Assembly (NCBI GenBank): GCA_964625525.1
Contig: CAZVEE010000008.1
Span: 1,764 to 65,763 of the forward strand
DNA length: 64,000 nt
Direction: 5' to 3'
Origin: an uncultured Alphaproteobacteria bacterium
Lineage (GTDB): Bacteria; Pseudomonadota; Alphaproteobacteria; JAJFIK01
Shown here piece by piece: positions 1-64,000 of the stretch; the first letter of the stretch is position 1, and each line of letters starts with the position of its first letter. The position numbers and the translations under genes are program-made. Below the pieces are notes generated by a model. It ran no database searches. It was not told where the DNA came from and was given only the letters and a program-made list of their open reading frames with translations.

Positions 1-152
1 CACATTTTGTTCCTAGGCAAAACTCGTATACCATCTGTTTCTGACGCCATGGCACGTGATGTACCGCCGGATCCCCGCAGTTGCGGCCGGTTGCCAGTCC
101 CTGTCCGTCGGGCCTGCGCCGCAAGGGGGGGCCCTAACCGGGAGACACCATC

Positions 153-1442
153 ATGCAGCGTCGGACGCAGATGGCAGGCGCCCCAGGCGCGGGCACCTCA
201 GTGGCGAGCGCGCAAATGGCTGGAGCGGTCAGCGACCCGTCTGGCCCGCCCATGCCCGATCCGCCCCGCACCGCCGGTGAACCGCCCGGTGGCGGCGAGG
301 GGGGCGCTTATGATCCGGTGCGCCGTTACAACCCGGAAGTGGAACACCAACGCATTGAAGACGAGCAGGATGTGGTGCACCGCAAGCTGCTCGGCTTCAC
401 CGATCCGCTGATCCGGACAGCCGTGCGGCTGATCTGGCTGGCGGCGGCGGGCGTGGTGTGGGTAACCCTGTGCGCTCTGGTGCTGGCCATCGGTCATCGG
501 CTTGGCCTCTCGCTGCCACTCAGCGTGAAGGCGCCAGCCGTGATCCTGCCGCCGCTGACAATCCTGGTGCTGCTGCTGGTGCGCCGGTTCATTGCGCTGC
601 AATACCGGATGCGCCGACTGTCTTTTGAGATGACGCTCTATGCCAAGGAAGACGTGAGCCGCCATCTGGACGTGGATCGCGGCACCTATAGCGGTTTCCT
701 GGAATCCACAAAGCCGAAATCCGTCGGCGCGCTTTACCAGCTCTTGCGGTTGCGGATGCGCGGCTTTCGGATCTGGCGGCGCTTTCACATTCACCCGCTG
801 GTGCTGACGCACAGCCTGAACAGCGCGCTGAAGCTGCCCTTTGTCACACCGCGGCTGGTGGTCGTCGGGGCGCCACTGCTGCTGGTGATTGTGATGGTGG
901 TCTTTAATATGGGCCTGGCGGTGGGCAATGGTCATTTCGCCGATGGCTGGGCCCCGACCCCATGGGATGGCGCGGTCGAGCTGTGCAAAGCGTTTCTGGG
1001 GGTGCATGGGGACCAGGCGCTGTCAGCGTTCCCGGCCGGCGATACCTTACTGGTGCTGGCGGGGTTTGGGATCAGCGCGGCCGCTTATGGCCTGGCCCAG
1101 CATATCCGCGATTACATCTATGAGCGTCTGAGTTCCTTTGTGAACACGGACGACTATATGCGCCCTTTCACCCATGACTGCTCCAAGCAAATCCTGAAGC
1201 GCTACAACTATGTGCGTGAAGAGATGTTCCGGGGCTATCGCCGCCACTACCCGGCACAAGCCGAAGAAGAAGACAGCCAGCGCCGGGCCCTGGTGCAGCA
1301 TGAGGCACTGCCCGCCGACGGCAGCGATGATCCCCAGAGCGACGCTGATCAGGCCGCGCTCATGGCCAGTTATCTGGTGGCGAGCGGGGCGGAACCGCCG
1401 CTTGAAAACGGCGCCGATCCAGAAGCGCACGAGCGGGACTGA
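153..1442 (+). CDS. hypothetical integral membrane protein with a Pro/Gly-rich N-terminus
   Basis: 429-aa ORF with several hydrophobic helices (LIWLAAAGVVWVTLCALVLAIG, VVVGAPLLLVIVMVVFNMGLAV). No family recognised. Start uncertain because there are several in-frame Met codons. Confidence 0.5.
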   Translation: MQRRTQMAGAPGAGTSVASAQMAGAVSDPSGPPMPDPPRTAGEPPGGGEGGAYDPVRRYNPEVEHQRIEDEQDVVHRKLLGFTDPLIRTAVRLIWLAAAGVVWVTLCALVLAIGHRLGLSLPLSVKAPAVILPPLTILVLLLVRRFIALQYRMRRLSFEMTLYAKEDVSRHLDVDRGTYSGFLESTKPKSVGALYQLLRLRMRGFRIWRRFHIHPLVLTHSLNSALKLPFVTPRLVVVGAPLLLVIVMVVFNMGLAVGNGHFADGWAPTPWDGAVELCKAFLGVHGDQALSAFPAGDTLLVLAGFGISAAAYGLAQHIRDYIYERLSSFVNTDDYMRPFTHDCSKQILKRYNYVREEMFRGYRRHYPAQAEEEDSQRRALVQHEALPADGSDDPQSDADQAALMASYLVASGAEPPLENGADPEAHERD

Positions 1443-1834
1443 GCGTTTATCCCCCCTTACGGGCCGGGCCACGCCATAAGGCGACCATGGCGCGGGCACA
1501 TCCCCCTTTTTTGCCTGTTGCTATCAATGGGTCTTTTCGGGACACTCGCGTGTTAGGTAATTGGGGTGCCGTCAGGCGGCGGTCGCGGCGTGTCCGGTCT
1601 CACACCCATGCCGGCCCTATGGCAGGGCGGGCGGCGTGAGCCACGATTTTTTCCGGCCTGGAGTTTGTCTCGGAGAGCGCGCCCGCGAGCCGGCCTGGAA
1701 CGGCATGACGTCGCCGTGGTGACGAGGCAGGAATTGATCCTGCCCGTGACAGGCGGCCATTGTGACGGTGGGGGGCGACGGCCATGACCTTGGCACGGGC
1801 CGGCAAGTCAAGACGATCGTTTGGAGCCAGTCTG

Positions 1835-3250
1835 ATGAGCGCGCGCCTGTTTGGCGCGGCACTGCTGGCTGCGGTGCTGTCCGTTCTGGTGCCGGTGTCC
1901 GACGCCGCGCGCGCGGACTATGCCGATGCTTTTCAAGCGGAAAAAGCCGAACGCCAGATGCGCCTTTTGCGCCGCGCCGGGTGGCGGGAACATGATGTGT
2001 TGGCCCAAGCCGAGTTGTGCCGACGCTATTCCGACAGCGAGGACACCCGCGCCGATCCCATCGAAGCCTATGTCTGGTGCTATCTGGCGTCGGTGAATCT
2101 GCGGATTCAAGGCGTGGCTGATGTGGCGCTGGAGCGGTTTCTCGACGATGTGGAAATGGCGACGCTGCGCCGGGCCCAGATGTTCAAGCGGTTGAGCACG
2201 CGCGGGCGCTCTGAGGCGTTCGAGCGGGTCACCTACATTATGACCTGTCGCGGTGGGGTCGGCTTCGCGCGGCTCGCGGAACTCTACGATCCGACTCAGC
2301 GGCGCGCCGGCCTGGTCAGTCGCCGCGTGCAGCGCGCCGGCGGTTCTGACCGGCCACAAGAAGAAAACGGCGAGTTCGTCCTGTTTGGCCACTTCCGCGA
2401 CGGCTTCAGCCGAGACCCGCGCAATCGCTCGTCAAGCCAGGGCTCCGGCCGGCTGGTCAGTTTTGCCGATGACGGTCGTCTGGAGCCCAATGCGGTGGAA
2501 GCCTTGACCTTCTACCTGCTTGCCGAACGGGGCGGGCATCCTTACGCGGGCGCCATGCGCCAGGCGCTGGAGGCCTCTCTCACCGAGGATGCAGAGGCCA
2601 TTCGGGCGCTGGCAGCGGAACGCGCGGGATCCTGGCTGCCGCCCTATGAGATTTACGCGGACGGGGCGCTCGACGCTCAAGGCAATCCTTATACAGATGA
2701 ATGTCCGGTGACAGGAGCCTGGGAAATCGCCCTCAACCGGGTGAACAATCTGCGTCACAAGGATATTCAGTCGGGATTGGCAGCGCTGCGCTATTACACG
2801 GACGACATCGACAATACGATGGGGCCGAACACCCGGAATGCCATCAAGGATTTCCAGACCGCCAATTTCTGGTACCCGTCTGGCTATCTTCAGCCCTATG
2901 AGACGGCACAGCTGATCCGTCAGGCTGCGGTGGCGGGGGATGTGCACAGTCAGACAACGCTGGGCTACATGTATGCCTGTGGGATCGGCGTGGCGCCCGA
3001 CGAGTATCGCGCCGTGCGCTGGTACGAGCGGGCCTATCGCCAGCGCAGTGCCCTGGCAGCGTATAATCTGGGCCTCTTGCTCCAAGGGGACGACGTGAAC
3101 CATCAGTGTACGGTCCAGACTACATTCCGCAAAGTGCCGGAAAACACGAGCCTGTCGGATGCTTACTTTACCGATGCGGTGCGGTGGGGGTTCCGCAGCG
3201 CCTCTGACCAGGTGCTGCAACGCATCGATCTGCCGGTGCGCGAGCGGTAA
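1835..3250 (+). CDS. secreted protein with a peptidoglycan-binding-like domain and Sel1-type repeats
   Basis: ATG at 1835 is preceded by GGAG 8 nt upstream and opens a signal peptide (MSARLFGAALLAAVLSVLVPVSDAARA). LAALRYYTDDIDNTMGPNTRNAIKDFQ resembles PG_binding_1. GYMYACGIGVAPDEYRAVRWYERA is Sel1-like. Confidence 0.7.
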   Translation: MSARLFGAALLAAVLSVLVPVSDAARADYADAFQAEKAERQMRLLRRAGWREHDVLAQAELCRRYSDSEDTRADPIEAYVWCYLASVNLRIQGVADVALERFLDDVEMATLRRAQMFKRLSTRGRSEAFERVTYIMTCRGGVGFARLAELYDPTQRRAGLVSRRVQRAGGSDRPQEENGEFVLFGHFRDGFSRDPRNRSSSQGSGRLVSFADDGRLEPNAVEALTFYLLAERGGHPYAGAMRQALEASLTEDAEAIRALAAERAGSWLPPYEIYADGALDAQGNPYTDECPVTGAWEIALNRVNNLRHKDIQSGLAALRYYTDDIDNTMGPNTRNAIKDFQTANFWYPSGYLQPYETAQLIRQAAVAGDVHSQTTLGYMYACGIGVAPDEYRAVRWYERAYRQRSALAAYNLGLLLQGDDVNHQCTVQTTFRKVPENTSLSDAYFTDAVRWGFRSASDQVLQRIDLPVRER

Positions 3251-3274
3251 GGCCAAGACGGAAAGGGCGACGCC

Positions 3275-4639
3275 ATGACACGCAAGGAATGGATGGCCGG
3301 TCTGGCAGCGCTGACGCTGATGCTGGGCGGGGTGAGCGGTGCGACCGCGCAAGAGAAGGCTGGTGACGCCAGCCCGGCCAGCCAGGCGCGTGCGCCCGCG
3401 GCTGATCAAGCCAGTGCCCAGGCCACCACGACGGATGTCCCGCGCGACCGGTTGCGTCTGGACGACGAGCCGGCCCCGGGGGGCCGGGCGTCCACTGGCG
3501 CGAAAGACGGTCAGGGCTCGGGCGCGGCGGGCCGCAGTCATGAGCGGAACCACACCCGTCTATCCCATATCACTGTCGATGGCCGCCTGAGCGGTGACCA
3601 GGGCACGCGAAGCCGGGTGGCAAGCCTGACAGAGGCGCTTGAACGCGTGGCGGATGGCGGGCGCATTACCGTGCTGCCCCTGGCCCCGGCCGATAATCGC
3701 GGCTTCTACCAGGAAAGCCTGACCATCACCCGGCCGGTGACCATCAGTGGCCAGATCTATGCCCCAATGGCCGATACTGGAATGGCCGATACTGGCCCTG
3801 ACGGGATGGATGACCAAGATGCGGACATGCCGTTGCCGCCGCCGCCCGCGCGGGTCGCGGTAGAGGCGCGCACCGGCGAGGCCTGTGTGACCATCAACAC
3901 GAGCGGGACGGTCGTTCTGGAAAACATCGACTGGATCATTCCGGCGGAGGATTATCCGGGCAGTGCGCCCTGCATCGCCGTCTTCTCCGGGCGTCTGGAG
4001 TTGCGCAACAATTACATCACGGGCCGGACAGAAGGCGCGGCCGTCTACATCGCCTCTAATGAAGCGCTGATCAGCGACAATGAAATCACGCTGGCGCAAA
4101 CGGGTGTGCTTGTCGAGATCGCACCGCTGGAGCGGCGCCGGCGCGCGCGCAATGTGCCGCGCATTTATGAGGTCAGCGACAACACCATCTATGAAACCTT
4201 TAACGGCATTGTCGTCACCGGCAGCGACCTGCTCGACAGCACTGTTCTGGACCCGGAAATCATGGTGGTCGGCAATCTGGTTTCTCAGAACGACGGCTCA
4301 GGCCTCATTGTGCGGGATGTGCAGGATCTGACCGTCTCATCCAATCAGTTCTCCAATAACGGCGCGGACGGCGTGGTGTTGGAGCGCTCCGGTGGCCGCT
4401 TCAATGGCAACACCATTGCCCAAAGCGGGAATAATGGCGTCGTCCTGGATGATCCCGACGGGCCGGTCTTCGAGGGTAACGAGATCCTGGACAGTGGGCG
4501 CAACGGCGTGCGGCTGCGCAATGGCGGCTTTGGCCGTTTCCAGCAGAACCGCATCAGCGGCGAGGGAAGCTGCATCTCGCCGCGTCGCTACAGCGATGTG
4601 TTGGAGTTCGACCAACGGGCGAGCTGCGTCGAGTTATGA
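3275..4639 (+). CDS. secreted right-handed parallel beta-helix repeat protein (NosD/pectate-lyase-fold like)
   Basis: Signal peptide MTRKEWMAGLAALTLMLGGVSGATAQE. The C-terminal half has repeated N-x-I/G turns (SSNQFSNNGADGVVLERSGGRFNGNTIAQSGNNGVVLDD...GNEILDSGRNGVRL). Confidence 0.7.
   Translation: MTRKEWMAGLAALTLMLGGVSGATAQEKAGDASPASQARAPAADQASAQATTTDVPRDRLRLDDEPAPGGRASTGAKDGQGSGAAGRSHERNHTRLSHITVDGRLSGDQGTRSRVASLTEALERVADGGRITVLPLAPADNRGFYQESLTITRPVTISGQIYAPMADTGMADTGPDGMDDQDADMPLPPPPARVAVEARTGEACVTINTSGTVVLENIDWIIPAEDYPGSAPCIAVFSGRLELRNNYITGRTEGAAVYIASNEALISDNEITLAQTGVLVEIAPLERRRRARNVPRIYEVSDNTIYETFNGIVVTGSDLLDSTVLDPEIMVVGNLVSQNDGSGLIVRDVQDLTVSSNQFSNNGADGVVLERSGGRFNGNTIAQSGNNGVVLDDPDGPVFEGNEILDSGRNGVRLRNGGFGRFQQNRISGEGSCISPRRYSDVLEFDQRASCVEL
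3767..3796 (+). repeat. 15-nt tandem duplication (2 copies, encodes MADTG MADTG)
   Basis: atggccgatactgga followed by atggccgatactggc, in frame inside the beta-helix protein gene. Confidence 0.85.
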
Positions 4640-4723
4640 TCGCCCGTTTCCCCTGCGGCCCGGTCTCGTGTATCGTCCTGTGACAGGCGGGCGCGGGGCC
4701 CGGCGCAGCGGCCGGGGGCCGAG

Positions 4724-5578
4724 ATGGACTGGTTTTACATCGTCATTTTTGTGCTGGTGCTGCTGATTTTCATTCAGCCGGCCCTGGCCATGCGACAGTT
4801 GCGGTGGGCGCGGTCCGCCAAGATCCGCGAGCTTGAGCGCGATCTGGAAGCCCGCGTCATCACCTTGATCCACCGCCAGGAGCGGGTGTCGGTGTTTGGC
4901 TTCACGTCGGCCCGCTTCATTGATATCGACGACGCGCAGGCGATCATTCACGCCATCCGCACCACGCCGGACCATCAGCCCATCGCACTGGTGCTGCATA
5001 CGCCGGGCGGGCTTGTGCTGGCGGCCATGCAAATCGCGCGGGCCGTGAAGGCGCATAAGGGCAAGGTCTCAGTCTATGTGCCGGTCTATGCCATGTCCGG
5101 CGGCACCCTGATCGCGCTTGCGGCGGATGAAATCGTGATGGGGGACTTCTCCGTGCTCGGGCCCATCGACCCGCAGATTGCGGGGCTGCCGGCTCCCTCC
5201 ATTGTGAATGTGACGCATCAAAAGCCGCTGACCCATGTGCATGATCTGACCTTGGTGCTGGCGGATATCGGCGCCAAGGCCATCGCCCAATTGCGGTCCG
5301 GCGCGACGGATCTGATGCGTGAGCGGCTCGGTGAGGCCCAGGCCCAGGCGATCGCGGAGCGCCTCACCGCCGGCCACTGGACCCATGACTATGCCATCAC
5401 GCCGGAAGAGGCGCGGGAGATCGGCCTGACGATTTCCACCGAGTTGCCCGAGGCGGTGACAGACCTGATGACGCTCTATCCCCAGCCGGTGCGCCAGACG
5501 GAATCCGTGGAAGCCTCGCCGCCGCGCGATGTGAAGCGGGGGCCGGAGTCGCTGGTTTGGCAAGACTGGCTGCGCTGA
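4724..5578 (+). CDS. membrane-anchored SDH-family Clp-fold serine protease
   Basis: N-terminal TM helix (WFYIVIFVLVLLIFIQPALA). LVLHTPGGLVLAAMQIARAV and YVPVYAMSGGTLIALAADEIVMG are typical of the ClpP/SppA-like 'serine dehydrogenase proteinase' family. Confidence 0.75.
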   Translation: MDWFYIVIFVLVLLIFIQPALAMRQLRWARSAKIRELERDLEARVITLIHRQERVSVFGFTSARFIDIDDAQAIIHAIRTTPDHQPIALVLHTPGGLVLAAMQIARAVKAHKGKVSVYVPVYAMSGGTLIALAADEIVMGDFSVLGPIDPQIAGLPAPSIVNVTHQKPLTHVHDLTLVLADIGAKAIAQLRSGATDLMRERLGEAQAQAIAERLTAGHWTHDYAITPEEAREIGLTISTELPEAVTDLMTLYPQPVRQTESVEASPPRDVKRGPESLVWQDWLR

Positions 5579-5696
5579 CGTTTTCCTCACGGAGTGTCTG
5601 GGAGAGGCGTGCGCGTTTTTGGCAAAGCGCCTTCCCACCGCCGTCCAGACGCTTAGACTGCATCGCATCATGTTTTGAGTCGCGTCAGGAGCGTCC

Positions 5697-6407
5697 ATGG
5701 CCAATATGCGCCCGAAGGATTTCGCCCATCTCTACAAGACATTCAACGCGTCGATCTCCGAGCGGACGGATTGCGGGCAGCATTGCGCCCCGCTGAACGG
5801 TGGCACGCCCGTGTGCTGCTCCACTCAGAATGCCATTCCCATCATCTCCAAAACCGAATGGAAGCATCTTAAAGCGACGACCGACGCTTGGGAGCGTTTC
5901 AAACCCTATGATGCCAATTCGCGCGAGATCGTGGACGAGTTGCACGACACCTGCATGGCCGTGTCCTGCACCATTGCGCCGGCCTGTCAGCGCAATGCGC
6001 GCACCATCGCCTGCCGCTCTTTTCCCTTTTTTCCGTATATGACGCGGCAGGGAGAGATGGCGGGCATCGCCTATTACTGGATTTTCGAAGATCGCTGCTG
6101 GGTGCTGTCCAATCTCGATATTGTCGAGGCGGCGTTTGTCGGTGAGCTGATGGACGCCTACACCTATCTGTTTGAGCGGGACGCGCAGGAACGCCAGGTG
6201 TTCATGGACCAATCGGCAACGGCGCGCCGGGTGTTCTCGCGCTGGAACCGGCCCTTGCCGGTCTTTGACCGAGAGGGGCAGCTTTGGAAAGTCCCCCCCA
6301 AATCGGGCGGTACGTTGAAGCGGGCGCGGCTGTCGGAGTTCAAGGCGCATGGGCCCTATGCCTCGCAAGAGGCCTATGAGGCGGCGGTGCAGGAAAGCCA
6401 GAGCTGA
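5697..6407 (+). CDS. conserved-looking Cys-rich hypothetical protein
   Basis: 236-aa ORF with AGGAG 6 nt upstream of the ATG. Cys cluster CGQHCAPLNGGTPVCC plus further Cys residues. No family recognised. Confidence 0.55.
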   Translation: MANMRPKDFAHLYKTFNASISERTDCGQHCAPLNGGTPVCCSTQNAIPIISKTEWKHLKATTDAWERFKPYDANSREIVDELHDTCMAVSCTIAPACQRNARTIACRSFPFFPYMTRQGEMAGIAYYWIFEDRCWVLSNLDIVEAAFVGELMDAYTYLFERDAQERQVFMDQSATARRVFSRWNRPLPVFDREGQLWKVPPKSGGTLKRARLSEFKAHGPYASQEAYEAAVQESQS

Positions 6408-6436
6408 GGCGCGCACGCTGTCCGCCCTCGGACGCC

Positions 6437-6480
6437 AAACTGTCCGCTCGCGAACACCCGAGCCGGACAGTTTCAGATTA
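6437..6480 (+). terminator. rho-independent-like terminator after the 5697-6407 gene
   Basis: Inverted repeat AAACTGTCCG(C)TCG ... CGAGCCGGACAGTTT followed by TTTCAGATT and an AT-rich stretch. Confidence 0.55.
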
Positions 6481-6614
6481 AGTCATTGATAATATTAACA
6501 ATCCCGGTTTGGCACGTCTGTTGCCCCTGGAAGGGGGCCTTTGCGCGCCGGAGTGGCCGCAAGGGGGCTGGGGTGGGTCAGGGTCTGGCTGCCCCGAGAG
6601 CAACCGAGGAGGAG

Positions 6615-6926
6615 ATGAAAATGCCGCGCTTTTTGATGATTGCTGCCACGGCCACCGCTGTTGTTCTGGGTGCTGGGTTTGCGCCAGCGCCGGTGTCCGC
6701 GAATGAGAGTGCCGCGCAGGAGCGCGTGACGGTCTCGCTGAGCCGCTCGGACGCGCGCAAAGTGATCATGGAGTATTACGAGCGCCGGGGGGAGCGGGTG
6801 CGCATCCGCCGCAGCTGGGTGAGCGGCGGCCAGTTCTACGCCAAAGTGGTGAACCGCTTCAATGACCCGGTGTCGACCGTGGCCGTGGATATGGACAATG
6901 GGCGCCTGCGTTTTGTGAACAGCTGA
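6615..6926 (+). CDS. small secreted protein, PepSY-like
   Basis: GAGGAGGAG lies directly upstream of the ATG at 6615. Signal peptide MKMPRFLMIAATATAVVLGAGFAPAPVSA. The C-terminal pattern ...GGQFYAKVVN...VAVDMDNGRL resembles PepSY. Confidence 0.6.
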   Translation: MKMPRFLMIAATATAVVLGAGFAPAPVSANESAAQERVTVSLSRSDARKVIMEYYERRGERVRIRRSWVSGGQFYAKVVNRFNDPVSTVAVDMDNGRLRFVNS

Positions 6927-6960
6927 GGCGTCGGCATCATCTTCGGATGAAAGTGTGACC

Positions 6961-6996
6961 GAGGACGGAGCTGGGGGACTGCTCCGTCCTCTTTTT
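6961..6996 (+). terminator. intrinsic terminator between convergent genes
   Basis: Perfect 11-bp stem GAGGACGGAGC / GCTCCGTCCTC followed by CTTTTTG. It lies between the stop at 6926 (+) and the stop at 7000 (-). Confidence 0.65.
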
Positions 6997-6999
6997 GTG

Positions 7000-8805
7000 T
7001 CAGGCGATCAGCGCGGGCGCCTCGCCGTGCTGGGTTTGATAGAGCGCCTGGTACTGACCATCCGGGCGCCGCATCAGTTCGGCATGGGTGCCCTGTTCGA
7101 CAACCCTGCCGCCGGAGAACACCAGGATCCGGTCCACCGAGCGAATGGTGGACAGGCGGTGGGCGATGAGGATCGTGGTGCGCCCGTCCATCAGCTCTTC
7201 AATGGCCTCCTGAATGTGCTTCTCTGTGATCGAGTCGAGGCTTGACGTGGCCTCATCCAGGATCAGGATCGGCGCATCCGCCAGGAACGCCCGGGCCAAG
7301 GCCACCCGCTGACGTTCCCCGCCGGACAGTTTCACGCCCCGCTCACCCACAAGCGTATCGTAGCCTTCCGTCAGACGGGTGATGAACTCGTGGGCGTGAG
7401 CCTTGCGGGCCGCGGCCTCGATCTCGTCCTGCGTGGCATCCGGCCGGGCATAGCCGATATTCTCGGCGAGCGACCGGTGGAACAGGATCGGGTCCTGAGG
7501 CACCAGCGCAATGGACTGGCGCAGGCTGTCCTGGGTCACCGTGCGCAGGTCCTGGCCGTCGATTAGGATCCGCCCGCCAGAGGCATCGTAGAGCCGCTGC
7601 ACCAGCTTCACGAAGGTGCTTTTGCCGCTGCCCGACTTGCCCACCAGTGCCACCCGCTCCCCCGACGCGATGTCGATGGAGAAGTCCTCATAGACCGGGC
7701 GCGGCTGATTGGCGTAAGCGAAGGCCACCCGGTCGAAGACGATCCGCCCACGGCCGGTCTCGAAGGGCCGGGCATCGCGGCCATCGGCGATCTCGAACGT
7801 CTGGTCACGGAAGCGGACCAGGTCTTCGATCTCGTTGATGGCTTGCTGCATGTTGCGCATATGCATGCCGATGTCCCGCAGATAGCCGTTCAGCAGCATG
7901 TAGGTGGTCAGCACCAGGGTCACCTGACCGGGCGTGGCATTGCCTTGCGTCCACAGCCACAGTACCAGCGACAAGATGCTCGCCTGCATGGCAATGCGCA
8001 GCGCCGCGAGGACCCCGCCTGCATTCACATGGCGGTTCCAGGTGCGCGATGCTTGGGCCTTCCAACGTCTTGTCATGTCCAGCAGCCGCTCATCCTCGCG
8101 CGCTTCGGCGCCGAAGGCGATGACCGTGGCATTGCAGGTGACCGCGTCGGCCACCACGCCACCGAACTCGGAGTCGATATCGGCGAAGGCCTGGTTTTCG
8201 GGCGCGATATACCGCACGGAGAGGAGATAGCTCGCCGTGATGTAGAGCACGACCGCCGGGACGGCCACCAGACCCACCAGTGGCCAGTTCAGAGTCAGGA
8301 CCGTCATGGTGCCGACCAGAACCAACGTGGTGGGGAAGAAGCCATAGTTCAGCGTATCGCCGAAACTATCGAAGGCCCACATGCCTCGGGTCAGCTTGCG
8401 CACGGTCGCACCGGCGAAGTTGTTCGCATGCCAATCGGTACCGAACCTCTGGACCCGGAAGAAGCCGTCCTCGACGATCCGCGCCATACAGCGCAGCGCC
8501 ACTGCGATCCAAACGCGATCGCGCAGGATGTAGAGCGTTTCCGCCAGCAAAATGGCGCCGACGAAAAGGCCAAGGAACAGGCTCGCCGCGGCGACATCGC
8601 CGCTATCGGTGGCGATCGTGTCCACCAGGCGACCGGCGAGGTAAGGCTGGGATACGCTCAAGCCAGTGCCGATGAGAAGGCCGGCAAGCACGAAGGCGAG
8701 CCGCCAGGGCTCCCGGCGCCAATAGGCCCAGGCATACTCAAACACGTCGGCGAAGCCGAAATCGCGGCGGTTTGACGATGGAGTTTCAGGTGTCTGCTCA
8801 GTCAT
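7000..8805 (-). CDS. ABC transporter, fused permease/ATP-binding protein (MsbA/multidrug-exporter type)
   Basis: 601 aa with an N-terminal 6-TM domain. Walker A GKSGSGKST, signature LSGGERQR, Walker B ILILDEATS. Confidence 0.9.
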   Translation of the reverse strand: MTEQTPETPSSNRRDFGFADVFEYAWAYWRREPWRLAFVLAGLLIGTGLSVSQPYLAGRLVDTIATDSGDVAAASLFLGLFVGAILLAETLYILRDRVWIAVALRCMARIVEDGFFRVQRFGTDWHANNFAGATVRKLTRGMWAFDSFGDTLNYGFFPTTLVLVGTMTVLTLNWPLVGLVAVPAVVLYITASYLLSVRYIAPENQAFADIDSEFGGVVADAVTCNATVIAFGAEAREDERLLDMTRRWKAQASRTWNRHVNAGGVLAALRIAMQASILSLVLWLWTQGNATPGQVTLVLTTYMLLNGYLRDIGMHMRNMQQAINEIEDLVRFRDQTFEIADGRDARPFETGRGRIVFDRVAFAYANQPRPVYEDFSIDIASGERVALVGKSGSGKSTFVKLVQRLYDASGGRILIDGQDLRTVTQDSLRQSIALVPQDPILFHRSLAENIGYARPDATQDEIEAAARKAHAHEFITRLTEGYDTLVGERGVKLSGGERQRVALARAFLADAPILILDEATSSLDSITEKHIQEAIEELMDGRTTILIAHRLSTIRSVDRILVFSGGRVVEQGTHAELMRRPDGQYQALYQTQHGEAPALIA

Positions 8806-9260
8806 GATCCGATGCTCCGCACGCTGGCGCGGTGCCTCCCTCTTTCAGGATCGGTTGGGACAGGGTGGTGGTCAGCCGGGGAAAGGTCCGTCTTCCCTGT
8901 CCCTGCCGTTCTGACTTGAACGGACCGCAAAGGGGGGGCCCAGTGCAGAGACGTCGCCTCGGCGTTTTCTCAAACGATGGACGCCGATCATGCGCGTGGA
9001 ATGGAAGAGGTGGACAGAACATGGCCCGGTCTGATCATCCGGGCCGTCACGCGCTTAGGCGCGGAGGACCCGGGATACACAAGATGGTTTCATCGTGCTC
9101 CCTTTCGATCGTTCAACGGGTCGGCGTCCGGTTATCCAACAGAGCGTGCTATTGGTCGCGCCGACGGCGGTGAGCGGCACAATGACCATGATCCGGATAG
9201 GGATCAAGTCCAATCTGCGCGGCTATGTCCGTTTCGATGCCGAAGTGCGGCATTTGCGCA

Positions 9261-10235
9261 TCAGGATGTCGAACTGGTCTCCAGCGCGTAGGTCAGGCTG
9301 CGCAAGTGGTCTGCGAGGGCGCGACGATCCTTGATATGGGCGAGATCCGCATAGGGAATGGGGGCGCCGATTGTCAGGTCCATTTTCGTGCGGATGCGCC
9401 GAGCCACCTCATGAAACAGCAGCGCGATGCGCAATGTGGGGCTGAGCAGGCTGGCGATCTGGAACAAGCGGCTGTTCTGGCCGGAGAAGAAGATCGGCAC
9501 CACCGTGGCCTGGGCATCAATGATCAGGCGCGCGGTGAAGGGCTTCCAATCCGGGTCCACGGCGCGGCCCGTCAACGGCTTGTCGGCCGTGGACACCGTG
9601 CCGCCGGGGAACGCCACGATCGCCCCGCCGTCTTTCAGGATGGCGCGGGCCTCGGCGCGGGAATTCAGGTTCGTGGCCATGGCTTCGCGGGTTTCCGCGA
9701 AATCGATGGGCAGCACGAAGGGGCGGATTTCCGGCGCACGGAACAGCACCGAATTGGTGAGCACCTTGAAGTCCGTGCGGACCTGGGAAATCAGCCAGCT
9801 GATAACGATCCCGTCGAGCACTCCATAGGGATGGTTCGCCACCACCACCAGAGGGCCGGTCTGGGGGATCTGCTCCAGACGCGTGCGGTCGAAATTCAGG
9901 TGCAGTTCCAGATACCGCATGGCGGCATCCCAGAAACTCTCCCCCTCGCGTGGCTCGCGGCGGTTCTTCAGATACATCGCCTTGAGCTTGGGCTGGCCGG
10001 TGATGCGCTCAATCAGCGTGATAGCCAGGCGCCGCAAGCGGCTGTCCTCGGGTGAGGCGTAGCTGAAATAGGGGATGCCGTTTTCGTCCACCTCGTCATC
10101 CGCGCCAGTCAACTGCGTGGTGAGCGTGTAGGTGGTGGGCAACGGGTCCCGGCGCTCCTGAGAAGCGGACATTCCTCTAGCGTTCCCGTTTCTTAGTGCA
10201 ACGCATGGCCTCGCAAGGCCCAAAGGACTAGACAT
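9261..10235 (-). CDS. lysophospholipid (PlsC-like) acyltransferase family protein
   Basis: HX4D motif in VVVANHPYGVLDG and a downstream FPGGT motif. 324 aa. Start uncertain (alternative ATG at 10172). Confidence 0.7.
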   Translation of the reverse strand: MSSPLGLARPCVALRNGNARGMSASQERRDPLPTTYTLTTQLTGADDEVDENGIPYFSYASPEDSRLRRLAITLIERITGQPKLKAMYLKNRREPREGESFWDAAMRYLELHLNFDRTRLEQIPQTGPLVVVANHPYGVLDGIVISWLISQVRTDFKVLTNSVLFRAPEIRPFVLPIDFAETREAMATNLNSRAEARAILKDGGAIVAFPGGTVSTADKPLTGRAVDPDWKPFTARLIIDAQATVVPIFFSGQNSRLFQIASLLSPTLRIALLFHEVARRIRTKMDLTIGAPIPYADLAHIKDRRALADHLRSLTYALETSSTS

Positions 10236-10299
10236 GCCCTCTTTCCCCCGGCCCTGACAAGAGGGAACCGGGGGATCGCGACATTAATAGCACTGATGG

Positions 10300-10947
10300 T
10301 CAGCGCGTGGGTTCGGTCTCTACTGTGCCGGTGGTCTCGGTGGCGCTGGCGGCGGCCTCGTCGGCGTCGGCATCCGGGTCGGTATCGTCCTCATCCTGGC
10401 CCGTGCGCTCGGCCACCAGGAAGCGGGCGTGCTCTGCGTTGTCCACCCGCTCAACGCTGCGGACAAAACAGCGTTCGGGGACGTTGCGCCCGACAATGAT
10501 GCGCTCACCGGCAAAACCACAAATGCGGCCTGTGCGCGAGGCGGCGCGAATGGTGATGGCGCTGCGCAGGTTCAAGCAGGGTGAGGTGAAGGTCACCAGA
10601 TAGACCCGATTGGCGGACTCATAAAAAATCGCGTGATAGCGGTCGATGGTGCTGAAGTTCCGGATCAGCCGGACCCGGATACAATCGCGGCGCGGCTCGG
10701 AAAACTGCGGTTCGTCCGCGTCGGCCTCGTCATCGCTGCGGTCAGTGGCGGGCTGAAGTGCTGGTACTTCCTGGATCACATCGGCGTTGTCATCGTCGGC
10801 GTCCTCGTCCGGTTCGGCGGCGAGCGGCGTGGCGACCAGTAGCAGCGCAGCCAGGCCAGCGGCCAGAAAGCCCGGCCGTGTCAGTCCCGCGCTCCAGGCG
10901 GCAAGCGCGCCCCACGCCGGATTGATGCGATCAAAAGACCCAAACAT
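10300..10947 (-). CDS. secreted hypothetical protein with acidic low-complexity segments
   Basis: A start at MFGSFDRINPAWGALAAWS... gives a signal/TM segment FLAAGLAALLLVATPLAA. Asp/Glu-rich linkers. Conserved-looking core DRYHAIFYESANRVYLVTFTSPC. Confidence 0.55.
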   Translation of the reverse strand: MFGSFDRINPAWGALAAWSAGLTRPGFLAAGLAALLLVATPLAAEPDEDADDDNADVIQEVPALQPATDRSDDEADADEPQFSEPRRDCIRVRLIRNFSTIDRYHAIFYESANRVYLVTFTSPCLNLRSAITIRAASRTGRICGFAGERIIVGRNVPERCFVRSVERVDNAEHARFLVAERTGQDEDDTDPDADADEAAASATETTGTVETEPTR

Positions 10948-11106
10948 CGGCTTCTCCCTGATAAGCTGTCGCACCCGGCATCCGGCCGGGTCTCGCGGCG
11001 TTTGCGTGAACGCCCGGGCGGCGGTGTACCCGTCGAACGGGACCGCGCGCAACCACATCTTGTGTTACGAAATGTGCCCAGTTTGGGGCAGGGGCCATCA
11101 CAGATT

Positions 11107-12336
11107 ATGACCGTCACTCTCACCGACATCCGCCAGGCGCGCGATGCCATTGCGGGCGCCGTGCAAAACACACCGTGTCTGCACTCGCAAACGCTGTCGA
11201 CCATGCTCGGCGCGCAGATCTATCTGAAGTTTGAGAACTTGCAGTTCACCGCCTCGTTCAAGGAGCGTGGGGCACTCAACAAGCTGTTGAGCCTGACGCC
11301 GGAGCAGGCGCGCGCCGGGGTCATCGCCATGTCGGCGGGTAATCACGCGCAAGGCGTGGCCTATCACGCTCAGCGGCTCGGCATCCCCGCGACAATCGTG
11401 ATGCCGCGCTTTACGCCTTACGTGAAAGTGCGGCAAACGGCCCATTTCGGGGCCCGCATCATGCTGGAAGGGGAAAGCCTGTCGGAGTCGGCGGACTTCG
11501 CCTATGCCATGGCGGACAATGACGGGCTGATCTTCGTGCATCCCTATGACGATGATCATGTGATCGCGGGCCAGGGCACGTTGGGGCTGGAGCTGCTGGA
11601 GGCGGTGCCGGATCTGGATGTGCTCGCCGTGCCGGTGGGTGGCGGCGGCATGATCGGCGGTATCGCGATCGCCGCCAAGGCGCTGCGCCCGTCTATCAAA
11701 ATCATCGGCGTTGAAGCGGAGTTGTACCCCTCGCTGTCCCAATCCCTGCGCGGCGAACCGGTGAGCGGCAGCGGCACCACCATTGCGGAAGGGATCGCGG
11801 TCAAGCAGATCGGGACGCGCAATCTGGAGATCGCGCGCACCCATGTGGACAATGTGGTGCTGGTGCGCGAGAGCGAGCTGGAGCGGGCGGTGAACCTGCT
11901 GCTGACCATTGAAAAGACAGTGGTGGAAGGGGCAGGCGCGGCTGGCCTTGCGGCCTTGCTGGCACGGCCGGAACTCTTCCGGGGGCGGCGAGTGGGTATC
12001 CCGCTGTGCGGCGGCAATATCGACCCCCGACTACTGGCCTCCATCATCATGCGGGAGCTGATGCGCGACGGGCGCATCGCTCGGATCCGTGTGGAAATCG
12101 CCGATGCGCCGGGCCAACTCGCGCGGATCGCCGGCACGGTGGCGGAATATGGGTGTAGCGTGCTGGAAGTGGCGCACCACCGCATGGCGCTCGACATGTC
12201 TGCCAAACATGCGGCGCTTGAAATGATGATCGAGGCGCGTGATGCCGACCAGGTGCGCGATATCGTGGCGCGGCTGCGCCAGGACGGGCTGACAGTGCAT
12301 CTGCTGGATGACCGGCCTGCCCCGAACCTGGCCTGA
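11107..12336 (+). CDS. ilvA: threonine ammonia-lyase (threonine dehydratase), single C-terminal ACT-like domain
   Basis: PLP lysine motif FENLQFTASFKERGA, glycine loop VPVGGGGMIGG, C-terminal regulatory domain. ATG at 11107. Confidence 0.9.
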   Translation: MTVTLTDIRQARDAIAGAVQNTPCLHSQTLSTMLGAQIYLKFENLQFTASFKERGALNKLLSLTPEQARAGVIAMSAGNHAQGVAYHAQRLGIPATIVMPRFTPYVKVRQTAHFGARIMLEGESLSESADFAYAMADNDGLIFVHPYDDDHVIAGQGTLGLELLEAVPDLDVLAVPVGGGGMIGGIAIAAKALRPSIKIIGVEAELYPSLSQSLRGEPVSGSGTTIAEGIAVKQIGTRNLEIARTHVDNVVLVRESELERAVNLLLTIEKTVVEGAGAAGLAALLARPELFRGRRVGIPLCGGNIDPRLLASIIMRELMRDGRIARIRVEIADAPGQLARIAGTVAEYGCSVLEVAHHRMALDMSAKHAALEMMIEARDADQVRDIVARLRQDGLTVHLLDDRPAPNLA

Positions 12337-12359
12337 GATTCGCGCAACGGAGCCCAACC

Positions 12360-13037
12360 ATGCTGGACGCGACCATGCGCCGCCTCATTGACCCGCCACT
12401 CGCCTGGGTGGCCGGTTGGTGTGTGCGCGCCGGCATCAGCGCCAATGCGGTGACTATCGCCGCCTTCGCGGTGGGGATGGGCGCGGTGGTGGCGCTGTCC
12501 TTCGGCCTTTATGGGCTAGGGCTGGGTCTGATCCTGCTCAACCGGCTTGGAGACGGGCTCGACGGCGCCATTGCGCGCCAAACCCGGCTGACGGATGTGG
12601 GCGGGTTTCTGGACATCGTGCTCGATTTCATCTTCTACGCCGGGGTGGTTTTCGGCATGAGCATGGGCCGCCCCGAGGACGCGCTTTACGGCGCCTTCCT
12701 CATCTGGAGCTTCACCGGCCCCATGACCACATTCCTGGCCTATGCGATCTTTGCGGCCAAGCACGGCGTCACCACCGAGATCCGAGGCTCCAAATCGCTT
12801 TATTATCTGGGGGGGTTGGCGGAAGGCACCGAAACGCTGCTGGTGTTCGTGCTGTTTTGTCTATTCCCGGCTTGGTTCGCCGCATTGTGCGTGATCTATG
12901 GCATCATCTGCTGGATCACGGCGGGTACGCGGATCATCGCGGCGGTGCAGACATTTGGGGCAGGGCCAAGCGGGGGAGATCCCGGGGACGGGCCCAAGGC
13001 GGAAGGCGGCAATGGGCCGGCGGGGGCAGACACATGA
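12360..13037 (+). CDS. CDP-alcohol phosphatidyltransferase family protein
   Basis: D-G-x2-A-R-x8-G-x3-D-x3-D motif present as GDGLDGAIARQTRLTDVGGFLDIVLD. Multi-TM protein. Confidence 0.8.
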   Translation: MLDATMRRLIDPPLAWVAGWCVRAGISANAVTIAAFAVGMGAVVALSFGLYGLGLGLILLNRLGDGLDGAIARQTRLTDVGGFLDIVLDFIFYAGVVFGMSMGRPEDALYGAFLIWSFTGPMTTFLAYAIFAAKHGVTTEIRGSKSLYYLGGLAEGTETLLVFVLFCLFPAWFAALCVIYGIICWITAGTRIIAAVQTFGAGPSGGDPGDGPKAEGGNGPAGADT

Positions 13038-14218
13038 GAGTGGCGGTCATAGGCGGTGGTGCGATCGGACTGGCAAGCGCCTGGTATCTGGCCCGCGCCG
13101 GAGCCGAGGTGACCGTGCTTGAGCGGGCCGAGGCCGGGAAAGGGGCGACCTGGGCGGCGGCCGGCATGCTGGCTGCTCATATAGAAGAAGAAGCGCGCGA
13201 CCCTCGCTTTCTGGCGCTATCCCAGGCGAGCCAGGCGCGCTGGCCGGGCTTTGTCGAAGCCTTGCACGCGGCCACCGGGGCGGATCTGGGCCTTGATCTC
13301 AACGGGGCGGTCGTGGCGGTGTTCTGCGAGGATGAGGAGCGGCACTGGCGCGCGGTGATTGAACGGGTGAACGCCCATGGGCAAGATCGTGCCGGCCCAC
13401 GCGACGGCCGCCTTATGTGGCTTGATCGCGCCGATCTGCGGGCCATGGTCCCGGCGGTCGCTGCGGATGTGCGTGGGGGGGTGCTGAGCCCGCTCGACGG
13501 GCGGGTGGACAACCGCGTGCTCGCCACGGCGTTGCTGGATGCGGTCAAAGCCGCCGGTGTCACGGTGCGTGAACGCGAAACGGTGTATTCGATTGAGAGT
13601 GGCGGCGACAAAGTGCGCGCGGTGGTCACCGGCGCCGGGCGCTTGCCCGTGGATGGCGTGGTGCTGGCGGCTGGCGCCTGGAGCGCGGAAATTGGTGGCC
13701 TGCCGGCCGGGCTGCCCGTGCCGGTCAAGCCCATTAAAGGGCAGATGGTGGCGTTGGACTGGGATCGCTCGCAGGCGCGGTCGCTGGACTATCTGGTTTG
13801 GGGACCCGGCATTTACTGCGTCCCCCGCGCCGACGGGCGCCTGATCCTGGGCGCCACCACCGAAGATGTGGGCTTTGACCCGCGTATGACAGCGGGGGGG
13901 CTGTCGGGCCTGCTAACGCGGGCTGCGCGGACCTTGCCGCGCGCTGCCGACTTGAGTCTGATCGAGGCTTGGAGCGGGTTTCGGCCGGCTGCACCCGATG
14001 GCCTGCCGCTCTTGGGAGGCACCGCCATCGAGGGCTTGACCATCGCCACCGGCCATCATCGCAACGGCATTTTGTTGACGCCGGTGACGGCGGAGCTGGT
14101 GGCGGACTTGGCGCTCGGGCGCGCGCCGCGGCTCGCTATTGATGCCTTTACGCCTGACCGCTTCGCCCGGACGACGCCCGGCGCCGTCGCTGCGGCACCT
14201 ACTGTGCACGGATCCTGA
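13034..14218 (+). CDS. FAD-dependent oxidoreductase (DAO family, glycine oxidase ThiO-like)
   Basis: Rossmann motif MRVAVIGGGAIGLASAWYLARAG. The ATG at 13034 overlaps the upstream stop (ATGA). The ORF-track entry 12416-14218 carries a spurious N-terminal extension. Confidence 0.85.
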   Translation: MRVAVIGGGAIGLASAWYLARAGAEVTVLERAEAGKGATWAAAGMLAAHIEEEARDPRFLALSQASQARWPGFVEALHAATGADLGLDLNGAVVAVFCEDEERHWRAVIERVNAHGQDRAGPRDGRLMWLDRADLRAMVPAVAADVRGGVLSPLDGRVDNRVLATALLDAVKAAGVTVRERETVYSIESGGDKVRAVVTGAGRLPVDGVVLAAGAWSAEIGGLPAGLPVPVKPIKGQMVALDWDRSQARSLDYLVWGPGIYCVPRADGRLILGATTEDVGFDPRMTAGGLSGLLTRAARTLPRAADLSLIEAWSGFRPAAPDGLPLLGGTAIEGLTIATGHHRNGILLTPVTAELVADLALGRAPRLAIDAFTPDRFARTTPGAVAAAPTVHGS

Positions 14219-14230
14219 GGGGGGATCGCC

Positions 14231-15289
14231 ATGATCGATTTTGCGAGTCTTTGGGCCGGCTCCAGCGCGGCGTATCTGTTCGCCATCGGGGGGCTGATCG
14301 TGCTCTTCATGGCCGGTGAGTGGGTGGTGCGCGGCGCCTCGGGCCTGGCGCGCGAAATCGGCGTGTCCGAGCTGTTGATCGGCCTGGTGGTCATTGCCTT
14401 TGGCACCTCCTCCCCGGAACTGATCGTGGCCATCGCGGCGGTGCTGCGAGAGGCGGACGATGTGGCGGTGGGCAATGTGGTCGGGAGCAACATTGCCAAT
14501 GTGCTGCTGGTGCTGGGCATTGGCGCGATGATCTGCCCCATCCTGGCGCGGCGGAATGTATTCAACCGCGACGGGGTGGTGATGCTGGCCTCGACCGGAT
14601 TTCTCATCTTGCTGGGCTATGGGATTGCCGATATCGACGGGCGCACGGGAGAGGGGCTGATCTCGGCCACTGCCGGCACGGTCTTGGTCAGCGGATTGGT
14701 GATTTATCTGCTGCTCTCTTACGTCATGGAGCGCAAGCGCCAGCCCACCGGCAACGCGCGTCCCGATGGCCCGGTGGGGGATCGCATCAAGATTCACAGC
14801 GACGGCAATGGCCGGTCGCTGGCAACGTATCTGCTGTTGCTACTGCTTGGTTTGCTGGGGCTGTTCCTGGGGGCGGAAGCGCTCGTCTATGGCGCGGTGA
14901 CCATCGCCGAGACCTACCAAGTGCCCCAGGCAATTATCGGCGCGACGCTGGTTGCGTTCGGCACCTCAGTGCCGGAGCTGGCCGCCGTTTCCATCGCCGC
15001 CTTCCGGGGGCACCCGCAAATGGCGCTGGGCAGCGTCGTGGGCAGCAATATCTTCAACGTCCTGTTTGTGTTGGGCCTGTCATCCATGGTGGCCCCAATC
15101 ACCATCGCCACCACGTTCATGGCGCTGGACATGTGGGTGATGCTGGGGGCTGTGCTGGTGCTGCTGGTGTTCTTGTGGAGTGGCGGCCGATTGACCCGAT
15201 TGGAGGGCTTTTTGATGGTGCTCGGCTATTTGGGTTATGTGAGCTGGCTGTTCTTCTCCACGGAGATTTTGGCAGCTCTTCCCCTGTAA
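14231..15289 (+). CDS. calcium/sodium antiporter (CaCA family, YrbG-like)
   Basis: Two alpha-repeats: GTSSPELIVAIAA...GNVVGSNIANVLLVLG and GTSVPELAAVSIAA...GSVVGSNIFNVLFVLG. Confidence 0.85.
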   Translation: MIDFASLWAGSSAAYLFAIGGLIVLFMAGEWVVRGASGLAREIGVSELLIGLVVIAFGTSSPELIVAIAAVLREADDVAVGNVVGSNIANVLLVLGIGAMICPILARRNVFNRDGVVMLASTGFLILLGYGIADIDGRTGEGLISATAGTVLVSGLVIYLLLSYVMERKRQPTGNARPDGPVGDRIKIHSDGNGRSLATYLLLLLLGLLGLFLGAEALVYGAVTIAETYQVPQAIIGATLVAFGTSVPELAAVSIAAFRGHPQMALGSVVGSNIFNVLFVLGLSSMVAPITIATTFMALDMWVMLGAVLVLLVFLWSGGRLTRLEGFLMVLGYLGYVSWLFFSTEILAALPL

Positions 15290-15311
15290 GCGTGATGAGA
15301 AAGACCGGACT

Positions 15312-16478
15312 ATGGACTTCGCACTGACCGAGGAACAAGACGCCATCGTTGAGGCGGTGGGCCGCATTTGTGAGCGCTATCCGGATGAGTACTGGCGCGC
15401 GCGCGACAGTGATGGGGTGTTCCCGGAGGACTTTGTGCGCGATATGGCCGCGGCGGGTTGGCTCGGCATTGCGCTGCCTGAAGCGGTTGGCGGTGCGGGG
15501 CTTGGCGTCACTGAGACGGCCCTGATGATGCACACAGTGGCCGCGAGCGGCGGCGCCATGCAGGCGGTCTCCTCGATCCATGTGAATCTGTTCGGCCCCA
15601 TGCCCATTGTGGTGCATGGGACCGATGCGCAGCGCCAGACCTTTCTGCCGCGGCTCATTTCCGGTGAAGACCGCATGTGCTTTGGCGTGACTGAGCCCAA
15701 TTCCGGGCTTGACACCTCGTCCATCACCACCAAGGCCGAACGCGACGGTGATCATTATGTGATTTCCGGACGGAAGATCTGGACCACGACGGCCCAGAGC
15801 GCCAACAAGATCATCCTCATCGCGCGCACGACACCGCGCGAACAATGCGCCAAGCCGACCCAGGGCATGACCCTGTTCTATACGGACATGGACCGCAATT
15901 ATGTGGACGCCAAAATCATCGAAAAGATGGGGCGCAAGTCCGTGGAATGTAACACGGTCTTCATTGACGGCCTGCGCGTGCCGGTGGAGCACCGCATCGG
16001 TGAGGAAGGCGAGGGCTTCAAATATCTGCTGCACGGGTTGAACCCGGAGCGCATCCTGTTCGGCATCGAAGCGGTGGGGATCGGCCGCGCGGCCTTGCGC
16101 AAGGCCGTCGCCTATGCCCAGGAACGCGAGGTGTTCGGACGCCCCATTGGCCAGAACCAGGGCGTGGCGCATCCGCTCGCCCGCGCTTGGGCCGAGCTTG
16201 AGGCCGCGGCCATGATGGCTTTCAAAGCCGCCGCCCTTTATGACAAGGGCGAGCCTTGCGGCGCGGAAGCCAATGCCGCAAAACTGCTTGGCTCCGAGGC
16301 TGGGTATCACGCTTGCGAACGCTCCGTGCTGGCCCATGGCGGCATGGGCTATGCCAAGGAATATGACGTGGAACGGTATTTCCGCGAAGTGATGATCACC
16401 CGTATTGCCCCTGTCAGTACGGAAATGATCTTGAACTTCCTGGCCGAGCGAGTGCTGGGGTTGCCCAAAAGTTATTGA
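15312..16478 (+). CDS. acyl-CoA dehydrogenase
   Basis: 388 aa. Typical ACAD blocks (CFGVTEPNSGLD, ERILFGIEAVGIGRAALRKAVAYAQEREVFGRPIGQNQ, AGYHACERSVLAHGGMGY). Confidence 0.9.
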   Translation: MDFALTEEQDAIVEAVGRICERYPDEYWRARDSDGVFPEDFVRDMAAAGWLGIALPEAVGGAGLGVTETALMMHTVAASGGAMQAVSSIHVNLFGPMPIVVHGTDAQRQTFLPRLISGEDRMCFGVTEPNSGLDTSSITTKAERDGDHYVISGRKIWTTTAQSANKIILIARTTPREQCAKPTQGMTLFYTDMDRNYVDAKIIEKMGRKSVECNTVFIDGLRVPVEHRIGEEGEGFKYLLHGLNPERILFGIEAVGIGRAALRKAVAYAQEREVFGRPIGQNQGVAHPLARAWAELEAAAMMAFKAAALYDKGEPCGAEANAAKLLGSEAGYHACERSVLAHGGMGYAKEYDVERYFREVMITRIAPVSTEMILNFLAERVLGLPKSY

Positions 16479-16509
16479 GACCGGATCAGGCCAAGTGCCG
16501 TCAAGCGGG

Positions 16510-16536
16510 GCGGCAGGGCCGGCGCGACCCTGCCGC
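16510..16536. terminator. hairpin between convergent genes (possible bidirectional terminator)
   Basis: Perfect 9-bp stem GCGGCAGGG / CCCTGCCGC with a 9-nt loop, lying between the stops at 16478 (+) and 16545 (-). No clear U-tract. Confidence 0.4.
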
Positions 16537-16544
16537 TGCTCCCA

Positions 16545-17609
16545 TCACACAAAGCTGAAGTCGTCTTGGGTCCAGAAAGCGCCCGTGTCGTCGAGAATGT
16601 CGGCCTGGAAACCGATGGTGACGCTTTCGCCCGGCACCAATTCTTCCGCATAGGCGAGGGGGGTGAAGAGCAGATCGCCGCCTTCTTCACTGAGGCTTGC
16701 CCCCCAACTGGTCTGCACCGCCACGTTTGCCAGTTCGCCCGGATCCAGATCGAGGGCGATCTGCCAGCTATCCACGGTCTGGGCACCGGTATTGGTGACG
16801 GTGATCTGCTGCACGGCGCCGGCGCCCCAGTCATTGAGGCCGGACGCGTCAATGCTGAGGCCTTGGCTGTCGCCGGGGTCGGGGACCACCGGCTCCGGGT
16901 CGAGGTCGAGGTCGAGGTCGAGGAAGTTGGCGGAGAAATCCTCGGCAGCGAAACCGGTGCCCAGCACCTGGACGGTGAACGTGATGGTATCAGTGGGCTC
17001 CAGCGCCAGTTGATAGCCCTGGCCGACAGTGGAGAAGCTGCCGGTGGCCGCATCGAAGCTAACAGGCGCGTTGAAGCCGTCAAGCCAGCCAGCATTAAAC
17101 GACCCTTGCGGATCATCAAGATCCAGGTCAAGGGTCCAGTCGGAGACGCTGTCGCCGGGCACCAACAGATCGGTCAGGTGGAGGGCAAAAGTGGCGTTAT
17201 AGCCGCCTTGTCCGGTATCCGGGTCGAACCAATCGTTCCCCTGTACCAGGGACAGGTCCGCTACGGTCTCGTCCACATCGGCCACGGTCACGGTGACATC
17301 TACGGGCACGATGGCGCCGTCTTTGTCGTTCACCTGCACGCGCACATGGTAGATATTATCTCCGGCTTCGGAGAAATTCGGGTTGTCGAAGGTATCCCCC
17401 GGCGTTTCGAAATCCGGGGCCTGTTGAAAGCGCAGAGCGCCCGTGTCCTGGTCGATCTCGAACAGGGCAGAGTCGCGGATTGCGACGAGGCTGAAAAAGA
17501 AGTCGTCACTGTCGGGGTCGCTCATCGAGAGGGTCGCGACGGCCGTCTCATTCTCCGACACGGTGAAGGCCGTGGGCGCCACGGTGGGGGACGATCTACA
17601 AGGATACAA
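16545..17609 (-). CDS. leaderless cadherin-like domain protein with two CBM2-like modules (possible T1SS substrate or gene remnant)
   Basis: The cadherin-like block (FTVSENETAVATLSMSDPDSDDFFFSL...YHVRVQVNDKDGAIVPVDVTVTVADVDE) starts within 10 residues of a TTG start. The C-terminal module (WGAGAVQQITVTNTGAQTVDSWQIALD...SWGASLSEEGGDLLFTP...LVPGESVTIGFQA) matches the CBM2 pattern. No signal peptide. Confidence 0.55.
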   Translation of the reverse strand: MYPCRSSPTVAPTAFTVSENETAVATLSMSDPDSDDFFFSLVAIRDSALFEIDQDTGALRFQQAPDFETPGDTFDNPNFSEAGDNIYHVRVQVNDKDGAIVPVDVTVTVADVDETVADLSLVQGNDWFDPDTGQGGYNATFALHLTDLLVPGDSVSDWTLDLDLDDPQGSFNAGWLDGFNAPVSFDAATGSFSTVGQGYQLALEPTDTITFTVQVLGTGFAAEDFSANFLDLDLDLDPEPVVPDPGDSQGLSIDASGLNDWGAGAVQQITVTNTGAQTVDSWQIALDLDPGELANVAVQTSWGASLSEEGGDLLFTPLAYAEELVPGESVTIGFQADILDDTGAFWTQDDFSFV

Positions 17610-17636
17610 CCGTGGTTCTGGACAATCCTGGTGCCG

Positions 17637-18746
17637 TCACTCCAGTGCCACTTGCGTGTCTTGAAGCGCGTCATGGTCAAGATCAAGGCCGAGCCCGGGG
17701 GTGTCGGGGAGGGTGAGCCAACCATCCGGGTCCGGAAGAATTGGACTTGTGAGGAGATGATCGCGGCTGACCGGCGTCAGGGCTGGCGGGTCAAAGGGAT
17801 ATTCCAGGCACGGGCAAATGCCGGAGGCAGCGGCGAGATGCGCGTTTGCCATCATGGCGATCGAGTTGCTCCAGGTGCGCGGCGAGAACATCAGGTTGCG
17901 GGCCTTGCCGCGGTGCAGGATCGGAAGCAGGCTTGTAATGCCGCCGAGGGAAGCAGCGTCGGTGCGCAGCACGTCGATCGCATCGCGCACGATCAGGGTC
18001 CGCAGCTCGTGCAATTCGCGGGCATGGGCGCCGCCGGCGACCGTGACACCCGCCTGCTGGCGTAAGCTTGCAAGGCCCTTATAGTCAGCCCGGTGCAGCG
18101 GGTCTTCGACCCAGAACACACCAAGCGCATCAAGCGCGCCCATGAGGGCGACGGTCTCCTCCGGGCCGCGCACGGTTTCGGTGGCCCAGGGTAGCGGCGC
18201 GCCTTGGGCGCAATCGGCCACCAACACCAGATCTGCATTGGCGCGCACTGCCTCGACGCGGGCGGCATCGGCACGCCAATCCGCATCAGTCAGCCTCAGG
18301 AGCATCGCGGGGAAGCCGCTGGCGGCCACATGGCGTGCCAGCGCCACGAGATTGTCCGGCGAACGGGTGTCGCCCGGAGCGGCGAAGACACGCAGGCGAT
18401 TGGTCTGAGCCCCCAGCAGGCGCCACACGGGTTGCTGGTGGATCTGGCCGGCAAGGTCCCACAGGGCCAGATCCAAGGGCCAGCAGGGGCCGTAGTGAAA
18501 GGACAGACTTTCAATCACCCGGGCATGGCGCTCCAGGTCAAGGGCATCGCGCTCCAGGAACAAGTCTTCGTGGCCGGCAAAGCCCGGCATAGGCAGGCCG
18601 GCGCCAATGCCCACATGGCCATCCTCGGACTCCACCCACACGAGGTCGATGTCCAGCGTGTCGCGCGGTTCCGCGTCCCACGCGGCCTGCACCGGCGTCT
18701 CTAACGGCACCCGATGCCGTGTCTGAACGATTCGCGCGATGCGCAT
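17637..18746 (-). CDS. mandelate racemase/muconate lactonizing enzyme family (enolase superfamily) protein
   Basis: 369 aa with an N-terminal capping domain and a barrel. The blocks LVLVADCAQG, FWVEDP and VAGGAHAREL are consistent with the metal-ligand strands. Confidence 0.75.
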   Translation of the reverse strand: MRIARIVQTRHRVPLETPVQAAWDAEPRDTLDIDLVWVESEDGHVGIGAGLPMPGFAGHEDLFLERDALDLERHARVIESLSFHYGPCWPLDLALWDLAGQIHQQPVWRLLGAQTNRLRVFAAPGDTRSPDNLVALARHVAASGFPAMLLRLTDADWRADAARVEAVRANADLVLVADCAQGAPLPWATETVRGPEETVALMGALDALGVFWVEDPLHRADYKGLASLRQQAGVTVAGGAHARELHELRTLIVRDAIDVLRTDAASLGGITSLLPILHRGKARNLMFSPRTWSNSIAMMANAHLAAASGICPCLEYPFDPPALTPVSRDHLLTSPILPDPDGWLTLPDTPGLGLDLDHDALQDTQVALE

Positions 18747-18825
18747 GGTCCCCGTGCCCCTGACGCCGCGCCCCCTAACAATCGAGCAACCCTGCCGTGA
18801 CTCTCACGCAGAAGGCAAGCGGGGC

Positions 18826-20043
18826 TCAGGACGCGCGTTCTGTGGCCGCAACGCCGCGAGCGCAGAGATCACGGATGGCCTCTTTGCCATAGCCCAGTTC
18901 CGTCAGGATCGCTGCCGTGTGCTGACCGACCTGGGGCGCGGGCCCCTTGGGTCCATCATCGGCACCGTGAAAGCGCACCGGACTGGCGGGCGTGCGATAG
19001 GCGGAGGTGCCGTCGCTGGTGAGGCCGGGAATGGTGGCGAAGGCGCCTGCGGCCTCGGCCTGGGGATCGTCGGCCACTTGCGCTGGCGTTTGCACAGGGG
19101 CCCAGACCAGCTCCTCCGCATCGAGACGGGCCCACCAATCCGCCAGATCCCGCTCAGCAAAAGCCTCGTCCATCAGGGCGACCAGAGCCGGGCCGTTTTT
19201 GCGGCGCTCCTTGGAGCTGGTGAAGCGTGGATCGTCGGCCAGGGCGGGCCGGTCCACCGCATGCAGGATGCGCCGCCAGTCCTTCTCGCCCTGGCGCGGG
19301 ATCAGGCACAGCCAATGGCCATCCTTGGTGCGAAAAAAATTGTTCAGCGGCTGGACGGCATCAGGCCGGGGGCGGGTCGAGGCGACGCGGCCGAAGCGCA
19401 ACTGGATCGCCATGTCCGAGCCGAGGCTGTAGATGCCGGTGCGCAGCAGCGACGTCTCCACAAGCCGCCCCTTGCCGGTGCGCTCGCGCTCATACAGGGC
19501 GGCGAGAATGCCGGCGGCGGTGGACTGGCCGGTCACATGATCGCCGAAGGCGGTGCGGATAGCGACCGGGTCCTCGCCGCGGGGCGCAAAGAGCCGCCCG
19601 ACGCCGGCACGGGACCAAAAGGCGGCCATGTCAAAGCCCGGCCGGTCCGCCTCGTCGCCTAGAAGGCCATAGCCGGTGACGCTGGCGTAAACCAGGCGCG
19701 GGTTGAGGGCATGCAGGGCCTCCCAGTCGAGACCGGCGCGTGACAAGCTGCCGGGGCGCAGATTGGTGAGAAACACGTCGGCGCTGCTGAGCAGTTGACG
19801 CATGATCTGCGCGCCATCGGGTTGCGCGATGTCGAGAGCCATGCCCCGCTTGCCGCGATTGTCGAGCTCGAAAACGGGGTTATCCCCCATATCGACGCCC
19901 AGCGAGGTGAAGAAGTCGCGGATCGGGTCGCCGCCCAGCGCCTCGATCTTCACCACATCCGCCCCCCAATCCGCGAGCATGCCTCCAGCGGAGGGCGCGG
20001 CGATATAGGTGGCCATTTCCACGACTTTCAGTCCTTCGAGCAT
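18826..20043 (-). CDS. CaiB/BaiF family (type III) CoA-transferase
   Basis: MLEGLKVVEMATYIAAPSAGGMLADWGADVVKIE is the canonical N-terminus of family III CoA-transferases. 405 aa. Confidence 0.9.
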   Translation of the reverse strand: MLEGLKVVEMATYIAAPSAGGMLADWGADVVKIEALGGDPIRDFFTSLGVDMGDNPVFELDNRGKRGMALDIAQPDGAQIMRQLLSSADVFLTNLRPGSLSRAGLDWEALHALNPRLVYASVTGYGLLGDEADRPGFDMAAFWSRAGVGRLFAPRGEDPVAIRTAFGDHVTGQSTAAGILAALYERERTGKGRLVETSLLRTGIYSLGSDMAIQLRFGRVASTRPRPDAVQPLNNFFRTKDGHWLCLIPRQGEKDWRRILHAVDRPALADDPRFTSSKERRKNGPALVALMDEAFAERDLADWWARLDAEELVWAPVQTPAQVADDPQAEAAGAFATIPGLTSDGTSAYRTPASPVRFHGADDGPKGPAPQVGQHTAAILTELGYGKEAIRDLCARGVAATERAS

Positions 20044-20103
20044 GACGTCTCCTTTCCCCTAGAACCGGGGTATTGTCGGTCATGTCGCAGCGCAATTGAA
20101 GTC

Positions 20104-21882
20104 TCAGCCGTGCAGCGCCGCCAGAAAGGCCTCGGCGAAGCGCGCTTTGCGGGGGCTTTTCATGCCGGGCAGATCGGTCAGGGCGGCAAAGCTGCGCGGG
20201 CGCTCACGCGCCATGGTTTCGAGCACGCCGTCATGGCAGATCAGCATGGGCGGCAGGCCCGCCTGTGCGGCCAGTTCGTCCCGGATGCGGCGCAGGCGCG
20301 TGAGGGCCTCGGGCTCGTGGGCCTCGGGATTGTCGGCCGGGAGAACGCCGGTTTCGAGAGTGCGGGTTTGGGCCTGGGTGTGGGCGTGGGCGTGGGTCTG
20401 GGCCGCTCGCGGCCAGTCGCCTTTCAGGCTCAAGCTGGTGGGCGCGTGGAGGAAAGCCTGACCGGTGGTGCTCGGGATCAGCGCCGCGGTCGTGGTATCG
20501 GCGGCCTCGATCAGGCCCCGGGCGAGCAATTGGCGCAGGACCGAGCGCCATTGAGAGGACGGCCCCCGCTGGCTCAGATGGTCCGCCACGCGGGTAGAGC
20601 CCATGGGGCCGGCCTCGGCCAGCAGACGCAGCGCCTGAAGCGCCAAATCCGTCCCCTCGATCACGGCCGGCGGGTCAAGGCACAGATCACAGCGGCCACA
20701 AGGCTCGGCTAGTGTTTCCCCGAAGTAATCCAGAACCGTTTGGGTCCGGCAAGTCGTCGCCTCGCAATAGGCGATCATGGCAGCCAGCCGATCGGCCGCA
20801 CCCGGACGATCATCACCGGCGGCCCGGCGGCGCAAGGCCAGCGCCTCGTTCAAGCCATAAGCCATAAGGCCGCGTGCGGGGCGCCCGTCGCGGCCCGCTC
20901 GGCCCACTTCCTGCCAATAGGCCTCGATGCTTGCGGGCACATCCAGATGGATCACCTGGGCAATATCGGGACGATTCATGCCCATGCCGAACGCGACCGT
21001 GGCGACGATGATGAGATCAGTCCCGCTGAGGAACAGGTCCTCCGTTTGCTGACGGATATATGGGTCCTGCCCAGCGTGATAGGCGCGCGCGGGTAGGCCG
21101 GCCTTTGCCAGCCGCGCGGCCATGCGCTCCACGCCCGTTCGGGTGCGGCCATAGACAATGGCGGGGCGGCCGTCGCTTTGGCTCAGCGCATCAAGCGCCG
21201 TGCTGGGACCAGAGCGCCCGCCATCGGTCAGTGCCAATGCGATATTGGGACGGGCAAAGCCGGAGCGGAAGACATGCGCGTCCTCCAGCCAAAGGGCGCG
21301 GCGCATATCGTTCAGCGTGCGGTGATCGGCGGTGCCCGTCAGAGCCAGACGCGGCGCCTGGGGCTGAACGGCGAAGAGGCCACCCAAGTCACGATATGCG
21401 GGGCGGAAGTCATGGCCCCATTGGGAGACGCAATGGGCCTCGTCCACGGCGATAAGGGCAATGGCAGCCTGCGCCACGGCGGCGCGGAAGCCGGGTGTGC
21501 CCGCGCGCTCGGGTGCCACGTAAAGGAGATCGAGCCCGCCTTGCGCGAGCCGCGCCAGCACAGCGCGTGTGGCCTCGGGGGCAAGGCCCGCGTGAAGCGC
21601 GGCGGCGCGCACGCCCCGGGCTTGCAGATCAGCGACTTGCGAGCGCATCAGGGCCACAAGCGGGGAGATCACCAGGCCCGTACCCGGCCGGCACAGTGCC
21701 GGCACCTGATAACACAAGGACTTGCCCGCGCCGGTGGGCATCAGCGCCAGCGCATCCCGACCGGCGGTCACATGGGCAATGACGGCATCCTGCGGCGCGC
21801 GAAACCGCGCATGGCCGAACACGGTGCGCAGCACCATCTCGGGGCTTGAGAGCGTGTCATCAACCAGCAGCGCATCCGCCAT
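20104..21882 (-). CDS. recQ: ATP-dependent DNA helicase RecQ
   Basis: Motif I PTGAGKS, DEAH box (VDEAHCVSQWGHDFRP), Zn-binding Cys cluster (CRTQ...CGRCDLC), C-terminal HRDC-like region. Start taken at MADALLVDD (21882). Confidence 0.9.
   Translation of the reverse strand: MADALLVDDTLSSPEMVLRTVFGHARFRAPQDAVIAHVTAGRDALALMPTGAGKSLCYQVPALCRPGTGLVISPLVALMRSQVADLQARGVRAAALHAGLAPEATRAVLARLAQGGLDLLYVAPERAGTPGFRAAVAQAAIALIAVDEAHCVSQWGHDFRPAYRDLGGLFAVQPQAPRLALTGTADHRTLNDMRRALWLEDAHVFRSGFARPNIALALTDGGRSGPSTALDALSQSDGRPAIVYGRTRTGVERMAARLAKAGLPARAYHAGQDPYIRQQTEDLFLSGTDLIIVATVAFGMGMNRPDIAQVIHLDVPASIEAYWQEVGRAGRDGRPARGLMAYGLNEALALRRRAAGDDRPGAADRLAAMIAYCEATTCRTQTVLDYFGETLAEPCGRCDLCLDPPAVIEGTDLALQALRLLAEAGPMGSTRVADHLSQRGPSSQWRSVLRQLLARGLIEAADTTTAALIPSTTGQAFLHAPTSLSLKGDWPRAAQTHAHAHTQAQTRTLETGVLPADNPEAHEPEALTRLRRIRDELAAQAGLPPMLICHDGVLETMARERPRSFAALTDLPGMKSPRKARFAEAFLAALHG
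20366..20402 (-). repeat. hexanucleotide NNTGGG microsatellite (~6 units) inside recQ
   Basis: tttggg cctggg tgtggg cgtggg cgtggg tctggg on the + strand. It encodes AQTHAHAHTQAQT in the linker before the HRDC region. Confidence 0.7.
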
Positions 21883-21976
21883 GGCAGCCTGCGGTATGCG
21901 AGTCGGGCCGTCCGGTCTACACTGGTCACCGGTGTGAGGAAGAAAGATATAATTTCGGTTGAGGGAGAGAACGCGC

Positions 21977-22777
21977 ATGCACGGAGCGCAGAGTCCGGTT
22001 GCGGTCCCATCGGCGACGGTTCTGCTTTTGCGGGACAGTCCGGAAGGAGTTCAGGTGTTCATGGTGGTCCGCCACCATCAGATTGATTTCGCCTCGGGGG
22101 CGTTGGTGTTTCCCGGCGGCAAAGTGGACGCGGACGACGCGTCGGCCAAAGTGCGGGCGCGCTGCACACTGGAATGCGATTTCGATGACGCGGGCCTGGC
22201 CTTGCGGGTCGGAGGGATCCGCGAGGCTTTCGAGGAATCCGGGGTCTTGCTCGCCCGCCGGCGGGGGGCGGATATCGGCCTGGTCGATCCGGCCACGTTG
22301 AGCGATCCGGAGGGCGCGCGTGAGCGTCTCAATGCCGGTGAACTGAGCATGGGGGATTTTCTGGAGGCGGAGGACCTGGAATTGGCGCTCGATACGCTGG
22401 TGCCGTTCGCCCACTGGATCACGCCGGATATGATGCCGCGCCGCTATGACACGCATTTTTATTTGGCCGCCTGTCCGCCGTCCTGGAATGCCATTCATGA
22501 TGGCTCGGAGTCAGTGGACTCTGTCTGGATCAATCCGGCGCGGGCCTTGGCGGAAGCGGCCGAGGGGCAGTGGACGGTGATCTTTCCCACACGGATGAAC
22601 CTGATGAAGCTCGCGCGCAGTACCTGCGTGACGCAGGCCATCGAACGGGCGCGTATTGAGCGCATCGTAACCGTAAAGCCGTGGATCGAGGATCGGGGCG
22701 AGGAGGGGCAGGTGCTCTGCATTCCCACCGATGCGGGCTATGGCGCCGTGACGGAGCCGATTGAGAACTTGCCTTGA
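21977..22777 (+). CDS. NUDIX hydrolase family protein
   Basis: REAFEESGVLL matches the REUxEExGU core of the Nudix box. GAGGGAGAGA lies 6 nt upstream of the ATG at 21977. Confidence 0.7.
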   Translation: MHGAQSPVAVPSATVLLLRDSPEGVQVFMVVRHHQIDFASGALVFPGGKVDADDASAKVRARCTLECDFDDAGLALRVGGIREAFEESGVLLARRRGADIGLVDPATLSDPEGARERLNAGELSMGDFLEAEDLELALDTLVPFAHWITPDMMPRRYDTHFYLAACPPSWNAIHDGSESVDSVWINPARALAEAAEGQWTVIFPTRMNLMKLARSTCVTQAIERARIERIVTVKPWIEDRGEEGQVLCIPTDAGYGAVTEPIENLP

Positions 22778-22794
22778 CCGCGTGGGAGGGCTTT

Positions 22795-23586
22795 ATGCGC
22801 TTTGATGGCAAAACGGCTGTGATTACGGGCGGGGCGTCGGGGATCGGCGCGGCGAGTGCGCGCCGCTTTCACGGCGAGGGCGCCCGCGTGGTCATCGCCG
22901 ATCTGGATGCCGCGCTCGGGGACGCGTTGGCGGCGGAGCTGGGGGACGGCCGGGCTGTTTTTCACCCGACGGACGTTTCAGACTGGCCGCAGGTGGAGGC
23001 GTTGATGGCGTGGGCCGCGGCAACATTCGGTGGTCCCGATATCGTCTTTAACAATGCCGGCATCGGCTGTTTCGGGCGTACGCCGGATCTGGCGGTGGAG
23101 GATTGGCGTCGGGTCATCGCGATTGATCTTGATGCGGTGTTTTACGGTTGCAAGGCCGCCATTCCGCTGATGAAAGCCCGCGGTGGCGGCGCGATTATCA
23201 ACACTGCGTCCGCCTCTGGTCTGGCGGGCGATTATGCGTTTACGGCCTATAACGCGGCCAAGGGCGGTGTCATCAACTATACCCGCGCCGCCGCCATTGA
23301 TCATGCGCGCGATGGCATTCGCATCAACGCTATTTGCCCCGGGCCGGTGGCCACGCCAATCCTGGCGCCGGCTCAGGCCTTGCCGGGCGCTTATGAAACC
23401 TGGTGCGAGCGGGTGCCGCTGGGGCGTTTCGCCGAACCTGAGGAGATCGCGGCCGTGGCGGCTTTCCTGGCATCAGATGATGCATCCTTCATGGTCGGCG
23501 CGGCGGTTTCGGTGGATGGAGGGCTCATGGCCCATACGGGCCAGCCCAATCTGCCCGCGCTGGTGGAGCAGGCGGGGCTCGGTTAG
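22795..23586 (+). CDS. SDR family oxidoreductase
   Basis: TGGASGIGAA cofactor motif, NNAG, catalytic YNAAK. GGGAGGG lies upstream of the ATG at 22795. Confidence 0.9.
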   Translation: MRFDGKTAVITGGASGIGAASARRFHGEGARVVIADLDAALGDALAAELGDGRAVFHPTDVSDWPQVEALMAWAAATFGGPDIVFNNAGIGCFGRTPDLAVEDWRRVIAIDLDAVFYGCKAAIPLMKARGGGAIINTASASGLAGDYAFTAYNAAKGGVINYTRAAAIDHARDGIRINAICPGPVATPILAPAQALPGAYETWCERVPLGRFAEPEEIAAVAAFLASDDASFMVGAAVSVDGGLMAHTGQPNLPALVEQAGLG

Positions 23587-24686
23587 GGCGGCGGCATGCG
23601 CGCTTGTTGATCCGTCGTCGGTGCGCCGACCAGGGTATCAGCGCCGGCCGGAGCGGCTGAGATCACGAAAGTGATGCGGATCAGGTGCATGGTTGAGACA
23701 AAGGCTGGATCGATGCCAAGCGCCAGCGCAATCACCATCATCTCCGCCAGGCCACCGGGGGCGAAAGCGAGGAACAGGACCACCGCATCCTGGGGCAGCA
23801 CCTGTGCCGCGAAGAGCGCGAAGCCGGCCGTCAGAGCGATCATCAGCACGCCAATGGCGACGCCATAGAGCAAGATCGGCCCCACGGTGCGCAAGGGAAA
23901 GCCGGCGAAGCGGGCGCCGATCCCCGATCCAATAACGATTTGCGCGGCCGCCACGATCTCCGCCGGCGGCGCGGCCTTGCTCCATCCCGCCCCATGGACG
24001 ATGGAGCTGACGATCATGGGGCCGAGAAAAGCGGGCGCGGGAAGGCGCGCGCGGGTGGCGAGCACCGTGCCCACCACGGCCGAGCCCGCCAACAGCAGTG
24101 CTTCACGCCAAGGCAGTTCGATCAGCCAGCCCGCATTGGGCAGCAGCGTCGGCACGTCATAGCCGAGCCCGAAGCGGAAATAGAGCGGGATCACAGACAC
24201 CGCCACGACGATGCGCGTGGCGTGGATAAGGCTGATCACTGGCACGGAGCCGCCGCGCATCTCTCCAAGCAGCACCATTTCGCTCAAACCGCCCGGGAAG
24301 CTGGCGAAATAGGCAGTGGTGCGGTCAAAGGAGCCGACCCGGCGCAGGAAGACATAGCCGGCCGCCGTGGCCAGCGGCACGAACACAAGCAGCGCCAAGA
24401 GCGCGGGGATCCAGGAGCCGAGCTGTCCCAACAACGCCGGCGTGAATGCCGAGCCCAGCAAGACGCCAAACACCATAATCATGGCGGTGCGTAAGGGGGG
24501 CCAGATACCCTGGGCCACCCCCGCGAAAGACGCGCATACGGTGAGGATCATGGCGCCCAGCATCCAGGCAAGCGGTGCCCCGATCCAAGCGAAGAGCGCG
24601 CCGCCGAGCGTGCCGATCAGCAGGCTGACGGCCACGGGGCGCACTGCGCTCCAGACGGGGTTTTCCGCACCCTCCCGCGGTGTCAC
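23583..24686 (-). CDS. AbrB-family (duplicated 'putative ammonia monooxygenase'-type) membrane protein
   Basis: 367 aa and very hydrophobic. Two similar halves, each with the ...GGLxEM... motif (FPGGLSEMVLLG, APGGLAEMMVIA). GTG start. Confidence 0.7.
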   Translation of the reverse strand: MTPREGAENPVWSAVRPVAVSLLIGTLGGALFAWIGAPLAWMLGAMILTVCASFAGVAQGIWPPLRTAMIMVFGVLLGSAFTPALLGQLGSWIPALLALLVFVPLATAAGYVFLRRVGSFDRTTAYFASFPGGLSEMVLLGEMRGGSVPVISLIHATRIVVAVSVIPLYFRFGLGYDVPTLLPNAGWLIELPWREALLLAGSAVVGTVLATRARLPAPAFLGPMIVSSIVHGAGWSKAAPPAEIVAAAQIVIGSGIGARFAGFPLRTVGPILLYGVAIGVLMIALTAGFALFAAQVLPQDAVVLFLAFAPGGLAEMMVIALALGIDPAFVSTMHLIRITFVISAAPAGADTLVGAPTTDQQARMPPP

Positions 24687-24687
24687 T

Positions 24688-24735
24688 GTGGTCGCTGGCT
24701 CAGTGGTCGCTGGCTCAGTGGTCGCTGGCTCAGTG
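24688..24735. repeat. perfect 15-nt tandem repeat x3 (GTGGTCGCTGGCTCA) at the nadK stop / AbrB-like start junction
   Basis: Three identical units at 24688-24732 plus a partial fourth (gtg). The nadK stop codon (TGA, 24730-24732) lies inside unit 3. Confidence 0.9.
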
Positions 24736-25515
24736 ATAGAACTGCTCCGTGAGAATGCGCTCTTCCAGATTATGACCCTGGTCGAACAGCATGGTCAGGC
24801 TAATGCTGCGGTCTTCTTCCACGTCCACACACACCACATTGCGGATTTCCGTGTGATCGGCCACGGCGCTGACAGGCCGCTTCTTGCGCTCGACAACTTC
24901 AAAGCGCACATGGGCGCCATGGGGCAACAGCGCGCCGCGCCAGCGCCGCGGGCGGAAGGCGGAAATCGGCGTCAGGGCCAGCAGCTTGGCATCGAGCGGC
25001 AGAATGGGTCCATGAGCCGAAAGGTTGTAAGCCGTGCTCCCCGCCGGCGTCGCGACCAGAATGCCATCACAGGCCAGATGGTCCATGCGCGTTTTGCCAT
25101 CGACGATGATGCGGATCTTAGCGGTCTGGCGGGTCTCGCGCAGCAGAGAGACTTCGTTGATGGCGAGGGCCTGATGGCAGGCCCCCGTCTCGTCCTCCGC
25201 GGTCATGCGCAGGGGATGAATGACGGCGGCTTCGGCGGCGTGGAGGCGCGGGGGCAACTCGTCGGCGGCATCCACCTCATTCATCAAAAATCCCACGGTG
25301 CCCGCATGGACACCAAAAATGGGCAAGCGCCGCTCCATGGTGTCGTGCAAGGTCTGGAGCATGAAGCCATCGCCGCCAATGGCGACGATCACATCCGCCT
25401 GGTCGAGGGGCACGTTGCCGTAGCGGTGGCAAAACGCCAGGAACATCTGGCGCGCCTCGGGCGTGGAATGGGCACGAAAAGCGATGCGATCATAGGCCAT
25501 GGGATCAGCGGACAC
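24730..25515 (-). CDS. nadK: NAD(+) kinase
   Basis: GGDG motif ([15 protein letters not shown]), then NEVSL... and [17 protein letters not shown]. Confidence 0.9.
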
Positions 25516-25665
25516 GTTGCAAGGGCATTCGTCAATGGGGCGTGCGGGGCGGAGATGAAAGCCTGCGCGGGTGGTCTTGTGAAGCCACGCATGGCGTTTC
25601 CTAATATCCTGGGCATGTCGCAGTCGACTCCCTAACCGACCTTAAAAATCACAAGAGGATCCCTC

Positions 25666-27165
25666 ATGACGGCGCGCCGCTTTCTCCTGGCTCTCGATCA
25701 AGGCACCACGAGCACACGAGCCATTATCTTCGACGCCGATGGCCATACGGTGGGCACCGCGGCGCGGGAGCTGCCGCAGATCTATCCGCGGGACGGCTGG
25801 GTGGAACATGATCCGCTGCGCATTTTAGAGGACGCGGAGCTGGTTATGCGGGCGGCCCTGGAACGAGCGGGGCTGACGGCAGGCGCGTTAGCGGGCGTCG
25901 GCATCACCAATCAGCGCGAGACGACAGTGCTCTGGGATCGGGCCACGGGCGCGCCGCTTCATAATGCGATTGTCTGGCAGGACCGGCGCACGGGGCCGGC
26001 CTGTGCGGTGCTGAAAGCGCAGGGCCATGAGCCCCTGGTCCAGGCACGCACGGGGCTGCTGCTTGATCCCTATTTCTCGGCCACGAAACTCGCGTGGCTG
26101 TTGGACCATGTTCCAGGCGCTCGGGCGCGGGCGGCGCGGGGGGACCTGGCTTTCGGGACCATCGATACGTGGCTCATCCACCGACTCAGCGGCGGCGCGG
26201 CCCATGTCACGGATGTCACGAACGCCGCGCGGACGCTGCTCTTCGATCTGGAGCGCGAGATGTGGGATCCGGAATTGCTGGCGCTATTTTGTATCCCCGT
26301 CGAGGTGTTGCCGGCCGTGCAGGGCTGCACCGGCCATTTCGCCGATCTCCGGGCCGATGTTCTGGGTGCGCCGGTGCCCATTTTGGGTGTGGCGGGAGAC
26401 CAGCAGGCCGCGACCGTGGGCCAAACCTGTTTCGGGCCCGGCATGATGAAATCCACGTATGGCACCGGCTGTTTTGTGTTGTTGAACACGGGCGCTCAGA
26501 AAATCCCCTCCACCCATCGCCTGCTCACCACCATTGCCTATCGCATGGGCGACACGCGGGCCTTTGCCATGGAGGGCAGCATCTTCATGGCGGGTGCCAC
26601 CATGCAATGGCTGCGGGATTCGTTGGGGCTGGTGGCCAGTGTGGAAGAAACGGCGGGTCTGGCCGCGGCTGCGCGCGACGATGACGGGGTGATGCTGGTC
26701 CCAGCCTTTACGGGCCTGGGGGCTCCGTACTGGGATCCCGAGGCGCGCGGTGCGCTGGTCGGCATGACCCGGGACACCGGCAAGGCCGAGGTGGTGCGCG
26801 CGGCCATCGATTCGGTTTGTTATCAGACCCGCGATCTGCTCGATGCTATGGATCTCGACTTAGGCGCCGGCCTGACGCCCACGACGTTGCGCGTGGACGG
26901 CGGCATGATCGCTAACACGTGGTTCCTGCAACGGCTCGCGGACCTCACCGGTCGGCCGGTGGAGCGCCAGGCGGTGGCCGAGACCACCGCGCTGGGGGCG
27001 GCATTTCTGGCGGGGCTGGAGAGCGGGCTCATCGCCTCGACAGCCGAGCTGGAGCAGCGCTGGCAACGCACGGCCGCTTATGAACCGGTCTTAAGCGCTG
27101 ATGTCCGAGACGGTCGGTATGCGGCCTGGCAAGCCGCCGTTCAGCGCACACTGACAAGCACTTAG
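25666..27165 (+). CDS. glpK: glycerol kinase
   Basis: LALDQGTTSTRAIIFD, GITNQRETTVLWD, FGTIDTWLI, and GYGTGCF-like KSTYGTGCFVL. 499 aa. Confidence 0.95.
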   Translation: MTARRFLLALDQGTTSTRAIIFDADGHTVGTAARELPQIYPRDGWVEHDPLRILEDAELVMRAALERAGLTAGALAGVGITNQRETTVLWDRATGAPLHNAIVWQDRRTGPACAVLKAQGHEPLVQARTGLLLDPYFSATKLAWLLDHVPGARARAARGDLAFGTIDTWLIHRLSGGAAHVTDVTNAARTLLFDLEREMWDPELLALFCIPVEVLPAVQGCTGHFADLRADVLGAPVPILGVAGDQQAATVGQTCFGPGMMKSTYGTGCFVLLNTGAQKIPSTHRLLTTIAYRMGDTRAFAMEGSIFMAGATMQWLRDSLGLVASVEETAGLAAAARDDDGVMLVPAFTGLGAPYWDPEARGALVGMTRDTGKAEVVRAAIDSVCYQTRDLLDAMDLDLGAGLTPTTLRVDGGMIANTWFLQRLADLTGRPVERQAVAETTALGAAFLAGLESGLIASTAELEQRWQRTAAYEPVLSADVRDGRYAAWQAAVQRTLTST

Positions 27166-27372
27166 ACCTTTCAGCGATTTGACTCGGCCTGGACGCAGCG
27201 TCACCATTGGCTCATGGCGGGAGGGAAGAGATCCGCCCGTCGAACGATAAGACAGAACAGGGTTAGGAGATCGGGCCGCCCAAATGATGCCCGGGCCTGA
27301 CAGAGGGAACGCAACCACTTTCGCGTCACCAGTCCGCTGGTCGTTGCAAAAAGCCGCCCGTCGGCCCGCCGT

Positions 27373-27388
27373 GCCATGGATCCATGGC
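27373..27388. promoter_or_regulatory. perfect 16-bp palindrome GCCATGGATCCATGGC, candidate TetR operator
   Basis: Self-complementary over all 16 nt. Centred about 60 nt upstream of the TetR ATG (27442). Confidence 0.4.
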
Positions 27389-27441
27389 TGCGGCTTTGCA
27401 GCCATCTCTCACGGTCGGGGCGTGAACCAGGAGAACAAAAA

Positions 27442-28164
27442 ATGGGAGAGCCAGAGGAAACAAGCCCCGAGGACACAAGCCCCGAGGACACAGGCCCCGA
27501 GGACACAGGCCCCGAGGACACAGGCCCCGAGGACACAGGTCTCGTGCGCGCGACGGCCGATGAGGGGGAAGCGGCCCCGCGCGGCGGTCGGCGGCGCCAG
27601 CAAAGCCGCCGCAAACTGCTGGACGCGGCCCGCCGACTCTTTGTGGAGCACGGCTATCACGACACACGGCCGCAAGATATTGCCCGGGCCGCCGATGTGG
27701 GGCACGGCACGTTCTATCTGCATTTTCCCGATAAGCGCGCTTGCTTCTTTGCGTTTGTGGATGAGGCGTCGGCAGAACTCGACGCGTTGGTGCATGCGCG
27801 CCTTGCGCGCACGGAAAACCTGCATGAGCGCTTCGAGGCGGTGATTTCAGCCGTCGTGGACTACCATATCGAGCATCCGAGCGTGCTGTCGGCCGCGGCA
27901 AGCAGTCCCGGCGTCATCGCCGGCGGCACGGACCATCGGGTCGCGGTTTTCGGGCGCTGGGCCCGCCAATGGGCGGAAAAGCTGAGCACCAGTGCCGAGG
28001 CTGGCGTGGTGTATGACGACTATAACTTCGAAGTGGTGGGCTGGGCGCTCGTGGGCATGCTCAATCCCATCTGCACCACCAAGCTGGTGACACCAGAAAA
28101 CCGCCAGTCCATCATCGACAATCTGGTGCGATTGCTGGTTCGTGGCCTGATCAAAACGAGCTGA
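27442..28164 (+). CDS. TetR/AcrR family transcriptional regulator with an N-terminal acidic pentapeptide-repeat extension
   Basis: HTH region RRKLLDAARRLFVEHGYHDTRPQDIARAADVGHGTFYLHFPDK. GGAGAA lies upstream of the ATG at 27442. The N-terminus reads EETSPEDTSPEDTGPEDTGPEDTGPEDTG. Confidence 0.85.
   Translation: MGEPEETSPEDTSPEDTGPEDTGPEDTGPEDTGLVRATADEGEAAPRGGRRRQQSRRKLLDAARRLFVEHGYHDTRPQDIARAADVGHGTFYLHFPDKRACFFAFVDEASAELDALVHARLARTENLHERFEAVISAVVDYHIEHPSVLSAAASSPGVIAGGTDHRVAVFGRWARQWAEKLSTSAEAGVVYDDYNFEVVGWALVGMLNPICTTKLVTPENRQSIIDNLVRLLVRGLIKTS
27451..27539 (+). repeat. 15-nt tandem repeat CCCCGAGGACACAGG, 5 near-perfect copies plus 1 degenerate copy
   Basis: Units at 27465, 27480, 27495, 27510 and 27525. 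The last four are identical and the first differs by one base. In frame (PEDTS/PEDTG). Confidence 0.9.
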
Positions 28165-28632
28165 TCAAGCCGAGCTGGCTCATGTAGACTGGCCTCTATT
28201 GTCTGGCGGCAGTACCTCCTTTGCGACGTGTAAGGAGGGTGCAAATCCGGTAAGCCTGTGACTGATCTCGCACGGTGTTTTCGGAATGGAAATGCGCGAG
28301 ATCCAAAGCCACAGGCGCTGTTGATTTGTGACCAGTCTTCACGGAAGATCTGCGCTCGCAACGGTTGGATACTATACATCCGACGGTCTGGTACACGGGC
28401 GGTCTGGCTGGCATGGTTAATGCCCCACCACAGGGCAACGTCTATGCTTGTCCCGTTTTGGGGCGCGTCTGTCTGTGTCCTGGGACTTTGCCGCATGAGG
28501 CCCGGGTCACGCCGTAATGTTTGAGTTCGGGTGAGGGGAGTAGCAGCCATCGTTCGCATGGGCTCAAGCTCGCGCCGGCGCCGCCGTCTTCGGGACGGCG
28601 GTTCGGGCGTTGAGCCGCGCAGCGCTCGTTCC

Positions 28633-30357
28633 ATGCGCGTCGCCTTGGGAGGGATTGCGGTGGCAGTCTGCCTCGGGGCGGGGTTTCCCGATGCGCGTGC
28701 CCAAACCGTTCCCTCGTCCATCGATCCCACCGATCCGCGTGACCGGGTGCAGCCGCCCCGAGAAGACCCGGAGCTGCCGGCCCTATCTGTGCCGGCCTAT
28801 CGCGGCACCATCCCCCCCGGTGCGGACGGCATTCGCTTTGTCTTGTCCGATGTGGCGATTGATGGGGCCACGGTGCTGGACCGTGACGCGGTGCGCGAGC
28901 CGTTCGCCGGGTTGATCGGGCGCGAGATCTCCTTGGTTGAGTTGTACAACGCGGCCAATGCACTTCAGGCGGCCTATCGCCAGCAAGGCTATCTGCTGAC
29001 CAATGTGGTCGTGCCCGCCCAACGCATGAGCGATGGGGTCGCGCGCATCCGGGTCGTGGAGGGCTATGTGGGCAGCGTGGTGCTGCAGGGCGAAGTGGGC
29101 GAGGTGCGCAAACTCGTCGAGCAGACCATGGCGCGGTTACAGCGGATCCGCCCCGTGCGCGCGCAGGACATTGAGCGGTACCTGCTGCTTGCCAATGACA
29201 TTCCGGGTATTTCCGCGGCGGGCGTGTTGCGGCCAGGTGGCGGGGGGGCTGGAGCCACCCAGTTGCTGGTGGAGTTGCGCCGCGATCCGTTCGACGGTTT
29301 TGTCACCGTGAATAATCGCGGCTCGCAATTCACCGGGCCGTGGTCGGCCGCCGTCGGCCTGTCGGGCAACAGCTTCTCGCGGCTGGGAGAGCGCACGGAA
29401 GGCTTTTACTACATCACACTCGATACACAGGACTCCACGGCGTTCGGAAATGGCGGCGGGCCGGAACAGACGTTCATTTTCCTGTCTTACGAGGCGCGCC
29501 TGGGAGGCGAAGGGACGCGGGTGGGCGTTGAGGCCAGCCAAGGCATCAGCCGCCCGGGCTTTAGCCTCGCCAATCTCCAGATCAAAAACCGCGTCGACCG
29601 CTACACGGTGGATGTGAGCCATCCGCTGATCCGCAGCCGGCGGCGCAACCTGACTTTGTTCGGCTCGCTCGAAAGCGTGCTGGAAAAGGTCAATCTGGGC
29701 GGCCCGGCCCTGAGCAGTCGTGACCGCCTGACAGTGCTGGGCCTCGGCGCGGAGTATCATTTCCGCGACGGCGCGGTGCGCAACAAGGGGGCGGAGACGC
29801 GCACGACGCTGGAGCTGCGCCAGGGCCTGCCGGTGCTTGGCGCCACCGAGCAGGATGATTTCGACCGTTCACGCCCGGAAGGCACGGCGGTCTTCACGGC
29901 CTTGCGTGGGCGGGTGGAGCGGCGCCAGGAGCTGGGCGCGAGTTTCGAGGCCTTTGCGGCCGCCGAAGGGCAATACGCTTTTGACACCCTGTTGAGCCAA
30001 GCGGAATTCCGCGTCGGTGGCGATGAATTCGGCCGCGCGTTCGATCCCTCAGAATTGGCTGGCGAGCATGGCGCCGGAGCGGCGGTGGAACTGCGGTATA
30101 ATGGGACGACACCGTTGCGCGCCATTCCCAACTACCAGCTTTACGGCTTCTATGATTGGGGGATCGTGTTCAACAATGATGAGGGTTTCCGGGACTCTGA
30201 GTCTTTGGCCTCCACGGGTGTGGGGGCCCGGGCGCGGGTGAAGACCGACTTCTATGTGGATGTGGAATATGCCCGCACCCTGAACCGGTCGCTGGGCTCC
30301 AAGGCCCGCGAGGAGCCCTCGAACCTGGTCTTCGTGCGCTTCACGGCGCAGTACTGA
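28633..30357 (+). CDS. ShlB/FhaC/HecB-family two-partner-secretion outer-membrane transporter (TpsB)
   Basis: Signal peptide MRVALGGIAVAVCLGAGFPDARA. POTRA-type block FVLSDVAIDGATVLDRDAVREPFAGLIGREISLVELYNAANALQAAYRQQGYLLTNVVVPAQRMSDGVARIRVVEGYV. C-terminal beta-barrel ending ...FVRFTAQY. Confidence 0.9.
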   Translation: MRVALGGIAVAVCLGAGFPDARAQTVPSSIDPTDPRDRVQPPREDPELPALSVPAYRGTIPPGADGIRFVLSDVAIDGATVLDRDAVREPFAGLIGREISLVELYNAANALQAAYRQQGYLLTNVVVPAQRMSDGVARIRVVEGYVGSVVLQGEVGEVRKLVEQTMARLQRIRPVRAQDIERYLLLANDIPGISAAGVLRPGGGGAGATQLLVELRRDPFDGFVTVNNRGSQFTGPWSAAVGLSGNSFSRLGERTEGFYYITLDTQDSTAFGNGGGPEQTFIFLSYEARLGGEGTRVGVEASQGISRPGFSLANLQIKNRVDRYTVDVSHPLIRSRRRNLTLFGSLESVLEKVNLGGPALSSRDRLTVLGLGAEYHFRDGAVRNKGAETRTTLELRQGLPVLGATEQDDFDRSRPEGTAVFTALRGRVERRQELGASFEAFAAAEGQYAFDTLLSQAEFRVGGDEFGRAFDPSELAGEHGAGAAVELRYNGTTPLRAIPNYQLYGFYDWGIVFNNDEGFRDSESLASTGVGARARVKTDFYVDVEYARTLNRSLGSKAREEPSNLVFVRFTAQY

Positions 30358-30367
30358 GGGGCGCGCG

Positions 30368-33300
30368 ATGGACATGACCGCACGCAGCAGCAAACGGCGC
30401 CGGGCGCGCCGGGCGACCTGGATGGGTGCCTTGCGGCATGGGGCCTCGGTCGCGGTGCTGGCCTCGCTGACGGCGTTACCGGTGCTGGCGAACCCTTCGG
30501 GCGGCACCATTCCGGAGGGCGGCGGCGCGGGCGAGATCGTGGATATTGATCCGTCTACGGTGGAAGTGCGCCAAGACAGTCAGCGCCTGATCATCGACTG
30601 GGATAGTTTCGATATCGAGGCGGGCGAGACCACGCGCTTTGTGCAGCCGGGGGCCGACGCCGTCGTTTTGAACCGGGTGACGGGCGGTGGCGGGCTCTCC
30701 TCGATCCTGGGCACCCTGGAAGCCAATGGCCAAGTGTTCCTGATCAACCCCGCCGGGGTGCTGATCGGCAACGGCGCCACTGTGAACGTACACAGCTTTG
30801 TCGCCACCACGGCCGATATCAGCAATCAGAACTTTCTCGACGGCGAGTTGATCTTCAATACGCCCAGCGCCGCGCTTGGCGCGGCAATTGTCAATGAAGG
30901 GACCATCAGTGTCGCCGAGGCAGGCCTTGCCGCCCTTGTCGGCCCCTCCGTCCGCAATAGCGGTGTGGTGGCCGCGCGACTGGGGCGCACGGTGCTGGCC
31001 GGGGCAGAGACCTTTACGCTCGATCTGACCGGGGACAATCTGATTTCCTTTGAAGTGCCGTCCGATGGCTTCGTGCCCATGGTGGCGCAGGAGGGCACGA
31101 TCAACGTGGATGGCGGCATCGTCTATATGACTGCTCAGACCGCCGCCGGTATCATCGACACGGTCATCAGCATGGAGGGCGTCGTCGAGGCGCGCTCGGT
31201 GGGCCTGGAGAATGGCGAGGTCGTCCTCTACGGCGGCCCCGGCGGTACCGTCGCGGTGACCGGCAGCATCGACGCCACAGGCGATGACGGCGGTGAGACA
31301 GGCGGGCGGATCGCCGTTTCCGGTGCTCGCGTTGTCCTGGACGATGCCGTGCTTGACGCAAGCGGTGCCGCCGGTGGCGGCGATATTGCCGTGGGCGGAC
31401 GGTTCGTGGACGCCGGCCCCGGAGACGAGCCGGTTGTCACCGAGGCTCAGGATGTTGTGTTCGACGCAGGCTCCACCGTTGCCGCCGACGCGACAGTGGC
31501 GGGACGGGGCGGCTCGGTCACCTTGACCGCCACCGACATGGTCACTTCCGATGGAACGGGCAGTGTGACCGGACCCGATGGCGGCGGCTCGGTGCTTCTT
31601 GATGCCGGCGGCGCGCTTGACGTGGACGGTGCTTGGGACACCGGCCCCGATGCCACGTTCACCGTGCGGGCCGATGTGGTGGGGGTCAATGCGGGCGGCG
31701 TGGATCCGGCCATCGTGGCGCAAGTGCTGGCCGAGGGCGGCGATGTCACCGTCGCATCGGCCAGTGACGTGTTCCTGTCCGTGGGCTTTGGCACGGGAAC
31801 CGCGACAGATGCGGGCAATCTGACCGTGACTGCCGTGGAGCGGGTGGTGATCGCCCCTGGCGTAACCATTGAGCTGACCGGCGGAGACCTGGCGCTGTCG
31901 GGTGCTGCGATCGATATGGGTGCGGGCAGCGGGCTGACCGTCACCAATGGCGTGCTCTCGCTGGATGTTCTTGGGGACGTGTCCATTGGCACGCTGACGG
32001 TGATCCAGGAGGGCGCGGGTGCGGCCAGTCTCGCCCTGAGCAGCGGCGGCTTCATTGACGCGCTGGATGCGGACAACCCCTCGCTCGTTTTCGAGGGCGC
32101 GGTGGATGTGGCGCTGAGCGGTATCGGCATTGGCGTGGGGGCGCCGTTGCGCATGGATGCCGGGCCGGATGGGGGGACGCTGAACCTAACCACATTGGCC
32201 GGTGCCGGGGGCGGGGTGCAAGCGATCCTGACGGCGGGCAGTGCCTTCGACAGCGTGGCCGTGAACCTGGCGGATGCCAGCCATGGCGTTGATATTGTCC
32301 TGCCTTTGGGCGACCGGGTGCTGGTAACCCCAGGGCTTGGTGTCAGCACGCTGAGTAATGTGACCTTGACCGCGGCAGGGAGCGACTTTGCGTTTGCGCT
32401 CACCGAGGCGGGGGGCATCGTCCGGGTGGCCAGCGGCACGGTCACCAGCCCTGGGGACGTGTCGCTCTCCGCGCTGGGAGACCTGATTATCGGCACTGGG
32501 CCGGGCGTTGCCATCGCCATGACGGGGGTGAATGGGCTGCTCACGCTGGAGTCCGGCGGTAGTATTTTGTCCTCCAGCGGTCTGATCGATGTGGGGTTGG
32601 GCGGACGATTGTCTTTCGAGGCGACCGGTGATGCGGGCCGTCGCGACGCGCCGTTGCTCCTCACGGGCGCGACCCAGGTGGCCGGAACGGCTGGCGGTGA
32701 CATCGCCTTGCGGCTGAACGGGCCCGGGGTGCTGGGCATTGGCGAAGCGGGCGGCCGGTCCGGCCTGACGGCGACCGCCGGCGCGATTACCCTCGGGGCA
32801 GATGATGTCGCGATCGCGCAGGCGATCACGGCGGCGACCACGGTGAGCCTGGCGACCGTCAGCCCCGGCACGGTGTTTACGGTCGGGGGCGCGGATGGCG
32901 AGAGCGGCCTGACGGCGGCCGAGCTGGCACTGATCGCGGCGGATCTGCTGGAGATCGCGGCAAGCGGCGGCACGCTCAGCGTTGCTGGTGCTGGCGATGT
33001 TGACCTGTCAGCGGCCGCGTTCGACGTGACACTCAGTGCTGATACCATCCTGTTTAATGACGCGGGCACACTGACCCTCGCGCCGGACGCGGTGGCCCGC
33101 CTTGCGGGCGTAAGCATTCTGGGCGGTGGCACGCGCAGTGATTTGGCAGCGGCGAACGGGGCGCTGTTGATCGATGCCAGCGGGGCAGTCGTGCTTTCCA
33201 CGGCGCTCGCCCAAATCGCTGGGACGAGCGGCAGCCTGATCCTCGAAAATGCTGGTGCCCTCAGTGTGGGGACCGTTGACGGGGTTGAGGGGCTCACCAC

Positions 33301-36300
33301 CGATCAAGGCGCCAGCCTGACGGCGCAAGGCGGTGCGCTCACTCTGGAGCGGATTGTAACCACTGGCGGCGAGACGGGTCTGGCGGCGGACGGTGATGTG
33401 CGTTTCGGCACCGAGGGCGGCCTTGATGCCCAGACCCATGACGAGGCGGTGTCGATCGTGAGCGCGGCCGGGGCACTGGCCCTCGAGGACGGCACGTTCG
33501 CCCTTGCAGGCAATACGCTGTTACTGCGTGCCGGGCTCGCCATCGCGGCGGTGATCCAAGGCACGGCGGACAAGACCGTGACGCTCGCCGGCGACGCGGC
33601 GACTGGTGATCTGAACGTGACCCTGGCGGATGGGGCCCTCGCCATTGGGACCATCGGCGACACGGCAGGCCTCAGCGTGCCGCAGGGCAGCATTGCGCTG
33701 ATCACCGATAGCCTCGACATCGGCGCGCCGGTGGCCGCGGAGACGAGTATTCTGATCGCAGCCCTTTCAGCGGACACGGAATTTGCGCTGGCCAGCGCCG
33801 CCCCTGGGCTGGCTTTAAGCCAGGCGGAAGCGCGGTTGCTGGAGACCCTTGGCACGGTGACGCTTCGGGCGGGCAGCGCAGCGGCGATGCGCCTGAGCGA
33901 CGATACGGTGCTGGATCTCACGCCGGTGGACTGGTCGGCATTGTCGCTGCAGGCGGCGACGATCTTGGCCGGTGGCTCGCTGTTGACGGACGGTACGGCG
34001 CTTGATGTCGCCGCGCCGGTGGTCCTGACCCGGACGGTCATCTTCGATACGGCGGCGGCCGGTAGTGCGGGGGCAGATCTCTTTGTGGCCGGGCCGGTCG
34101 CGGTGGCACCGGGTGGCCCCTTTGGGATCAGCGCGCTTGCCGGCACAGCCGGTGCCGTGACTTTCAACGGAGCGGTCGGCACCGTTGACGCGCCGCTTGC
34201 GGCCTTCACCGCCAGTGGTGAACGCATAGCCGCACAAGACATCATCGCGCGGGGCCCTGTGAGCCTTGTGGGCCTGTCCGGCGTCACGTTGGGCGGGGAC
34301 GGCGATGGCCTGTCAGTGATCGCGCAGGGCGATGCCTTAAGCGTCTCCGGTCCGCTGGCTCTGTTGGAAGAGGCGCTGTTGAGCACCGCGACGGCGGCGG
34401 GCCTGGGCGGGCCTATTGGCCTCGACGCGGTGACGCTGAACGGCTTTGGCCTGACCCTTGATGCGGGGACGGACGGTGCCATTACCGCCACATCCGTCAG
34501 CGGTGGTGCGGGCCGGACTGGTCTGTTGGACATCGCCCGCGCCGACAGCGTCGTGGTGGCCGAAACGCTGACCCTCGATCGATTGCGGCTGCAAGACCTG
34601 ACGACACTGGCGCAGGTGAGCGGCGCCTTTAACCTCAACGCCCTTGAGATCGCGGCCTCGCCGGCGCAGGTGCGCTTCTTTGGTGGCGGCACGGTGGTGG
34701 ATTTCGTCGGCCCGCTGAACACCGGTGGTCTGACCCTGGGCGGTGGCGGGACTTATGACTTCGTGACGGGGCTCCAAGCGCTCGCCAGCCCTGTGATCTT
34801 GGACGCGAGTGTTCGCGCCGGGGGAGCGGGTCTGGTGGTCGCGGATGTGACGCTGACTGGAGACACGGCGCTGACCACGGCCGATGGCGGACCCATCACG
34901 CTTGGTGTGGTGACTGCGGATGGTCAGGCGCTGAGCCTTGATGCCGGTGCCACGGGCGCGGTGACAGTGGCCCGTGTCCTCAATGGAATGGACGGGGCGC
35001 CGCGAGGCGCTTTCACCCTGGTGAACGCGGGCTCGGCGATCATTGACGGTCCGCTGCGGGCCAGCGCAGTGGCGTTCCAGCCGGGCCAGGGCAGTGTGAT
35101 CGTAACCGGGGGCCTGGAGGCAGACAGTGTAACCGTCGCCGCCCAACCCTTTACACTGGCGCTGCTCGACGGCGCGCGGGTGCGCGACGCTGTGGCCTTC
35201 CAAAATCTCAGCGGTCTCACCCTCGGCGATGCGATGACGGATGTCTTCGCCTTTGACGGCGGGTTTAGCGCGCCCAATGCGGTGACGCGTCTCGCGGGCA
35301 CGGTCCAGACCATCGACGCGCCGATCACTGTCGGGACGGTGGTGCTGGATGCGAACACCGTGCTGTCCACGGTGGGGCCGAGCGGGGGCAGCGCGATCCG
35401 GATCGGCGGACCGGTCACGGGTGGCGGGATGGTCGGGCAGGGCCTGAGCGTGATCGGCGGCACCGCTGGCAGCATCCTGCTCGAAGGCGATGTGGGGGCC
35501 GACGGCACCATCACGGCGGCGGCGTTCGAGGCGGCAGCGATCAGTGTTCAGGATATTTTCACCCGTGACGGCGTGATTTTCGTCGCGCGCAATCCGGATG
35601 GCTCCGCCGGCATCGTCACGCTCAACAGCCGGTATGAAACCGGTGGCGGAGATCTGGTTGTTGACGCCAATGTGCGGTTCACGGGCGACCTGATCATCGA
35701 CACGACCGATGGCGGTTTGGTGCAAAGCGGCACGGTCACCTTGGGCCAGGATGGTGCGGCCATCGATCCGCTATCGTCGGACTCGGTGGTCAGCGTCATC
35801 GCCGGAGAGACCGTGCGCATTGGTGGTGTGCTCACCGAAGATGCGGGCTCGCTGGACCGCTTCACCATTTCCGCCGCATCGGGCGTGGAAATCGCCGGCG
35901 GCGTCTTCGGCGACGCCCTGATCGTGGAAAGCGGTGCCTTCAATGGCGATCCGACGGCCATTGCGAACCAGGACATTTCGATCACCGGGCCGCTGCTGGT
36001 TGCTGGCACGGCCGATTTCTCGGCCACTGGGTCTATCCTGATCAACGACACGTTCACCGCCCAGACGGCGAACCTGTGGGCGATCAATGACGTCACGGTG
36101 CGCGCGCCTCTGACGGCTGCTGTCTTGCAACTGGAGTTGGATGGGATCGCCGAGACGACCGGTGATGGCTTCCTGACCATCACGGACAGTTTCCTGATCG
36201 GGAGCCTGACGGAGGGACAAGGGCGGTCTGACTTGAAAGGCGAGATCCGCGGCGTGCGCTCTGATGATGCCGCGCTGTTTGGGCGCCAGCTCAGCGAGCG

Positions 36301-36526
36301 GCCGAATGAAGCTTTCTTGCTCAATGGCTGCGTGGTGTCGGTGGGCTGTTTGCAGCTTGATCGCTCAACGATCGTCTTGCGCAGCTTCGAGATCGTGAAC
36401 CAACCGTTCGAGGCCGATGAGGCGAATGCGGAATTGCGCTTCTCCGATCTCGGCAATTTCGAAATCTTCCGCCGGCTGGGCATCATCAATATCTGGGCCG
36501 ATCAAGAGGACGAGGATGAGGACTGA
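30368..36526 (+). CDS. filamentous-hemagglutinin-type TpsA exoprotein (2052 aa)
   Basis: N-terminal TPS secretion domain (IIDWDSFDIEAGETTRFVQPGADAVVLNRVTGGGGLSSILGTLEANGQVFLINPAGVLIGNGATVNV). About 1800 aa of G/A/T/V/L-rich beta-helix-like sequence. Starts 11 nt after the tpsB stop. Confidence 0.9.
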   Translation: MDMTARSSKRRRARRATWMGALRHGASVAVLASLTALPVLANPSGGTIPEGGGAGEIVDIDPSTVEVRQDSQRLIIDWDSFDIEAGETTRFVQPGADAVVLNRVTGGGGLSSILGTLEANGQVFLINPAGVLIGNGATVNVHSFVATTADISNQNFLDGELIFNTPSAALGAAIVNEGTISVAEAGLAALVGPSVRNSGVVAARLGRTVLAGAETFTLDLTGDNLISFEVPSDGFVPMVAQEGTINVDGGIVYMTAQTAAGIIDTVISMEGVVEARSVGLENGEVVLYGGPGGTVAVTGSIDATGDDGGETGGRIAVSGARVVLDDAVLDASGAAGGGDIAVGGRFVDAGPGDEPVVTEAQDVVFDAGSTVAADATVAGRGGSVTLTATDMVTSDGTGSVTGPDGGGSVLLDAGGALDVDGAWDTGPDATFTVRADVVGVNAGGVDPAIVAQVLAEGGDVTVASASDVFLSVGFGTGTATDAGNLTVTAVERVVIAPGVTIELTGGDLALSGAAIDMGAGSGLTVTNGVLSLDVLGDVSIGTLTVIQEGAGAASLALSSGGFIDALDADNPSLVFEGAVDVALSGIGIGVGAPLRMDAGPDGGTLNLTTLAGAGGGVQAILTAGSAFDSVAVNLADASHGVDIVLPLGDRVLVTPGLGVSTLSNVTLTAAGSDFAFALTEAGGIVRVASGTVTSPGDVSLSALGDLIIGTGPGVAIAMTGVNGLLTLESGGSILSSSGLIDVGLGGRLSFEATGDAGRRDAPLLLTGATQVAGTAGGDIALRLNGPGVLGIGEAGGRSGLTATAGAITLGADDVAIAQAITAATTVSLATVSPGTVFTVGGADGESGLTAAELALIAADLLEIAASGGTLSVAGAGDVDLSAAAFDVTLSADTILFNDAGTLTLAPDAVARLAGVSILGGGTRSDLAAANGALLIDASGAVVLSTALAQIAGTSGSLILENAGALSVGTVDGVEGLTTDQGASLTAQGGALTLERIVTTGGETGLAADGDVRFGTEGGLDAQTHDEAVSIVSAAGALALEDGTFALAGNTLLLRAGLAIAAVIQGTADKTVTLAGDAATGDLNVTLADGALAIGTIGDTAGLSVPQGSIALITDSLDIGAPVAAETSILIAALSADTEFALASAAPGLALSQAEARLLETLGTVTLRAGSAAAMRLSDDTVLDLTPVDWSALSLQAATILAGGSLLTDGTALDVAAPVVLTRTVIFDTAAAGSAGADLFVAGPVAVAPGGPFGISALAGTAGAVTFNGAVGTVDAPLAAFTASGERIAAQDIIARGPVSLVGLSGVTLGGDGDGLSVIAQGDALSVSGPLALLEEALLSTATAAGLGGPIGLDAVTLNGFGLTLDAGTDGAITATSVSGGAGRTGLLDIARADSVVVAETLTLDRLRLQDLTTLAQVSGAFNLNALEIAASPAQVRFFGGGTVVDFVGPLNTGGLTLGGGGTYDFVTGLQALASPVILDASVRAGGAGLVVADVTLTGDTALTTADGGPITLGVVTADGQALSLDAGATGAVTVARVLNGMDGAPRGAFTLVNAGSAIIDGPLRASAVAFQPGQGSVIVTGGLEADSVTVAAQPFTLALLDGARVRDAVAFQNLSGLTLGDAMTDVFAFDGGFSAPNAVTRLAGTVQTIDAPITVGTVVLDANTVLSTVGPSGGSAIRIGGPVTGGGMVGQGLSVIGGTAGSILLEGDVGADGTITAAAFEAAAISVQDIFTRDGVIFVARNPDGSAGIVTLNSRYETGGGDLVVDANVRFTGDLIIDTTDGGLVQSGTVTLGQDGAAIDPLSSDSVVSVIAGETVRIGGVLTEDAGSLDRFTISAASGVEIAGGVFGDALIVESGAFNGDPTAIANQDISITGPLLVAGTADFSATGSILINDTFTAQTANLWAINDVTVRAPLTAAVLQLELDGIAETTGDGFLTITDSFLIGSLTEGQGRSDLKGEIRGVRSDDAALFGRQLSERPNEAFLLNGCVVSVGCLQLDRSTIVLRSFEIVNQPFEADEANAELRFSDLGNFEIFRRLGIINIWADQEDEDED

Positions 36527-39500
36527 GGGCGTGCGCACAACAGCATGGGGGATCCTGCGGGCGCTCACGGTCGGGCTCGTTGGCTTGGTGGCCGCATGCG
36601 CGACGCCGCCCGGCCTGCTGTCGGCGGATTTCGACGGCACCATTACGCGCCCCGACCTGATCGTGACATCTGTGGGGCGCAATGCCATCGGCGAGACCTG
36701 CCGGCTGAAGGCCGATCCGGACGCGGCGCGGGTGAGCGGCGAGACTCACTATGTCATTCAGTGTGGGGAGTGGGAGACGCCGAGCGCCACGATCGTGCAA
36801 GTCGCGGCCGGGACGCCCAGCGGCCCGGGCTCCGACCTTTGGGCGCGCGCCATCGCGATCGACTTGGATTGCGGCGAGCCGAGCGCGCTTGGCTTTCAGG
36901 GCATGGGCCCCTCGCGCCGCTATGACTGCCGGCTGAAGACAGGCGGCTGGACCATGACCGCCTTTGAGGGCGAGGCGGGCGGCGCGCGCTATGTGGGGCG
37001 CAGCATTCCGGTCTCTCTGGGGCCGGTGGAGCGAGCCATTGGTTTTCTGTCGGGTCGCTTGAGCGCGGCCCAGGCGGGCGGCGAGGATGCTGCGCGCGGT
37101 GAGCGCACCCGCGCGATCGCCGAGCTGGAAGCGGAACTGGGCGGGCGGACTTATACGGCCGGCGATATCGAAAGCTATGACAAGCTGCTCGATGTGGCGT
37201 CTTATTATAACAGCATTGGGAATTATCCGGTCTCGGAGAAATATTACCGCGATGCGCTGGATGTGCTTCAGCGCAATTTGGATGCCGATGATCCGGCGCT
37301 GGCTGATCCATTGATGCGGTTGGGGCTGGCGCTGAGCAGCCAGGGCAATTTCCGCGACGCCGATGAGGTATTCGCCCGCGCCGAGCGTCTGGCGGCGGCG
37401 GATATTGACCCGCTGAGCAGCCTGCGTCTTCAGATCTATCAATCCATGCATCTGGCGCATCAGCAGCGTTGCGCTGAAGCCTTGGCGATTTTGGAGCCAG
37501 CGCAACGCGCATTGGCGGCGCTGGCCAACCGGGAAGCGGGCGGCGGGGAAGCGGTCCTGCGCACCGGGTCTTCGGCGGGGGCCGGTGTGGAGTTCGCGCT
37601 CAGTTTGGGCTTTGAAGCCGCGTTGCATTTGTGCCTGAACAGTCTGACGCGGGCGGAGAACACAGTGGACCGGGCCATGGCGGAACTCTCCCGCCTGACC
37701 GCGACACCACAGGAATGGCGCTGGGTGTTCGCCTCGTTGCGCGCTGAAATTCTGCGCCGCCAACGCATCTATGCGGGCGGGCGCCAGGAACTCACGACGA
37801 CCATCGCGGAGCGGCGCCGGGTGCTTGATCCCTCGCGCCCCGAAGCCATCGATCTCCTGGCCTTGGGTCAGATCCAGGCCCAGGAAAACCGGCCCGAGGC
37901 GGCCATGGAAGCCTATGAGCGCGGTCTGGCTATTGTGCGCGAGAACAATGACGGCCTCAGCCTTGATCAGGTGTTGCCCTATCTGAAAGTGCTCTACACC
38001 CAGGCCGAGGAAAACCCAGATGATGCGCGCGAGAACAGCCTAAAGCTGTTCGATGCGGCCCAGATCGTGCGGGATTCCGTCACCGCCCAGACGATTTCGC
38101 AAATGGCCGCGCAACTGGCCAGCGGTGACGCGGAAGTGGCGGTGCTGGCGCGGGAATTATTCGAGCTGCGCCGTGACATCAACGACTTGAACTTGTCCAT
38201 TGACCGGGCATTGGCGCGCCCCGACGCTCAGGCTCGGCTGGACGAAATCGACGCCATGCAGGACCGGCGCGACGACTTGCGTGAAGAGCGGGCCCGCATC
38301 GACCAGACGCTGCAAAGTGCGGCGCCCCGCTTTAACCAGCTCATGATGGAACCGGTGGCGACCGAGCGCGTGATGGACGCGCTGGGCCCGGACGAAGCCA
38401 TGATCCAGATCCTGCTGGGTGAGCAGGAAAGTGTGTCGATCCTCATCACCCGTGACGGGATCACGCCAGTTTTCCGCTCTCTTGGTGCTGATGAGGTGGG
38501 CGATGCGGTGCTGCGCTTGCGCCAGGGCTTGGTGATTGACCGGGAGCAGCGGCTTGGCTCTTTCGATACCGATCTGGCGCATGCGGTCTATAACGCCTTT
38601 ATCGAACCGTTCGAAGCTCAGCTTGCCGACAAACGCCATCTGATCATGGTGCCTTCGGGGCCGCTATTGAGCCTGCCGCTCGGGGTCCTGGTGCGCGAGC
38701 CGGCTGTTGTGCGGCGTGAGGATTATCGGGACGTGGCGTGGCTGGCGCGGGATTTCGCCATCAGCATCGTGCCGTCGCCGCGCAATCTGGTGGATCTGCG
38801 CTCCACCGTGCGCCCCAGCGTGGCGCCAGAGCCGTTTATCGGCTATGGCGATTTCCAACCGGTGTTCGATCGCGAACCGGTGGACGGCGACAGTTGCGCC
38901 GCGCGCCTGTACCGGGCCGTGCGCAATGCCCAACGGTTACCGGAGACGGGGCAGGAGCTTTTGGATGTGGCACGGGCGCTCGGGGCGTCGGCACGGTCGG
39001 TGCGGCTGGGGCGCTCCTTCACCGAAGCCGCAGTGCGGCGCGAGGCTTTGGACCGCTACCGGATCGTGTATTTCGCGACCCACGGCTTTATGCCGGCCGG
39101 AGACAATTGCCTCAACGAACCGGCGCTTCTGGCCACGCCGGGCTTGAGCGAAGCGGGGGAGGCGGATAATGGCCTCTTGCGCCTGAGCGATGTGGTGTCG
39201 TTGAACCTTGATGCGGATATGGTGGTGTTGTCGGCGTGTAACACGGGCGGGGGCGATGGCACGGGCGGGGAAGCACTCAGTGGCCTGGCCCGCGGCTTTT
39301 TCTACAGTGGGGCCCGCTCGCTGCTGGTGTCGCATTGGTATGTGGAAAGTGCGGCATCGCGGGATCTGATGACAACGCTGTTCTATCTTCAGCGTTCAAA
39401 CACGACACTGGGGTCTGCCGAGGCTATGCGCCGGGCGCGCCAGTCTCTCATGGTCAGCGAAGACGGTCCGTACACAGCCTATCGCTCTCATCCAACCTTC

Positions 39501-39554
39501 TGGGCCGGGTTCACTATCATCGGTGACGGCGCGCGGCCTGTGTCGGTGCGCTAA
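36516..39554 (+). CDS. lipoprotein TPR-repeat CHAT-domain (caspase-like) protease
   Basis: The ATG at 36516 overlaps the tpsA 3' end by 11 nt. Lipobox LVAAC. Central TPR-like helices. C-terminal CHAT domain with His (YFATHGF, codon at 39081) and Cys (VVLSACNTGG, codon at 39237). Confidence 0.85.
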   Translation: MRTEGVRTTAWGILRALTVGLVGLVAACATPPGLLSADFDGTITRPDLIVTSVGRNAIGETCRLKADPDAARVSGETHYVIQCGEWETPSATIVQVAAGTPSGPGSDLWARAIAIDLDCGEPSALGFQGMGPSRRYDCRLKTGGWTMTAFEGEAGGARYVGRSIPVSLGPVERAIGFLSGRLSAAQAGGEDAARGERTRAIAELEAELGGRTYTAGDIESYDKLLDVASYYNSIGNYPVSEKYYRDALDVLQRNLDADDPALADPLMRLGLALSSQGNFRDADEVFARAERLAAADIDPLSSLRLQIYQSMHLAHQQRCAEALAILEPAQRALAALANREAGGGEAVLRTGSSAGAGVEFALSLGFEAALHLCLNSLTRAENTVDRAMAELSRLTATPQEWRWVFASLRAEILRRQRIYAGGRQELTTTIAERRRVLDPSRPEAIDLLALGQIQAQENRPEAAMEAYERGLAIVRENNDGLSLDQVLPYLKVLYTQAEENPDDARENSLKLFDAAQIVRDSVTAQTISQMAAQLASGDAEVAVLARELFELRRDINDLNLSIDRALARPDAQARLDEIDAMQDRRDDLREERARIDQTLQSAAPRFNQLMMEPVATERVMDALGPDEAMIQILLGEQESVSILITRDGITPVFRSLGADEVGDAVLRLRQGLVIDREQRLGSFDTDLAHAVYNAFIEPFEAQLADKRHLIMVPSGPLLSLPLGVLVREPAVVRREDYRDVAWLARDFAISIVPSPRNLVDLRSTVRPSVAPEPFIGYGDFQPVFDREPVDGDSCAARLYRAVRNAQRLPETGQELLDVARALGASARSVRLGRSFTEAAVRREALDRYRIVYFATHGFMPAGDNCLNEPALLATPGLSEAGEADNGLLRLSDVVSLNLDADMVVLSACNTGGGDGTGGEALSGLARGFFYSGARSLLVSHWYVESAASRDLMTTLFYLQRSNTTLGSAEAMRRARQSLMVSEDGPYTAYRSHPTFWAGFTIIGDGARPVSVR

Positions 39555-39559
39555 TACTC

Positions 39560-41596
39560 TTACTTGGTGACAACGGAAATCGTGCGGCCGGTTTCACCGG
39601 CACGGGCGCGCTCCAGGTGGAACTGGATCAGGCCGTCCTGGGGCAGGCGCTTGGCAAGGATTTCGAAGTGCTCATGGGCGCGCTGGGCATCACCTTGTGC
39701 CAAGGCGGCAAAGCCCTTTTCGTAAGTCTCCAGCAACACCGCCGCCGGCGAGCCCGGATCGAGAGGCTCGTAGGTGGGGATGGGCTGAGTCTTGCCCGGT
39801 AGGATCAGATCACCGACGGACCGGAACAGAAGGCCGGGCGTGCGGGCGCGGGTGTCTTCACTGACCAGAATATTCGTGCGCACCGTTTTGTTCGCCGCTT
39901 CCAGTCGCGCGCACGTGTTCACCGCATCGCCAATGGCCGTGTAATCAAAGCGGTCATGTCCGCCGAAATTGCCGACCACGGGATCGCCTGTGTGAACGCC
40001 GATCCGGGTGCGCCCAAGCATACGGCCTTCCCGGCGTTTCTCGGCGCGGAAGCGTTCGGAATAAGCGTGGATTTCCAAGGCGCACGCGACGGCCCGTTCT
40101 GCGTGGTCTTCAGAGGGCTCAGGCGCGCCAAAAAAGCTCATGGATCCGTCGCCTAAAAACTTATCGAGCGTCCCGCCATGGGCGAGAATGATGCGCCCCA
40201 CATTATCGAGATAGGGCGAGAAGAAATCCTGCAAGTCGTTGGGTTCCATGCTCTCCGCGATACTGGTGAAGCCTTCCAGGTCGGTGAACATCAGCGTGAT
40301 GGTCTCGCGATGCCCGCCCAGTTCCAGGCGCGAGGGATCCCGCTCTAACCGCGAGACGATGGCGGGGGGCACATATTTGGCGAAGGCGGAGCGGATCATC
40401 GCCCGTTGGTTTCGGTCCTCGCGGCCCGCATACACGATGGTGATGAACGCCGCAGCGGCGAACCCGAAGGTCGGTGCCATCACCGGCATCATCAGCCCGC
40501 CCATGTTGAACATGAGGCCCGATCCTAATGTCAGGGTCAGGAGCACCGCCACCGACATCAGGATCTTGCCCCACATGGGAATGCCCAGGACCGCGATCCA
40601 AATCGCCAGGCCACAGACCACCAGCGCCAGCAGGACCTCCATGAAAAAGCTGAACTCGTCCTGGGTCCGCCCGTCCATGATTTGCGCCAGAATATGGGCA
40701 TGGACGATCACTCCGGGCATGCGTTGGGCGTATTTGCTTTCGCTGGGCACGACGGCAAGCGGTGTGCGGTGGAAGTCGATATCCGACATCACGGGCCCGA
40801 TCAGGGCGATTTTGCCCTCCAGCCAGGCGGCCGGCAGGCTGCGCACCGTGTGGGCGTCATACATCTTGAACGCTTCCACATAGGTCTCGCCCTCGGCCAT
40901 GGTGGGCACACCGTGCCAGTCGATCCGCTGTTGGCGCACTTGGGGCACTTCATGGCCCAGCGCATGCGCGATGGCGGCGGCGAACTGGTAGCGGATGGGG
41001 CTGGTTTCGTTCCAGACCGGGTAGTGGTGACGCACGGTGCCGTCAAATGTGTTGCGCCGCAGATAGCCGTAGCCCGTGGGCCGGTCGCCGATGAACGAGC
41101 GCAGGATCGCCGCGCGTTTTGCGGTTGTGCCCAGCGCCTCGTCCCATGTGATGGGGATAATCTCGGTGCGTGCTTCCCGGATCGCCCGGCGCAAGTTTTC
41201 GTCCTTGCCCTCGTCGGTTTCTGTATCCAGGGCAAAGTCCACGCCGATCGCGCGCACGCCCGCATCGTCAAGCGCCCGAATGGTGCGCGCCAAAAAGCCC
41301 CGGTCGAGCGGCACCCGGTAGCGCAGGGTGTCGAGCGTCTCTTCGGTCACCCCGATGATCACGATGTCCTGGTTCTGCGCCATGGTGGGCGACGCGAGGG
41401 CGACACGCAGATCGCGGGTGTATTCCTCAATGCTGGTGAAAAACTGCCACCGCGGCAACAAGAGGGTCAGTATCACCGCCACTACAAAGCCAAACGCCAG
41501 CCAATGCAGCGCATAAGGTGCCGCGCGCGCACGCGTCGGGCTCTGCGAACCCGGTGCGGCCTCGACCGGCGGCGAAAGTGCAGCGTCATCCGACAT
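39560..41596 (-). CDS. CHASE2 sensor domain-containing class III adenylate/guanylate cyclase
   Basis: N-terminal TM helix, a periplasmic CHASE2-like region and a TM cluster, then the cyclase core (TLMFTDLEGFTSIAE ... GDGSMSFFGAP ... IGVHTGDPVVGNFG ... DYTAIGDAVNTCARLE). Confidence 0.9.
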   Translation of the reverse strand: MSDDAALSPPVEAAPGSQSPTRARAAPYALHWLAFGFVVAVILTLLLPRWQFFTSIEEYTRDLRVALASPTMAQNQDIVIIGVTEETLDTLRYRVPLDRGFLARTIRALDDAGVRAIGVDFALDTETDEGKDENLRRAIREARTEIIPITWDEALGTTAKRAAILRSFIGDRPTGYGYLRRNTFDGTVRHHYPVWNETSPIRYQFAAAIAHALGHEVPQVRQQRIDWHGVPTMAEGETYVEAFKMYDAHTVRSLPAAWLEGKIALIGPVMSDIDFHRTPLAVVPSESKYAQRMPGVIVHAHILAQIMDGRTQDEFSFFMEVLLALVVCGLAIWIAVLGIPMWGKILMSVAVLLTLTLGSGLMFNMGGLMMPVMAPTFGFAAAAFITIVYAGREDRNQRAMIRSAFAKYVPPAIVSRLERDPSRLELGGHRETITLMFTDLEGFTSIAESMEPNDLQDFFSPYLDNVGRIILAHGGTLDKFLGDGSMSFFGAPEPSEDHAERAVACALEIHAYSERFRAEKRREGRMLGRTRIGVHTGDPVVGNFGGHDRFDYTAIGDAVNTCARLEAANKTVRTNILVSEDTRARTPGLLFRSVGDLILPGKTQPIPTYEPLDPGSPAAVLLETYEKGFAALAQGDAQRAHEHFEILAKRLPQDGLIQFHLERARAGETGRTISVVTK

Positions 41597-41830
41597 GAGC
41601 GTGATGTAATCCTCTTCGGGAGCCTTTCGGCGCGCATCGAGTGTTCACCAACCCCACAAAGAGGTATCATAGAGCATAAGATCACGCGTCGCGTCATGCC
41701 CGTGAAATTGCCACAAGGCGAGGGGATGATTCCGCCGCGGATATGGATCCTGGCCTGCCAGCGCCCCCGCGCGCAACCCAGGTTTTGGCCGCGTGATCAA
41801 CGCGTTAGTGCTCAAGAGGGGTATGCAATC

Positions 41831-42688
41831 ATGGCGAGTCAGCTCATCCGGAAAGCCGTCCGGATCACAAGTGCTGCGGTTTTGGCCACGGTTCTGGGGA
41901 CTGTGTCCGCGCTGGCGGAGGAACTGGTCGTGATTCGCTCCACCGCGCCGGATATCGCGGTCGGTGCGGTGCTGGTCTCCGGCGAGACCATCGATCTACC
42001 GGCGGACACAGAAGTGGAGATCCTTTCCGAACGCGGCAACCGCACGGTGATCAGTGGTCCGTTTTCCGGCGGCGTGCAGGCACAGGGCAAGGTGATCGGT
42101 ACCTCCCGGCTGGAACGGCTGCGCAACGCGATTTTCGGGACAGACGGCGGCACGCTGGTGCCCGGAGGGACCCGGCGGGCGGAAATCGAGCGGCCCGGCG
42201 CCGAGGAGGACGCGGGTCCAGTCATTCCAGCAGTCCATGTGGATCTGACCCAGACCGGCACCTGGTGCGTGGAAGAGGGCGCGGCGGTGATGCTCACCCG
42301 CGGCGACTTCGAACGCTCGCGTGCCAGCCTCGGTCAACTGCCCAGCGGCGAGACGGCCCAACTGCAATGGGCGGGCCTCGACCAGCGGGTGCCCTGGCCG
42401 GCCAACGTGCCGGTTGAAGACGGGAGCCAGTATCGGGTCGTGCGTGTGGTCTATGAAGCCGACACCTCGCCCACCCGCACCGGCGATGGCGATCAACCGA
42501 TCCAGCAGGAAGTGCAGCTTGAGCCGGTGATCTTGACCATGCGGTTGGTGGAGCCGGCGCCAAACCCGGCCGCCGCCGTGCCGGTGCTGGCGCGCAACCA
42601 GTGCATGACGCAGTTCGAGCGGGCGGTGGTCGCGCTGACCGAGCCCATCCCCGATGCCGTCACCAACACTGAGTCCGCCGTTCGATAA
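41831..42688 (+). CDS. secreted hypothetical protein, FecR-like N-terminal domain (tentative)
   Basis: ATG at 41831. Signal peptide MASQLIRKAVRITSAAVLATVLGTVSALA. VLVSGETIDLPADTEVEILSERGNRTVISGP resembles the FecR sandwich pattern. The upstream 383 codons of ORF 40682-42688 are antisense to the cyclase. Confidence 0.55.
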   Translation: MASQLIRKAVRITSAAVLATVLGTVSALAEELVVIRSTAPDIAVGAVLVSGETIDLPADTEVEILSERGNRTVISGPFSGGVQAQGKVIGTSRLERLRNAIFGTDGGTLVPGGTRRAEIERPGAEEDAGPVIPAVHVDLTQTGTWCVEEGAAVMLTRGDFERSRASLGQLPSGETAQLQWAGLDQRVPWPANVPVEDGSQYRVVRVVYEADTSPTRTGDGDQPIQQEVQLEPVILTMRLVEPAPNPAAAVPVLARNQCMTQFERAVVALTEPIPDAVTNTESAVR

Positions 42689-42724
42689 TCCAATCGGCCT
42701 GCCTCACGCGTATGTCATCCCAAG

Positions 42725-42756
42725 AGCCCGCCCGATCGCATCGGCGCGGGCTTTCC
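42725..42756 (+). terminator. hairpin terminator candidate
   Basis: AGCCCGCCCGAT cgc ATCGGCGCGGGCT (one bulge) followed by TTCC. Lies 37 nt after the stop at 42688. Confidence 0.4.
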
Positions 42757-42843
42757 TCACGGCCGCGTGCTACCACATGCATCGCACCTTGAGGTGTGAA
42801 TGGCGGGGCGGGTGTCTGACCCGCCCGAACCGTGGGGACGCGC

Positions 42844-43920
42844 ATGGCTGGCCTGGGCAGGGCACTTTTTCTCATCGTCGTGCTGGCGGCACTGCTCGCG
42901 GCGGGTGTTTATGGCTATTTCGAGTATGTGCAGCGGGACGTCGGCGCAGAGACACGCCGAGGCGGCGGACCCGTGCCCGTGACCGTGGCGACAGTCCGGT
43001 TTGATGCGTTCTCCGACCGCATTGAGGCCCTCGGCACCGCCCAGGCCAATGAATCCGTCGACATCACCTCCAAAGTCACCGAAACCGTGCGCACCATCGC
43101 CTTCGAGGATGGGGCGACAGTGGAGGCCGGCGCCATCCTGGTTGAATTGACCGACGAGGAAGAGGGTGCGGCACTGGCCGAGGCGCGGGCCACGCTGCTG
43201 GAAGCGGAACAACAGTATCAACGCATTGCCGGGCTTGTGAACCGAGGCAATGCCACCGAGGCGCGCCTGGAACAGACGGTCTCAGTGCGCGATCAAGCGC
43301 GTGCCCGCGTGCGCGCCATCGAGGCGCGCCTTGCCGACCGGCTGATCCGCGCGCCTTTCGACGGCATTTTGGGCTTGCGTCAGGTCAGCCCCGGCACACT
43401 CGTCACCCCTGGCACCGTGATCACCACGCTTGATGACGTGGATCCGATCAAGCTCGATTTTGCAATTCCCGAGACCTTCTACGTGGCCGTGCGCCAGGGT
43501 CAGCCCATTGCCGCGACGGCCGATGCCTATGCGGATGAAACGTTCACCGGCACTGTGACGGTGGTGGACACACGCATCGATCCGCTCACCCGGTCGGTGA
43601 CTGTGCGCAGCGAGATCCCTAACGGCGACGGGCGCCTGCGCCCGGGCATGCTGTTGCGGGTGATCATCGAAAAGGATCAGCGCCGCTCCCTGATGGTGCC
43701 GGAGGACGCGGTCGTGCCCCTCGACACCCGGGTGTTCGTATTCCGGCTGACCGAGGACAACACTGTCGAGCGGGTGGAAATCATCACGGGCGGCCGGCGG
43801 CCGGGCGCGGTTGAAGTGTTGAGTGGCTTGGAGGCAGGCGACCAGGTCGTCGCCGGCGGCACCAATCGGGTGCGGCCGGGCGCGCCGGTCAATGTGGTCG
43901 GCAGCCGCGATAGCGAATAA
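42844..43920 (+). CDS. efflux RND transporter periplasmic adaptor (MFP) subunit
   Basis: N-terminal anchor LGRALFLIVVLAALLAAGVYG, a coiled-coil hairpin region, and the barrel-sandwich/beta-barrel blocks typical of the HlyD/AcrA family. An alternative GTG start lies at 42832. Confidence 0.85.
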   Translation: MAGLGRALFLIVVLAALLAAGVYGYFEYVQRDVGAETRRGGGPVPVTVATVRFDAFSDRIEALGTAQANESVDITSKVTETVRTIAFEDGATVEAGAILVELTDEEEGAALAEARATLLEAEQQYQRIAGLVNRGNATEARLEQTVSVRDQARARVRAIEARLADRLIRAPFDGILGLRQVSPGTLVTPGTVITTLDDVDPIKLDFAIPETFYVAVRQGQPIAATADAYADETFTGTVTVVDTRIDPLTRSVTVRSEIPNGDGRLRPGMLLRVIIEKDQRRSLMVPEDAVVPLDTRVFVFRLTEDNTVERVEIITGGRRPGAVEVLSGLEAGDQVVAGGTNRVRPGAPVNVVGSRDSE

Positions 43921-43932
43921 GGGATCCACGCC

Positions 43933-46900
43933 ATGATGCTCTCCGACATTTCGGTCACGCGTCCGGTCTTGGCCATGGTGTTCAGCATCCTGCTGGTCGC
44001 GTTCGGCGTGCTGTCTTTCCAAAGCCTGCCGCTGCGCGAACTGCCCGATATCGATCCGCCCATCGTCTCCATCGATACCGCCTATCGAGGTGCCTCGGCC
44101 GACATTGTGGACACCCGCATCACCCAGGTGCTGGAGGACCGGATCAGCGGCATTGAGGGCATTGAGGAGATTGAGTCCACCAGTCAGGACGGCCGCTCCG
44201 ACGTCACCATTACGTTCAGTTTGGATCGGGATATCGATGACGCGGCCAATGACGTGCGCAGCGCCATTTCCCGGGTGCTCGATAACTTGCCCGATGAGGC
44301 GGATCCGCCGGAAGTCGCCAAGGCCGAAGCCGATGCGCGGCCCATTATGTGGTTCAATCTCGCCTCCGAGACCATGAACCGGCTGGAGCTGACCGACTAT
44401 GCGCGGCGCTTCCTGGTGGACCGGCTGTCCGTGTCCGAAGGCGTGGCGCGGGTCTTTGTGGGCGGCTCGCAAAACTATGCCATGCGGATCTGGATCGACC
44501 GGGCCCGGCTGGCGGCCCGGGGACTGACCGTCGCCGATGTAGAAGACGCCCTGCGCGAGGAGAATGTGGAGCTGCCGGCGGGGCGCATTGAGTCTAGCGA
44601 CCGGCAATTCACAGTGCGGGTGGATCGCTCTTATCTCACGGCCGATGATTTCGCGCGGCTGGTGCTGCGCGAAGGCGAAGACGGATATCTCATCCGCCTG
44701 GAGGATGTGGCGCGGGTCGAGTTGGGCGCCGATGAGCGGCGCAGTGATTTCCGCGGCAACACCACGCCCATGGTGGGTCTGGGTGTGGTGCGCCAGTCTA
44801 CCGCCAATATTCTCGATGTGGCCCGGGCGGCCCGGGCGGAGGTGGAGCGCATTCGCCCGACCCTGCCGGAAGGCACGGACATCTTCTACAGCTTCGATAG
44901 CTCCATTTTCATCGAAGCGGCCGTGAACGATGTGTACCGGACACTGATGATCGCGATCTGCGTGGTCATCGCGGTCATCTATTTGTTCCTGGGCTCCTGG
45001 CGCGCGGCGCTGGTGCCCATGGTGACGGTGCCGGTCTGTCTCATTGGGGCCTTGAGCATTTTCACCGCTTTCGGGCTGTCCTTGAACTTGCTGACCCTAC
45101 TGGCGCTGGTCTTGTCCATCGGCCTTGTGGTGGATGACTCCATTGTGGTGCTGGAGAATGTGCAGCGGCGCGTGGATATGGGGGAGCCGCGGCTGGTGGC
45201 GGCCTATCGCGGTGTGCGCCAGGTGGGCTTTGCGGTGATCGCCACCACGCTGGTGCTTATCGCTGTCTTCGTGCCGATCATTTTCCTAGACGGCAATATC
45301 GGTCGGTTGTTCGGCGAATTGGCCATTGCCATTGCCGCCGCCGTGGGGCTGTCCACCTTTGTTGCGCTGACGCTTTCGGCGATGATGACCTCGAAACTAC
45401 TGCGGCCGGGCCAGGCGAGCGGGCCATTGGCGCGCGGGGTCAACTGGGTGCTGGACGGTTTGACGGAAGCCTATGTGGCGTCTCTCAGTCTGATTATCCG
45501 CATGCCGATCCTGGTCGGTGTGTTCGTGCTGCTGGCGGTCGCGGCCACCTATGGGCTGTTCCGCGTGGTGCCGGGAGAACTGGCACCGCCGGAGGACCGC
45601 GGGTCCTTTATCATCATCGTGCAGGGCCCCGAGGGGGCCAGCTATCCCACCACGGTCGCGACCATGCGCAAGGTGGAAGAGGTGATGATGCCGTATGTGG
45701 AGGCAGGTGAGGTGAACCGCGTGCTCATGCGGGTTCCCGGCAGCTTCGGCGGCGGCGAGGAGTTCAACACCGGTCTGGGCATCATCGTCCTCACGCTGTG
45801 GGACGAGCGGGAGCGCGACGGCATCACCATTCTCAATGAGGTGCGCGGCAAGCTCTCCACCATTCCCGATGCGCGCATCTTCCCCATCATGCGCCAAGGG
45901 TTCGGACGCGGCGGAGGAGGTCAGCCGGTGCAGTTCGTGATTGGCGGCTCCAATTACGAGGAGCTAAGCCTGTGGCGCGATATGATGATGGAACGCATTG
46001 CCGAGTATCCCGGCATCGTCAATCCGGACTCAGACCTGCGCGAGACCAAGCCGCAACTTCGGGTGCGGATCGATACCCAGCGCGCGGCGGATCTGGGCGT
46101 GTCGGTCGAGGAGATCGGCTCGACGCTCGAAACCATGCTGGGGGGGCGGCGTGTCACGACGTTCATTGATCGGGGCGAAGAGTATGACGTGATCCTCCAA
46201 GGCGAGGAAAGCGACCAGAGCCAGCCCAACGACCTGACCAATATCTTTGTGCGCTCAAGCCGGACGGATGCGCTGATCCCGCTGTCCAATCTGGTCACCT
46301 TGCAAGAGGTCGCCGATGCTGGCCGGCTGAACCGGTACAATCGCCTGCGCGCGGTGACCATCGAGGCCGGGCTCGGGGGCGAGACAACCCTGGGCGAGGC
46401 GCTCGATTTTCTGGAAACCACGGCGCGCGAGATCCTGCCGGCGGCGGCGCAGATCGACTACAAAGGGCAATCCCGGGAATTCCAGGACTCGCGCACCTCG
46501 CTCCTGTTCACCTTCGCCATGGCGCTTCTGATTGTGTTTCTGGTGCTGGCGGCGCAGTTCGAGAGCTTCATCCACCCATTCATCATTATGCTGACCGTCC
46601 CTGTGGCGGTGGCGGGTGGCTTCTACGGCCTTTTTGTCGTCGACAGCAGCCTGAATATCTACAGCCAGATCGGGATGATTATTCTCGTTGGACTGGCGGC
46701 CAAGAATGGCATCCTGATTGTGGAATTCGCGAACCAGATGCGCGATGCCGGGCTCGATGTGCATGAATCGGTGATGCGGGCCGCGCGCACCCGCTTCCGC
46801 CCGATCCTCATGACGGGGCTGTCCACATCGCTGGGGGCGGTGCCGTTGATTTTGGCCGATGGGGCGGGCTCGGCGAGCCGCTTGACCATCGGTGTGGTGG

Positions 46901-47055
46901 TGTTTTCCGGCGTGCTCTTTGCCACCTTGATCACGCTCTTTGTCGTGCCGGTGTTCTATCGTGCGCTGGCGGGCTATACCAACCCGCCGGGAGCCGTCGC
47001 GCGGGAGCTGGAGAGCTTCGAGCGCCAGTACACGGCGACCGACGAGAAAGTCTAG
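43933..47055 (+). CDS. efflux RND transporter permease subunit (AcrB family)
   Basis: 1040 aa. N-terminus MLSDISVTRPVLAMVFSILLVAFG. 12-TM topology with two large periplasmic loops. Conserved GLVVDDSIVVLENV motif. Confidence 0.95.
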   Translation: MMLSDISVTRPVLAMVFSILLVAFGVLSFQSLPLRELPDIDPPIVSIDTAYRGASADIVDTRITQVLEDRISGIEGIEEIESTSQDGRSDVTITFSLDRDIDDAANDVRSAISRVLDNLPDEADPPEVAKAEADARPIMWFNLASETMNRLELTDYARRFLVDRLSVSEGVARVFVGGSQNYAMRIWIDRARLAARGLTVADVEDALREENVELPAGRIESSDRQFTVRVDRSYLTADDFARLVLREGEDGYLIRLEDVARVELGADERRSDFRGNTTPMVGLGVVRQSTANILDVARAARAEVERIRPTLPEGTDIFYSFDSSIFIEAAVNDVYRTLMIAICVVIAVIYLFLGSWRAALVPMVTVPVCLIGALSIFTAFGLSLNLLTLLALVLSIGLVVDDSIVVLENVQRRVDMGEPRLVAAYRGVRQVGFAVIATTLVLIAVFVPIIFLDGNIGRLFGELAIAIAAAVGLSTFVALTLSAMMTSKLLRPGQASGPLARGVNWVLDGLTEAYVASLSLIIRMPILVGVFVLLAVAATYGLFRVVPGELAPPEDRGSFIIIVQGPEGASYPTTVATMRKVEEVMMPYVEAGEVNRVLMRVPGSFGGGEEFNTGLGIIVLTLWDERERDGITILNEVRGKLSTIPDARIFPIMRQGFGRGGGGQPVQFVIGGSNYEELSLWRDMMMERIAEYPGIVNPDSDLRETKPQLRVRIDTQRAADLGVSVEEIGSTLETMLGGRRVTTFIDRGEEYDVILQGEESDQSQPNDLTNIFVRSSRTDALIPLSNLVTLQEVADAGRLNRYNRLRAVTIEAGLGGETTLGEALDFLETTAREILPAAAQIDYKGQSREFQDSRTSLLFTFAMALLIVFLVLAAQFESFIHPFIIMLTVPVAVAGGFYGLFVVDSSLNIYSQIGMIILVGLAAKNGILIVEFANQMRDAGLDVHESVMRAARTRFRPILMTGLSTSLGAVPLILADGAGSASRLTIGVVVFSGVLFATLITLFVVPVFYRALAGYTNPPGAVARELESFERQYTATDEKV

Positions 47056-47086
47056 CGCCCGCGATAGCGAAAGAGACGAGGACAGC

Positions 47087-47353
47087 ATGGCCGAGGTCCC
47101 CCGTGGATATCCGAAGTTCCACAACGAAATCGGTGCGCCGGAAGTGCGCATCGGGGTGAAGGAATTTGAGTGCGTGGGCGCGCTGCCGCCCCATGACCAT
47201 CCCCACGTCTATCTCGACATGGGGGATGAGACGGTCATCGACTGTCCGTATTGCGGGACGCGCTATGTCTTCGACGCCTCGTTGAACCGGCTCGAATGCC
47301 GCCCGGCAGAATGCTTCTTCGACGAATCCGAGCGCCCGCGCGCAAGCATGTAG
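47087..47353 (+). CDS. zinc-finger domain protein (NDUFS6-like zf-CHCC)
   Basis: 88 aa. HDHPHVYLDMG...IDCPYCGTRY is the CHCC zinc-knuckle pattern common in alphaproteobacteria. Confidence 0.7.
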   Translation: MAEVPRGYPKFHNEIGAPEVRIGVKEFECVGALPPHDHPHVYLDMGDETVIDCPYCGTRYVFDASLNRLECRPAECFFDESERPRASM

Positions 47354-47463
47354 TCGTGCTCGCATCGGGCTAGGCAGGCGCCGCCTGTTCACGCTACCGT
47401 TTTCCCTCTTGGAGGCGGGGTCTTTAGATCGTTAGGATGGGCGAGATGGCTGGAGATGCGGCG

Positions 47464-48135
47464 ATGACCCGGCAAGGCCGGACCAAATGGACGCTCCTGC
47501 GCGGTTTCGCGCTCGGACTCACGGCGCTTGCGATCACCGCATGCGGGTCCAGTGGCCCGGCCAAGCCGCGCCTGACGGGGGCGCCGCCTGAACAATTCGC
47601 CGCCGCCTTGGCTCTGAAGGACACCGGCAATTGCGCCGATGCGATGCCGACGTTTGAGCGACTAGCGCAGCGCGGGCGCGGCTGGGAACTGGCGCAAGTG
47701 CATTATGCGGATTGCCTGCTGGAAGCGGGGCAGGTGGATGATGCTCTGAAATGGTTGACCTTGGCCGCTGAGTCCAATGAACCGCGTGCCCAGGCGCGGC
47801 TGGCGCTGGCCTATCTGGAGGGTACAGGCGTGACGACCGATCCGGTGCAGGCCGCGAAATGGTATGTGCTCGCCACCCGTGAAACTCTCGAAGGTCTGGT
47901 GGCCGACAGCGATCTGCCGCCCGATTTCCGCGCCCGCCTCGATGCCGGGCTGACCGAACGCGCCAAGGCGGACGGGGCGGCTCTGGCGGCGGCCTGGATC
48001 CCCACTTATCAGGGCGTCAACGCGGAGCTTGTAAACCAGCCTCCGGTGCGCGAACGCGAGGCGGCGACACCCCGCGCGGCGCGGCCTGGCCAGGAAACCT
48101 GGGACCAACAGAACCGGCGCCGGCGGCGCTGGTAA
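47464..48135 (+). CDS. Sel1-repeat lipoprotein
   Basis: GGAG lies 8 nt upstream of the ATG at 47464. Lipobox LAITAC. Sel1-like repeat NEPRAQARLALAYLEGTGVTTDPVQAAKWYVLA. Confidence 0.7.
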   Translation: MTRQGRTKWTLLRGFALGLTALAITACGSSGPAKPRLTGAPPEQFAAALALKDTGNCADAMPTFERLAQRGRGWELAQVHYADCLLEAGQVDDALKWLTLAAESNEPRAQARLALAYLEGTGVTTDPVQAAKWYVLATRETLEGLVADSDLPPDFRARLDAGLTERAKADGAALAAAWIPTYQGVNAELVNQPPVREREAATPRAARPGQETWDQQNRRRRRW

Positions 48136-48168
48136 CCAGACCCCACAAGATCACGCGGGAGAGAGCCC

Positions 48169-48447
48169 TTGCTGTTTTTTGTTTTTGTGCTGTCAGTGGT
48201 GTTGGGCGTTGAGCTGATCCGCCGAATTCCCTCCCAGTTGCACACGCCGCTTATGTCCGGCTCCAACGCCATTTCCGGGATCACTCTGGTGGGAGGGATA
48301 CTCGCCGCCGGGTCCAACGAGACGCTGGCGATCATTCTGGGCACGTTGGCGGTGGCGTTCGCCACGATCAATGTGGTGGGCGGTTATCTGGTCACGGACC
48401 GCATGCTGGGCATGTTCAAGTCCGGCGACAGCAAATCCTCCAAGTGA
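48169..48447 (+). CDS. pntA: NAD(P) transhydrogenase subunit alpha part 2 (membrane PntAB)
   Basis: 92 aa and three TM helices. HTPLMSGSNAISGITLVGG motif. TTG start as called by the ORF track. Confidence 0.85.
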   Translation: MLFFVFVLSVVLGVELIRRIPSQLHTPLMSGSNAISGITLVGGILAAGSNETLAIILGTLAVAFATINVVGGYLVTDRMLGMFKSGDSKSSK

Positions 48448-48502
48448 CTCTCTCCGCGCGCTGGCTCACGGGGCTCGCGCGACAGACCAAGGACGCCTTT
48501 CC

Positions 48503-49912
48503 ATGACCACTGCTTCGGCCGGCGCGGATCTGTTGACCCTGAGCGGCACGCAGGTCGCTTACATCGTGGCCACCATGTTGTTTGTGGCAGGGCTGAAAAT
48601 GCTCGGCAATCGGGAGACCGCGCGCCAGGGCAATCTGGTCTCGGCACTGGGCATGCTGGTGGCGGTGGTGACGACGCTGCTGGCGGGGGGGCTCGATTTC
48701 ACCTGGATCCTGGTGGGCATGGGCATCGGCGCCACAGTGGGCGCGCTGATGGCGATCCGGGTACAGATGACGTCCATGCCGGAAATGGTGGCGCTGCTGA
48801 ACGGGTTCGGCGGTGCGGCCAGCCTGCTTGTTGGGGTGGCGGAATATGTGCGCGGTGGCGAGCCGGGCCTGATCGTCGCGGCGGGTATTGGTCTTGCGGT
48901 GCTCATTGGCGGGATTTCGTTCACGGGCAGCTTGATCGCGTTCGGCAAGCTTGCGGAACGGCTGCCGGGCCGGCCGATCATCTTTCCCGGTCAGGTCTTT
49001 TTGAGTGGGCTGATGTTTCTGGCGGGGCTTGCTGGCGTGGCGGCCTTCGTGGCGATGCCGGAGTTTTCCTCGCTTGAGGTTCTGGCGGGGCTCGCCGTTT
49101 TGTCGCTGCTCCTGGGCATTCTGGCGGTGATCCGCATTGGCGGGGCCGACATGCCCATCGTGGTGTCACTGCTCAACAGCTATTCGGGCCTGGCCGCCGC
49201 GATGGCCGGCTTTGCGCTCCAAAACACAGTGCTGGTGGTGACGGGCGCGCTGGTGGGGGCGAGCGGGCTGATCCTGACCCAGATCATGTGCAAGGCCATG
49301 AACCGCTCGCTCACCAATGTGCTGTTCGGCGGGCTCGGGGCGCCGGTCTCCAGCGCTGCGAGCGTGGAGATCGAGGGCGAGATCAAGCCCATGTCCTCCT
49401 CCGACGCCTATTATGTGCTCGAAGCCGCCCGTTCGGTGGTGGTGGTGCCCGGCTACGGAATGGCTGTGGCCCAGGCCCAGCACGCCATCAAGGAACTGGC
49501 CGATCTCATGCGCGGACGCGGCATTGAAACGCGCTACGCCATTCACCCGGTTGCAGGGCGCATGCCCGGGCACATGAACGTCTTGCTGGCCGAGGCGGGG
49601 GTGCCCTATGAGCTGTTGGTGGAGCCAGGTGACGTCAATCCCACCATGGAGACGGTGGATGTGGCCATCATCATCGGCGCCAATGACGTAGTGAACCCGG
49701 TCGCCAAGGAAGACAAAGGCAGTCCGCTTTATGGCATGCCTATTATCGAGGCCGACCGGGCCCGTACGGTCTTTGTGCTGAAGCGGTCCATGAATCCGGG
49801 CTTTTCGGGCGTGGAGAACGCGCTCTTCTACAAGCCCAACACCTACATGCTGTTCGGCGACGCCAAAGCGACGATCAACCAGCTCGTGGGCGAGTTCAAG
49901 GACGAAGACTGA
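48503..49912 (+). CDS. pntB: NAD(P) transhydrogenase subunit beta
   Basis: ATG at 48503. N-terminal membrane domain (AYIVATMLFVAGLKMLG...RQGN) and C-terminal NADP(H) domain (VVVPGYGMAVAQAQH...IHPVAGRMPGHMNVLLAEA...IIGANDVVNP). Confidence 0.9.
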   Translation: MTTASAGADLLTLSGTQVAYIVATMLFVAGLKMLGNRETARQGNLVSALGMLVAVVTTLLAGGLDFTWILVGMGIGATVGALMAIRVQMTSMPEMVALLNGFGGAASLLVGVAEYVRGGEPGLIVAAGIGLAVLIGGISFTGSLIAFGKLAERLPGRPIIFPGQVFLSGLMFLAGLAGVAAFVAMPEFSSLEVLAGLAVLSLLLGILAVIRIGGADMPIVVSLLNSYSGLAAAMAGFALQNTVLVVTGALVGASGLILTQIMCKAMNRSLTNVLFGGLGAPVSSAASVEIEGEIKPMSSSDAYYVLEAARSVVVVPGYGMAVAQAQHAIKELADLMRGRGIETRYAIHPVAGRMPGHMNVLLAEAGVPYELLVEPGDVNPTMETVDVAIIIGANDVVNPVAKEDKGSPLYGMPIIEADRARTVFVLKRSMNPGFSGVENALFYKPNTYMLFGDAKATINQLVGEFKDED

Positions 49913-49914
49913 GC

Positions 49915-50316
49915 CTATTTCCCGACGGTCAGCAGCGTGTCTTCATCACGCAGCATGAACAGCACGATCAGAGCGCCAAGCGCCGGGACGGCCGCCCAAA
50001 ACAGATGATTGACGCCTTCATAGGGCGCGATCATCCGTTCCCAGGTGGAAAGTGTCGAGAGCGCATGGATGACCATCAAGAACCCGGTGCTCCAGAACGT
50101 CGCAATCCCCAGCACAAACGCCAGCAACACCACCGCCTGAATCACACCGATAGCGTAAGACGCCTCGAGTGGCAGGTTCTCGTAGAAGTAAAAGGCGCCC
50201 CAAATGGCTTGGGTCTTCTCCGGCGCCACGAATTTCTCAATCACCCAGATGGCGAAAAAAGCTGCCACGCTCAGGCGCAGGATCAACAGCGCCGGTTTCA
50301 GTGCAATCGGTGTCAT
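49915..50316 (-). CDS. small 4-TM membrane protein (DoxX-like, tentative)
   Basis: 133 aa with four hydrophobic helices. No clear motif. Confidence 0.55.
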   Translation of the reverse strand: MTPIALKPALLILRLSVAAFFAIWVIEKFVAPEKTQAIWGAFYFYENLPLEASYAIGVIQAVVLLAFVLGIATFWSTGFLMVIHALSTLSTWERMIAPYEGVNHLFWAAVPALGALIVLFMLRDEDTLLTVGK

Positions 50317-50375
50317 GGGACGTCCCCTCGGATCATGGCCACATCAGCGTGGAGCGGACCCTAGCAAGGGGTGCA

Positions 50376-50402
50376 GCCCGCGCCGGTCACACCGGCGTGG
50401 GC
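50376..50402 (-). terminator. hairpin downstream of the PAN-domain gene
   Basis: GCCCGCGCCGGT cac ACCGGCGTGGGC (12-bp stem with one G-U pair), 26 nt beyond the stop at 50428. No U-tract. Confidence 0.35.
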
Positions 50403-50427
50403 ATTGGTCGCATTTGCGTGAAGAGGA

Positions 50428-51102
50428 TTAAGGCTGGGTGCTGGCCGGCGTGGTGTCTTCGCGCACGCAACTAACGGCGGCAATGCGGTGGCAGAACTTA
50501 CCGTCGCACAGGAAGCCGTCGCCAAGGGTGCGGGTGGGCGGCGCGTTGCGCTCCACCCGGAAATCGACCGCGCGGGTGAACCCTTCGGCCTGGCAATAGG
50601 CGGTGGCGGCGGGCCAGCCGCAATCGCGACCGTTCTTGTGACACAGGTCGAGGCCCATCGCCGCCGTCTGTGTCTGGTTCTGCGTTTCCGGCGCCCGCGT
50701 TTGGTCGGATGCGGCGCTGTCGGCGATGCCCGATTCGGGCTCCGGCTCCGGCACCGTCTGCGGCGCCACTGTCAGAGCCGTCACCGGGGCCAGCACGTCA
50801 TAGTCCTTCACCCCGGACACGCAGCATTCGCTCGACCAAGACGGGGTGACGCTTTCTTTAAGCCAGCAGCGGGCCTTGTTCCCCTGAAAGCCCGGCTTAA
50901 CGTAGGAATAGGCCATGCAACGAGGGTCTTCGAGGCAGGCCTGCTGACAGCTTTGGGCGCTGGGCGGCTCGATCTTGAGGACTTCATAGGCCGCGCCCGG
51001 GCGCTCCACGCCCTCGACCATAGTGATGGCATGCGCGGACGGGCCTGCCAGGGCGAGGCCGAACACAGCCAGAAGGCTAAAGACCAAACGGCGAAGCGGC
51101 AT
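50428..51102 (-). CDS. secreted PAN/Apple-domain protein with a second Cys-rich domain
   Basis: Signal peptide MPLRRLVFSLLAVFGLALAGPSAHA. The PAN-like block is SAQSCQQACLEDPRCMAYSYVKPGFQGNKARCWLKES. The C-terminal half has 6 Cys. Confidence 0.7.
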   Translation of the reverse strand: MPLRRLVFSLLAVFGLALAGPSAHAITMVEGVERPGAAYEVLKIEPPSAQSCQQACLEDPRCMAYSYVKPGFQGNKARCWLKESVTPSWSSECCVSGVKDYDVLAPVTALTVAPQTVPEPEPESGIADSAASDQTRAPETQNQTQTAAMGLDLCHKNGRDCGWPAATAYCQAEGFTRAVDFRVERNAPPTRTLGDGFLCDGKFCHRIAAVSCVREDTTPASTQP

Positions 51103-51464
51103 GATGGCCTCCCTCTCATGGGTTCCGGGCGATCCTTACTCCATCAGGAGTATACGGTGTTCGTCTCGTGGGGCGAGATTGGGTCCTCACTGGGGCAATG
51201 TTCTGTGCTGCCCCCGACTTATCCCCTTCCCAAGCCGGATACACCCCCTTGTCAGCGCCGCGCCGGACGGGCATCACAATGACCATGTGTTAAGCTGCGC
51301 GAGACAGGGCAAATCAGGCACAGACAGGACGTGCACCCGCGCGCAGGTTCCATTACAAGAACGGCCAAGACCGTCAAAGGATGTGGACCGGTCGCCGTCC
51401 GGGCGTCGGGCCAGCCGCGCGAAAGCCGGCTCCTTGAGGGGATGCGTAGAAGAAGGATGTCGGT

Positions 51465-53243
51465 ATGAGCGTGACGCGGCGTACCGGAGCGCGCCATGCG
51501 TTTCGGGTCGCATCGCTGGCGGTACTGGTTTGGTGCCTCGGCTTGGCCGAGCCCGACGGGCCACGGCCGGCATATGCCCAGGACAGCGCGGCTCAGGACA
51601 GCGCGGCCCAGGACAGCGCGGCCCAGGATGGCGCGGCGCAGGACGGTGGCGCGGACGACACTCTCTCCGCCGACGAGCGCATGCGCCAGCTCGAACAGAG
51701 CATCGAGGCGCAGCAGCGCCGCCTGCTGGATCAGGAACGGGTGCTGTTTGAACAAGACCAGCAACTGCGCCAGCAGTTTCAGACCCTCCAGAATCAGGCC
51801 GACGTCATTGAGGGTCAGCAAGATCTGATCGACGAGCAACGCGACGAGTTGCTGCGCGTGCGGACCCAGCTGCGCACGTCGACACCACCGCCGGCCGCGC
51901 CGCCCCAGCGCGTGGAAGGCACGGTGCCGCGCACGCCGCCGCCGGAAACCGGTGTCCGCTCGCCCCAGGAATTGGAACGCGCGGAAGCCCTGCGCCGGGC
52001 CCGTGTGGAACAACTGCGCCGCCGCCTGGAACAGCAGCGGCAGCAACAGCAACAACAGCAGGCCGGCCAAGCCGCCGGCGCGGCCGCGGGCGCGGCCGGC
52101 GCCGCCCAAGCCCGGCCGGCCCAGGGCGTGCAACCGGCGCAACCAGATTCCCGCGCCGCCGAAATCGCGCGCGAACGGGCCCGGCGCGAGGCGGAGCTCT
52201 ACCGCCAGCGTTTGCAGCAGCAACAACAACAGCAGCAGCAAGCCGGGCAGGCCGGACAACCTGGTCAGCCCGGGCAAGCCGTTGCCCCGGCCTCCGACCC
52301 GGCCGCCATCGACAATCAGCCGACCGCCACACGGCCGCGCACCGACCGGCCGCCGGACGTTGAGGCCTTGCCCGCGCGGGCCGGCGTGCTGACGCCGAAA
52401 GGCAATGTCGCGCTCGATCTCAGCTATACCTACGTCTATTCGGACGTGAACCGGGTGGAAGTGGCGGGTTTTAGCGTGTTGCCGGCGGTGCTGATCGGCT
52501 CCTTCGACATCATCGAAATCGACCGGCAGAACAACACCTTCTCTGTGACCGGACGCTATGGGCTGACCGACCGGATCGAGGTCGAAGCGCGCGTGCCCTT
52601 CATTCAGCGCACCGACGACACGACCGGGCGCCCGGTGGGCGAAGAGGCCAATGACGACCAGTTCTCCACTTTGGCCGGGTCGGGCATCGGGGATATGGAA
52701 CTGGGCCTGCGCTATCAGTTGAACGGCGGACAGCGGGGCTGGCCGTTCTTTATCTACAATCTGCGCGCGCGTGCCCCCACGGGCCGCTCGCCCTTCGACA
52801 TTGAGTTGAGTGACAGTGGCCTGCCTCAGGAATTGTCCACGGGCTCAGGCTTTTGGAGCCTGACACCGGGGATTTCCATGGTGTATCCGACGGATCCGGG
52901 GGTGTTCTTCGGCTCGATCAGTTACACCTATAATTTCCGCAAGCGGTTTGAGGAGGCCGGCACCATCAAGCCCGGCGATACCTTGTCCGCGAGCCTGGGT
53001 CTGGGCTTTTCGATCAATCCGAAAGTGTCGTTCAGTGTGGGGACGGATTACTCCATCACCTACCGCACCCGGCAGAACAGCACCCCGGTGCTGGGCTCCA
53101 CGCCGCTTTACGCGGGGCGCTTGTCGCTGAGCTACTCCTATCGCTTCACGCCAAAGGTGTCGGCCACCTTCTCTGTGGCACCGGGCTTCACGTCGGACGC
53201 GCCGGACCTGACCATGGGCCTGCGGGTGCCGATCCGCTTCTAA
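51465..53243 (+). CDS. outer-membrane beta-barrel protein with a long N-terminal coiled-coil / low-complexity extension
   Basis: Signal peptide, then AQDSA repeats, then a heptad-like region (ERMRQLEQSIEAQQRRLLDQERVLFEQDQQLRQQFQTLQNQADVIEGQQDLIDEQRDELLRVRTQL) and a P/A/Q-rich linker with poly-Q. An amphipathic-strand barrel of about 290 aa ends ...GLRVPIRF (terminal Phe). Confidence 0.75.
   Translation: MSVTRRTGARHAFRVASLAVLVWCLGLAEPDGPRPAYAQDSAAQDSAAQDSAAQDGAAQDGGADDTLSADERMRQLEQSIEAQQRRLLDQERVLFEQDQQLRQQFQTLQNQADVIEGQQDLIDEQRDELLRVRTQLRTSTPPPAAPPQRVEGTVPRTPPPETGVRSPQELERAEALRRARVEQLRRRLEQQRQQQQQQQAGQAAGAAAGAAGAAQARPAQGVQPAQPDSRAAEIARERARREAELYRQRLQQQQQQQQQAGQAGQPGQPGQAVAPASDPAAIDNQPTATRPRTDRPPDVEALPARAGVLTPKGNVALDLSYTYVYSDVNRVEVAGFSVLPAVLIGSFDIIEIDRQNNTFSVTGRYGLTDRIEVEARVPFIQRTDDTTGRPVGEEANDDQFSTLAGSGIGDMELGLRYQLNGGQRGWPFFIYNLRARAPTGRSPFDIELSDSGLPQELSTGSGFWSLTPGISMVYPTDPGVFFGSISYTYNFRKRFEEAGTIKPGDTLSASLGLGFSINPKVSFSVGTDYSITYRTRQNSTPVLGSTPLYAGRLSLSYSYRFTPKVSATFSVAPGFTSDAPDLTMGLRVPIRF
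51577..51651 (+). repeat. 15-nt tandem repeat CCCAGGACAGCGCGG, about 5 progressively degenerate copies
   Basis: Units start at 51577, 51592, 51607, 51622 and 51637. They encode AQDSAAQDSAAQDSAAQDGAAQDGG. Confidence 0.85.
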
Positions 53244-53266
53244 GAGCATAGGGGCTGGCGGGGCGC

Positions 53267-54490
53267 ATGAGCACACGGGACAGGAGGGATCCGCACCCGC
53301 CCGTGCTTGCGCCGGGGACGGTCTTCCTCGTGTTTCTGGGGCTGGGGCTGACCTCGTTTGGCGGACCGGTGGCTCATCTCGGCTATTTCCGTGAGGCCTT
53401 TGTCGTGCGCCGCGGCTGGTTGAGCGAGCGCGCCTATGCCGATCTGGTGGCGCTGTGCCAGGCCCTGCCGGGGCCCGCGTCGAGCCAAGTCAGTATGGGG
53501 ATCGGCCTCAGCGTTGCGGGACTGCCGGGGCTGTTTGCGGCTTGGCTCGGGTTTAGCTTGCCATCGGCTGTGCTGCTGACCGCTGTCGGCTATGGGGTCA
53601 TCGCGGACCGGGACCTGCTGGCACCTGGGGTGCTCGCGGGATTGGGCATCGGCGTGGTGGCGGTGGTGGCGCATGCCCTGTGGGGCATGGCCCGCACGTT
53701 GACGCCCGATGCGCCGCGTCTGGCATTGGCCGCGCTTGCGGGTCTTGTGGTGCTGGTCTGGCCGGGGCCGTGGGGCCAGGTGCTGGTGCTGATCGCGGGC
53801 GGGGTGATGGGGTTTCTCGTGCTTTGCGAGCCCACGAGTCCCCCCCAGCAGGCGGGACCGGCCCTGGCGGTTCCCGTGCTGTCCTGGGTGCCGCCCCTGG
53901 CGCTTGGATTGTTTGTCCTGCTGCTGCTGGGTCTGCCGCTGCTGACGGTGTTGATGCCTGAGACAGAGGCGCTGGCGCTGGGAGACAGCTTCTATCGCGC
54001 CGGGGCGCTGGTGTTTGGGGGCGGGCATGTGGTGCTGCCCCTGTTACAGGCGGAAGTGGTCGCGCCCGGCTGGATCGCCGAGGCGGAGTTCCTGGCCGGT
54101 TATGGCGCGGCCCAGGCCGTGCCCGGCCCGGTCTTTACTGTTGCCGCTTATTTGGGCGCGGCGATGGAGATCGGGCCTGGAGGCGTTGGGGGCGCGGCGC
54201 TCTGTGTGGTGGCGATTTTCTTGCCGTCTTTGTTGCTGGTGACAGGGGTGCTGCCGGTTTGGGCCCGGGTGAGCGCGGTGCCAGGGTTGCGCCGCGGCCT
54301 GGCGGGTGTCAACGCGGCTGTCGTGGGGCTGTTATGGGCTACGCTGATCACGCCGATAGGCACCAGTGCGATCCAGGCGCCAGCGGACGCTGCCTTGGCG
54401 CTTGTCGGCGTCGCGTTGTTGCTGACGGGACGGGTGCCGGGATGGGCGGTCGTGGTGATGACGGCGCTGGCGGGCTGGATGATCGCTTAG
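53267..54490 (+). CDS. chrA: chromate efflux transporter
   Basis: Duplicated CHR domains: FLGLGLTSFGGPVAHLGYFREAFVVRRGWLSE...LCQALPGPASSQ and LVFGGGHVVLPLLQAEVV...GYGAAQAVPGPVF. Confidence 0.9.
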   Translation: MSTRDRRDPHPPVLAPGTVFLVFLGLGLTSFGGPVAHLGYFREAFVVRRGWLSERAYADLVALCQALPGPASSQVSMGIGLSVAGLPGLFAAWLGFSLPSAVLLTAVGYGVIADRDLLAPGVLAGLGIGVVAVVAHALWGMARTLTPDAPRLALAALAGLVVLVWPGPWGQVLVLIAGGVMGFLVLCEPTSPPQQAGPALAVPVLSWVPPLALGLFVLLLLGLPLLTVLMPETEALALGDSFYRAGALVFGGGHVVLPLLQAEVVAPGWIAEAEFLAGYGAAQAVPGPVFTVAAYLGAAMEIGPGGVGGAALCVVAIFLPSLLLVTGVLPVWARVSAVPGLRRGLAGVNAAVVGLLWATLITPIGTSAIQAPADAALALVGVALLLTGRVPGWAVVVMTALAGWMIA

Positions 54491-55008
54491 GGCCCGGCGT
54501 TCTGGTCGATCACGTCACGGAACAAAGCGCGTGAGACCGGGTCATAGCCCTGAATGGTGATCTCACCATCAATAAGCTGCTGGATCAGCGTATCGGGCTT
54601 AGTGTTCTGCACCACCGTCACATAGTTGGTGATCTGATCATAGACTTCCGGCGAGATGGTGTTGCCATCGCCGAGTTGGATCACACTGCCGGCGGCTGAG
54701 TTGGCGAGCGAATTCACCACATCGGAGGAAATCACCGAGCGAGCCTCGGTAACGCCGTCCACCATGGTGGTCATCTCAATGGCGAAATCGACCATATAGC
54801 CGCTCGATAGCAACACCCCACCGCGCACATCCTTGAGGATGTCGTCATCCACCTGGGGGCTCCACAGATAGGGACGCTCGGCCGCGAAGCCGCCGCCAAA
54901 GCCAGTTTCGTTGTCCTGCGCGCCCGCAGGCAGCCCAAGGCTCGCCAGCACCAGCGTGATGGCGCAGGCGCAGCGGGCGAAACGGGTGAGGGCGCGGGAC
55001 AGGGCCAT
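54487..55008 (-). CDS. small secreted protein, fourth gene of the QQNNG-repeat cluster
   Basis: Signal peptide MALSRALTRFARCACAITLVLASLGLPAGA. GFGGGF follows directly after it. It has a degenerate copy of the cluster repeat (VVNSLANSAAGSVIQLGDGNTIS). The start lies 2 nt after the C39 gene stop. Confidence 0.65.
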   Translation of the reverse strand: MALSRALTRFARCACAITLVLASLGLPAGAQDNETGFGGGFAAERPYLWSPQVDDDILKDVRGGVLLSSGYMVDFAIEMTTMVDGVTEARSVISSDVVNSLANSAAGSVIQLGDGNTISPEVYDQITNYVTVVQNTKPDTLIQQLIDGEITIQGYDPVSRALFRDVIDQNAGP

Positions 55009-55010
55009 GA

Positions 55011-55886
55011 TTACTGAACACTCTGGAAGACGAAATCGTCCGGCGTGCGCTGGAAGATATCCCGCACCGAGAGGATGTCGTGCTCCTTGAACGCATTCGT
55101 CCCCGGGGCGGCGCTGGTGACCCGGTACTGTGCCGAGGTATCAAAGCTCATACGCCCGATCGAGGGTTGATCCAGGATCACAAAAGCGATGTCGTTGGCC
55201 CGCATGCGCTCAAATTCAGCGCGAGAATACTTGCCGATGCCAAGCGCCGGATCGCCCACCAGGACTTCTTCGTCATTGATGCCTTTGATGACCACAAAGT
55301 GGAAGTAACCACGCAGATTGATGAGCTGGATCGCTGGCACGCCCTCGCGCTGCAACTCGTCCAGTGTCACCGAAAAGCCGTTGGCGCGCAGGCCCCGGGC
55401 CTCCAAATAGCGTTTCAGGTCGAGGAGCGAGAAGCCCTGGGCCTTGATCTTATCCGGGTCGCCGACCGCGAACATGGCCTTGAAGACTTCTTCCTCCGTC
55501 GTCTCAACGCCGTAATGATAGGTCAACAGCGTCGCAACCGCCGCGGCTCCGCAGCTGAAATCATATTCCTGCGGGACAATATTCTGAAATTTCTGAGTCA
55601 GAACGCTTGAGGTTTCGACCATCACCTGGCCGCCGCCGGGAAGCGTGATGGGCACTTGCGTCCGCACTGAGACAGTGCGAATGGGGCGCGGCAGGATGAC
55701 ATCGTCCGGCGAGACCGGCGAGGGGGCCAATCCTGGGATCGAGGTTTGCGGCGTTAATTGTCCTGACAACGCCATGCCGGGCATGGGCGCCGTCTGGCAG
55801 CCAGCCAACAGAAACGCGGCGCACACAGCACCTAAGACACCCCGTTGGGGGCCGACCCACTGACTTTGAAAAAGACTGATCATCAT
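55011..55886 (-). CDS. standalone lipoprotein C39-like cysteine peptidase
   Basis: Lipobox AAFLLAGC. Catalytic block QEYDFSCGAAAVATLLTYHYG (Gln/Cys). His/Asp block GYFHFVVIKGINDEEVLVGDPA. No fused ABC transporter domains. Start ATG at 55886 or 55883. Confidence 0.85.
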   Translation of the reverse strand: MMISLFQSQWVGPQRGVLGAVCAAFLLAGCQTAPMPGMALSGQLTPQTSIPGLAPSPVSPDDVILPRPIRTVSVRTQVPITLPGGGQVMVETSSVLTQKFQNIVPQEYDFSCGAAAVATLLTYHYGVETTEEEVFKAMFAVGDPDKIKAQGFSLLDLKRYLEARGLRANGFSVTLDELQREGVPAIQLINLRGYFHFVVIKGINDEEVLVGDPALGIGKYSRAEFERMRANDIAFVILDQPSIGRMSFDTSAQYRVTSAAPGTNAFKEHDILSVRDIFQRTPDDFVFQSVQ

Positions 55887-55967
55887 ATGCCGCAACCTTC
55901 TGGCTGCCTGACCCGGCCCGGGCGGCACCCGAGCCGGTTCGACGCCGGGTTCACCACGCGGCGCCGA

Positions 55968-56696
55968 TCAATTGCCGATGTTCACAGTGACGTTCATCTG
56001 CGTTTCGATCACGACGTTGTTCGCCGCGTTCTGAATGATCGTCACAGCCCCCTGCGCGCCCTGAAGCGCACCGTTATCAATCACGTTGGAAGGGGTGAAG
56101 TCCCCACCGATGAAGGTGGAATTGTTGTTCACGGAGCCCGCAGCCGTGATCAGCGTGCGAATGGCTTCATCATCCGGACCCGGCGCCATACCGCGCACAT
56201 TGTCCAAGACCGCCACATCCGTCCCGCCAAGGCCGTCAAACGCCAGATCTTCACCGAGCGGACCGTTGGCAGACGCCACCGCATCCACAAGATCCTCACC
56301 GATCATCGGGGCGAGAGAGCGCGATAAGCCCGCATACTCAAACTTGAGCGATAAAAACACGCTCGCCTTGCTGGTCGGCTTTGCCACGCTACGCACGGAG
56401 GCCGGCGCCCGCACTGGCAACACGGGAAGAGCCACACGCGGCTGCGTTGGCGCATCCGTGACCGGGCCCCCAAATGCCTTCGACGCACCGAAGGCCGAGC
56501 CGCCGAAAGCGCTCGCGCTGCCGAAACCGGAGGAGGCGCCGGCGAAAGATGTTTCAAACCCACTGGCGAGAGCGGCTGAACTCGTGCTCATCAGGCACGC
56601 AGCCCCAATCATCGACGCGCCAAACAGCGAAGGCAGCGTCCGCAGCGTTTTGAAGAACCCGTGCATCACCGACGGGTGCCGGAGAGCGCTCATCAT
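55968..56696 (-). CDS. secreted FG-rich protein carrying one C-terminal copy of the cluster repeat
   Basis: ATG at 56696 with GGAG 8 nt upstream. Signal peptide ...LFGASMIGAACLMSTSSAALA. Then SGFETSFAGASSGFGSASAFGGSAFGASKAFGGP. The C-terminus NVIDNGALQGAQGAVTIIQNAANNVVIETQ aligns with the repeats of the 670-aa protein. Confidence 0.7.
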   Translation of the reverse strand: MMSALRHPSVMHGFFKTLRTLPSLFGASMIGAACLMSTSSAALASGFETSFAGASSGFGSASAFGGSAFGASKAFGGPVTDAPTQPRVALPVLPVRAPASVRSVAKPTSKASVFLSLKFEYAGLSRSLAPMIGEDLVDAVASANGPLGEDLAFDGLGGTDVAVLDNVRGMAPGPDDEAIRTLITAAGSVNNNSTFIGGDFTPSNVIDNGALQGAQGAVTIIQNAANNVVIETQMNVTVNIGN

Positions 56697-56829
56697 GGAC
56701 AGGCTCCAAACCCTAAATACAGACTTCGGACAATCCGAAGGTCGGCCGAGACTATGTGTGATTCCCTGGCACCATACCAGCGTCCCACGTCCCCACTTAG
56801 CCGAAGGCCCTGCTAAGCCGTTGGTATAT

Positions 56830-56860
56830 GGTGACGGGCCGGAGCCCGCCACCTTTTTTT
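56830..56860. terminator. GC hairpin with a T7 tract on the + strand / A7 tract on the - strand, just downstream of the 670-aa gene
   Basis: GGTGACGGGC cgga GCCCGCCACC (9 of 10 bp paired) followed by TTTTTTT on the + strand. On the coding (-) strand the run is A7 before the hairpin, so it is canonical only for antisense transcription. Confidence 0.45.
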
Positions 56861-56881
56861 GACCAATCGTTCACGTTGTCC

Positions 56882-58894
56882 TTAGAAGGACGCGGCGCCC
56901 GACAGAGCCGAACCAACGCCGGTGACGGAGATCGCAACAGCGGAGTTCATCACGTTGGACGAACCGTTGTTTTGCGAAACATTCGCCACACCGGTGAAGC
57001 CGCCGCCCAGACCGTTGAACGAACCGGTGATCGTGTTGTCGATCGGGTCGTCCGTCAGAGCAACGACCAGGTTCCGAGCCACGGTCCCTTCCAGCGTCAC
57101 GTTGTTGGTGCCGCCTTTCTCACCGAAGATCGGAGAGTCCTCCTGCAGGCCAGCGTTGATCGCGATGACCTGGTTCATGGAGCTGGCGTGACCGTTGTTC
57201 TGCTGGATGTTCGCAGCACCGGCGAAGTCGGTGAAGGAATCCTGGATCAGGTTGCCGCGAACCACACCAAACTCATAGACTTGGTTGTAGACCGCGAGAC
57301 CCGCCGCATTCGCGGACGCCAGCAGCTGAGAGTCGTCTTCCACACCCAGGCGAACCGCAACTTGCGTGGTCTGGCCGAGCGTGTTGGCCATACCGTTGTT
57401 CTGCTGGATGCTGACGAGACCCGTCACCGTCTGGAAGGAGTTCTCGATCAGGTTCGACTTCTCGGTGTGCAGATCCGGGAACTCGTAGCTGCTCAGAGCG
57501 AACGAGCTGCCATAGGTGTCGGCGACGAACTGCTCGATCGGATCAACGAAGCCAGCGGCCGTGTCGATCTCTTCGCCATTGTCGTCGAACTGCGGCAGGA
57601 TCAGGCCGGGCAGGGAAGCAATCTCTTTGGAGATGTCCCAGTCACCGTCCCACACGGAGGTGCCGACAGTCACGCCGGTCGAGTTCACCGCCGTGGAGGT
57701 GTCACCACCACCAACGCCATTGTTCGCCAGGTCGCCCGGCACCGTGTCGACGGCGGCCAGGTTGTTGGCGAGGATCTGAGTCGACTGACCCAGGGCGTTG
57801 TGGTTGCCGTTGTTCTGCTGGATCTGGAAGGAACCAGCGGCGTTGTCGAACGCGCCGTTGTCGATGGTGTTGTCATACAGCGTGTTGACGTCCACCAGGG
57901 CGTTCACCGGGAACGAGCTCCCGAAGATCGCGGACGGATCGGAGTCGGCAAAAGCTTCAGCCAGTTCGTCGAAGGTTTCGAACGGTTCACCGTCGGTGTC
58001 GAACTGCGTCACTTCATCAGGAGCGCGGCTGACCGGGAACGCGTTCAGCAGACGGCCACCGTCACGGACGTAGTTGTTCACGCCGCCGGACTGACCCTGG
58101 GCGCCGAGCTGGCGACCCTGGTTGGCAAACACGGCCTGGGACTGACCCATGGTGTTCGCGTCACCGTTGTTCTGCTGCACGTTGGCAACACCCGAGAAGC
58201 TCTCGAACGCGGCGCCATTGGCGTCGTCCGGAGTGGTGTCGGTCAACAGGTTCTGACGATCCGGCGCTTTGGTGCCGAAGTCCACGTTCACGGCCGGAAC
58301 GGCGGTGCCGTCTTGGCGACGCGCAACACCGTCGGAGTCCAGGAACAGGACGGTTTCGTTACCGTCGGCGTCCAGGACCGGGTTGCCCTCGTCATCGACT
58401 TCAACGATCGGGCGGTACAGGCCAAAATTGAACGCCTGGTTGTTGCGCGTGCGGTTGAAGGTGCTCTCCCACTCAGACAGCGTGCCGAAGCCCGTGCCCG
58501 GAGCGCGAGTGCCCACAAAAGCGCCCGTGGAAACGTCATTGGTGTGGGCGAGATCGTCGCCACCAATGGTCGTTTCACCGGTGCCAACACCCGTCACCAC
58601 GCCGGTCGCGGCGTTCAGGACGTTGTTGGAACCGTTGTTCTGCTGCGCGTTCACCGCGCCCTCAGCACCGGCACCCGGCGCGGAGAAGGTGAACGAGTTG
58701 TCGATCAGGTTCACCCGGACGGTCTGAATATCGAGGCTCAGGGTCTCGATAACATCACCGAAAGAATTCACCTGGGCGCCGGATTCTTCATACGTCGGAA
58801 GATCCGGAAGTTTAGTCGGGCCCTGGAACGCGTAGGCCGGGGCTGCGCCCAAGGCCAGCACGGACGTGCCGATAATCAAGCTGCGTTTCAACAT
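56882..58894 (-). CDS. secreted 670-aa protein with six QQNNG-core repeats (putative fibre/adhesin major subunit)
   Basis: Signal peptide MLKRSLIIGTSVLALGAAPAYA. Six copies of N-x-I-[DE]-N-[SG]-F...G...[IV]-Q-Q-N-N-G-x-x-N...Q, with cores at aa 84, 240, 359, 497, 564 and 640. Ends ...GAASF. The antisense 767-aa ORF was rejected. Confidence 0.8.
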   Translation of the reverse strand: MLKRSLIIGTSVLALGAAPAYAFQGPTKLPDLPTYEESGAQVNSFGDVIETLSLDIQTVRVNLIDNSFTFSAPGAGAEGAVNAQQNNGSNNVLNAATGVVTGVGTGETTIGGDDLAHTNDVSTGAFVGTRAPGTGFGTLSEWESTFNRTRNNQAFNFGLYRPIVEVDDEGNPVLDADGNETVLFLDSDGVARRQDGTAVPAVNVDFGTKAPDRQNLLTDTTPDDANGAAFESFSGVANVQQNNGDANTMGQSQAVFANQGRQLGAQGQSGGVNNYVRDGGRLLNAFPVSRAPDEVTQFDTDGEPFETFDELAEAFADSDPSAIFGSSFPVNALVDVNTLYDNTIDNGAFDNAAGSFQIQQNNGNHNALGQSTQILANNLAAVDTVPGDLANNGVGGGDTSTAVNSTGVTVGTSVWDGDWDISKEIASLPGLILPQFDDNGEEIDTAAGFVDPIEQFVADTYGSSFALSSYEFPDLHTEKSNLIENSFQTVTGLVSIQQNNGMANTLGQTTQVAVRLGVEDDSQLLASANAAGLAVYNQVYEFGVVRGNLIQDSFTDFAGAANIQQNNGHASSMNQVIAINAGLQEDSPIFGEKGGTNNVTLEGTVARNLVVALTDDPIDNTITGSFNGLGGGFTGVANVSQNNGSSNVMNSAVAISVTGVGSALSGAASF

Positions 58895-59783
58895 CGCTCA
58901 GTCCTCAGTCAGTTGGTCGATGAGATGTCGCGTCATGCGAACCTGACCCTCGTGAGCAGTCGAGGATCGGGCTGCGTAAAGCTCTCAGCCTCGCGCTTGA
59001 GACCAGCCGCCGGTCGCCCGACGGGTCCGGAAACCAGACCAGACGTTTTCAGCGGGGAAAGGCATGGCGGGTCGCCACTCTCGGACGAGAACCCAAGTGC
59101 CCATAGACGAAGCGCGATTCGTGATTTGTGAAAAGGAAGAAAGATCAGATTGGAGACGATAATGCCCCCGGTCTACTCCATCCCTTCTCACCGAAAACGC
59201 CCCGTCGGTAAGACGGCCTCTTACCATGTCACTCCCCGCGTCTGACGACGCAGGCCTTTACACACACAAGTCAGTAGCCACGCACTCAGTACCCTCAATC
59301 CGTTCCGGACCCGTTAACCGTCTCCGAGGAAACAGCCTCCGTGCACGGAGGGCGGGTGAGGGGCAGCCGAGTTCTCCGGACAAACGCCGACATACTCGGT
59401 TACGTGTGAGTGATTACGCCGTTTCTCTGAACGAGTAAACAAGGATCTGCTCGCCAATCCGGACAATTTCGCCCAAATGACCCAGCGTGCCGACCAGCGG
59501 TCACTCCGCTTGGAGTAATCCGAAAGTGAGACTGTGTGACGAATGACCGTTACAAACCTGATAACTCAAGCGTTTTCACAGCAGAACCGCACGAAACCTA
59601 CACTTTTCGGCTTTTTCTTTTGTTCTAAAATGGAGCGTCGTGCCGTGTCCTCTTTGGAAACGGCAACTTGTTTTATTCTGAGACCTTTAAGGTGCAACCG
59701 ATCCTATATGCCCGCATCTAGGGCGTGATCGATGGCCTTTGACAGGAACGGCACAGTCTGATTCGGCCATGGCGCGGGTGTGT

Positions 59784-59808
59784 CCCGCGGCGTGAAACAC
59801 GCCGCGGG
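59784..59808 (-). terminator. hairpin 20 nt downstream of the M14 peptidase stop
   Basis: Perfect 11-bp stem CCCGCGGCGTG aaa CACGCCGCGGG. No clear U-tract. Confidence 0.45.
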
Positions 59809-59827
59809 GGATCTTGAGCGGACTCGA

Positions 59828-62470
59828 TTAGGGCTGCTCGTAGAGAGGCGTGTCGATCAACGGCGCGAAGAACAAGCCGTTCAAGAACAGCTTGCTGGTG
59901 CCAAAGAAGGTACCTCTAAAATTCAGGTTGTCGGCGTACAAAACCACCGTGCCGCTGCCCACCCGTTCGGCCACGGCCATGGGCGTGTTCGCGATCTCGG
60001 CCTGCCGGCGCGCCGACGCGTAACCGGATAGCAGTGGCTCGTCGGTATACCGCGCCACGGTCGCAACGGGATTGTACGGCGGCGTCAGCACCTCCTCCTG
60101 GCGGCGCATGGTGGCCAGAAAGCGGTCTTCGTAGCCGAAACCCAGCGGATGCGAGGGATCCAGGTCGCTGGCGAAGATCGTGCCGCCGATAATGTGCTCG
60201 GCACTGCGCAATTGCAGCTCCGCGTAGTCATACCGTTGCGGCGCGGCCGGGGGCTCCGAGGGGTCCGGAGTGGCCGTCGGTGCCTCGTCAGCGGTCATCA
60301 GAAGGGTGTTTTGTGCCCAGATCGCCGCGTCGCCGGAGGCCATCACCGTGCCGCCTTCCTCGCGAATCCACTGGTGCAGGCGTTCGAGCACCGGCTCGCT
60401 AAAGCGCGGCGTCCCGCCTGACAAGATGATGTGCGTGTAGCGCGACCAGTCGGCGCGGGCGAGGGCGGACGGCCGGGCCATGGTCACCGGCATTTGCATG
60501 CGGTGATCGAGCAAGTGCCACGCCTCGCCCGTGTCATAGAAGTTGAGCCCTTCGCCGAACAGCAGCAGAACTGATGGGGCGGCCACGGGCCGGAAGGAGC
60601 GCGCGGCGCCCAGATCGCGGCCGGCATCGGGTGTTAAGCCACTGGTGACCCCGTACACTTCGACGCCGTCTTCCGCCGTAATGGTGGCCATCACCGCGGC
60701 GATCTCGGCGGGTGCGACCGTCTGGCCCGTTTGAGGAACGAAAATGGCGCCACGACCGAACGGGCGGGCGCCGGCATTGGCCGTCTCGACCCGCGTCGGT
60801 TCAAAAGCCACGCGTGCGAGGATTCCCGCCTCTAGCACCCGCGCGAGCGCCCGCGGGGCATAATAGCCGCTCCAATCGAAGACATAGCCATAGGGCGCAC
60901 TGCGCGGCGCGGCGAAGACCGGCCAGTCCGCTTCGGCCTCTGCACCGAGCAAGGTCGTCTGATAGCTGGGCCGTCCCAGGCCCGCATAGGTGAGGCCATA
61001 GGCCAGCGGCATGGTCCAACCAGACACGTCATAGAAGACCGCTTCTTCGAATTCTGTGACGCTTTCGAAGATGCCGCGAATCATCACGTGCTGGGGTTGG
61101 TCTACCGGCACCACATAGGCGCTGTCGGCGGAGAAGCGCTGCTCACCCACCCGCAGGTCGCGCGCAAGCCGGTGCACGCGAATGTCATGACCGCGCAGCA
61201 TCTCCACGAAATGGGCGGCCCGGGCATGATCGGCCCCGGCGGAGAACACCCAGGCGCGCACCGGTGCCGTGCCAGCGCTGCTCACGGCGTCTTGAAAGAA
61301 GCTGCGTTGGTAAGCCAGCAGCCCCTCGCGATTGGCCAGCGCCCCTTCCACCGACGAGAGGGTGGTGCGGAAATGGCGATGGATATTCTGCGCATAGGTG
61401 CGTTCGCCGCTGCGGGTTTCGATACGCCCGCCGCGCGCGGCACCGGCCTCGTACAGGAATCCAATGGACCCGTTGACTTGAGGATAGGTGGAGCCTTTCC
61501 CGATGTAGAAATTGTCGAACAGTTCTTCAGAGAAGTAGAGCGTGCCGTCCTCGTCCAGTTCCCGGGCGTGATAAGCGGCAATGCGGCCCGCCAGCACGCG
61601 CGCTTCGTCCGGAATCAGAGGATTGAGCCGGGTGGGCGTGCCCGGGTGGAAGTAGTACGTCGCCTCGCTGCCCATCTCATGATAGTCGTTCGTGACATTG
61701 GGCTTCCATTTGTGCCACTGGCTGATCCAGGCGGTGGACTCAGGTTGCGTCAGCAGCAGCCACTGGCGATTGAGATCGAACCAATAATGGTTTGTGCGCG
61801 CCTCAATCCAGAGATCGTGCTGTATGTGGAAGGGATCGGTCACCGGCACGGTGCCACCAAAGCGGTCCACATGGTCGATGCGCCGAACATTCCCATCCGG
61901 ATTGAAAACGGCGGTGAACAGAATGACGCTGTTTCGCAGTTGCGCTTCGACGGCATCACTTTGCGCGGCGGCGTAGTGGTAGAGCGCCGGGATCGCGGCA
62001 TCCATGGCGCTCGATTCCGCGCCGTGGACGCCATAATTGATCCAGAGCACCAAAGGGGCATCCGCGTCCGCTTCCGGGGCGTCGGCAGCCCCGCTCAGGC
62101 GCGCCAGATGAGCGGCGCGAATCTCGTCCAGGCGGGCGTGATTCTCGGGGCTCGTCACGACGAAGAACTGGATGGGCCGGCCTTCATGGCTGGTGCCGAT
62201 GGTCTCCACGGTGACGCGGTCGCTGGCGGCGGCGAGCCGGGTGAGATAGTCCACCATGGCCGCATGGCGCACCGGACGCTCGCCCAGGCCATGGCCCAGC
62301 ACGACATCCGGCGTTGGGATCGCGCCATCATAGCGCACCCCATCGGGCAGGAAGCTGCCAAGGGGCGCGGCTCGTGCCGTGCCCATATCCGCGGCCGAAA
62401 GGCCCGCAAGGGCAATCAGCATGGCCCCTAAGACCATGCGCATCTGGTGGAAAGACCGAAACCGCCGCAT
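59828..62470 (-). CDS. secreted M14-family metallocarboxypeptidase, large multidomain form
   Basis: Start at MRRFRSFHQMRMVLGAMLIALAGLSAADMGTARA (62470). Zn-binding region INYGVHGAESSAMDAA and the later NDYHEMG block. Confidence 0.8.
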   Translation of the reverse strand: MRRFRSFHQMRMVLGAMLIALAGLSAADMGTARAAPLGSFLPDGVRYDGAIPTPDVVLGHGLGERPVRHAAMVDYLTRLAAASDRVTVETIGTSHEGRPIQFFVVTSPENHARLDEIRAAHLARLSGAADAPEADADAPLVLWINYGVHGAESSAMDAAIPALYHYAAAQSDAVEAQLRNSVILFTAVFNPDGNVRRIDHVDRFGGTVPVTDPFHIQHDLWIEARTNHYWFDLNRQWLLLTQPESTAWISQWHKWKPNVTNDYHEMGSEATYYFHPGTPTRLNPLIPDEARVLAGRIAAYHARELDEDGTLYFSEELFDNFYIGKGSTYPQVNGSIGFLYEAGAARGGRIETRSGERTYAQNIHRHFRTTLSSVEGALANREGLLAYQRSFFQDAVSSAGTAPVRAWVFSAGADHARAAHFVEMLRGHDIRVHRLARDLRVGEQRFSADSAYVVPVDQPQHVMIRGIFESVTEFEEAVFYDVSGWTMPLAYGLTYAGLGRPSYQTTLLGAEAEADWPVFAAPRSAPYGYVFDWSGYYAPRALARVLEAGILARVAFEPTRVETANAGARPFGRGAIFVPQTGQTVAPAEIAAVMATITAEDGVEVYGVTSGLTPDAGRDLGAARSFRPVAAPSVLLLFGEGLNFYDTGEAWHLLDHRMQMPVTMARPSALARADWSRYTHIILSGGTPRFSEPVLERLHQWIREEGGTVMASGDAAIWAQNTLLMTADEAPTATPDPSEPPAAPQRYDYAELQLRSAEHIIGGTIFASDLDPSHPLGFGYEDRFLATMRRQEEVLTPPYNPVATVARYTDEPLLSGYASARRQAEIANTPMAVAERVGSGTVVLYADNLNFRGTFFGTSKLFLNGLFFAPLIDTPLYEQP

Positions 62471-62585
62471 CGCCAACCCCTTTTCCTCAATTCCTGGGCG
62501 CGACTCTAGCGACCACTCCCGCACGCGTCTATCGGCCCCTGGGGCTATTCCCGACCGTCAGACTGCGGGTCGTCGCAAGGGGGGA

Positions 62586-63011
62586 TCAGTGTGTGGCCAG
62601 GCACAGGCCGACACCGGCAAAGCCAAACAAGGCGAGAAGCAGGAGAAGCGCCCACACGACAACTTGCAGCGCCAGAGCAATGGGGGCGAGGGCGTCATAC
62701 AGGGCCTGTTGCGCGCCCGTGGGCGCCAGGCGCAACCACAAAACAATGATCATCAACAGCGCCACCGGCGCCAGCACCACCGCCAGCATCGCCGCAGAGG
62801 GGCCCGCCAAGAGCACCCCCCCATACCAGCCGCCCACCGCACCCGCCACTAAGGGCAGGACCACGGCACAGCCCAGCTGTCCTTCGGCCGGTTGCGCCCG
62901 ATAGAGCGTGACCCGATAGAGCCCATAAGCGAGCAGCACCATCAACACGAGGCCCAAGGCGGAGGGGCCCGCCTCGCAAAGGTTCATCCCGGCTGTAAAC
63001 TCTGACGCCAT
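62586..63011 (-). CDS. hypothetical small membrane protein
   Basis: 141 aa with four hydrophobic helices. No family recognised. Confidence 0.5.
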   Translation of the reverse strand: MASEFTAGMNLCEAGPSALGLVLMVLLAYGLYRVTLYRAQPAEGQLGCAVVLPLVAGAVGGWYGGVLLAGPSAAMLAVVLAPVALLMIIVLWLRLAPTGAQQALYDALAPIALALQVVVWALLLLLALFGFAGVGLCLATH

Positions 63012-63226
63012 GACTCGCCCCGTTTGGATAGTCCACCCGGTGGGTGGTCGTTTCTGGGGTGCTGCGCTGCTCTCCTGGTCGTGAATCGCCTCCGAGGCGA
63101 CCTCTCTGTCATTTTATCCACAAGCATCGCCGCTGCGGCGCTTTCGCGCAAGGTATCCGGTCACAGGCTCGCGTCACGGGAGCGGTTAGGGTAGACACCA
63201 GACCATCGCCAGAGCAGGAGATCGGA

Positions 63227-64000
63227 ATGAGCCAGCGCGACGTGGATATTCAGGACGTGGGCCCGCGCGACGGCCTGCAAAACGAGGCCGTGGACGTTTC
63301 GACTGCCGACAAAATCGCATTCATCACGCGCTTGCGGGCCGCCGGCATGGCGCGCATGGAAGTGGCGAGCTTCGTCAATCCCCAGCGGGTGCCACGCATG
63401 GCGGATGCCGAAGCGGTGATTGCCGGCCTGCCCGCGCCGGACGGGGCGATCTATTCGGGTCTGGTGCTGAACGCCAAAGGTCTGGAGCGGGCGCGCCAGA
63501 CGGCGATCCAGGAAATCGGTGTGGTGGCGGTGGCCAGCGATACCTTCGGCCAGAAGAACCAGCGCCAGAGCGCCGCCGAATCCGTTGCCATGACCCAAGA
63601 GGTGACCCGGGCGGCACGGGCGCATGGTTTGCGGGTCGTGGCGGTTCTCTCCACGGCGTTTGGCTGTCCCTATGAAGGGCGGGTCCCGGCGGAGCGGGTG
63701 ATCGCCAGTGTCGAAGCGCTAGCCGAGGCAGGGCCCACGGAGATCACGCTAGCGGACACGATTGGCGCGGGCGTGCCCTCGCAGGTGCGGCCCTTGTGTG
63801 AGCAGGCCATGGCCGCGGCGGGCCCGGTCCCCCTCCGCTGCCACTTCCACAACACGCGCAATACCGGCTTTGCCAATGTCTACGCGGCGTTGGAAGCGGG
63901 CGTGCGCCATTTCGATTCAAGCCTGGGCGGCATCGGTGGCTGTCCTTTCGCGCCGAAGGCCACCGGCAACATCGCCACCGAGGACTTGGTGCATATGCTC
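63227..64000 (+). CDS. hydroxymethylglutaryl-CoA lyase (3' end truncated by the window edge)
   Basis: Not in the ORF track because no stop is reached. My translation from the ATG at 63227 reads MSQRDVDIQDVGPRDGLQNE...MEVASFVNPQRVPRMAD...ITLADTIGAGVP...CHFHNTRNTGFANVYAALEAGVRHFDSSLGGIGGCPFAPKATGNIATEDLVHML, which is the canonical HMGL/DRE-TIM motif set. Confidence 0.85.
   Translation, partial: MSQRDVDIQDVGPRDGLQNEAVDVSTADKIAFITRLRAAGMARMEVASFVNPQRVPRMADAEAVIAGLPAPDGAIYSGLVLNAKGLERARQTAIQEIGVVAVASDTFGQKNQRQSAAESVAMTQEVTRAARAHGLRVVAVLSTAFGCPYEGRVPAERVIASVEALAEAGPTEITLADTIGAGVPSQVRPLCEQAMAAAGPVPLRCHFHNTRNTGFANVYAALEAGVRHFDSSLGGIGGCPFAPKATGNIATEDLVHML

Follow-up and report, generated by a model that had tools for sequence, protein, structure and literature searches.

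Among characterised systems, the nearest to the locus described here are DdvA, a periplasmic anti-sigma factor of the TPR-CHAT type, and NsrA–CyaK of S. meliloti. CHASE2 domains are common extracytoplasmic sensors for which no ligand has yet been identified (PMC5192318, PMC10581220), and S. meliloti provides their only worked example, which indicates that a protein signal is passed on from the outer membrane. There, NsrA, the cyclases CyaK, CyaD1 and CyaD2, and Clr form a cAMP cascade (PMC7529298, PMC5498481, PMC13001267), in which the cyclases are activated by a proteinaceous extracellular signal that arrives via a beta-barrel protein of the outer membrane, whose gene directly precedes that of the cyclase, and a Crp-family regulator reads the output. 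DdvA is the only characterised extracytoplasmic TPR-CHAT protein. Its His-Cys dyad is conserved, and the proposal is that it responds to a periplasmic signal, probably a protein, with a proteolytic step in transmembrane signalling. In DdvA, the TPR-CHAT part is joined to a zinc anti-sigma domain and a transmembrane helix, and the protein sets an ECF sigma factor free. The same TPR-CHAT fold occurs in Craspase (type III-E gRAMP with the TPR-CHAT protein Csx29) and in separase, which are switchable proteases gated by a partner (RNA or securin), but these are cytoplasmic or nuclear and have no signal peptide, lipid anchor or envelope context.

Two other systems resemble parts of the locus. Bordetella FhaB/FhaC, as reported by Coutte et al. 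in 2001, is served by the maturation protease SphB1, an outer-membrane lipoprotein dedicated to processing the C-terminal region of the TPS exoprotein. SphB1 is a subtilisin-type autotransporter encoded elsewhere, with neither a caspase fold nor an overlap with tpsA, and is not known to be linked to a cyclase or to P5, as we call the fifth protein of our locus. The Burkholderia BiofilmReg operon encodes a LysM-FecR protein and a CHASE2 histidine kinase (PMC5192318) and is similar in placing a small periplasmic protein beside a CHASE2 receptor. With BiofilmReg and Fec-type cell-surface signalling our locus shares the logic of an outer-membrane component, a periplasmic transducer and an inner-membrane output; it differs from them in that P5 has no FecR signature, the output is a cyclase, and there is neither a TonB-dependent transducer nor a sigma factor.

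The sequence-only reading of the window, by which we mean the whole 64-kb stretch of DNA analysed, had proposed the gene order tpsB, tpsA, TPR-CHAT, CHASE2 cyclase and a fifth gene, and all five genes are real and lie where it placed them. Profile searches matched POTRA_2/ShlB, TPS, CHAT/TPR_12 and CHASE2/Guanylate_cyc as that reading had anticipated, with FecR the exception. Same-strand operon coupling in the window involves only tpsB-tpsA-CHAT, since the cyclase gene runs on the other strand and the P5 gene diverges from it, and the genes flanking the module are of the TetR and RND types. We found no published description of the five-gene module in the literature searched.

The first gene, tpsB (28633..30357, + strand; 574 aa from the ATG at 28633, the ORF opening at GTG 28531), encodes an Omp85/ShlB-FhaC-type outer-membrane transporter, in agreement with its initial assignment. 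Behind the signal peptide MRVALGGIAVAVCLGAGFPDARA-Q, Pfam places a ShlB-type POTRA domain (POTRA_2, 9e-17, aa 69-144) and then an Omp85-family beta-barrel (ShlB, 4e-17, aa 216-533), the arrangement of a two-partner transporter, and tpsB orthologues are present in 24 related loci. After a gap of 10 nt on the same strand, tpsA (30368..36526, + strand) encodes a Gly/Ala/Val/Thr-rich exoprotein of 2052 aa. The clear TPS domain ascribed to it is borne out by Pfam TPS (4e-32; aa 64-290, nt 30557-31237), by TIGR01901 (1e-22) and by an NPAG motif of the NPxG type at aa 127. The only two cysteines of TpsA, C1988 and C1994, fall within the motif FLLNGCVVSVGC (nt 36314-36349), and the protein ends in an acidic tail (...WADQEDEDED); a C-terminal [YF]x[FL]NxCx[IV]xxxxC motif with an acidic end is common to 15 CHAT-adjoining TpsA genes. 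Since TpsB and TpsA alone make up a complete known system, the locus could be read as an ordinary TPS adhesin or CDI-like toxin locus with unrelated neighbours and fortuitous adjacency. However, Pfam and motif searches of TpsA for VENN, ELYN, a pre-toxin motif or a toxin domain found none, and the next gene encodes a 1012-aa lipoprotein where a small immunity gene would be expected, so that a CdiB/CdiA/CdiI identity is rejected. Chance adjacency is excluded by the co-occurrence statistics and the shuffled gene orders in distant taxa described below, and we regard this reading, which is already contradicted, as hardly credible.

The TPR-CHAT gene (36516..39554, + strand) begins with an ATG at 36516 that lies within the last 11 nt of tpsA, the tpsA stop TGA being at 36524-36526, exactly the overlap first reported. 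This ATG is preceded by AAGAGGACGAGG, with an SD-like sequence at the tpsA/CHAT junction. The 1012-aa product has the signal peptide MRTEGVRTTAWGILRALTVGLVGLVAA-C28 of a lipoprotein, with the lipobox LVAA-C28 (Cys28 codon, nt 36597-36599) and Ala at +2, and an equivalent L-x-[AG]-C occurs in homologues P0001-P0006 and P0009. It continues with an N-domain (about aa 45-180, nt 36648-37055) carrying four cysteines that are conserved in homologues, a TPR solenoid (aa 199-515; Pfam TPR_12, 9e-13) and a CHAT domain (aa 616-1004; Pfam CHAT, 1e-54). The four-Cys N-domain had no match in Pfam or PDB and is a new, unannotated domain family. The catalytic dyad consists of His856 (ATHG, nt 39081) and Cys908 (LSACNT), the latter encoded at nt 39237, the codon singled out in the earlier reading. 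An AF2 model of the protein (pLDDT 84.5, pTM 0.81) used as a Foldseek query retrieved as its best structural matches the Craspase TPR-CHAT protein (7y84_C, 8e-13), DdvA (1e-11) and separase (6e-11), the matches to these three spanning E values from 1e-9 to 1e-13. Taken together, sequence and model predict an outer-membrane-type lipoprotein with a CHAT caspase fold and an intact His-Cys dyad.

Unlike DdvA, this protein is a separate lipoprotein with the new four-Cys N-domain and no sigma or anti-sigma domain, and its gene has TPS genes, P5 and a cyclase gene as neighbours. An identity as a DdvA-type anti-sigma factor was accordingly rejected on the grounds of its N-terminus, a lipoprotein signal peptide followed by the four-Cys domain, and of its neighbours, tpsA and the cyclase gene. 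The protein could alternatively be a non-catalytic adaptor or sensor with a resting or vestigial dyad, which would bridge outer-membrane TpsB/TpsA to P5 and CHASE2 and pass the signal as a conformational change with no cleavage. TPR domains are protein-binding modules, and for DdvA a resting state of the periplasmic TPR-CHAT was observed, with wild-type behaviour of both the H862A and the C907A variant (PMC11506125). Among 39 homologues reaching down to ~20% identity, however, C908 is invariant and H856 is kept in at least 90%, which argues for selection on catalysis, and we consider a purely structural role quite unlikely.

The fourth gene (39560..41596, − strand) is convergent with the CHAT gene and lies 5 nt past its stop, as had been claimed. 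It encodes a 678-aa inner-membrane receptor cyclase comprising an N-terminal transmembrane segment (TM1, about aa 25-56), a periplasmic CHASE2 domain (aa 42-329, nt 40610-41473; Pfam CHASE2, 7e-31), three further transmembrane segments within aa 313-390 according to hydropathy, and a class III adenylate cyclase domain predicted to be cytoplasmic (aa 431-604, nt 39785-40306; Guanylate_cyc, 3e-18). The motifs FTDLEGFT, DKFLGDG and DYTAIGDAVNTCAR supply the catalytic residues, namely the metal Asp residues, Lys/Thr, Asn and Arg; we take these motifs to be class IIIb and presume from the Lys/Thr pair that ATP is the substrate. Over aa 79-582 the protein is 29.6% identical (tblastn) to a CHASE2 cyclase of the same architecture on S. 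meliloti pSymB (H16), which we take to be CyaK. The likeness to NsrA–CyaK thus covers an inner-membrane CHASE2 class III cyclase and a TPR region in its envelope partner, and the two systems differ in how that partner is built: NsrA unites FecR, TPR and a C-terminal barrel in one polypeptide with no Omp85/TpsB protein, whereas none of the five window proteins has a FecR domain, the barrel is TpsB and the TPR region belongs to the CHAT lipoprotein. The S. meliloti system has no CHAT protease, P5 or TpsA, and the window CHAT protein had no match on the S. meliloti megaplasmid.

The cyclase also raises the question of defence, in which a phage or competitor would be sensed at the surface and a cyclic nucleotide would trigger an effector, in the manner of Pycsar or of DdvA-controlled defence. 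PADLOC PycC models match the cyclase domain (best 2e-27), DdvA, the only characterised periplasmic TPR-CHAT protein, governs a defence island, and related loci have genes for cNMP-binding membrane proteins next to that of the cyclase. The PycC match nevertheless reflects the generic class III fold, and PADLOC matched nothing besides PycC; the flanking genes, in the window as in its relatives, have housekeeping or efflux roles and form no defence islands; the window has no effector gene; and the Lys/Thr pair speaks for ATP as substrate. We find a defence role very unlikely. A Pycsar identity as such was rejected, the cyclase being a CHASE2 membrane receptor and no cNMP-binding ORF occurring in the whole 64 kb.

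Beyond the cyclase, a divergent intergenic region of 234 nt (41597..41830), which presumably holds two promoters, leads to the P5 gene (41831..42688, + strand). No enrichment of promoter-like sites was found in this region. The divergent secreted protein predicted past the cyclase is there, a product of 285 aa. Its signal peptide is followed by a small beta domain at the N-terminus (aa 31-81), a flexible linker that carries the invariant Arg115, a beta-sandwich (aa 135-240) and two C-terminal helices, with Cys146 and Cys258 invariant (AF2 model, pLDDT 76). Its description as FecR-like did not survive. The window protein had no Pfam or NCBIfam match even at E<=10 and no PDB match, the FecR profile matched 0/27 family members at E<=5, and 0/74 database homologues carried any Pfam domain. 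An hhalign comparison of the P5 profile with the genuine FecR domain of S. meliloti NsrA gave a probability of 0.1%, and Foldseek of the model against PDB, a whole-model search that is less sensitive for the small N-domain, returned only generic Ig/FN3-like matches, all at E>1e-3, with FecR/PupR absent from the top 50. Pfam, hhalign and Foldseek thus give no sign of membership of the FecR family (PF04773). Judged by family alignments, P5 is a member of a large family that has neither a name nor a Pfam model; it comprises 1812 clusters at 50% identity (as a lower bound, at least 1,200 sequence clusters) and adjoins a CHASE2 cyclase in all sampled contexts.

We examined linkage in 80 species-level representative loci found via the CHAT protein, which we split into 43 positive for the four-Cys N-domain and 37 with other TPR-CHAT proteins. 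P5 and the CHASE2 cyclase accompany 19/43 N-domain-positive CHAT genes and 0/37 of the others (Fisher p=1.4e-6), and TPS genes accompany 27/43 and 2/37, respectively (p=3.7e-8). These counts place the CHAT/P5/cyclase/TPS adjacency far beyond chance. CHAT, TPS genes and a CHASE2 cyclase occur together in many alpha- and beta-proteobacterial species, with CHAT proteins only ~30% identical to that of the window, so that the supposition of a conserved module holds well outside close relatives. Where enough flank was available, P5 and the cyclase lie downstream of CHAT in 21/44 loci, and a giant ORF lies immediately upstream of CHAT in 24/36, or 28/36 with L012, L034, L043 and L061 added by hand. 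The usual layout is an operon CHAT–P5–CHASE2-cyclase–TpsB with 4-nt overlaps and a giant TpsA just upstream of CHAT; contexts seeded with P5 gave this operon, with its 4-nt overlaps, in 3/3 cases, a fourth being cyclase–P5. All five genes appear in at least four orders (the window and its close relative L001; L038; L047 and L054; L070; Sphingobium L092), with frequent overlapping stop and start codons, and the window and L001 carry a rearranged copy of the usual layout. About half of the related CHAT loci have no P5 and cyclase; some carry a Ser/Thr kinase or an OmpA-like gene instead, a Ser/Thr kinase with DUF4384 replacing the pair in about a tenth, which means that the protease does not strictly need the cyclase. 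Some core operons, among them L098, L017 and L022, have no tpsA within 10 kb, and TpsA may therefore not be the sensor. We conclude that the conserved core is CHAT–P5–CHASE2-cyclase–TpsB, with tpsA frequent but dispensable in the neighbourhood. The five-gene picture of the sequence-only reading stands as regards the linkage of TPS, CHAT and cyclase, but the cyclase and the fifth gene, which it had treated as flanking, are part of the core.

The same loci bear on a simpler reading, in which the CHAT lipoprotein only processes or releases TpsA, comparable to SphB1 and FhaB, and cyclase and P5 make up an independent sensory unit that tends to be encoded nearby. In ~28/36 loci, including loci with no cyclase (L003, L005, L008, L023, L048, L061, L080), the giant TpsA-like ORF stops at the start of CHAT or runs into it; the CHAT gene goes together with a conserved Cys motif and acidic tail at the TpsA C-terminus; and the window junction has the 11-nt overlap and SD-like sequence. 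Against this stand the CHAT–P5–CHASE2-cyclase–TpsB operons that dispense with tpsA and the restriction of P5 and the cyclase to the N-domain CHAT subfamily. Nor does maturation alone account for the transmembrane signalling protein, be it a cyclase or a Ser/Thr kinase, that is encoded next in nearly all cases, and we consider this reading unlikely.

We favour a different reading. The recurrence of the five neighbouring genes in many proteobacteria makes it probable that together they are a single, previously undescribed pathway by which a signal at the cell surface is carried inward. That they are a single conserved trans-envelope signalling module in which the CHAT protease links the TPS filament to the cyclase has, in our estimate, an even chance of being correct. 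The resemblance of the TPR-CHAT model to TPR-CHAT proteases, including the periplasmic signalling protein DdvA, is in its favour, as is the activation of the S. meliloti CHASE2 cyclase by a protein signal via an upstream-encoded outer-membrane TPR/barrel protein (PMC7529298). We infer the substrates and the direction of signal flow as follows. TpsB would export TpsA as a surface-exposed sensor or adhesin, and the TPR part of the lipoprotein would hold the TpsA Cys-motif and acidic C-terminus, or the TpsB POTRA domains, in the periplasm. A surface event (contact, tension, filament loss or binding) would switch on the CHAT protease, which would cut a periplasmic partner; the best candidate substrate would be P5 at the invariant linker residue Arg115, and the TpsA C-terminus would be the alternative. 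P5, intact or cut, may then act on the CHASE2 domain, as its protein ligand or as a co-receptor, and set cyclase activity, and cAMP would be read by cNMP-binding proteins, such as the MscS-type channels and Crp-like regulators of related loci. The fully protease-gated form of this relay, in which the TPS filament is the sensor, CHAT responds to the surface event by cleaving P5 (or the TpsA tail), and P5, once cleaved or released, is the physiological CHASE2 ligand, is offered tentatively and is less likely than not. Against the model stands DdvA, in which dyad mutations had no phenotypic effect in the conditions examined (PMC11506125).

If true, a protease-gated relay would, for the first time, define how CHASE2 receptors receive their input and give a signalling role to two-partner secretion, which the module would widen from adhesins and toxins to signal transduction. 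The module would also supply a second, much more widespread extracytoplasmic CHAT protease after DdvA. It offers a fixed and compact set of candidate partners for a CHASE2 cyclase, namely a caspase-fold lipoprotein, the P5 family and an Omp85-type transporter, so that a small number of mutants would suffice to test what activates CHASE2. With P5 and the four-Cys N-domain, the analysis also defines two domain families that lacked annotation.

Possible read-outs of cAMP were sought around the module. No CRP-, Clr- or FNR-type box was found in the 234-nt cyclase/P5 intergenic region, and no cNMP-binding gene in the whole 64 kb. A CRP-type box, TGTGACTGATCTCGCA (28257..28272, + strand), lies in the 468-nt region upstream of tpsB and is suggestive of a possible cAMP feedback site, through which cAMP may be read in the window; no other site in the 64 kb fits TGTGA-N6-TCACA with <=1 mismatch, the chance expectation for the whole window being 1.2, and the box is not kept in L001. 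Among the related loci, cNMP-binding genes adjoin the module in 12, and the three that were checked encode MscS + cNMP_binding proteins. In the Sphingobium locus, a Crp/Fnr gene lies upstream of the module.

The ORF map and profile searches bear out all five neighboring genes claimed by the sequence-only reading. On the plus strand, tpsB (28633..30357, with the ORF open from a GTG at 28531) encodes a signal peptide, POTRA_2 and a ShlB/FhaC barrel, and is followed after ten nucleotides by tpsA (30368..36526, plus strand, 2052 aa), whose product carries a TPS domain (Pfam 4e-32, TIGR01901). The gene for a TPR-CHAT lipoprotein (36516..39554, plus strand; CHAT Pfam 1e-54) starts within the final 11 nt of tpsA, after AAGAGGACGAGG. 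The CHASE2 class III cyclase gene (39560..41596) lies on the strand opposite to the CHAT gene and ends five nucleotides past the CHAT stop, and a divergent spacer of 234 nt separates it from the gene for P5 (41831..42688, plus strand), a protein of 285 aa with a cleavable signal peptide. In the cyclase, a single TM segment precedes a CHASE2 domain on the periplasmic side; a cluster of three TM helices then leads into the class III cyclase domain, which has the metal, Lys/Thr, Asn and Arg residues usual for this class. Several ORFs of 300-600 aa run antisense to tpsA (30476-36489, minus strand), as is usual in repetitive coding sequence of high GC content; nothing suggests that they are real genes. 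An Rfam scan of the window returned no match, and promoter and terminator scans gave counts not above the shuffled expectation.

TpsB proteins export their cognate TpsA across the outer membrane. The tpsA product starts with an extended signal peptide and has its NPAG motif at aa 127; beyond the TPS domain, its body, rich in Gly, Ala, Val and Thr, contains no further Pfam domain, no VENN and no toxin module. Its sole two cysteines, C1988 and C1994, lie in the motif FLLNGCVVSVGC, 60 residues before an acidic C-terminus (...WADQEDEDED). Among related loci fetched for comparison, the TpsA proteins encoded next to CHAT genes have two types of C-terminus. Type I, where the cysteine motif [YF]x[FL]NxCx[IV]xxxxC is followed by an acidic end, occurs in the window (36314-36526, plus strand) and at the giant-ORF ends of 14 other loci (L001, L003, L005, L008, L013, L015, L016, L021, L033, L043, L048, L061, L080 and L092), while type II ends in ...SSWGNEALW(Q) or ...FPNLGRVW. 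In the giant proteins encoded beside the module TpsB or CHAT in L092 (16551-22829, Sphingobium herbicidovorans pMSHV) and L096 (1-6981), Pfam detects no TPS domain; the window TpsA profile does not recognize the L092 protein, yet that protein ends in the same cysteine motif. Both may be TpsA proteins that have diverged strongly.

Proteases of the TPR-CHAT type, as in Craspase and separase, have a caspase fold and are switchable. The window protein begins with a lipoprotein signal peptide (LVAA-C28, with Ala at +2), followed by a domain of ~140 residues with four invariant cysteines (N-domain; aa 45-180, window 36648-37055, from the alignment of this domain), a TPR solenoid and the CHAT domain. 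The N-domain has no Pfam match and only chance-level matches to PDB sequences, and its AF2 model is confident (pLDDT about 85-90). The full-length model (pLDDT 84.5, pTM 0.81) gave as top Foldseek structural matches the Craspase TPR-CHAT (8e-13), the periplasmic domain of DdvA, an anti-sigma factor of M. xanthus (1e-11), and separase. We found that His856 and Cys908 are conserved across 39 homologues, and the catalytic Cys codon that the sequence-only reading had placed at 39237 is exactly that of Cys908. The lipoprotein could instead serve as a non-catalytic scaffold. The DdvA data would fit such a role, but the His-Cys dyad is invariant, which speaks against it, and we consider it quite unlikely.

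The closest relative, the MAG GCA_964612085.1 (L001), has a CHAT protein of 54% identity and carries the five genes in the window order, between the same TetR and RND flanks. At CHAT identities of 30-34%, L003, L005 and L008 keep tpsB-tpsA-CHAT with overlapping junctions, and L007 encodes CHAT, P5, CHASE2 cyclase and a cNMP-binding protein, all on one strand. A species-level scan with one genome per species yielded 80 loci, which were annotated by iterative HMM searches against six-frame ORFs. P5 together with a CHASE2 cyclase was present in 19/43 loci whose CHAT protein has the N-domain versus 0/37 other TPR-CHAT loci (Fisher p=1.4e-6), and at least one TPS gene in 27/43 versus 2/37 (Fisher p=3.7e-8); absences in these 80 loci are to be read as lower bounds because the HMMs were seeded from window proteins and run on six-frame ORFs, and giant ORFs truncated at the end of a locus frequently went unrecognized as TpsA. 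The N-domain is the hallmark of the CHAT subfamily found together with TPS and CHASE2 genes. Among all fetched loci with enough flank, P5 and the cyclase lie directly downstream in 21/44, with an adjacent Ser/Thr kinase in another 5/44 and an OmpA-like gene in 4/44. In 24/36 loci, a giant ORF (700-3300 aa) on the CHAT strand runs up to the start of the CHAT gene; with L012, L034, L043 and L061 counted in by hand, the figure is ~28/36.

Gene order varies between loci: tpsA–CHAT–P5–cyclase–tpsB in L034, L038 and L039, tpsB–tpsA–CHAT–P5–cyclase in L047 and L054, tpsA–tpsB–CHAT–P5–cyclase in L070, and CHAT–cyclase–P5–tpsB–giant ORF on Sphingobium plasmids, preceded in S. herbicidovorans (L092) by a Crp/Fnr gene. 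The cyclase is inverted in the window and L001. Searches seeded with P5 recovered CHAT–P5–cyclase–TpsB with 4-nt stop/start overlaps in 3/3 contexts. L096 has tpsA upstream of this set, L099 has it downstream and L098 has none within 10 kb; a fourth, frameshifted contig carries cyclase–P5. Carriers include Rhodospirillales, Sphingomonadales, Caulobacterales, Acetobacteraceae, Burkholderiaceae and other beta-proteobacteria. We conclude that CHAT–P5–CHASE2-cyclase–TpsB is the conserved core and that TpsA is a frequent fifth member. The conserved neighborhood, together with a gene content that has no VENN or toxin module, excludes both chance adjacency and a CDI-type locus. A role for CHAT in maturation only, similar to that of SphB1, accounts for the overlap of tpsA and the CHAT gene; however, it leaves the tpsA-less CHAT–P5–cyclase–TpsB operons unexplained and is, in our judgment, unlikely. 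That the five genes form one functional module is highly probable. The CHAT gene of a Pseudosulfitobacter plasmid lies in an unrelated context.

The fifth protein had been called "FecR-like", and this label did not survive searches with Pfam, NCBIfam, family Pfam, PDB profile, hhalign or Foldseek. The window P5 matches nothing in Pfam or NCBIfam at a threshold as loose as E<=10, FecR was found in 0/27 relatives from related loci at E<=5 in Pfam, and none of these 27 or of 74 homologues from the protein database has any Pfam domain. A P5 profile search of PDB sequences returned nothing, and hhalign against the bona fide FecR domain of NsrA, an envelope protein of S. meliloti, gave a probability of 0.1%. 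DUF4384, the C-terminal domain of Ser/Thr kinases found in place of the cyclase, was also rejected as a relative of P5 (hhalign probability 0.14%). The AF2 model of P5 (pLDDT 76) comprises a small N-terminal beta domain, a disordered linker, a beta-sandwich and two C-terminal helices, and its Foldseek matches were generic Ig/FN3-like ones, all above E=1e-3. Three residues are invariant in the P5 family alignments: Arg115 in the disordered linker, Cys146 in the beta-sandwich and Cys258 at the start of the second C-terminal helix. An exhaustive HMM search returned 1812 clusters at 50% identity, 1198 of them at E<=1e-10, and nearly all of the best 150 listed are stand-alone proteins of 230-260 aa. 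Because there are 1812 clusters and no Pfam model, P5 represents a large, unnamed family of secreted proteins.

Based on the identities of the parts, their predicted locations, the conservation of the dyad and lipobox, and the genetic linkage, we propose a signaling relay from a surface filament through CHAT and P5 to the CHASE2 cyclase and cAMP, which as a whole we judge to be evenly balanced between right and wrong. TpsA would act as a surface sensor or adhesin, and the TPR region of the lipoprotein would hold the TpsA C-terminal tail or TpsB on the periplasmic side. A surface event would then activate CHAT, which would cut P5 or, alternatively, the TpsA tail. The candidate cleavage site is the invariant Gly-x-x-Arg115 in the flexible linker of P5, which is attractive because several clan CD enzymes cleave after Arg. 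P5 could be a protein ligand or co-receptor of CHASE2 that sets cAMP synthesis, and cAMP would in turn act on channels or Crp-type regulators. DdvA employs a TPR-CHAT part in the periplasm for transmembrane signaling, for which signal-induced cleavage has been proposed (PMC11506125). In S. meliloti, a protein signal passed on by NsrA, an outer-membrane TPR/barrel protein encoded just upstream of cyaK, leads CHASE2 cyclases to make cAMP (PMC7529298), and CHASE2 ligands were stated to be unknown in papers from 2016 and 2023 (PMC5192318, PMC10581220).

Partners in related loci bear on the output of such a relay. cNMP-binding ORFs abut the module in 12 loci; of six run through Pfam, three are fusions of an MscS channel and a cNMP_binding domain, encoded next to the cyclase (L029 6049-8619, L047 15539-17035, L054 15590-17071), and three have the cNMP_binding domain only (L017, L022, L091). 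The MscS–cNMP-binding neighbors suggest that the cyclic nucleotide acts through an ion channel. Where the cyclase is missing, CHAT is followed by a gene for a Ser/Thr protein kinase (L015 13056-15572, L021 13064-15250, L033 13369-15735, L008 13128-15029), with a C-terminal DUF4384 in the first three and none detected in L008. This kinase offers the same TpsA/CHAT pair a different transmembrane output, and the pair is therefore nearly always joined to some transmembrane signaling protein. No cNMP-binding, Crp, Ser/Thr kinase or OmpA-like partner was found elsewhere within the 64 kb. The sole CRP-type box in the 64 kb, TGTGACTGATCTCGCA (28257-28272; TGTGA-N6-TCACA with one mismatch), lies upstream of tpsB, a count no more than the chance expectation. 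Neither the spacer between the cyclase and P5 nor L001 contains a CRP-, Clr- or FNR-type box. The box upstream of tpsB hints at possible feedback, although it is not conserved in L001.

Compared feature by feature, the parts fit the TPS, CHAT, lipoprotein and CHASE2-cyclase families and do not fit FecR, CdiBAI, the DdvA-type anti-sigma factors or Pycsar. PADLOC detected only generic PycC cyclase similarity. That similarity and the DdvA analogy are what could favor anti-phage surveillance, but the genomic contexts are not defense islands and we regard this role as very unlikely. On pSymB of S. meliloti, the CHASE2 cyclase is directly preceded by an ORF (L090, 5162-8821) that we take to be nsrA; this ORF encodes a FecR domain, ~360 aa of TPR repeats and a C-terminal barrel without a Pfam barrel family. 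A TPR region and an outer-membrane barrel thus accompany a CHASE2 cyclase there too, but fused in one protein. NsrA was rejected as a TpsB homologue: it combines FecR, TPR and barrel, with no ShlB and no POTRA. The S. meliloti TPR protein SMb20495 was provisionally rejected as a CHAT protein: when plasmids were searched by tblastn with the window CHAT sequence, Sinorhizobium was not among the ten commonest genera listed, with a further 114 records and 28 genera beyond that list. Full-text literature searches found no paper in which CHAT is connected, in this sense, to two-partner secretion, hemagglutinin, POTRA or CHASE2, the sole match for CHASE2 plus CHAT being cyanobacterial metacaspase–CHASE2 fusions. 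As a whole, the module would be a signaling route from the outer to the inner membrane and into a CHASE2 receptor, assembled out of a TPS system, a lipoprotein with a caspase fold and two domain families that lack annotation.

A contig labeled as an Akkermansia muciniphila MAG (L041, CALPVM020000031.1) carries a proteobacterial CHAT–P5–CHASE2-cyclase–TpsB module and is probably mis-binned. The window module is flanked by a TetR-family regulator gene (27376..28164) on one side and an RND efflux pair, a membrane-fusion protein and an AcrB-like pump (42832..47055), on the other. The corresponding flanks in L001 lie at 1357-2010 and 16389-20633, and in both genomes the module looks as if it had been inserted between a regulator and its pump.

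Follow-up and report, generated by a model that had tools for sequence, protein, structure and literature searches.

The analysed window, 64,000 nucleotides of DNA from an uncultured Alphaproteobacteria bacterium, probably carries an unannotated, divergent Fap-type system for the secretion and assembly of a repeat-based surface fibre. The original prediction had proposed a Fap-like fibre system and this reading largely stood, as a FapD-like C39 peptidase, a FapF-like channel, a FapE-like protein and distant relatives of FapB and FapC were found; its statements on repeat spacing, on FapF and on novelty had to be revised. We infer that the product forms a fibre or amyloid; the structure models are of low confidence.

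Organization of the locus and its accessory proteins

Four co-directional ORFs were located on the minus strand at 56882-58894, 55968-56852, 55011-55928 and 54487-55008, with lengths of 670, 294, 305 and 173 aa, respectively. The second corresponds to 242 aa when counted from the ATG at 56696 and the third to 291 aa from the ATG at 55886; with these starts the intergenic gaps are 185, 81 and 2 nt, as originally described. The features of the region are as follows (slashes mark cleavage sites).

56882..58894, minus strand: FapC-like major subunit, 670 aa, Sec signal (…AYA/F), six imperfect repeats of ~41 aa
55968..56696, minus strand: FapB-like minor subunit, 242 aa, Sec signal; the ORF reaches 56852
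55011..55886, minus strand: FapD-like standalone C39 cysteine peptidase, predicted lipoprotein, lipobox LLAGC
54487..55008, minus strand: FapE-like protein, 173 aa, Sec signal, propeptide with double-glycine leader, C-terminal repeat-like module
53267..54490, plus strand: chrA, chromate transporter, between the E gene and the channel gene
51465..53243, plus strand: FapF-like outer-membrane channel, 592 aa, matching PDB FapF 5o67 and NCBIfam FapF
50428..51102, minus strand: secreted PAN_4-domain protein, adjoining the channel gene
56724..56740, minus strand: putative terminator-like hairpin (consensus scan only, weak evidence) in the 185-nt gap past the major-subunit gene

Signal peptides were recognized in all five system proteins. 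The gene order is not parallel to fapC-fapD-fapE, as had been suggested, but C-B-D-E on the minus strand with an inverted F on the plus strand and chrA in between, which differs from a single fapABCDEF or fapBCDEF operon. FapA was indeed lacking among the window genes according to the ORF layout and the NCBIfam scan. chrA is outside the system, since in the closest relative (locus L001) no chrA occupies this position and the FapF-like gene comes directly beside the cluster. Membership of the PAN_4 protein is uncertain because it is conserved as a neighbour only in that closest relative. The hairpin may be an attenuator.

The C39 protein is FapD-like as judged by sequence: a standalone periplasmic peptidase with predicted catalytic residues Cys126, His210 and Asp226 (numbering of the 305-aa ORF), a triad invariant in alignment A1. 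It matched Pfam Peptidase_C39 (5e-19), NCBIfam FapD (E=1.7e-45, 155 bits; equivalog cut-off 330) and NCBIfam FilB (8e-33, below the equivalog cut-off). The expectation that this lipoprotein is not fused to an ABC exporter was confirmed, as domain scans of the 291-305-aa protein revealed no ABC, transmembrane or ATPase domains and the ABC-transporter models matched the peptidase region alone (residues 125-251). A C39-ABC bacteriocin exporter was therefore rejected.

The 173-aa protein encoded next is FapE-like, and its gene position after the C39 gene is conserved. In Fap, FapE is a secreted accessory protein whose gene follows fapD and whose N-terminus is processed. The E-family HMM matched Aeromonas FapE with 18.5 bits (E=9e-8 with a single target; hhalign P=3e-4) over a region spanning ELAHLRGR and FGIE; NCBIfam FapE matched neither the window protein nor two E-like relatives tested at E<=1. 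In 76 of 89 FapE-like candidates/loci the protein has a canonical double-glycine leader (ELxxφRGG/F). The full pattern is V-[SD]-D-x-E-L-x-x-[LM]-R-G-G/F, in which positions -4, -7 and -12 are hydrophobic and -8 is Glu. By its sequence this leader fits the classical C39 leader pattern, so the periplasmic C39 of this family has a concrete candidate substrate with an unusually clear predicted cleavage site. In the window protein it reads ILKDVRGG/V (G63-G64; leader DNA 54817-55008).

Contrary to the statement that no FapF-like gene is adjacent, one was found at 51465-53243 on the plus strand. In its product, a signal peptide and a coiled-coil-like N-terminal segment (judged by eye) are followed by a long Q/A/P-rich linker; the C-terminal beta-barrel contains a PTG motif (APTGRSP). 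FapF is a barrel channel with a periplasmic N-terminal coiled coil and PTG motifs; its plug helix and FF motif were not recognized in the window protein. Residues 301-592 matched the sequence of the FapF crystal structure 5o67 with E=9.3e-36 and the protein matched NCBIfam FapF (1.2e-44, 153 bits; equivalog cut-off 700), FilC (4e-16) and Pfam Phenol_MetA_deg (1.4e-10).

The QQNNG repeat and its relation to the Fap repeat

The six imperfect repeats separated by unequal linkers, originally noticed in the 670-aa protein, were substantiated by motif positions, shuffling and homologues. The repeats occupy these minus-strand positions.

58586-58708: residues 63-103
58118-58240: residues 219-259
57761-57883: residues 338-378
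57347-57469: residues 476-516
57146-57268: residues 543-583
56918-57040: residues 619-659

The [QS]QNNG core occurs at residues 84, 240, 359, 497, 564 and 640, at highly unequal spacing. QQNNG itself is present five times; of 20000 shuffles that preserved composition, just 44 contained it at all. Across 25 homologues the motif columns do not vary. Repeat copies number 5-16 in major-subunit homologues, 5-42 in full-length relatives and 2-42 across homologues. The two closest homologues of the 670-aa protein are 50-53% identical to it over 99% of its length, so the similarity reaches past the repeats.

The minor subunit contains an N-terminal VLDNVRGM motif, with RGM instead of RGG, and the predicted single C-terminal repeat NVIDNGALQGAQGAVTIIQNAANNVVIETQMNVTVNIGN (DNA ~55971-56090) was verified by family-level hhalign of the major-subunit repeat against its C-terminus (probability 96%, E=2e-9). 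FapB has three repeats and a gene placed before fapC, whereas the window protein has a single repeat and its gene follows that of the major subunit; a single-repeat FapB is reported for Vibrio (Dueholm 2013, PMC3792158). The degenerate copy assigned to the 173-aa protein was correct in kind only: the quoted NSLANSAAGSVIQLGDGN was wrong, while a repeat-like segment, ITNYVTVVQNTKPDTLIQQLIDGEITIQ, matching the C-terminal motif conserved among E-like proteins is present in the C-terminal module (…YVTVVQNTKPDTLIQQLIDGEITIQ), which aligns to the B repeat with a family-level hhalign probability of 95.5%. The C-terminal modules of the A (major subunit), B and E proteins are thus mutually homologous in family-level hhalign.

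The spacing of the repeat had been considered unlike that of FapC. The window repeat reads G-x4-Q-x3-G and its Fap counterpart G-x4-N-x3-G, with Gln for Asn at +5, but the G-x8-G skeleton is common to both and a gap-free alignment with an Aeromonas FapC repeat was obtained. The Fap repeat is also retained in its N-terminal half. In hhalign the register of the QQNNG repeat agreed with that of canonical Fap repeats (P=0.004, in comparison to P=0.1-0.4 for CsgA controls), although direct probabilities against Fap repeats were just 8-24%. A PDB search with the QQNNG repeat profile gave no FapC match at E<=10, the profile reached no canonical FapC directly, and the NCBIfam FapB, FapC and FapE models matched none of the window proteins or window-type relatives tested. 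Three bridging proteins matched both sides: P0244 (QQNNG profile 2.3e-8, FapC 3.5e-15, FapB 1.9e-14), P0260 (QQNNG profile 4.2e-6, FapB 8.5e-16) and P0268 (QQNNG profile 1.9e-5, canonical repeat HMM 7e-10). Since these proteins match the QQNNG profile as well as the FapB/FapC models, the QQNNG repeat appears to be a divergent Fap imperfect repeat and the window repeat proteins distant FapB/FapC relatives, by transitive homology. Precomputed matches to Pfam FapBC (PF27129) exist for four homologues; the sole reported strength, that of a tandem paralogue, is faint.

A curli-type or Acinetobacter Fil-type system instead of a Fap-type one has only a minimal chance of being the right assignment. 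In its favour are the high Q, N and G content of the repeats, the Q-x-G-x-G-N stretch of E-like proteins, which resembles curlin, and the matches of the FilB and FilC models to the C39 and the channel. However, the A, B and E modules gave P=0.08-0.4 in hhalign against CsgA repeats, CsgE, CsgF and CsgG, which mark a curli system, had no match among the scanned cluster and flank proteins, and no homologues of FilE and FilF, which mark a Fil system, were seen. Moreover, FilB and FilC scored far weaker than FapD and FapF, and FilA has no such repeat.

Modelling gave mixed results: AlphaFold2 predicted the repeats of the major subunit as all-beta, with additional strands between repeats 4 to 6, but both models were of low confidence (mean pLDDT 49 for the major subunit, and 54). 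In Foldseek the top match of the C-terminal model was FapC 9u4u (E=1.4e-3, TM ~0.1); no match was obtained at E<=0.001 and TM-scores were ~0.1.

Conservation of the locus and the proposed mode of action

A related standalone C39 is encoded in at least 595 genomes, and synteny was inspected in the best 80 genome loci, retrieved via C39 alone. A FapF-like ORF lies within a few kb of the C39 gene in 72 of these 80, in several phyla, usually with a FapE-like protein encoded downstream, and a small single-repeat ORF is situated immediately upstream of C39 in ~67 of the 80. The association of repeat proteins with C39 is thus found elsewhere and the window cluster belongs to a widespread family, not a one-off. 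The A-B-D-E order with a convergent F gene recurs in relatives; L003 and L005 additionally contain a sigma-54 activator.

The genes could in principle be unrelated neighbours, the C39 serving another double-glycine peptide and the channel being an uptake channel of the COG4313/Phenol_MetA_deg type. The opposite strand of the channel gene, the intervening chrA and the match to Pfam Phenol_MetA_deg agree with this, but it is very improbable, being largely refuted by the synteny described above: C39 and FapF-like genes keep together across phyla, the channel gene of L001 is directly adjacent, the FapF-specific model far outscores the generic family and the adjacent E protein carries a double-glycine leader.

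Subunits with several QQNNG repeats are rare, with 166 clusters found in 1.84 billion representatives, and all their named hosts are alphaproteobacterial; likewise, among loci with a named host, the VQQNNG repeat subtype occurs in alphaproteobacterial loci only. Most sister loci encode a large cargo of 270-750 aa that is of Gly/Ala/Ser/Asn-rich low complexity and has one C-terminal repeat only. The Acidithiobacillus ferriphilus locus L088 encodes a C39 of the same family together with a B-like protein (…VIQNSGNNVLIQN) and a major one with at least four repeats.

In the Fap-type system that we favour, the five signal-peptide proteins would cross the inner membrane through Sec. The lipoprotein C39 would cut the FapE-like leader after RGG, and may also cut the small FapB-like protein at its related RG[M/G] motif. 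Such cleavage may license secretion, as suggested by the motif and by Pseudomonas, in which FapD activity does so (Rouse 2017). Unfolded subunits would be exported by the FapF homologue, a barrel with a putative periplasmic coiled coil. Outside the cell, the single-repeat B and E proteins would anchor or nucleate, and the 670-aa subunit would stack its six repeats, by analogy with FapC one cross-beta layer per repeat, with its long variable linkers possibly displayed as loops.

The same FapD/E/F-like export could also serve a non-amyloid product, the 670-aa protein being a six-layer beta-solenoid adhesin or surface-coat protein held by stacking on the single repeats of B and E, and the repeat mainly a secretion/anchoring module. 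This would accommodate the one-repeat cargoes of most sister loci, unable alone to form a solenoid, the 50-53% identity extending past the repeats and the strands modelled between repeats 4 to 6, which suggest a continuous folded unit. It is nevertheless rather unlikely in view of the homology to FapB/C repeats, which polymerise, of the 2-42 repeats in homologues, a range typical of open-ended stacking modules, and of the single-repeat minor subunit, which suits a nucleator role.

More broadly, and tentatively, the FapD/FapE/FapF trio might form the core of a general outer-membrane pathway for secretion and anchoring that is widespread and extends beyond amyloid. A portable ~35-40-aa C-terminal module (…GAF..A.G…φIQN.GNN…IQ…) would direct diverse cargoes, from Gly-rich low-complexity proteins to 2-42-repeat arrays, to the channel and stack them on the B and E anchors, and the periplasmic C39 would turn the pathway on by removing the FapE-like double-glycine leader. 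If so, the alphaproteobacterial QQNNG proteins and classical FapC would represent two specialised outcomes.

Comparison with known systems

Peptidase-containing ABC transporters (bacteriocin exporters) share with the window system the C39 fold and triad (PDB 6mpz, 4ry2) and the predicted substrate motif ELxxφxGG, hydrophobic at -4, -7 and -12. They differ in that the window C39 is a Sec-exported periplasmic lipoprotein without an ABC transporter and would act on a Sec-exported substrate; the leader follows the signal peptide in the window E protein, whereas it forms the N-terminus in bacteriocin-type substrates. The curlin repeat is S-x5-Q-x-G-x-G-N-x-A-x3-Q. The Fil system of Acinetobacter baumannii (filA-F) has a comparable pair of a standalone C39 and a FapF-like channel, and the N-terminal D..L....GQDG motif of FilA resembles the leader-like motif of B-like proteins, but FilA lacks a Fap-type repeat and FilD, FilE and FilF are without counterparts in the window system.

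Fap of Pseudomonas and Aeromonas (fapABCDEF; Dueholm 2010/2013, Rouse 2017; fibril structures 9nqd, 9u4u), whose product is a cross-beta fibril that resists SDS and formic acid, is the nearest known system. The likeness extends to the standalone periplasmic FapD-type C39 with its catalytic triad, the FapF-type barrel, its PTG motif and its coiled-coil-like N-terminal region, the N-terminal FapE motifs EL..LRG[GR] and FGIE, and major and minor subunits built of ~39-41-aa imperfect repeats with a G-x8-G skeleton, variable linkers and an N-terminal half N.I..xAF..A.G. The Fap imperfect repeat is X15-G-X4-N-X3-G-X6-N-X7, nearly always in three copies in FapC; its second half is VNVAAGxNNQQxN as against VQQNNGxxN in the window system, which has six repeats in the major subunit (FapC three) and one in the minor subunit (FapB three). 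The window system also differs in its C-B-D-E order with F inverted, the lack of FapA, a C39 that is a lipoprotein, an alphaproteobacterial host, and proteins that all fall below NCBIfam equivalog cut-offs or have no match.

The system, put forward as a candidate for an undescribed one, is however not wholly undescribed. L088 lies inside the family, co-localised fapD/fapF homologues have been noted in further phyla (Rouse 2018, PMC6173800), and systems of Acidithiobacillus and Vibrio in which FapC has 4-16 repeats and FapB 1-2 are counted as Fap variants (Dueholm 2013, PMC3792158). Like the window system, these variants exceed three repeats in the major subunit, have one or two in the minor subunit and carry a fapF detached from the operon; unlike the window's alphaproteobacterium, their hosts are Gammaproteobacteria or Acidithiobacillia.

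The gene cluster and its channel gene

The four co-directional ORFs claimed in the original prediction were present on the minus strand of the window, and the gaps of 185, 81 and 2 nt between them were reproduced with ATG starts at 56696 and 55886. The cluster and its nearest neighbours are as follows.

56882-58894, minus strand: major subunit, a FapC-like protein of 670 aa
55968-56852 (ATG at 56696), minus strand: B, a FapB-like single-repeat protein
55011-55928 (ATG at 55886), minus strand: C39, a FapD-like standalone lipoprotein peptidase
54487-55008, minus strand: E, a FapE-like protein of 173 aa
53267-54490, plus strand: chrA chromate transporter, between the E and FapF-like genes
51465-53243, plus strand: FapF-like channel of 592 aa, matching 5o67 and the NCBIfam FapF model

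The six repeats of the 670-aa protein were likewise found, with [QS]QNNG at residues 84, 240, 359, 497, 564 and 640, each site falling within a unit of approximately 41 aa. QQNNG itself occurs five times (at least one QQNNG arose in only 44 of 20000 shuffles) and its columns were invariant in an alignment of 25 homologues. An exact look-up of the protein in public assemblies returned no record. The C39 protein carries the lipobox LLAGC and an invariant Cys/His/Asp triad and has no ABC part, in agreement with its description as a lipoprotein without an ABC exporter; a bacteriocin-ABC reading was rejected on this ground.

The claim that no FapF-like gene is adjacent proved wrong, as the ORF at 51465-53243 had been overlooked. 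Behind its signal peptide, the product has an N-terminus resembling a coiled coil, then a long linker rich in Q, A and P, and finally a barrel at the C-terminus. The barrel aligned with the FapF crystal-structure sequence (5o67; E=9e-36) and with the NCBIfam FapF model (1.2e-44). C39 matched the NCBIfam FapD model at 1.7e-45. Both model scores fall far short of the equivalog thresholds; the two proteins count as relatives of FapD and FapF and not as orthologues in the NCBI sense.

The chrA gene begins 24 nt downstream of the FapF-like gene on the same strand. L001, the closest related locus, has no chrA at this position; its major subunit is 53 % identical to that of the window, and 560 nt separate the end of its C39 gene from the start of its convergent FapF-like gene, which is followed by the same PAN_4 protein. 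More distant loci retain a repeat protein, a small protein and C39, together with one additional protein and an outer-membrane protein encoded convergently. For the secreted PAN_4-domain protein flanking the FapF-like gene (window 50428-51102; L001 16485-17087; 52 % identity), blastp revealed no counterpart among the more distant loci compared.

Upstream of the major-subunit gene lies an unusually long and comparatively AT-rich intergenic region of approximately 930 bp (58895-59827) with no annotated feature and no Rfam match. The Rfam search of the window revealed no RNA families, and a scan upstream of the major-subunit gene detected no sigma-54 promoter. A sigma-54-dependent activator adjoins the FapF-like gene in two distantly related loci, L003 (15573-16793) and L005 (18241-19641); none was present in the cluster flanks examined in the window. 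Elsewhere, the window encodes both partners of a two-partner secretion pair, namely a TpsB of the ShlB/FhaC type (28531-30357) and a TpsA of 2052 aa with a TPS domain (30368-36526); next come a TPR+CHAT protein (36417-39554) and, in convergent orientation, a CHASE2-adenylate/guanylate cyclase (39560-41596).

Relation of the QQNNG repeat to Fap repeats

The repeat had been thought to differ in spacing from that of FapC, but the Aeromonas FapC repeat TIDGGAFNGAVGNIGVNVSSGTNNLQANNLSLAA and the window repeat TIDNGAFDNAAGSFQIQQNNGNHNALGQSTQILA align without a gap. In hhalign the QQNNG and canonical Fap repeats were placed in identical register (columns 10-37 to 10-37, P=0.004), whereas the CsgA controls gave P=0.1-0.4, and a curli reading was rejected. 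Compared with the published minimal Fap repeat, X15-G-X4-N-X3-G-X6-N-X7 (PMC3792158), the window repeat has G-x4-Q-x3-G, with N.I..xF..A before it.

When the QQNNG repeat was compared by hhalign directly with canonical Fap repeats, first 8 and subsequently 91 of them, the register was right but the probability reached only 8-24 %, so the Fap homology of the repeat rests on bridging sequences. The NCBIfam FapB, FapC and FapE models matched Aeromonas controls, but not the proteins of the window or the window-type relatives tested. Searches of PDB sequences with the 670-aa protein or with a 59-repeat profile found no matches at E<=10, FapC included.

The decisive result on the predicted Fap kinship came from proteins that bridge the two repeat types. 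When 1.84 billion representatives were searched exhaustively by HMMER for the VQQNNG profile, only 166 proteins reached E<=1e-3; weaker matches have intermediate repeats, for example GIVMVNQNAGNMNQTAN and GVMQSNQNVGDNSLLQN, and these proteins match Fap models.

Table. Bridging proteins and their matches to the VQQNNG profile and to Fap models
P0244: VQQNNG profile 2.3e-8; FapC 3.5e-15; FapB 1.9e-14
P0260: VQQNNG profile 4.2e-6; FapB 8.5e-16
P0268: VQQNNG profile 1.9e-5; canonical repeat HMM 7e-10

On sequence grounds we conclude that the QQNNG repeat is best taken as a divergent Fap imperfect repeat whose spacing is not new. Family-level hhalign gave 96 % for the B repeat against the QQNNG repeat and 95.5 % for the C-terminal module of E against the B repeat; at this level both modules are homologous to the QQNNG repeat. 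Precomputed Pfam FapBC (PF27129) matches were recorded for four homologues of the 670-aa protein; the sole match with a reported strength, in the tandem paralogue beside the homologue P0005, was faint.

The AlphaFold2 model of the full 670-aa protein, built with the 25-sequence alignment, had a mean pLDDT of 49 and a pTM of 0.61, with approximately three strands per repeat at pLDDT 60-82 and disordered linkers; a model of only the C-terminal 196 residues reached pLDDT 54. Foldseek with the full model retrieved beta-solenoid-class proteins only, every one at E above 0.05. For the C-terminal model the best match was FapC 9u4u (E=1.4e-3, TM ~0.1), followed by SufD, ice-binding proteins, CsgA and bactofilin, and neither model had a match at E<=0.001. 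With such pLDDT values and Foldseek matches the fold of the protein is not established. At low confidence, the models are consistent with a stacked beta-solenoid; they are no evidence for the FapC Greek-key fold.

The leader of the FapE-like protein

An HMM built from 72 E-like proteins matched Aeromonas FapE at E=9e-8 (single comparison) over the stretch ELAHLRGRY…FGIE. In 76 of the 89 E-like candidates the post-signal propeptide ends with V-[SD]-D-x-E-L-x-x-[LM]-R-G-G, most often followed by Phe. Counted back from the predicted cleavage, Gly-Gly occupies -2 and -1, Glu occupies -8, and hydrophobic residues stand at -4, -7 and -12, the pattern of a putative double-glycine leader of the classical type that C39 peptidases recognise. 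In the window E protein it reads VDDDILKDVRGG/VLLSSGYMVDFAIE (leader DNA 54817-55008), the stroke marking the predicted cleavage. B-like proteins contain a looser motif, [DE].L...[RSA]G[GR], represented by VLDNVRGM in the window B. Small B-like proteins and Acinetobacter FilA share a looser D..L....G[GRQ] motif. The leader motifs in E-like proteins, B-like proteins and FilA suggest that these may be targets of periplasmic FapD-type C39 peptidases. Assignment to the Acinetobacter Fil system was rejected, since FilB/FilC scores were weaker than those of FapD/FapF and FilA has no repeat.

Secretion requires the catalytic Cys of FapD, and FapE is the sole Fap protein with full N-terminal processing (Rouse 2017, PMC5557850). 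The same study called the FapD target unclear because Pseudomonas Fap proteins do not have canonical C39 sites. The FapE-like protein of the present family supplies such a site, with a predicted cleavage. This predicted double-glycine site is the most useful result of the analysis, as a textbook leader in a FapE-like protein makes the protease step directly testable.

The wider family and its relation to known Fap systems

Relatives were sought with the C39 protein alignment across one genome per GTDB species, and at least 595 were confirmed. The best 80 of these came from Alphaproteobacteria (Rhodospirillales, Paracoccaceae, Sneathiellales, Caulobacteraceae, Sphingomonadales, Kiloniellaceae), Betaproteobacteria (Massilia, Nitrosomonas, Dechloromonas), Gammaproteobacteria (Marinobacter, Ectothiorhodospira, Lysobacter, Acidithiobacillus), Nitrospira, one acidobacterial MAG and one Chloroflexota MAG. 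A FapF-like ORF lies in the flank of 72 of the best 80 loci, usually with one ORF in between, which demonstrates the synteny of the homologous system and led to rejection of a reading as unrelated neighbours. Directly upstream of C39 there is almost always an ORF for a secreted protein of 107-180 aa with the C-terminus N.I..GAF.NASGI.TVIQNSGNNVLIQNSTIVNV, whose repeat was found by HMM in about 67 of the 80 loci; the ORF directly downstream ends in TVIQN.LDNQ.IQ..T.INA.V. RefSeq names these genes "hypothetical protein", "C39 family peptidase" and "transporter". B-, E- and A-type (major-subunit) proteins and typical relatives had no meaningful family in NCBIfam or in the Pfam-A copy used, which was without PF27129 FapBC, as even Aeromonas FapC gave no match there.

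Some members of the repeat family sit away from secretion genes. On a JGI contig (3300072015), a tandem array of three paralogues (1138-1143 aa), of which the first was confirmed to have 16 repeats, lies beside sialic-acid (NeuB) and radical-SAM genes, with no C39 within 10 kb. A Vibrio sp. SCSIO 43009 plasmid of 136 kb bears a decayed copy of the system (L008, 9848-14637), in which the FapF-like gene has no coiled coil, the Asn/Ser/Asp-rich cargo is apparently frameshifted and C39 is split, whereas both the B-like and the E-like gene have stayed intact; the region is adjoined by phage-like genes.

The cargo has 6-21 VQQNNG repeats in the alphaproteobacterial loci examined, at least four repeats in Acidithiobacillus and up to 42 across the whole repeat family. 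In most Beta- and Gammaproteobacteria loci it is a Gly/Ala/Ser/Asn-rich protein of 270-750 aa that carries just one repeat, at the C-terminus. In Cupriavidus, Massilia, Pseudoxanthomonas, Rhodanobacter and others, cargoes of 320-730 aa, low-complexity and extremely rich in these residues, accompany the same C39/FapF module (L007 4303-5838; L036 6271-8370; L072 6900-8312; L052; L085; L090) and end in one conserved module, AGTFDMSN.MS.VGQSAAGIMV.AQNSG..SLIQQSVNVQANL.VGP. The sister loci with single-repeat, low-complexity cargoes favour the main alternative, in which the machinery is kept and the product would be a self-contained solenoid adhesin or coat, the repeat serving as a secretion or anchoring tag; we regard this as rather unlikely. 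A Fap-type pathway with a six-repeat surface subunit is the best-supported reading and is probably correct. As we infer it, Sec would export all components, the lipoprotein C39 would cleave off the leader of E and perhaps that of B, the FapF-like channel would export unfolded subunits, and the six-repeat major subunit would polymerise by stacking on B and E at the surface.

The named top matches of the window GlpK are all alphaproteobacterial (Indioceanicola, Kiloniellaceae, Pelagibius, Parvibaculum) with a best non-self identity of 77 %, so the host is a novel alphaproteobacterium, as had been supposed. This placement comes from GlpK; tblastn of PntB against plasmids carried no taxonomic information. 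The literature searched contained no paper linking FapC with Alphaproteobacteria, and no description of the present family among Fap-like, FapF-like or Fil systems. Fap has been considered restricted to Beta-, Gamma- and Deltaproteobacteria, with FapD and FapF belonging to larger families (Dueholm 2013, PMC3792158), and co-localised fapD/fapF homologues were reported in five more phyla (Rouse 2018, PMC6173800). Three repeats are "almost universal" in FapC according to PMC12822426 and near-universal in 2025 surveys. Within the literature searched, the claim of an undescribed system holds for the repeat subtype and for Alphaproteobacteria, but variants from Acidithiobacillus and Vibrio, in which FapC has many repeats, FapB has only one or two and fapF is detached, were already known (Dueholm 2013, PMC3792158). 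The locus represents a rare subtype of the repeat, seen in Alphaproteobacteria, and reveals the large, much broader and unannotated sister family of Fap to which it belongs; the natural spread in repeat number provides a comparison for how repeat number shapes amyloid assembly.
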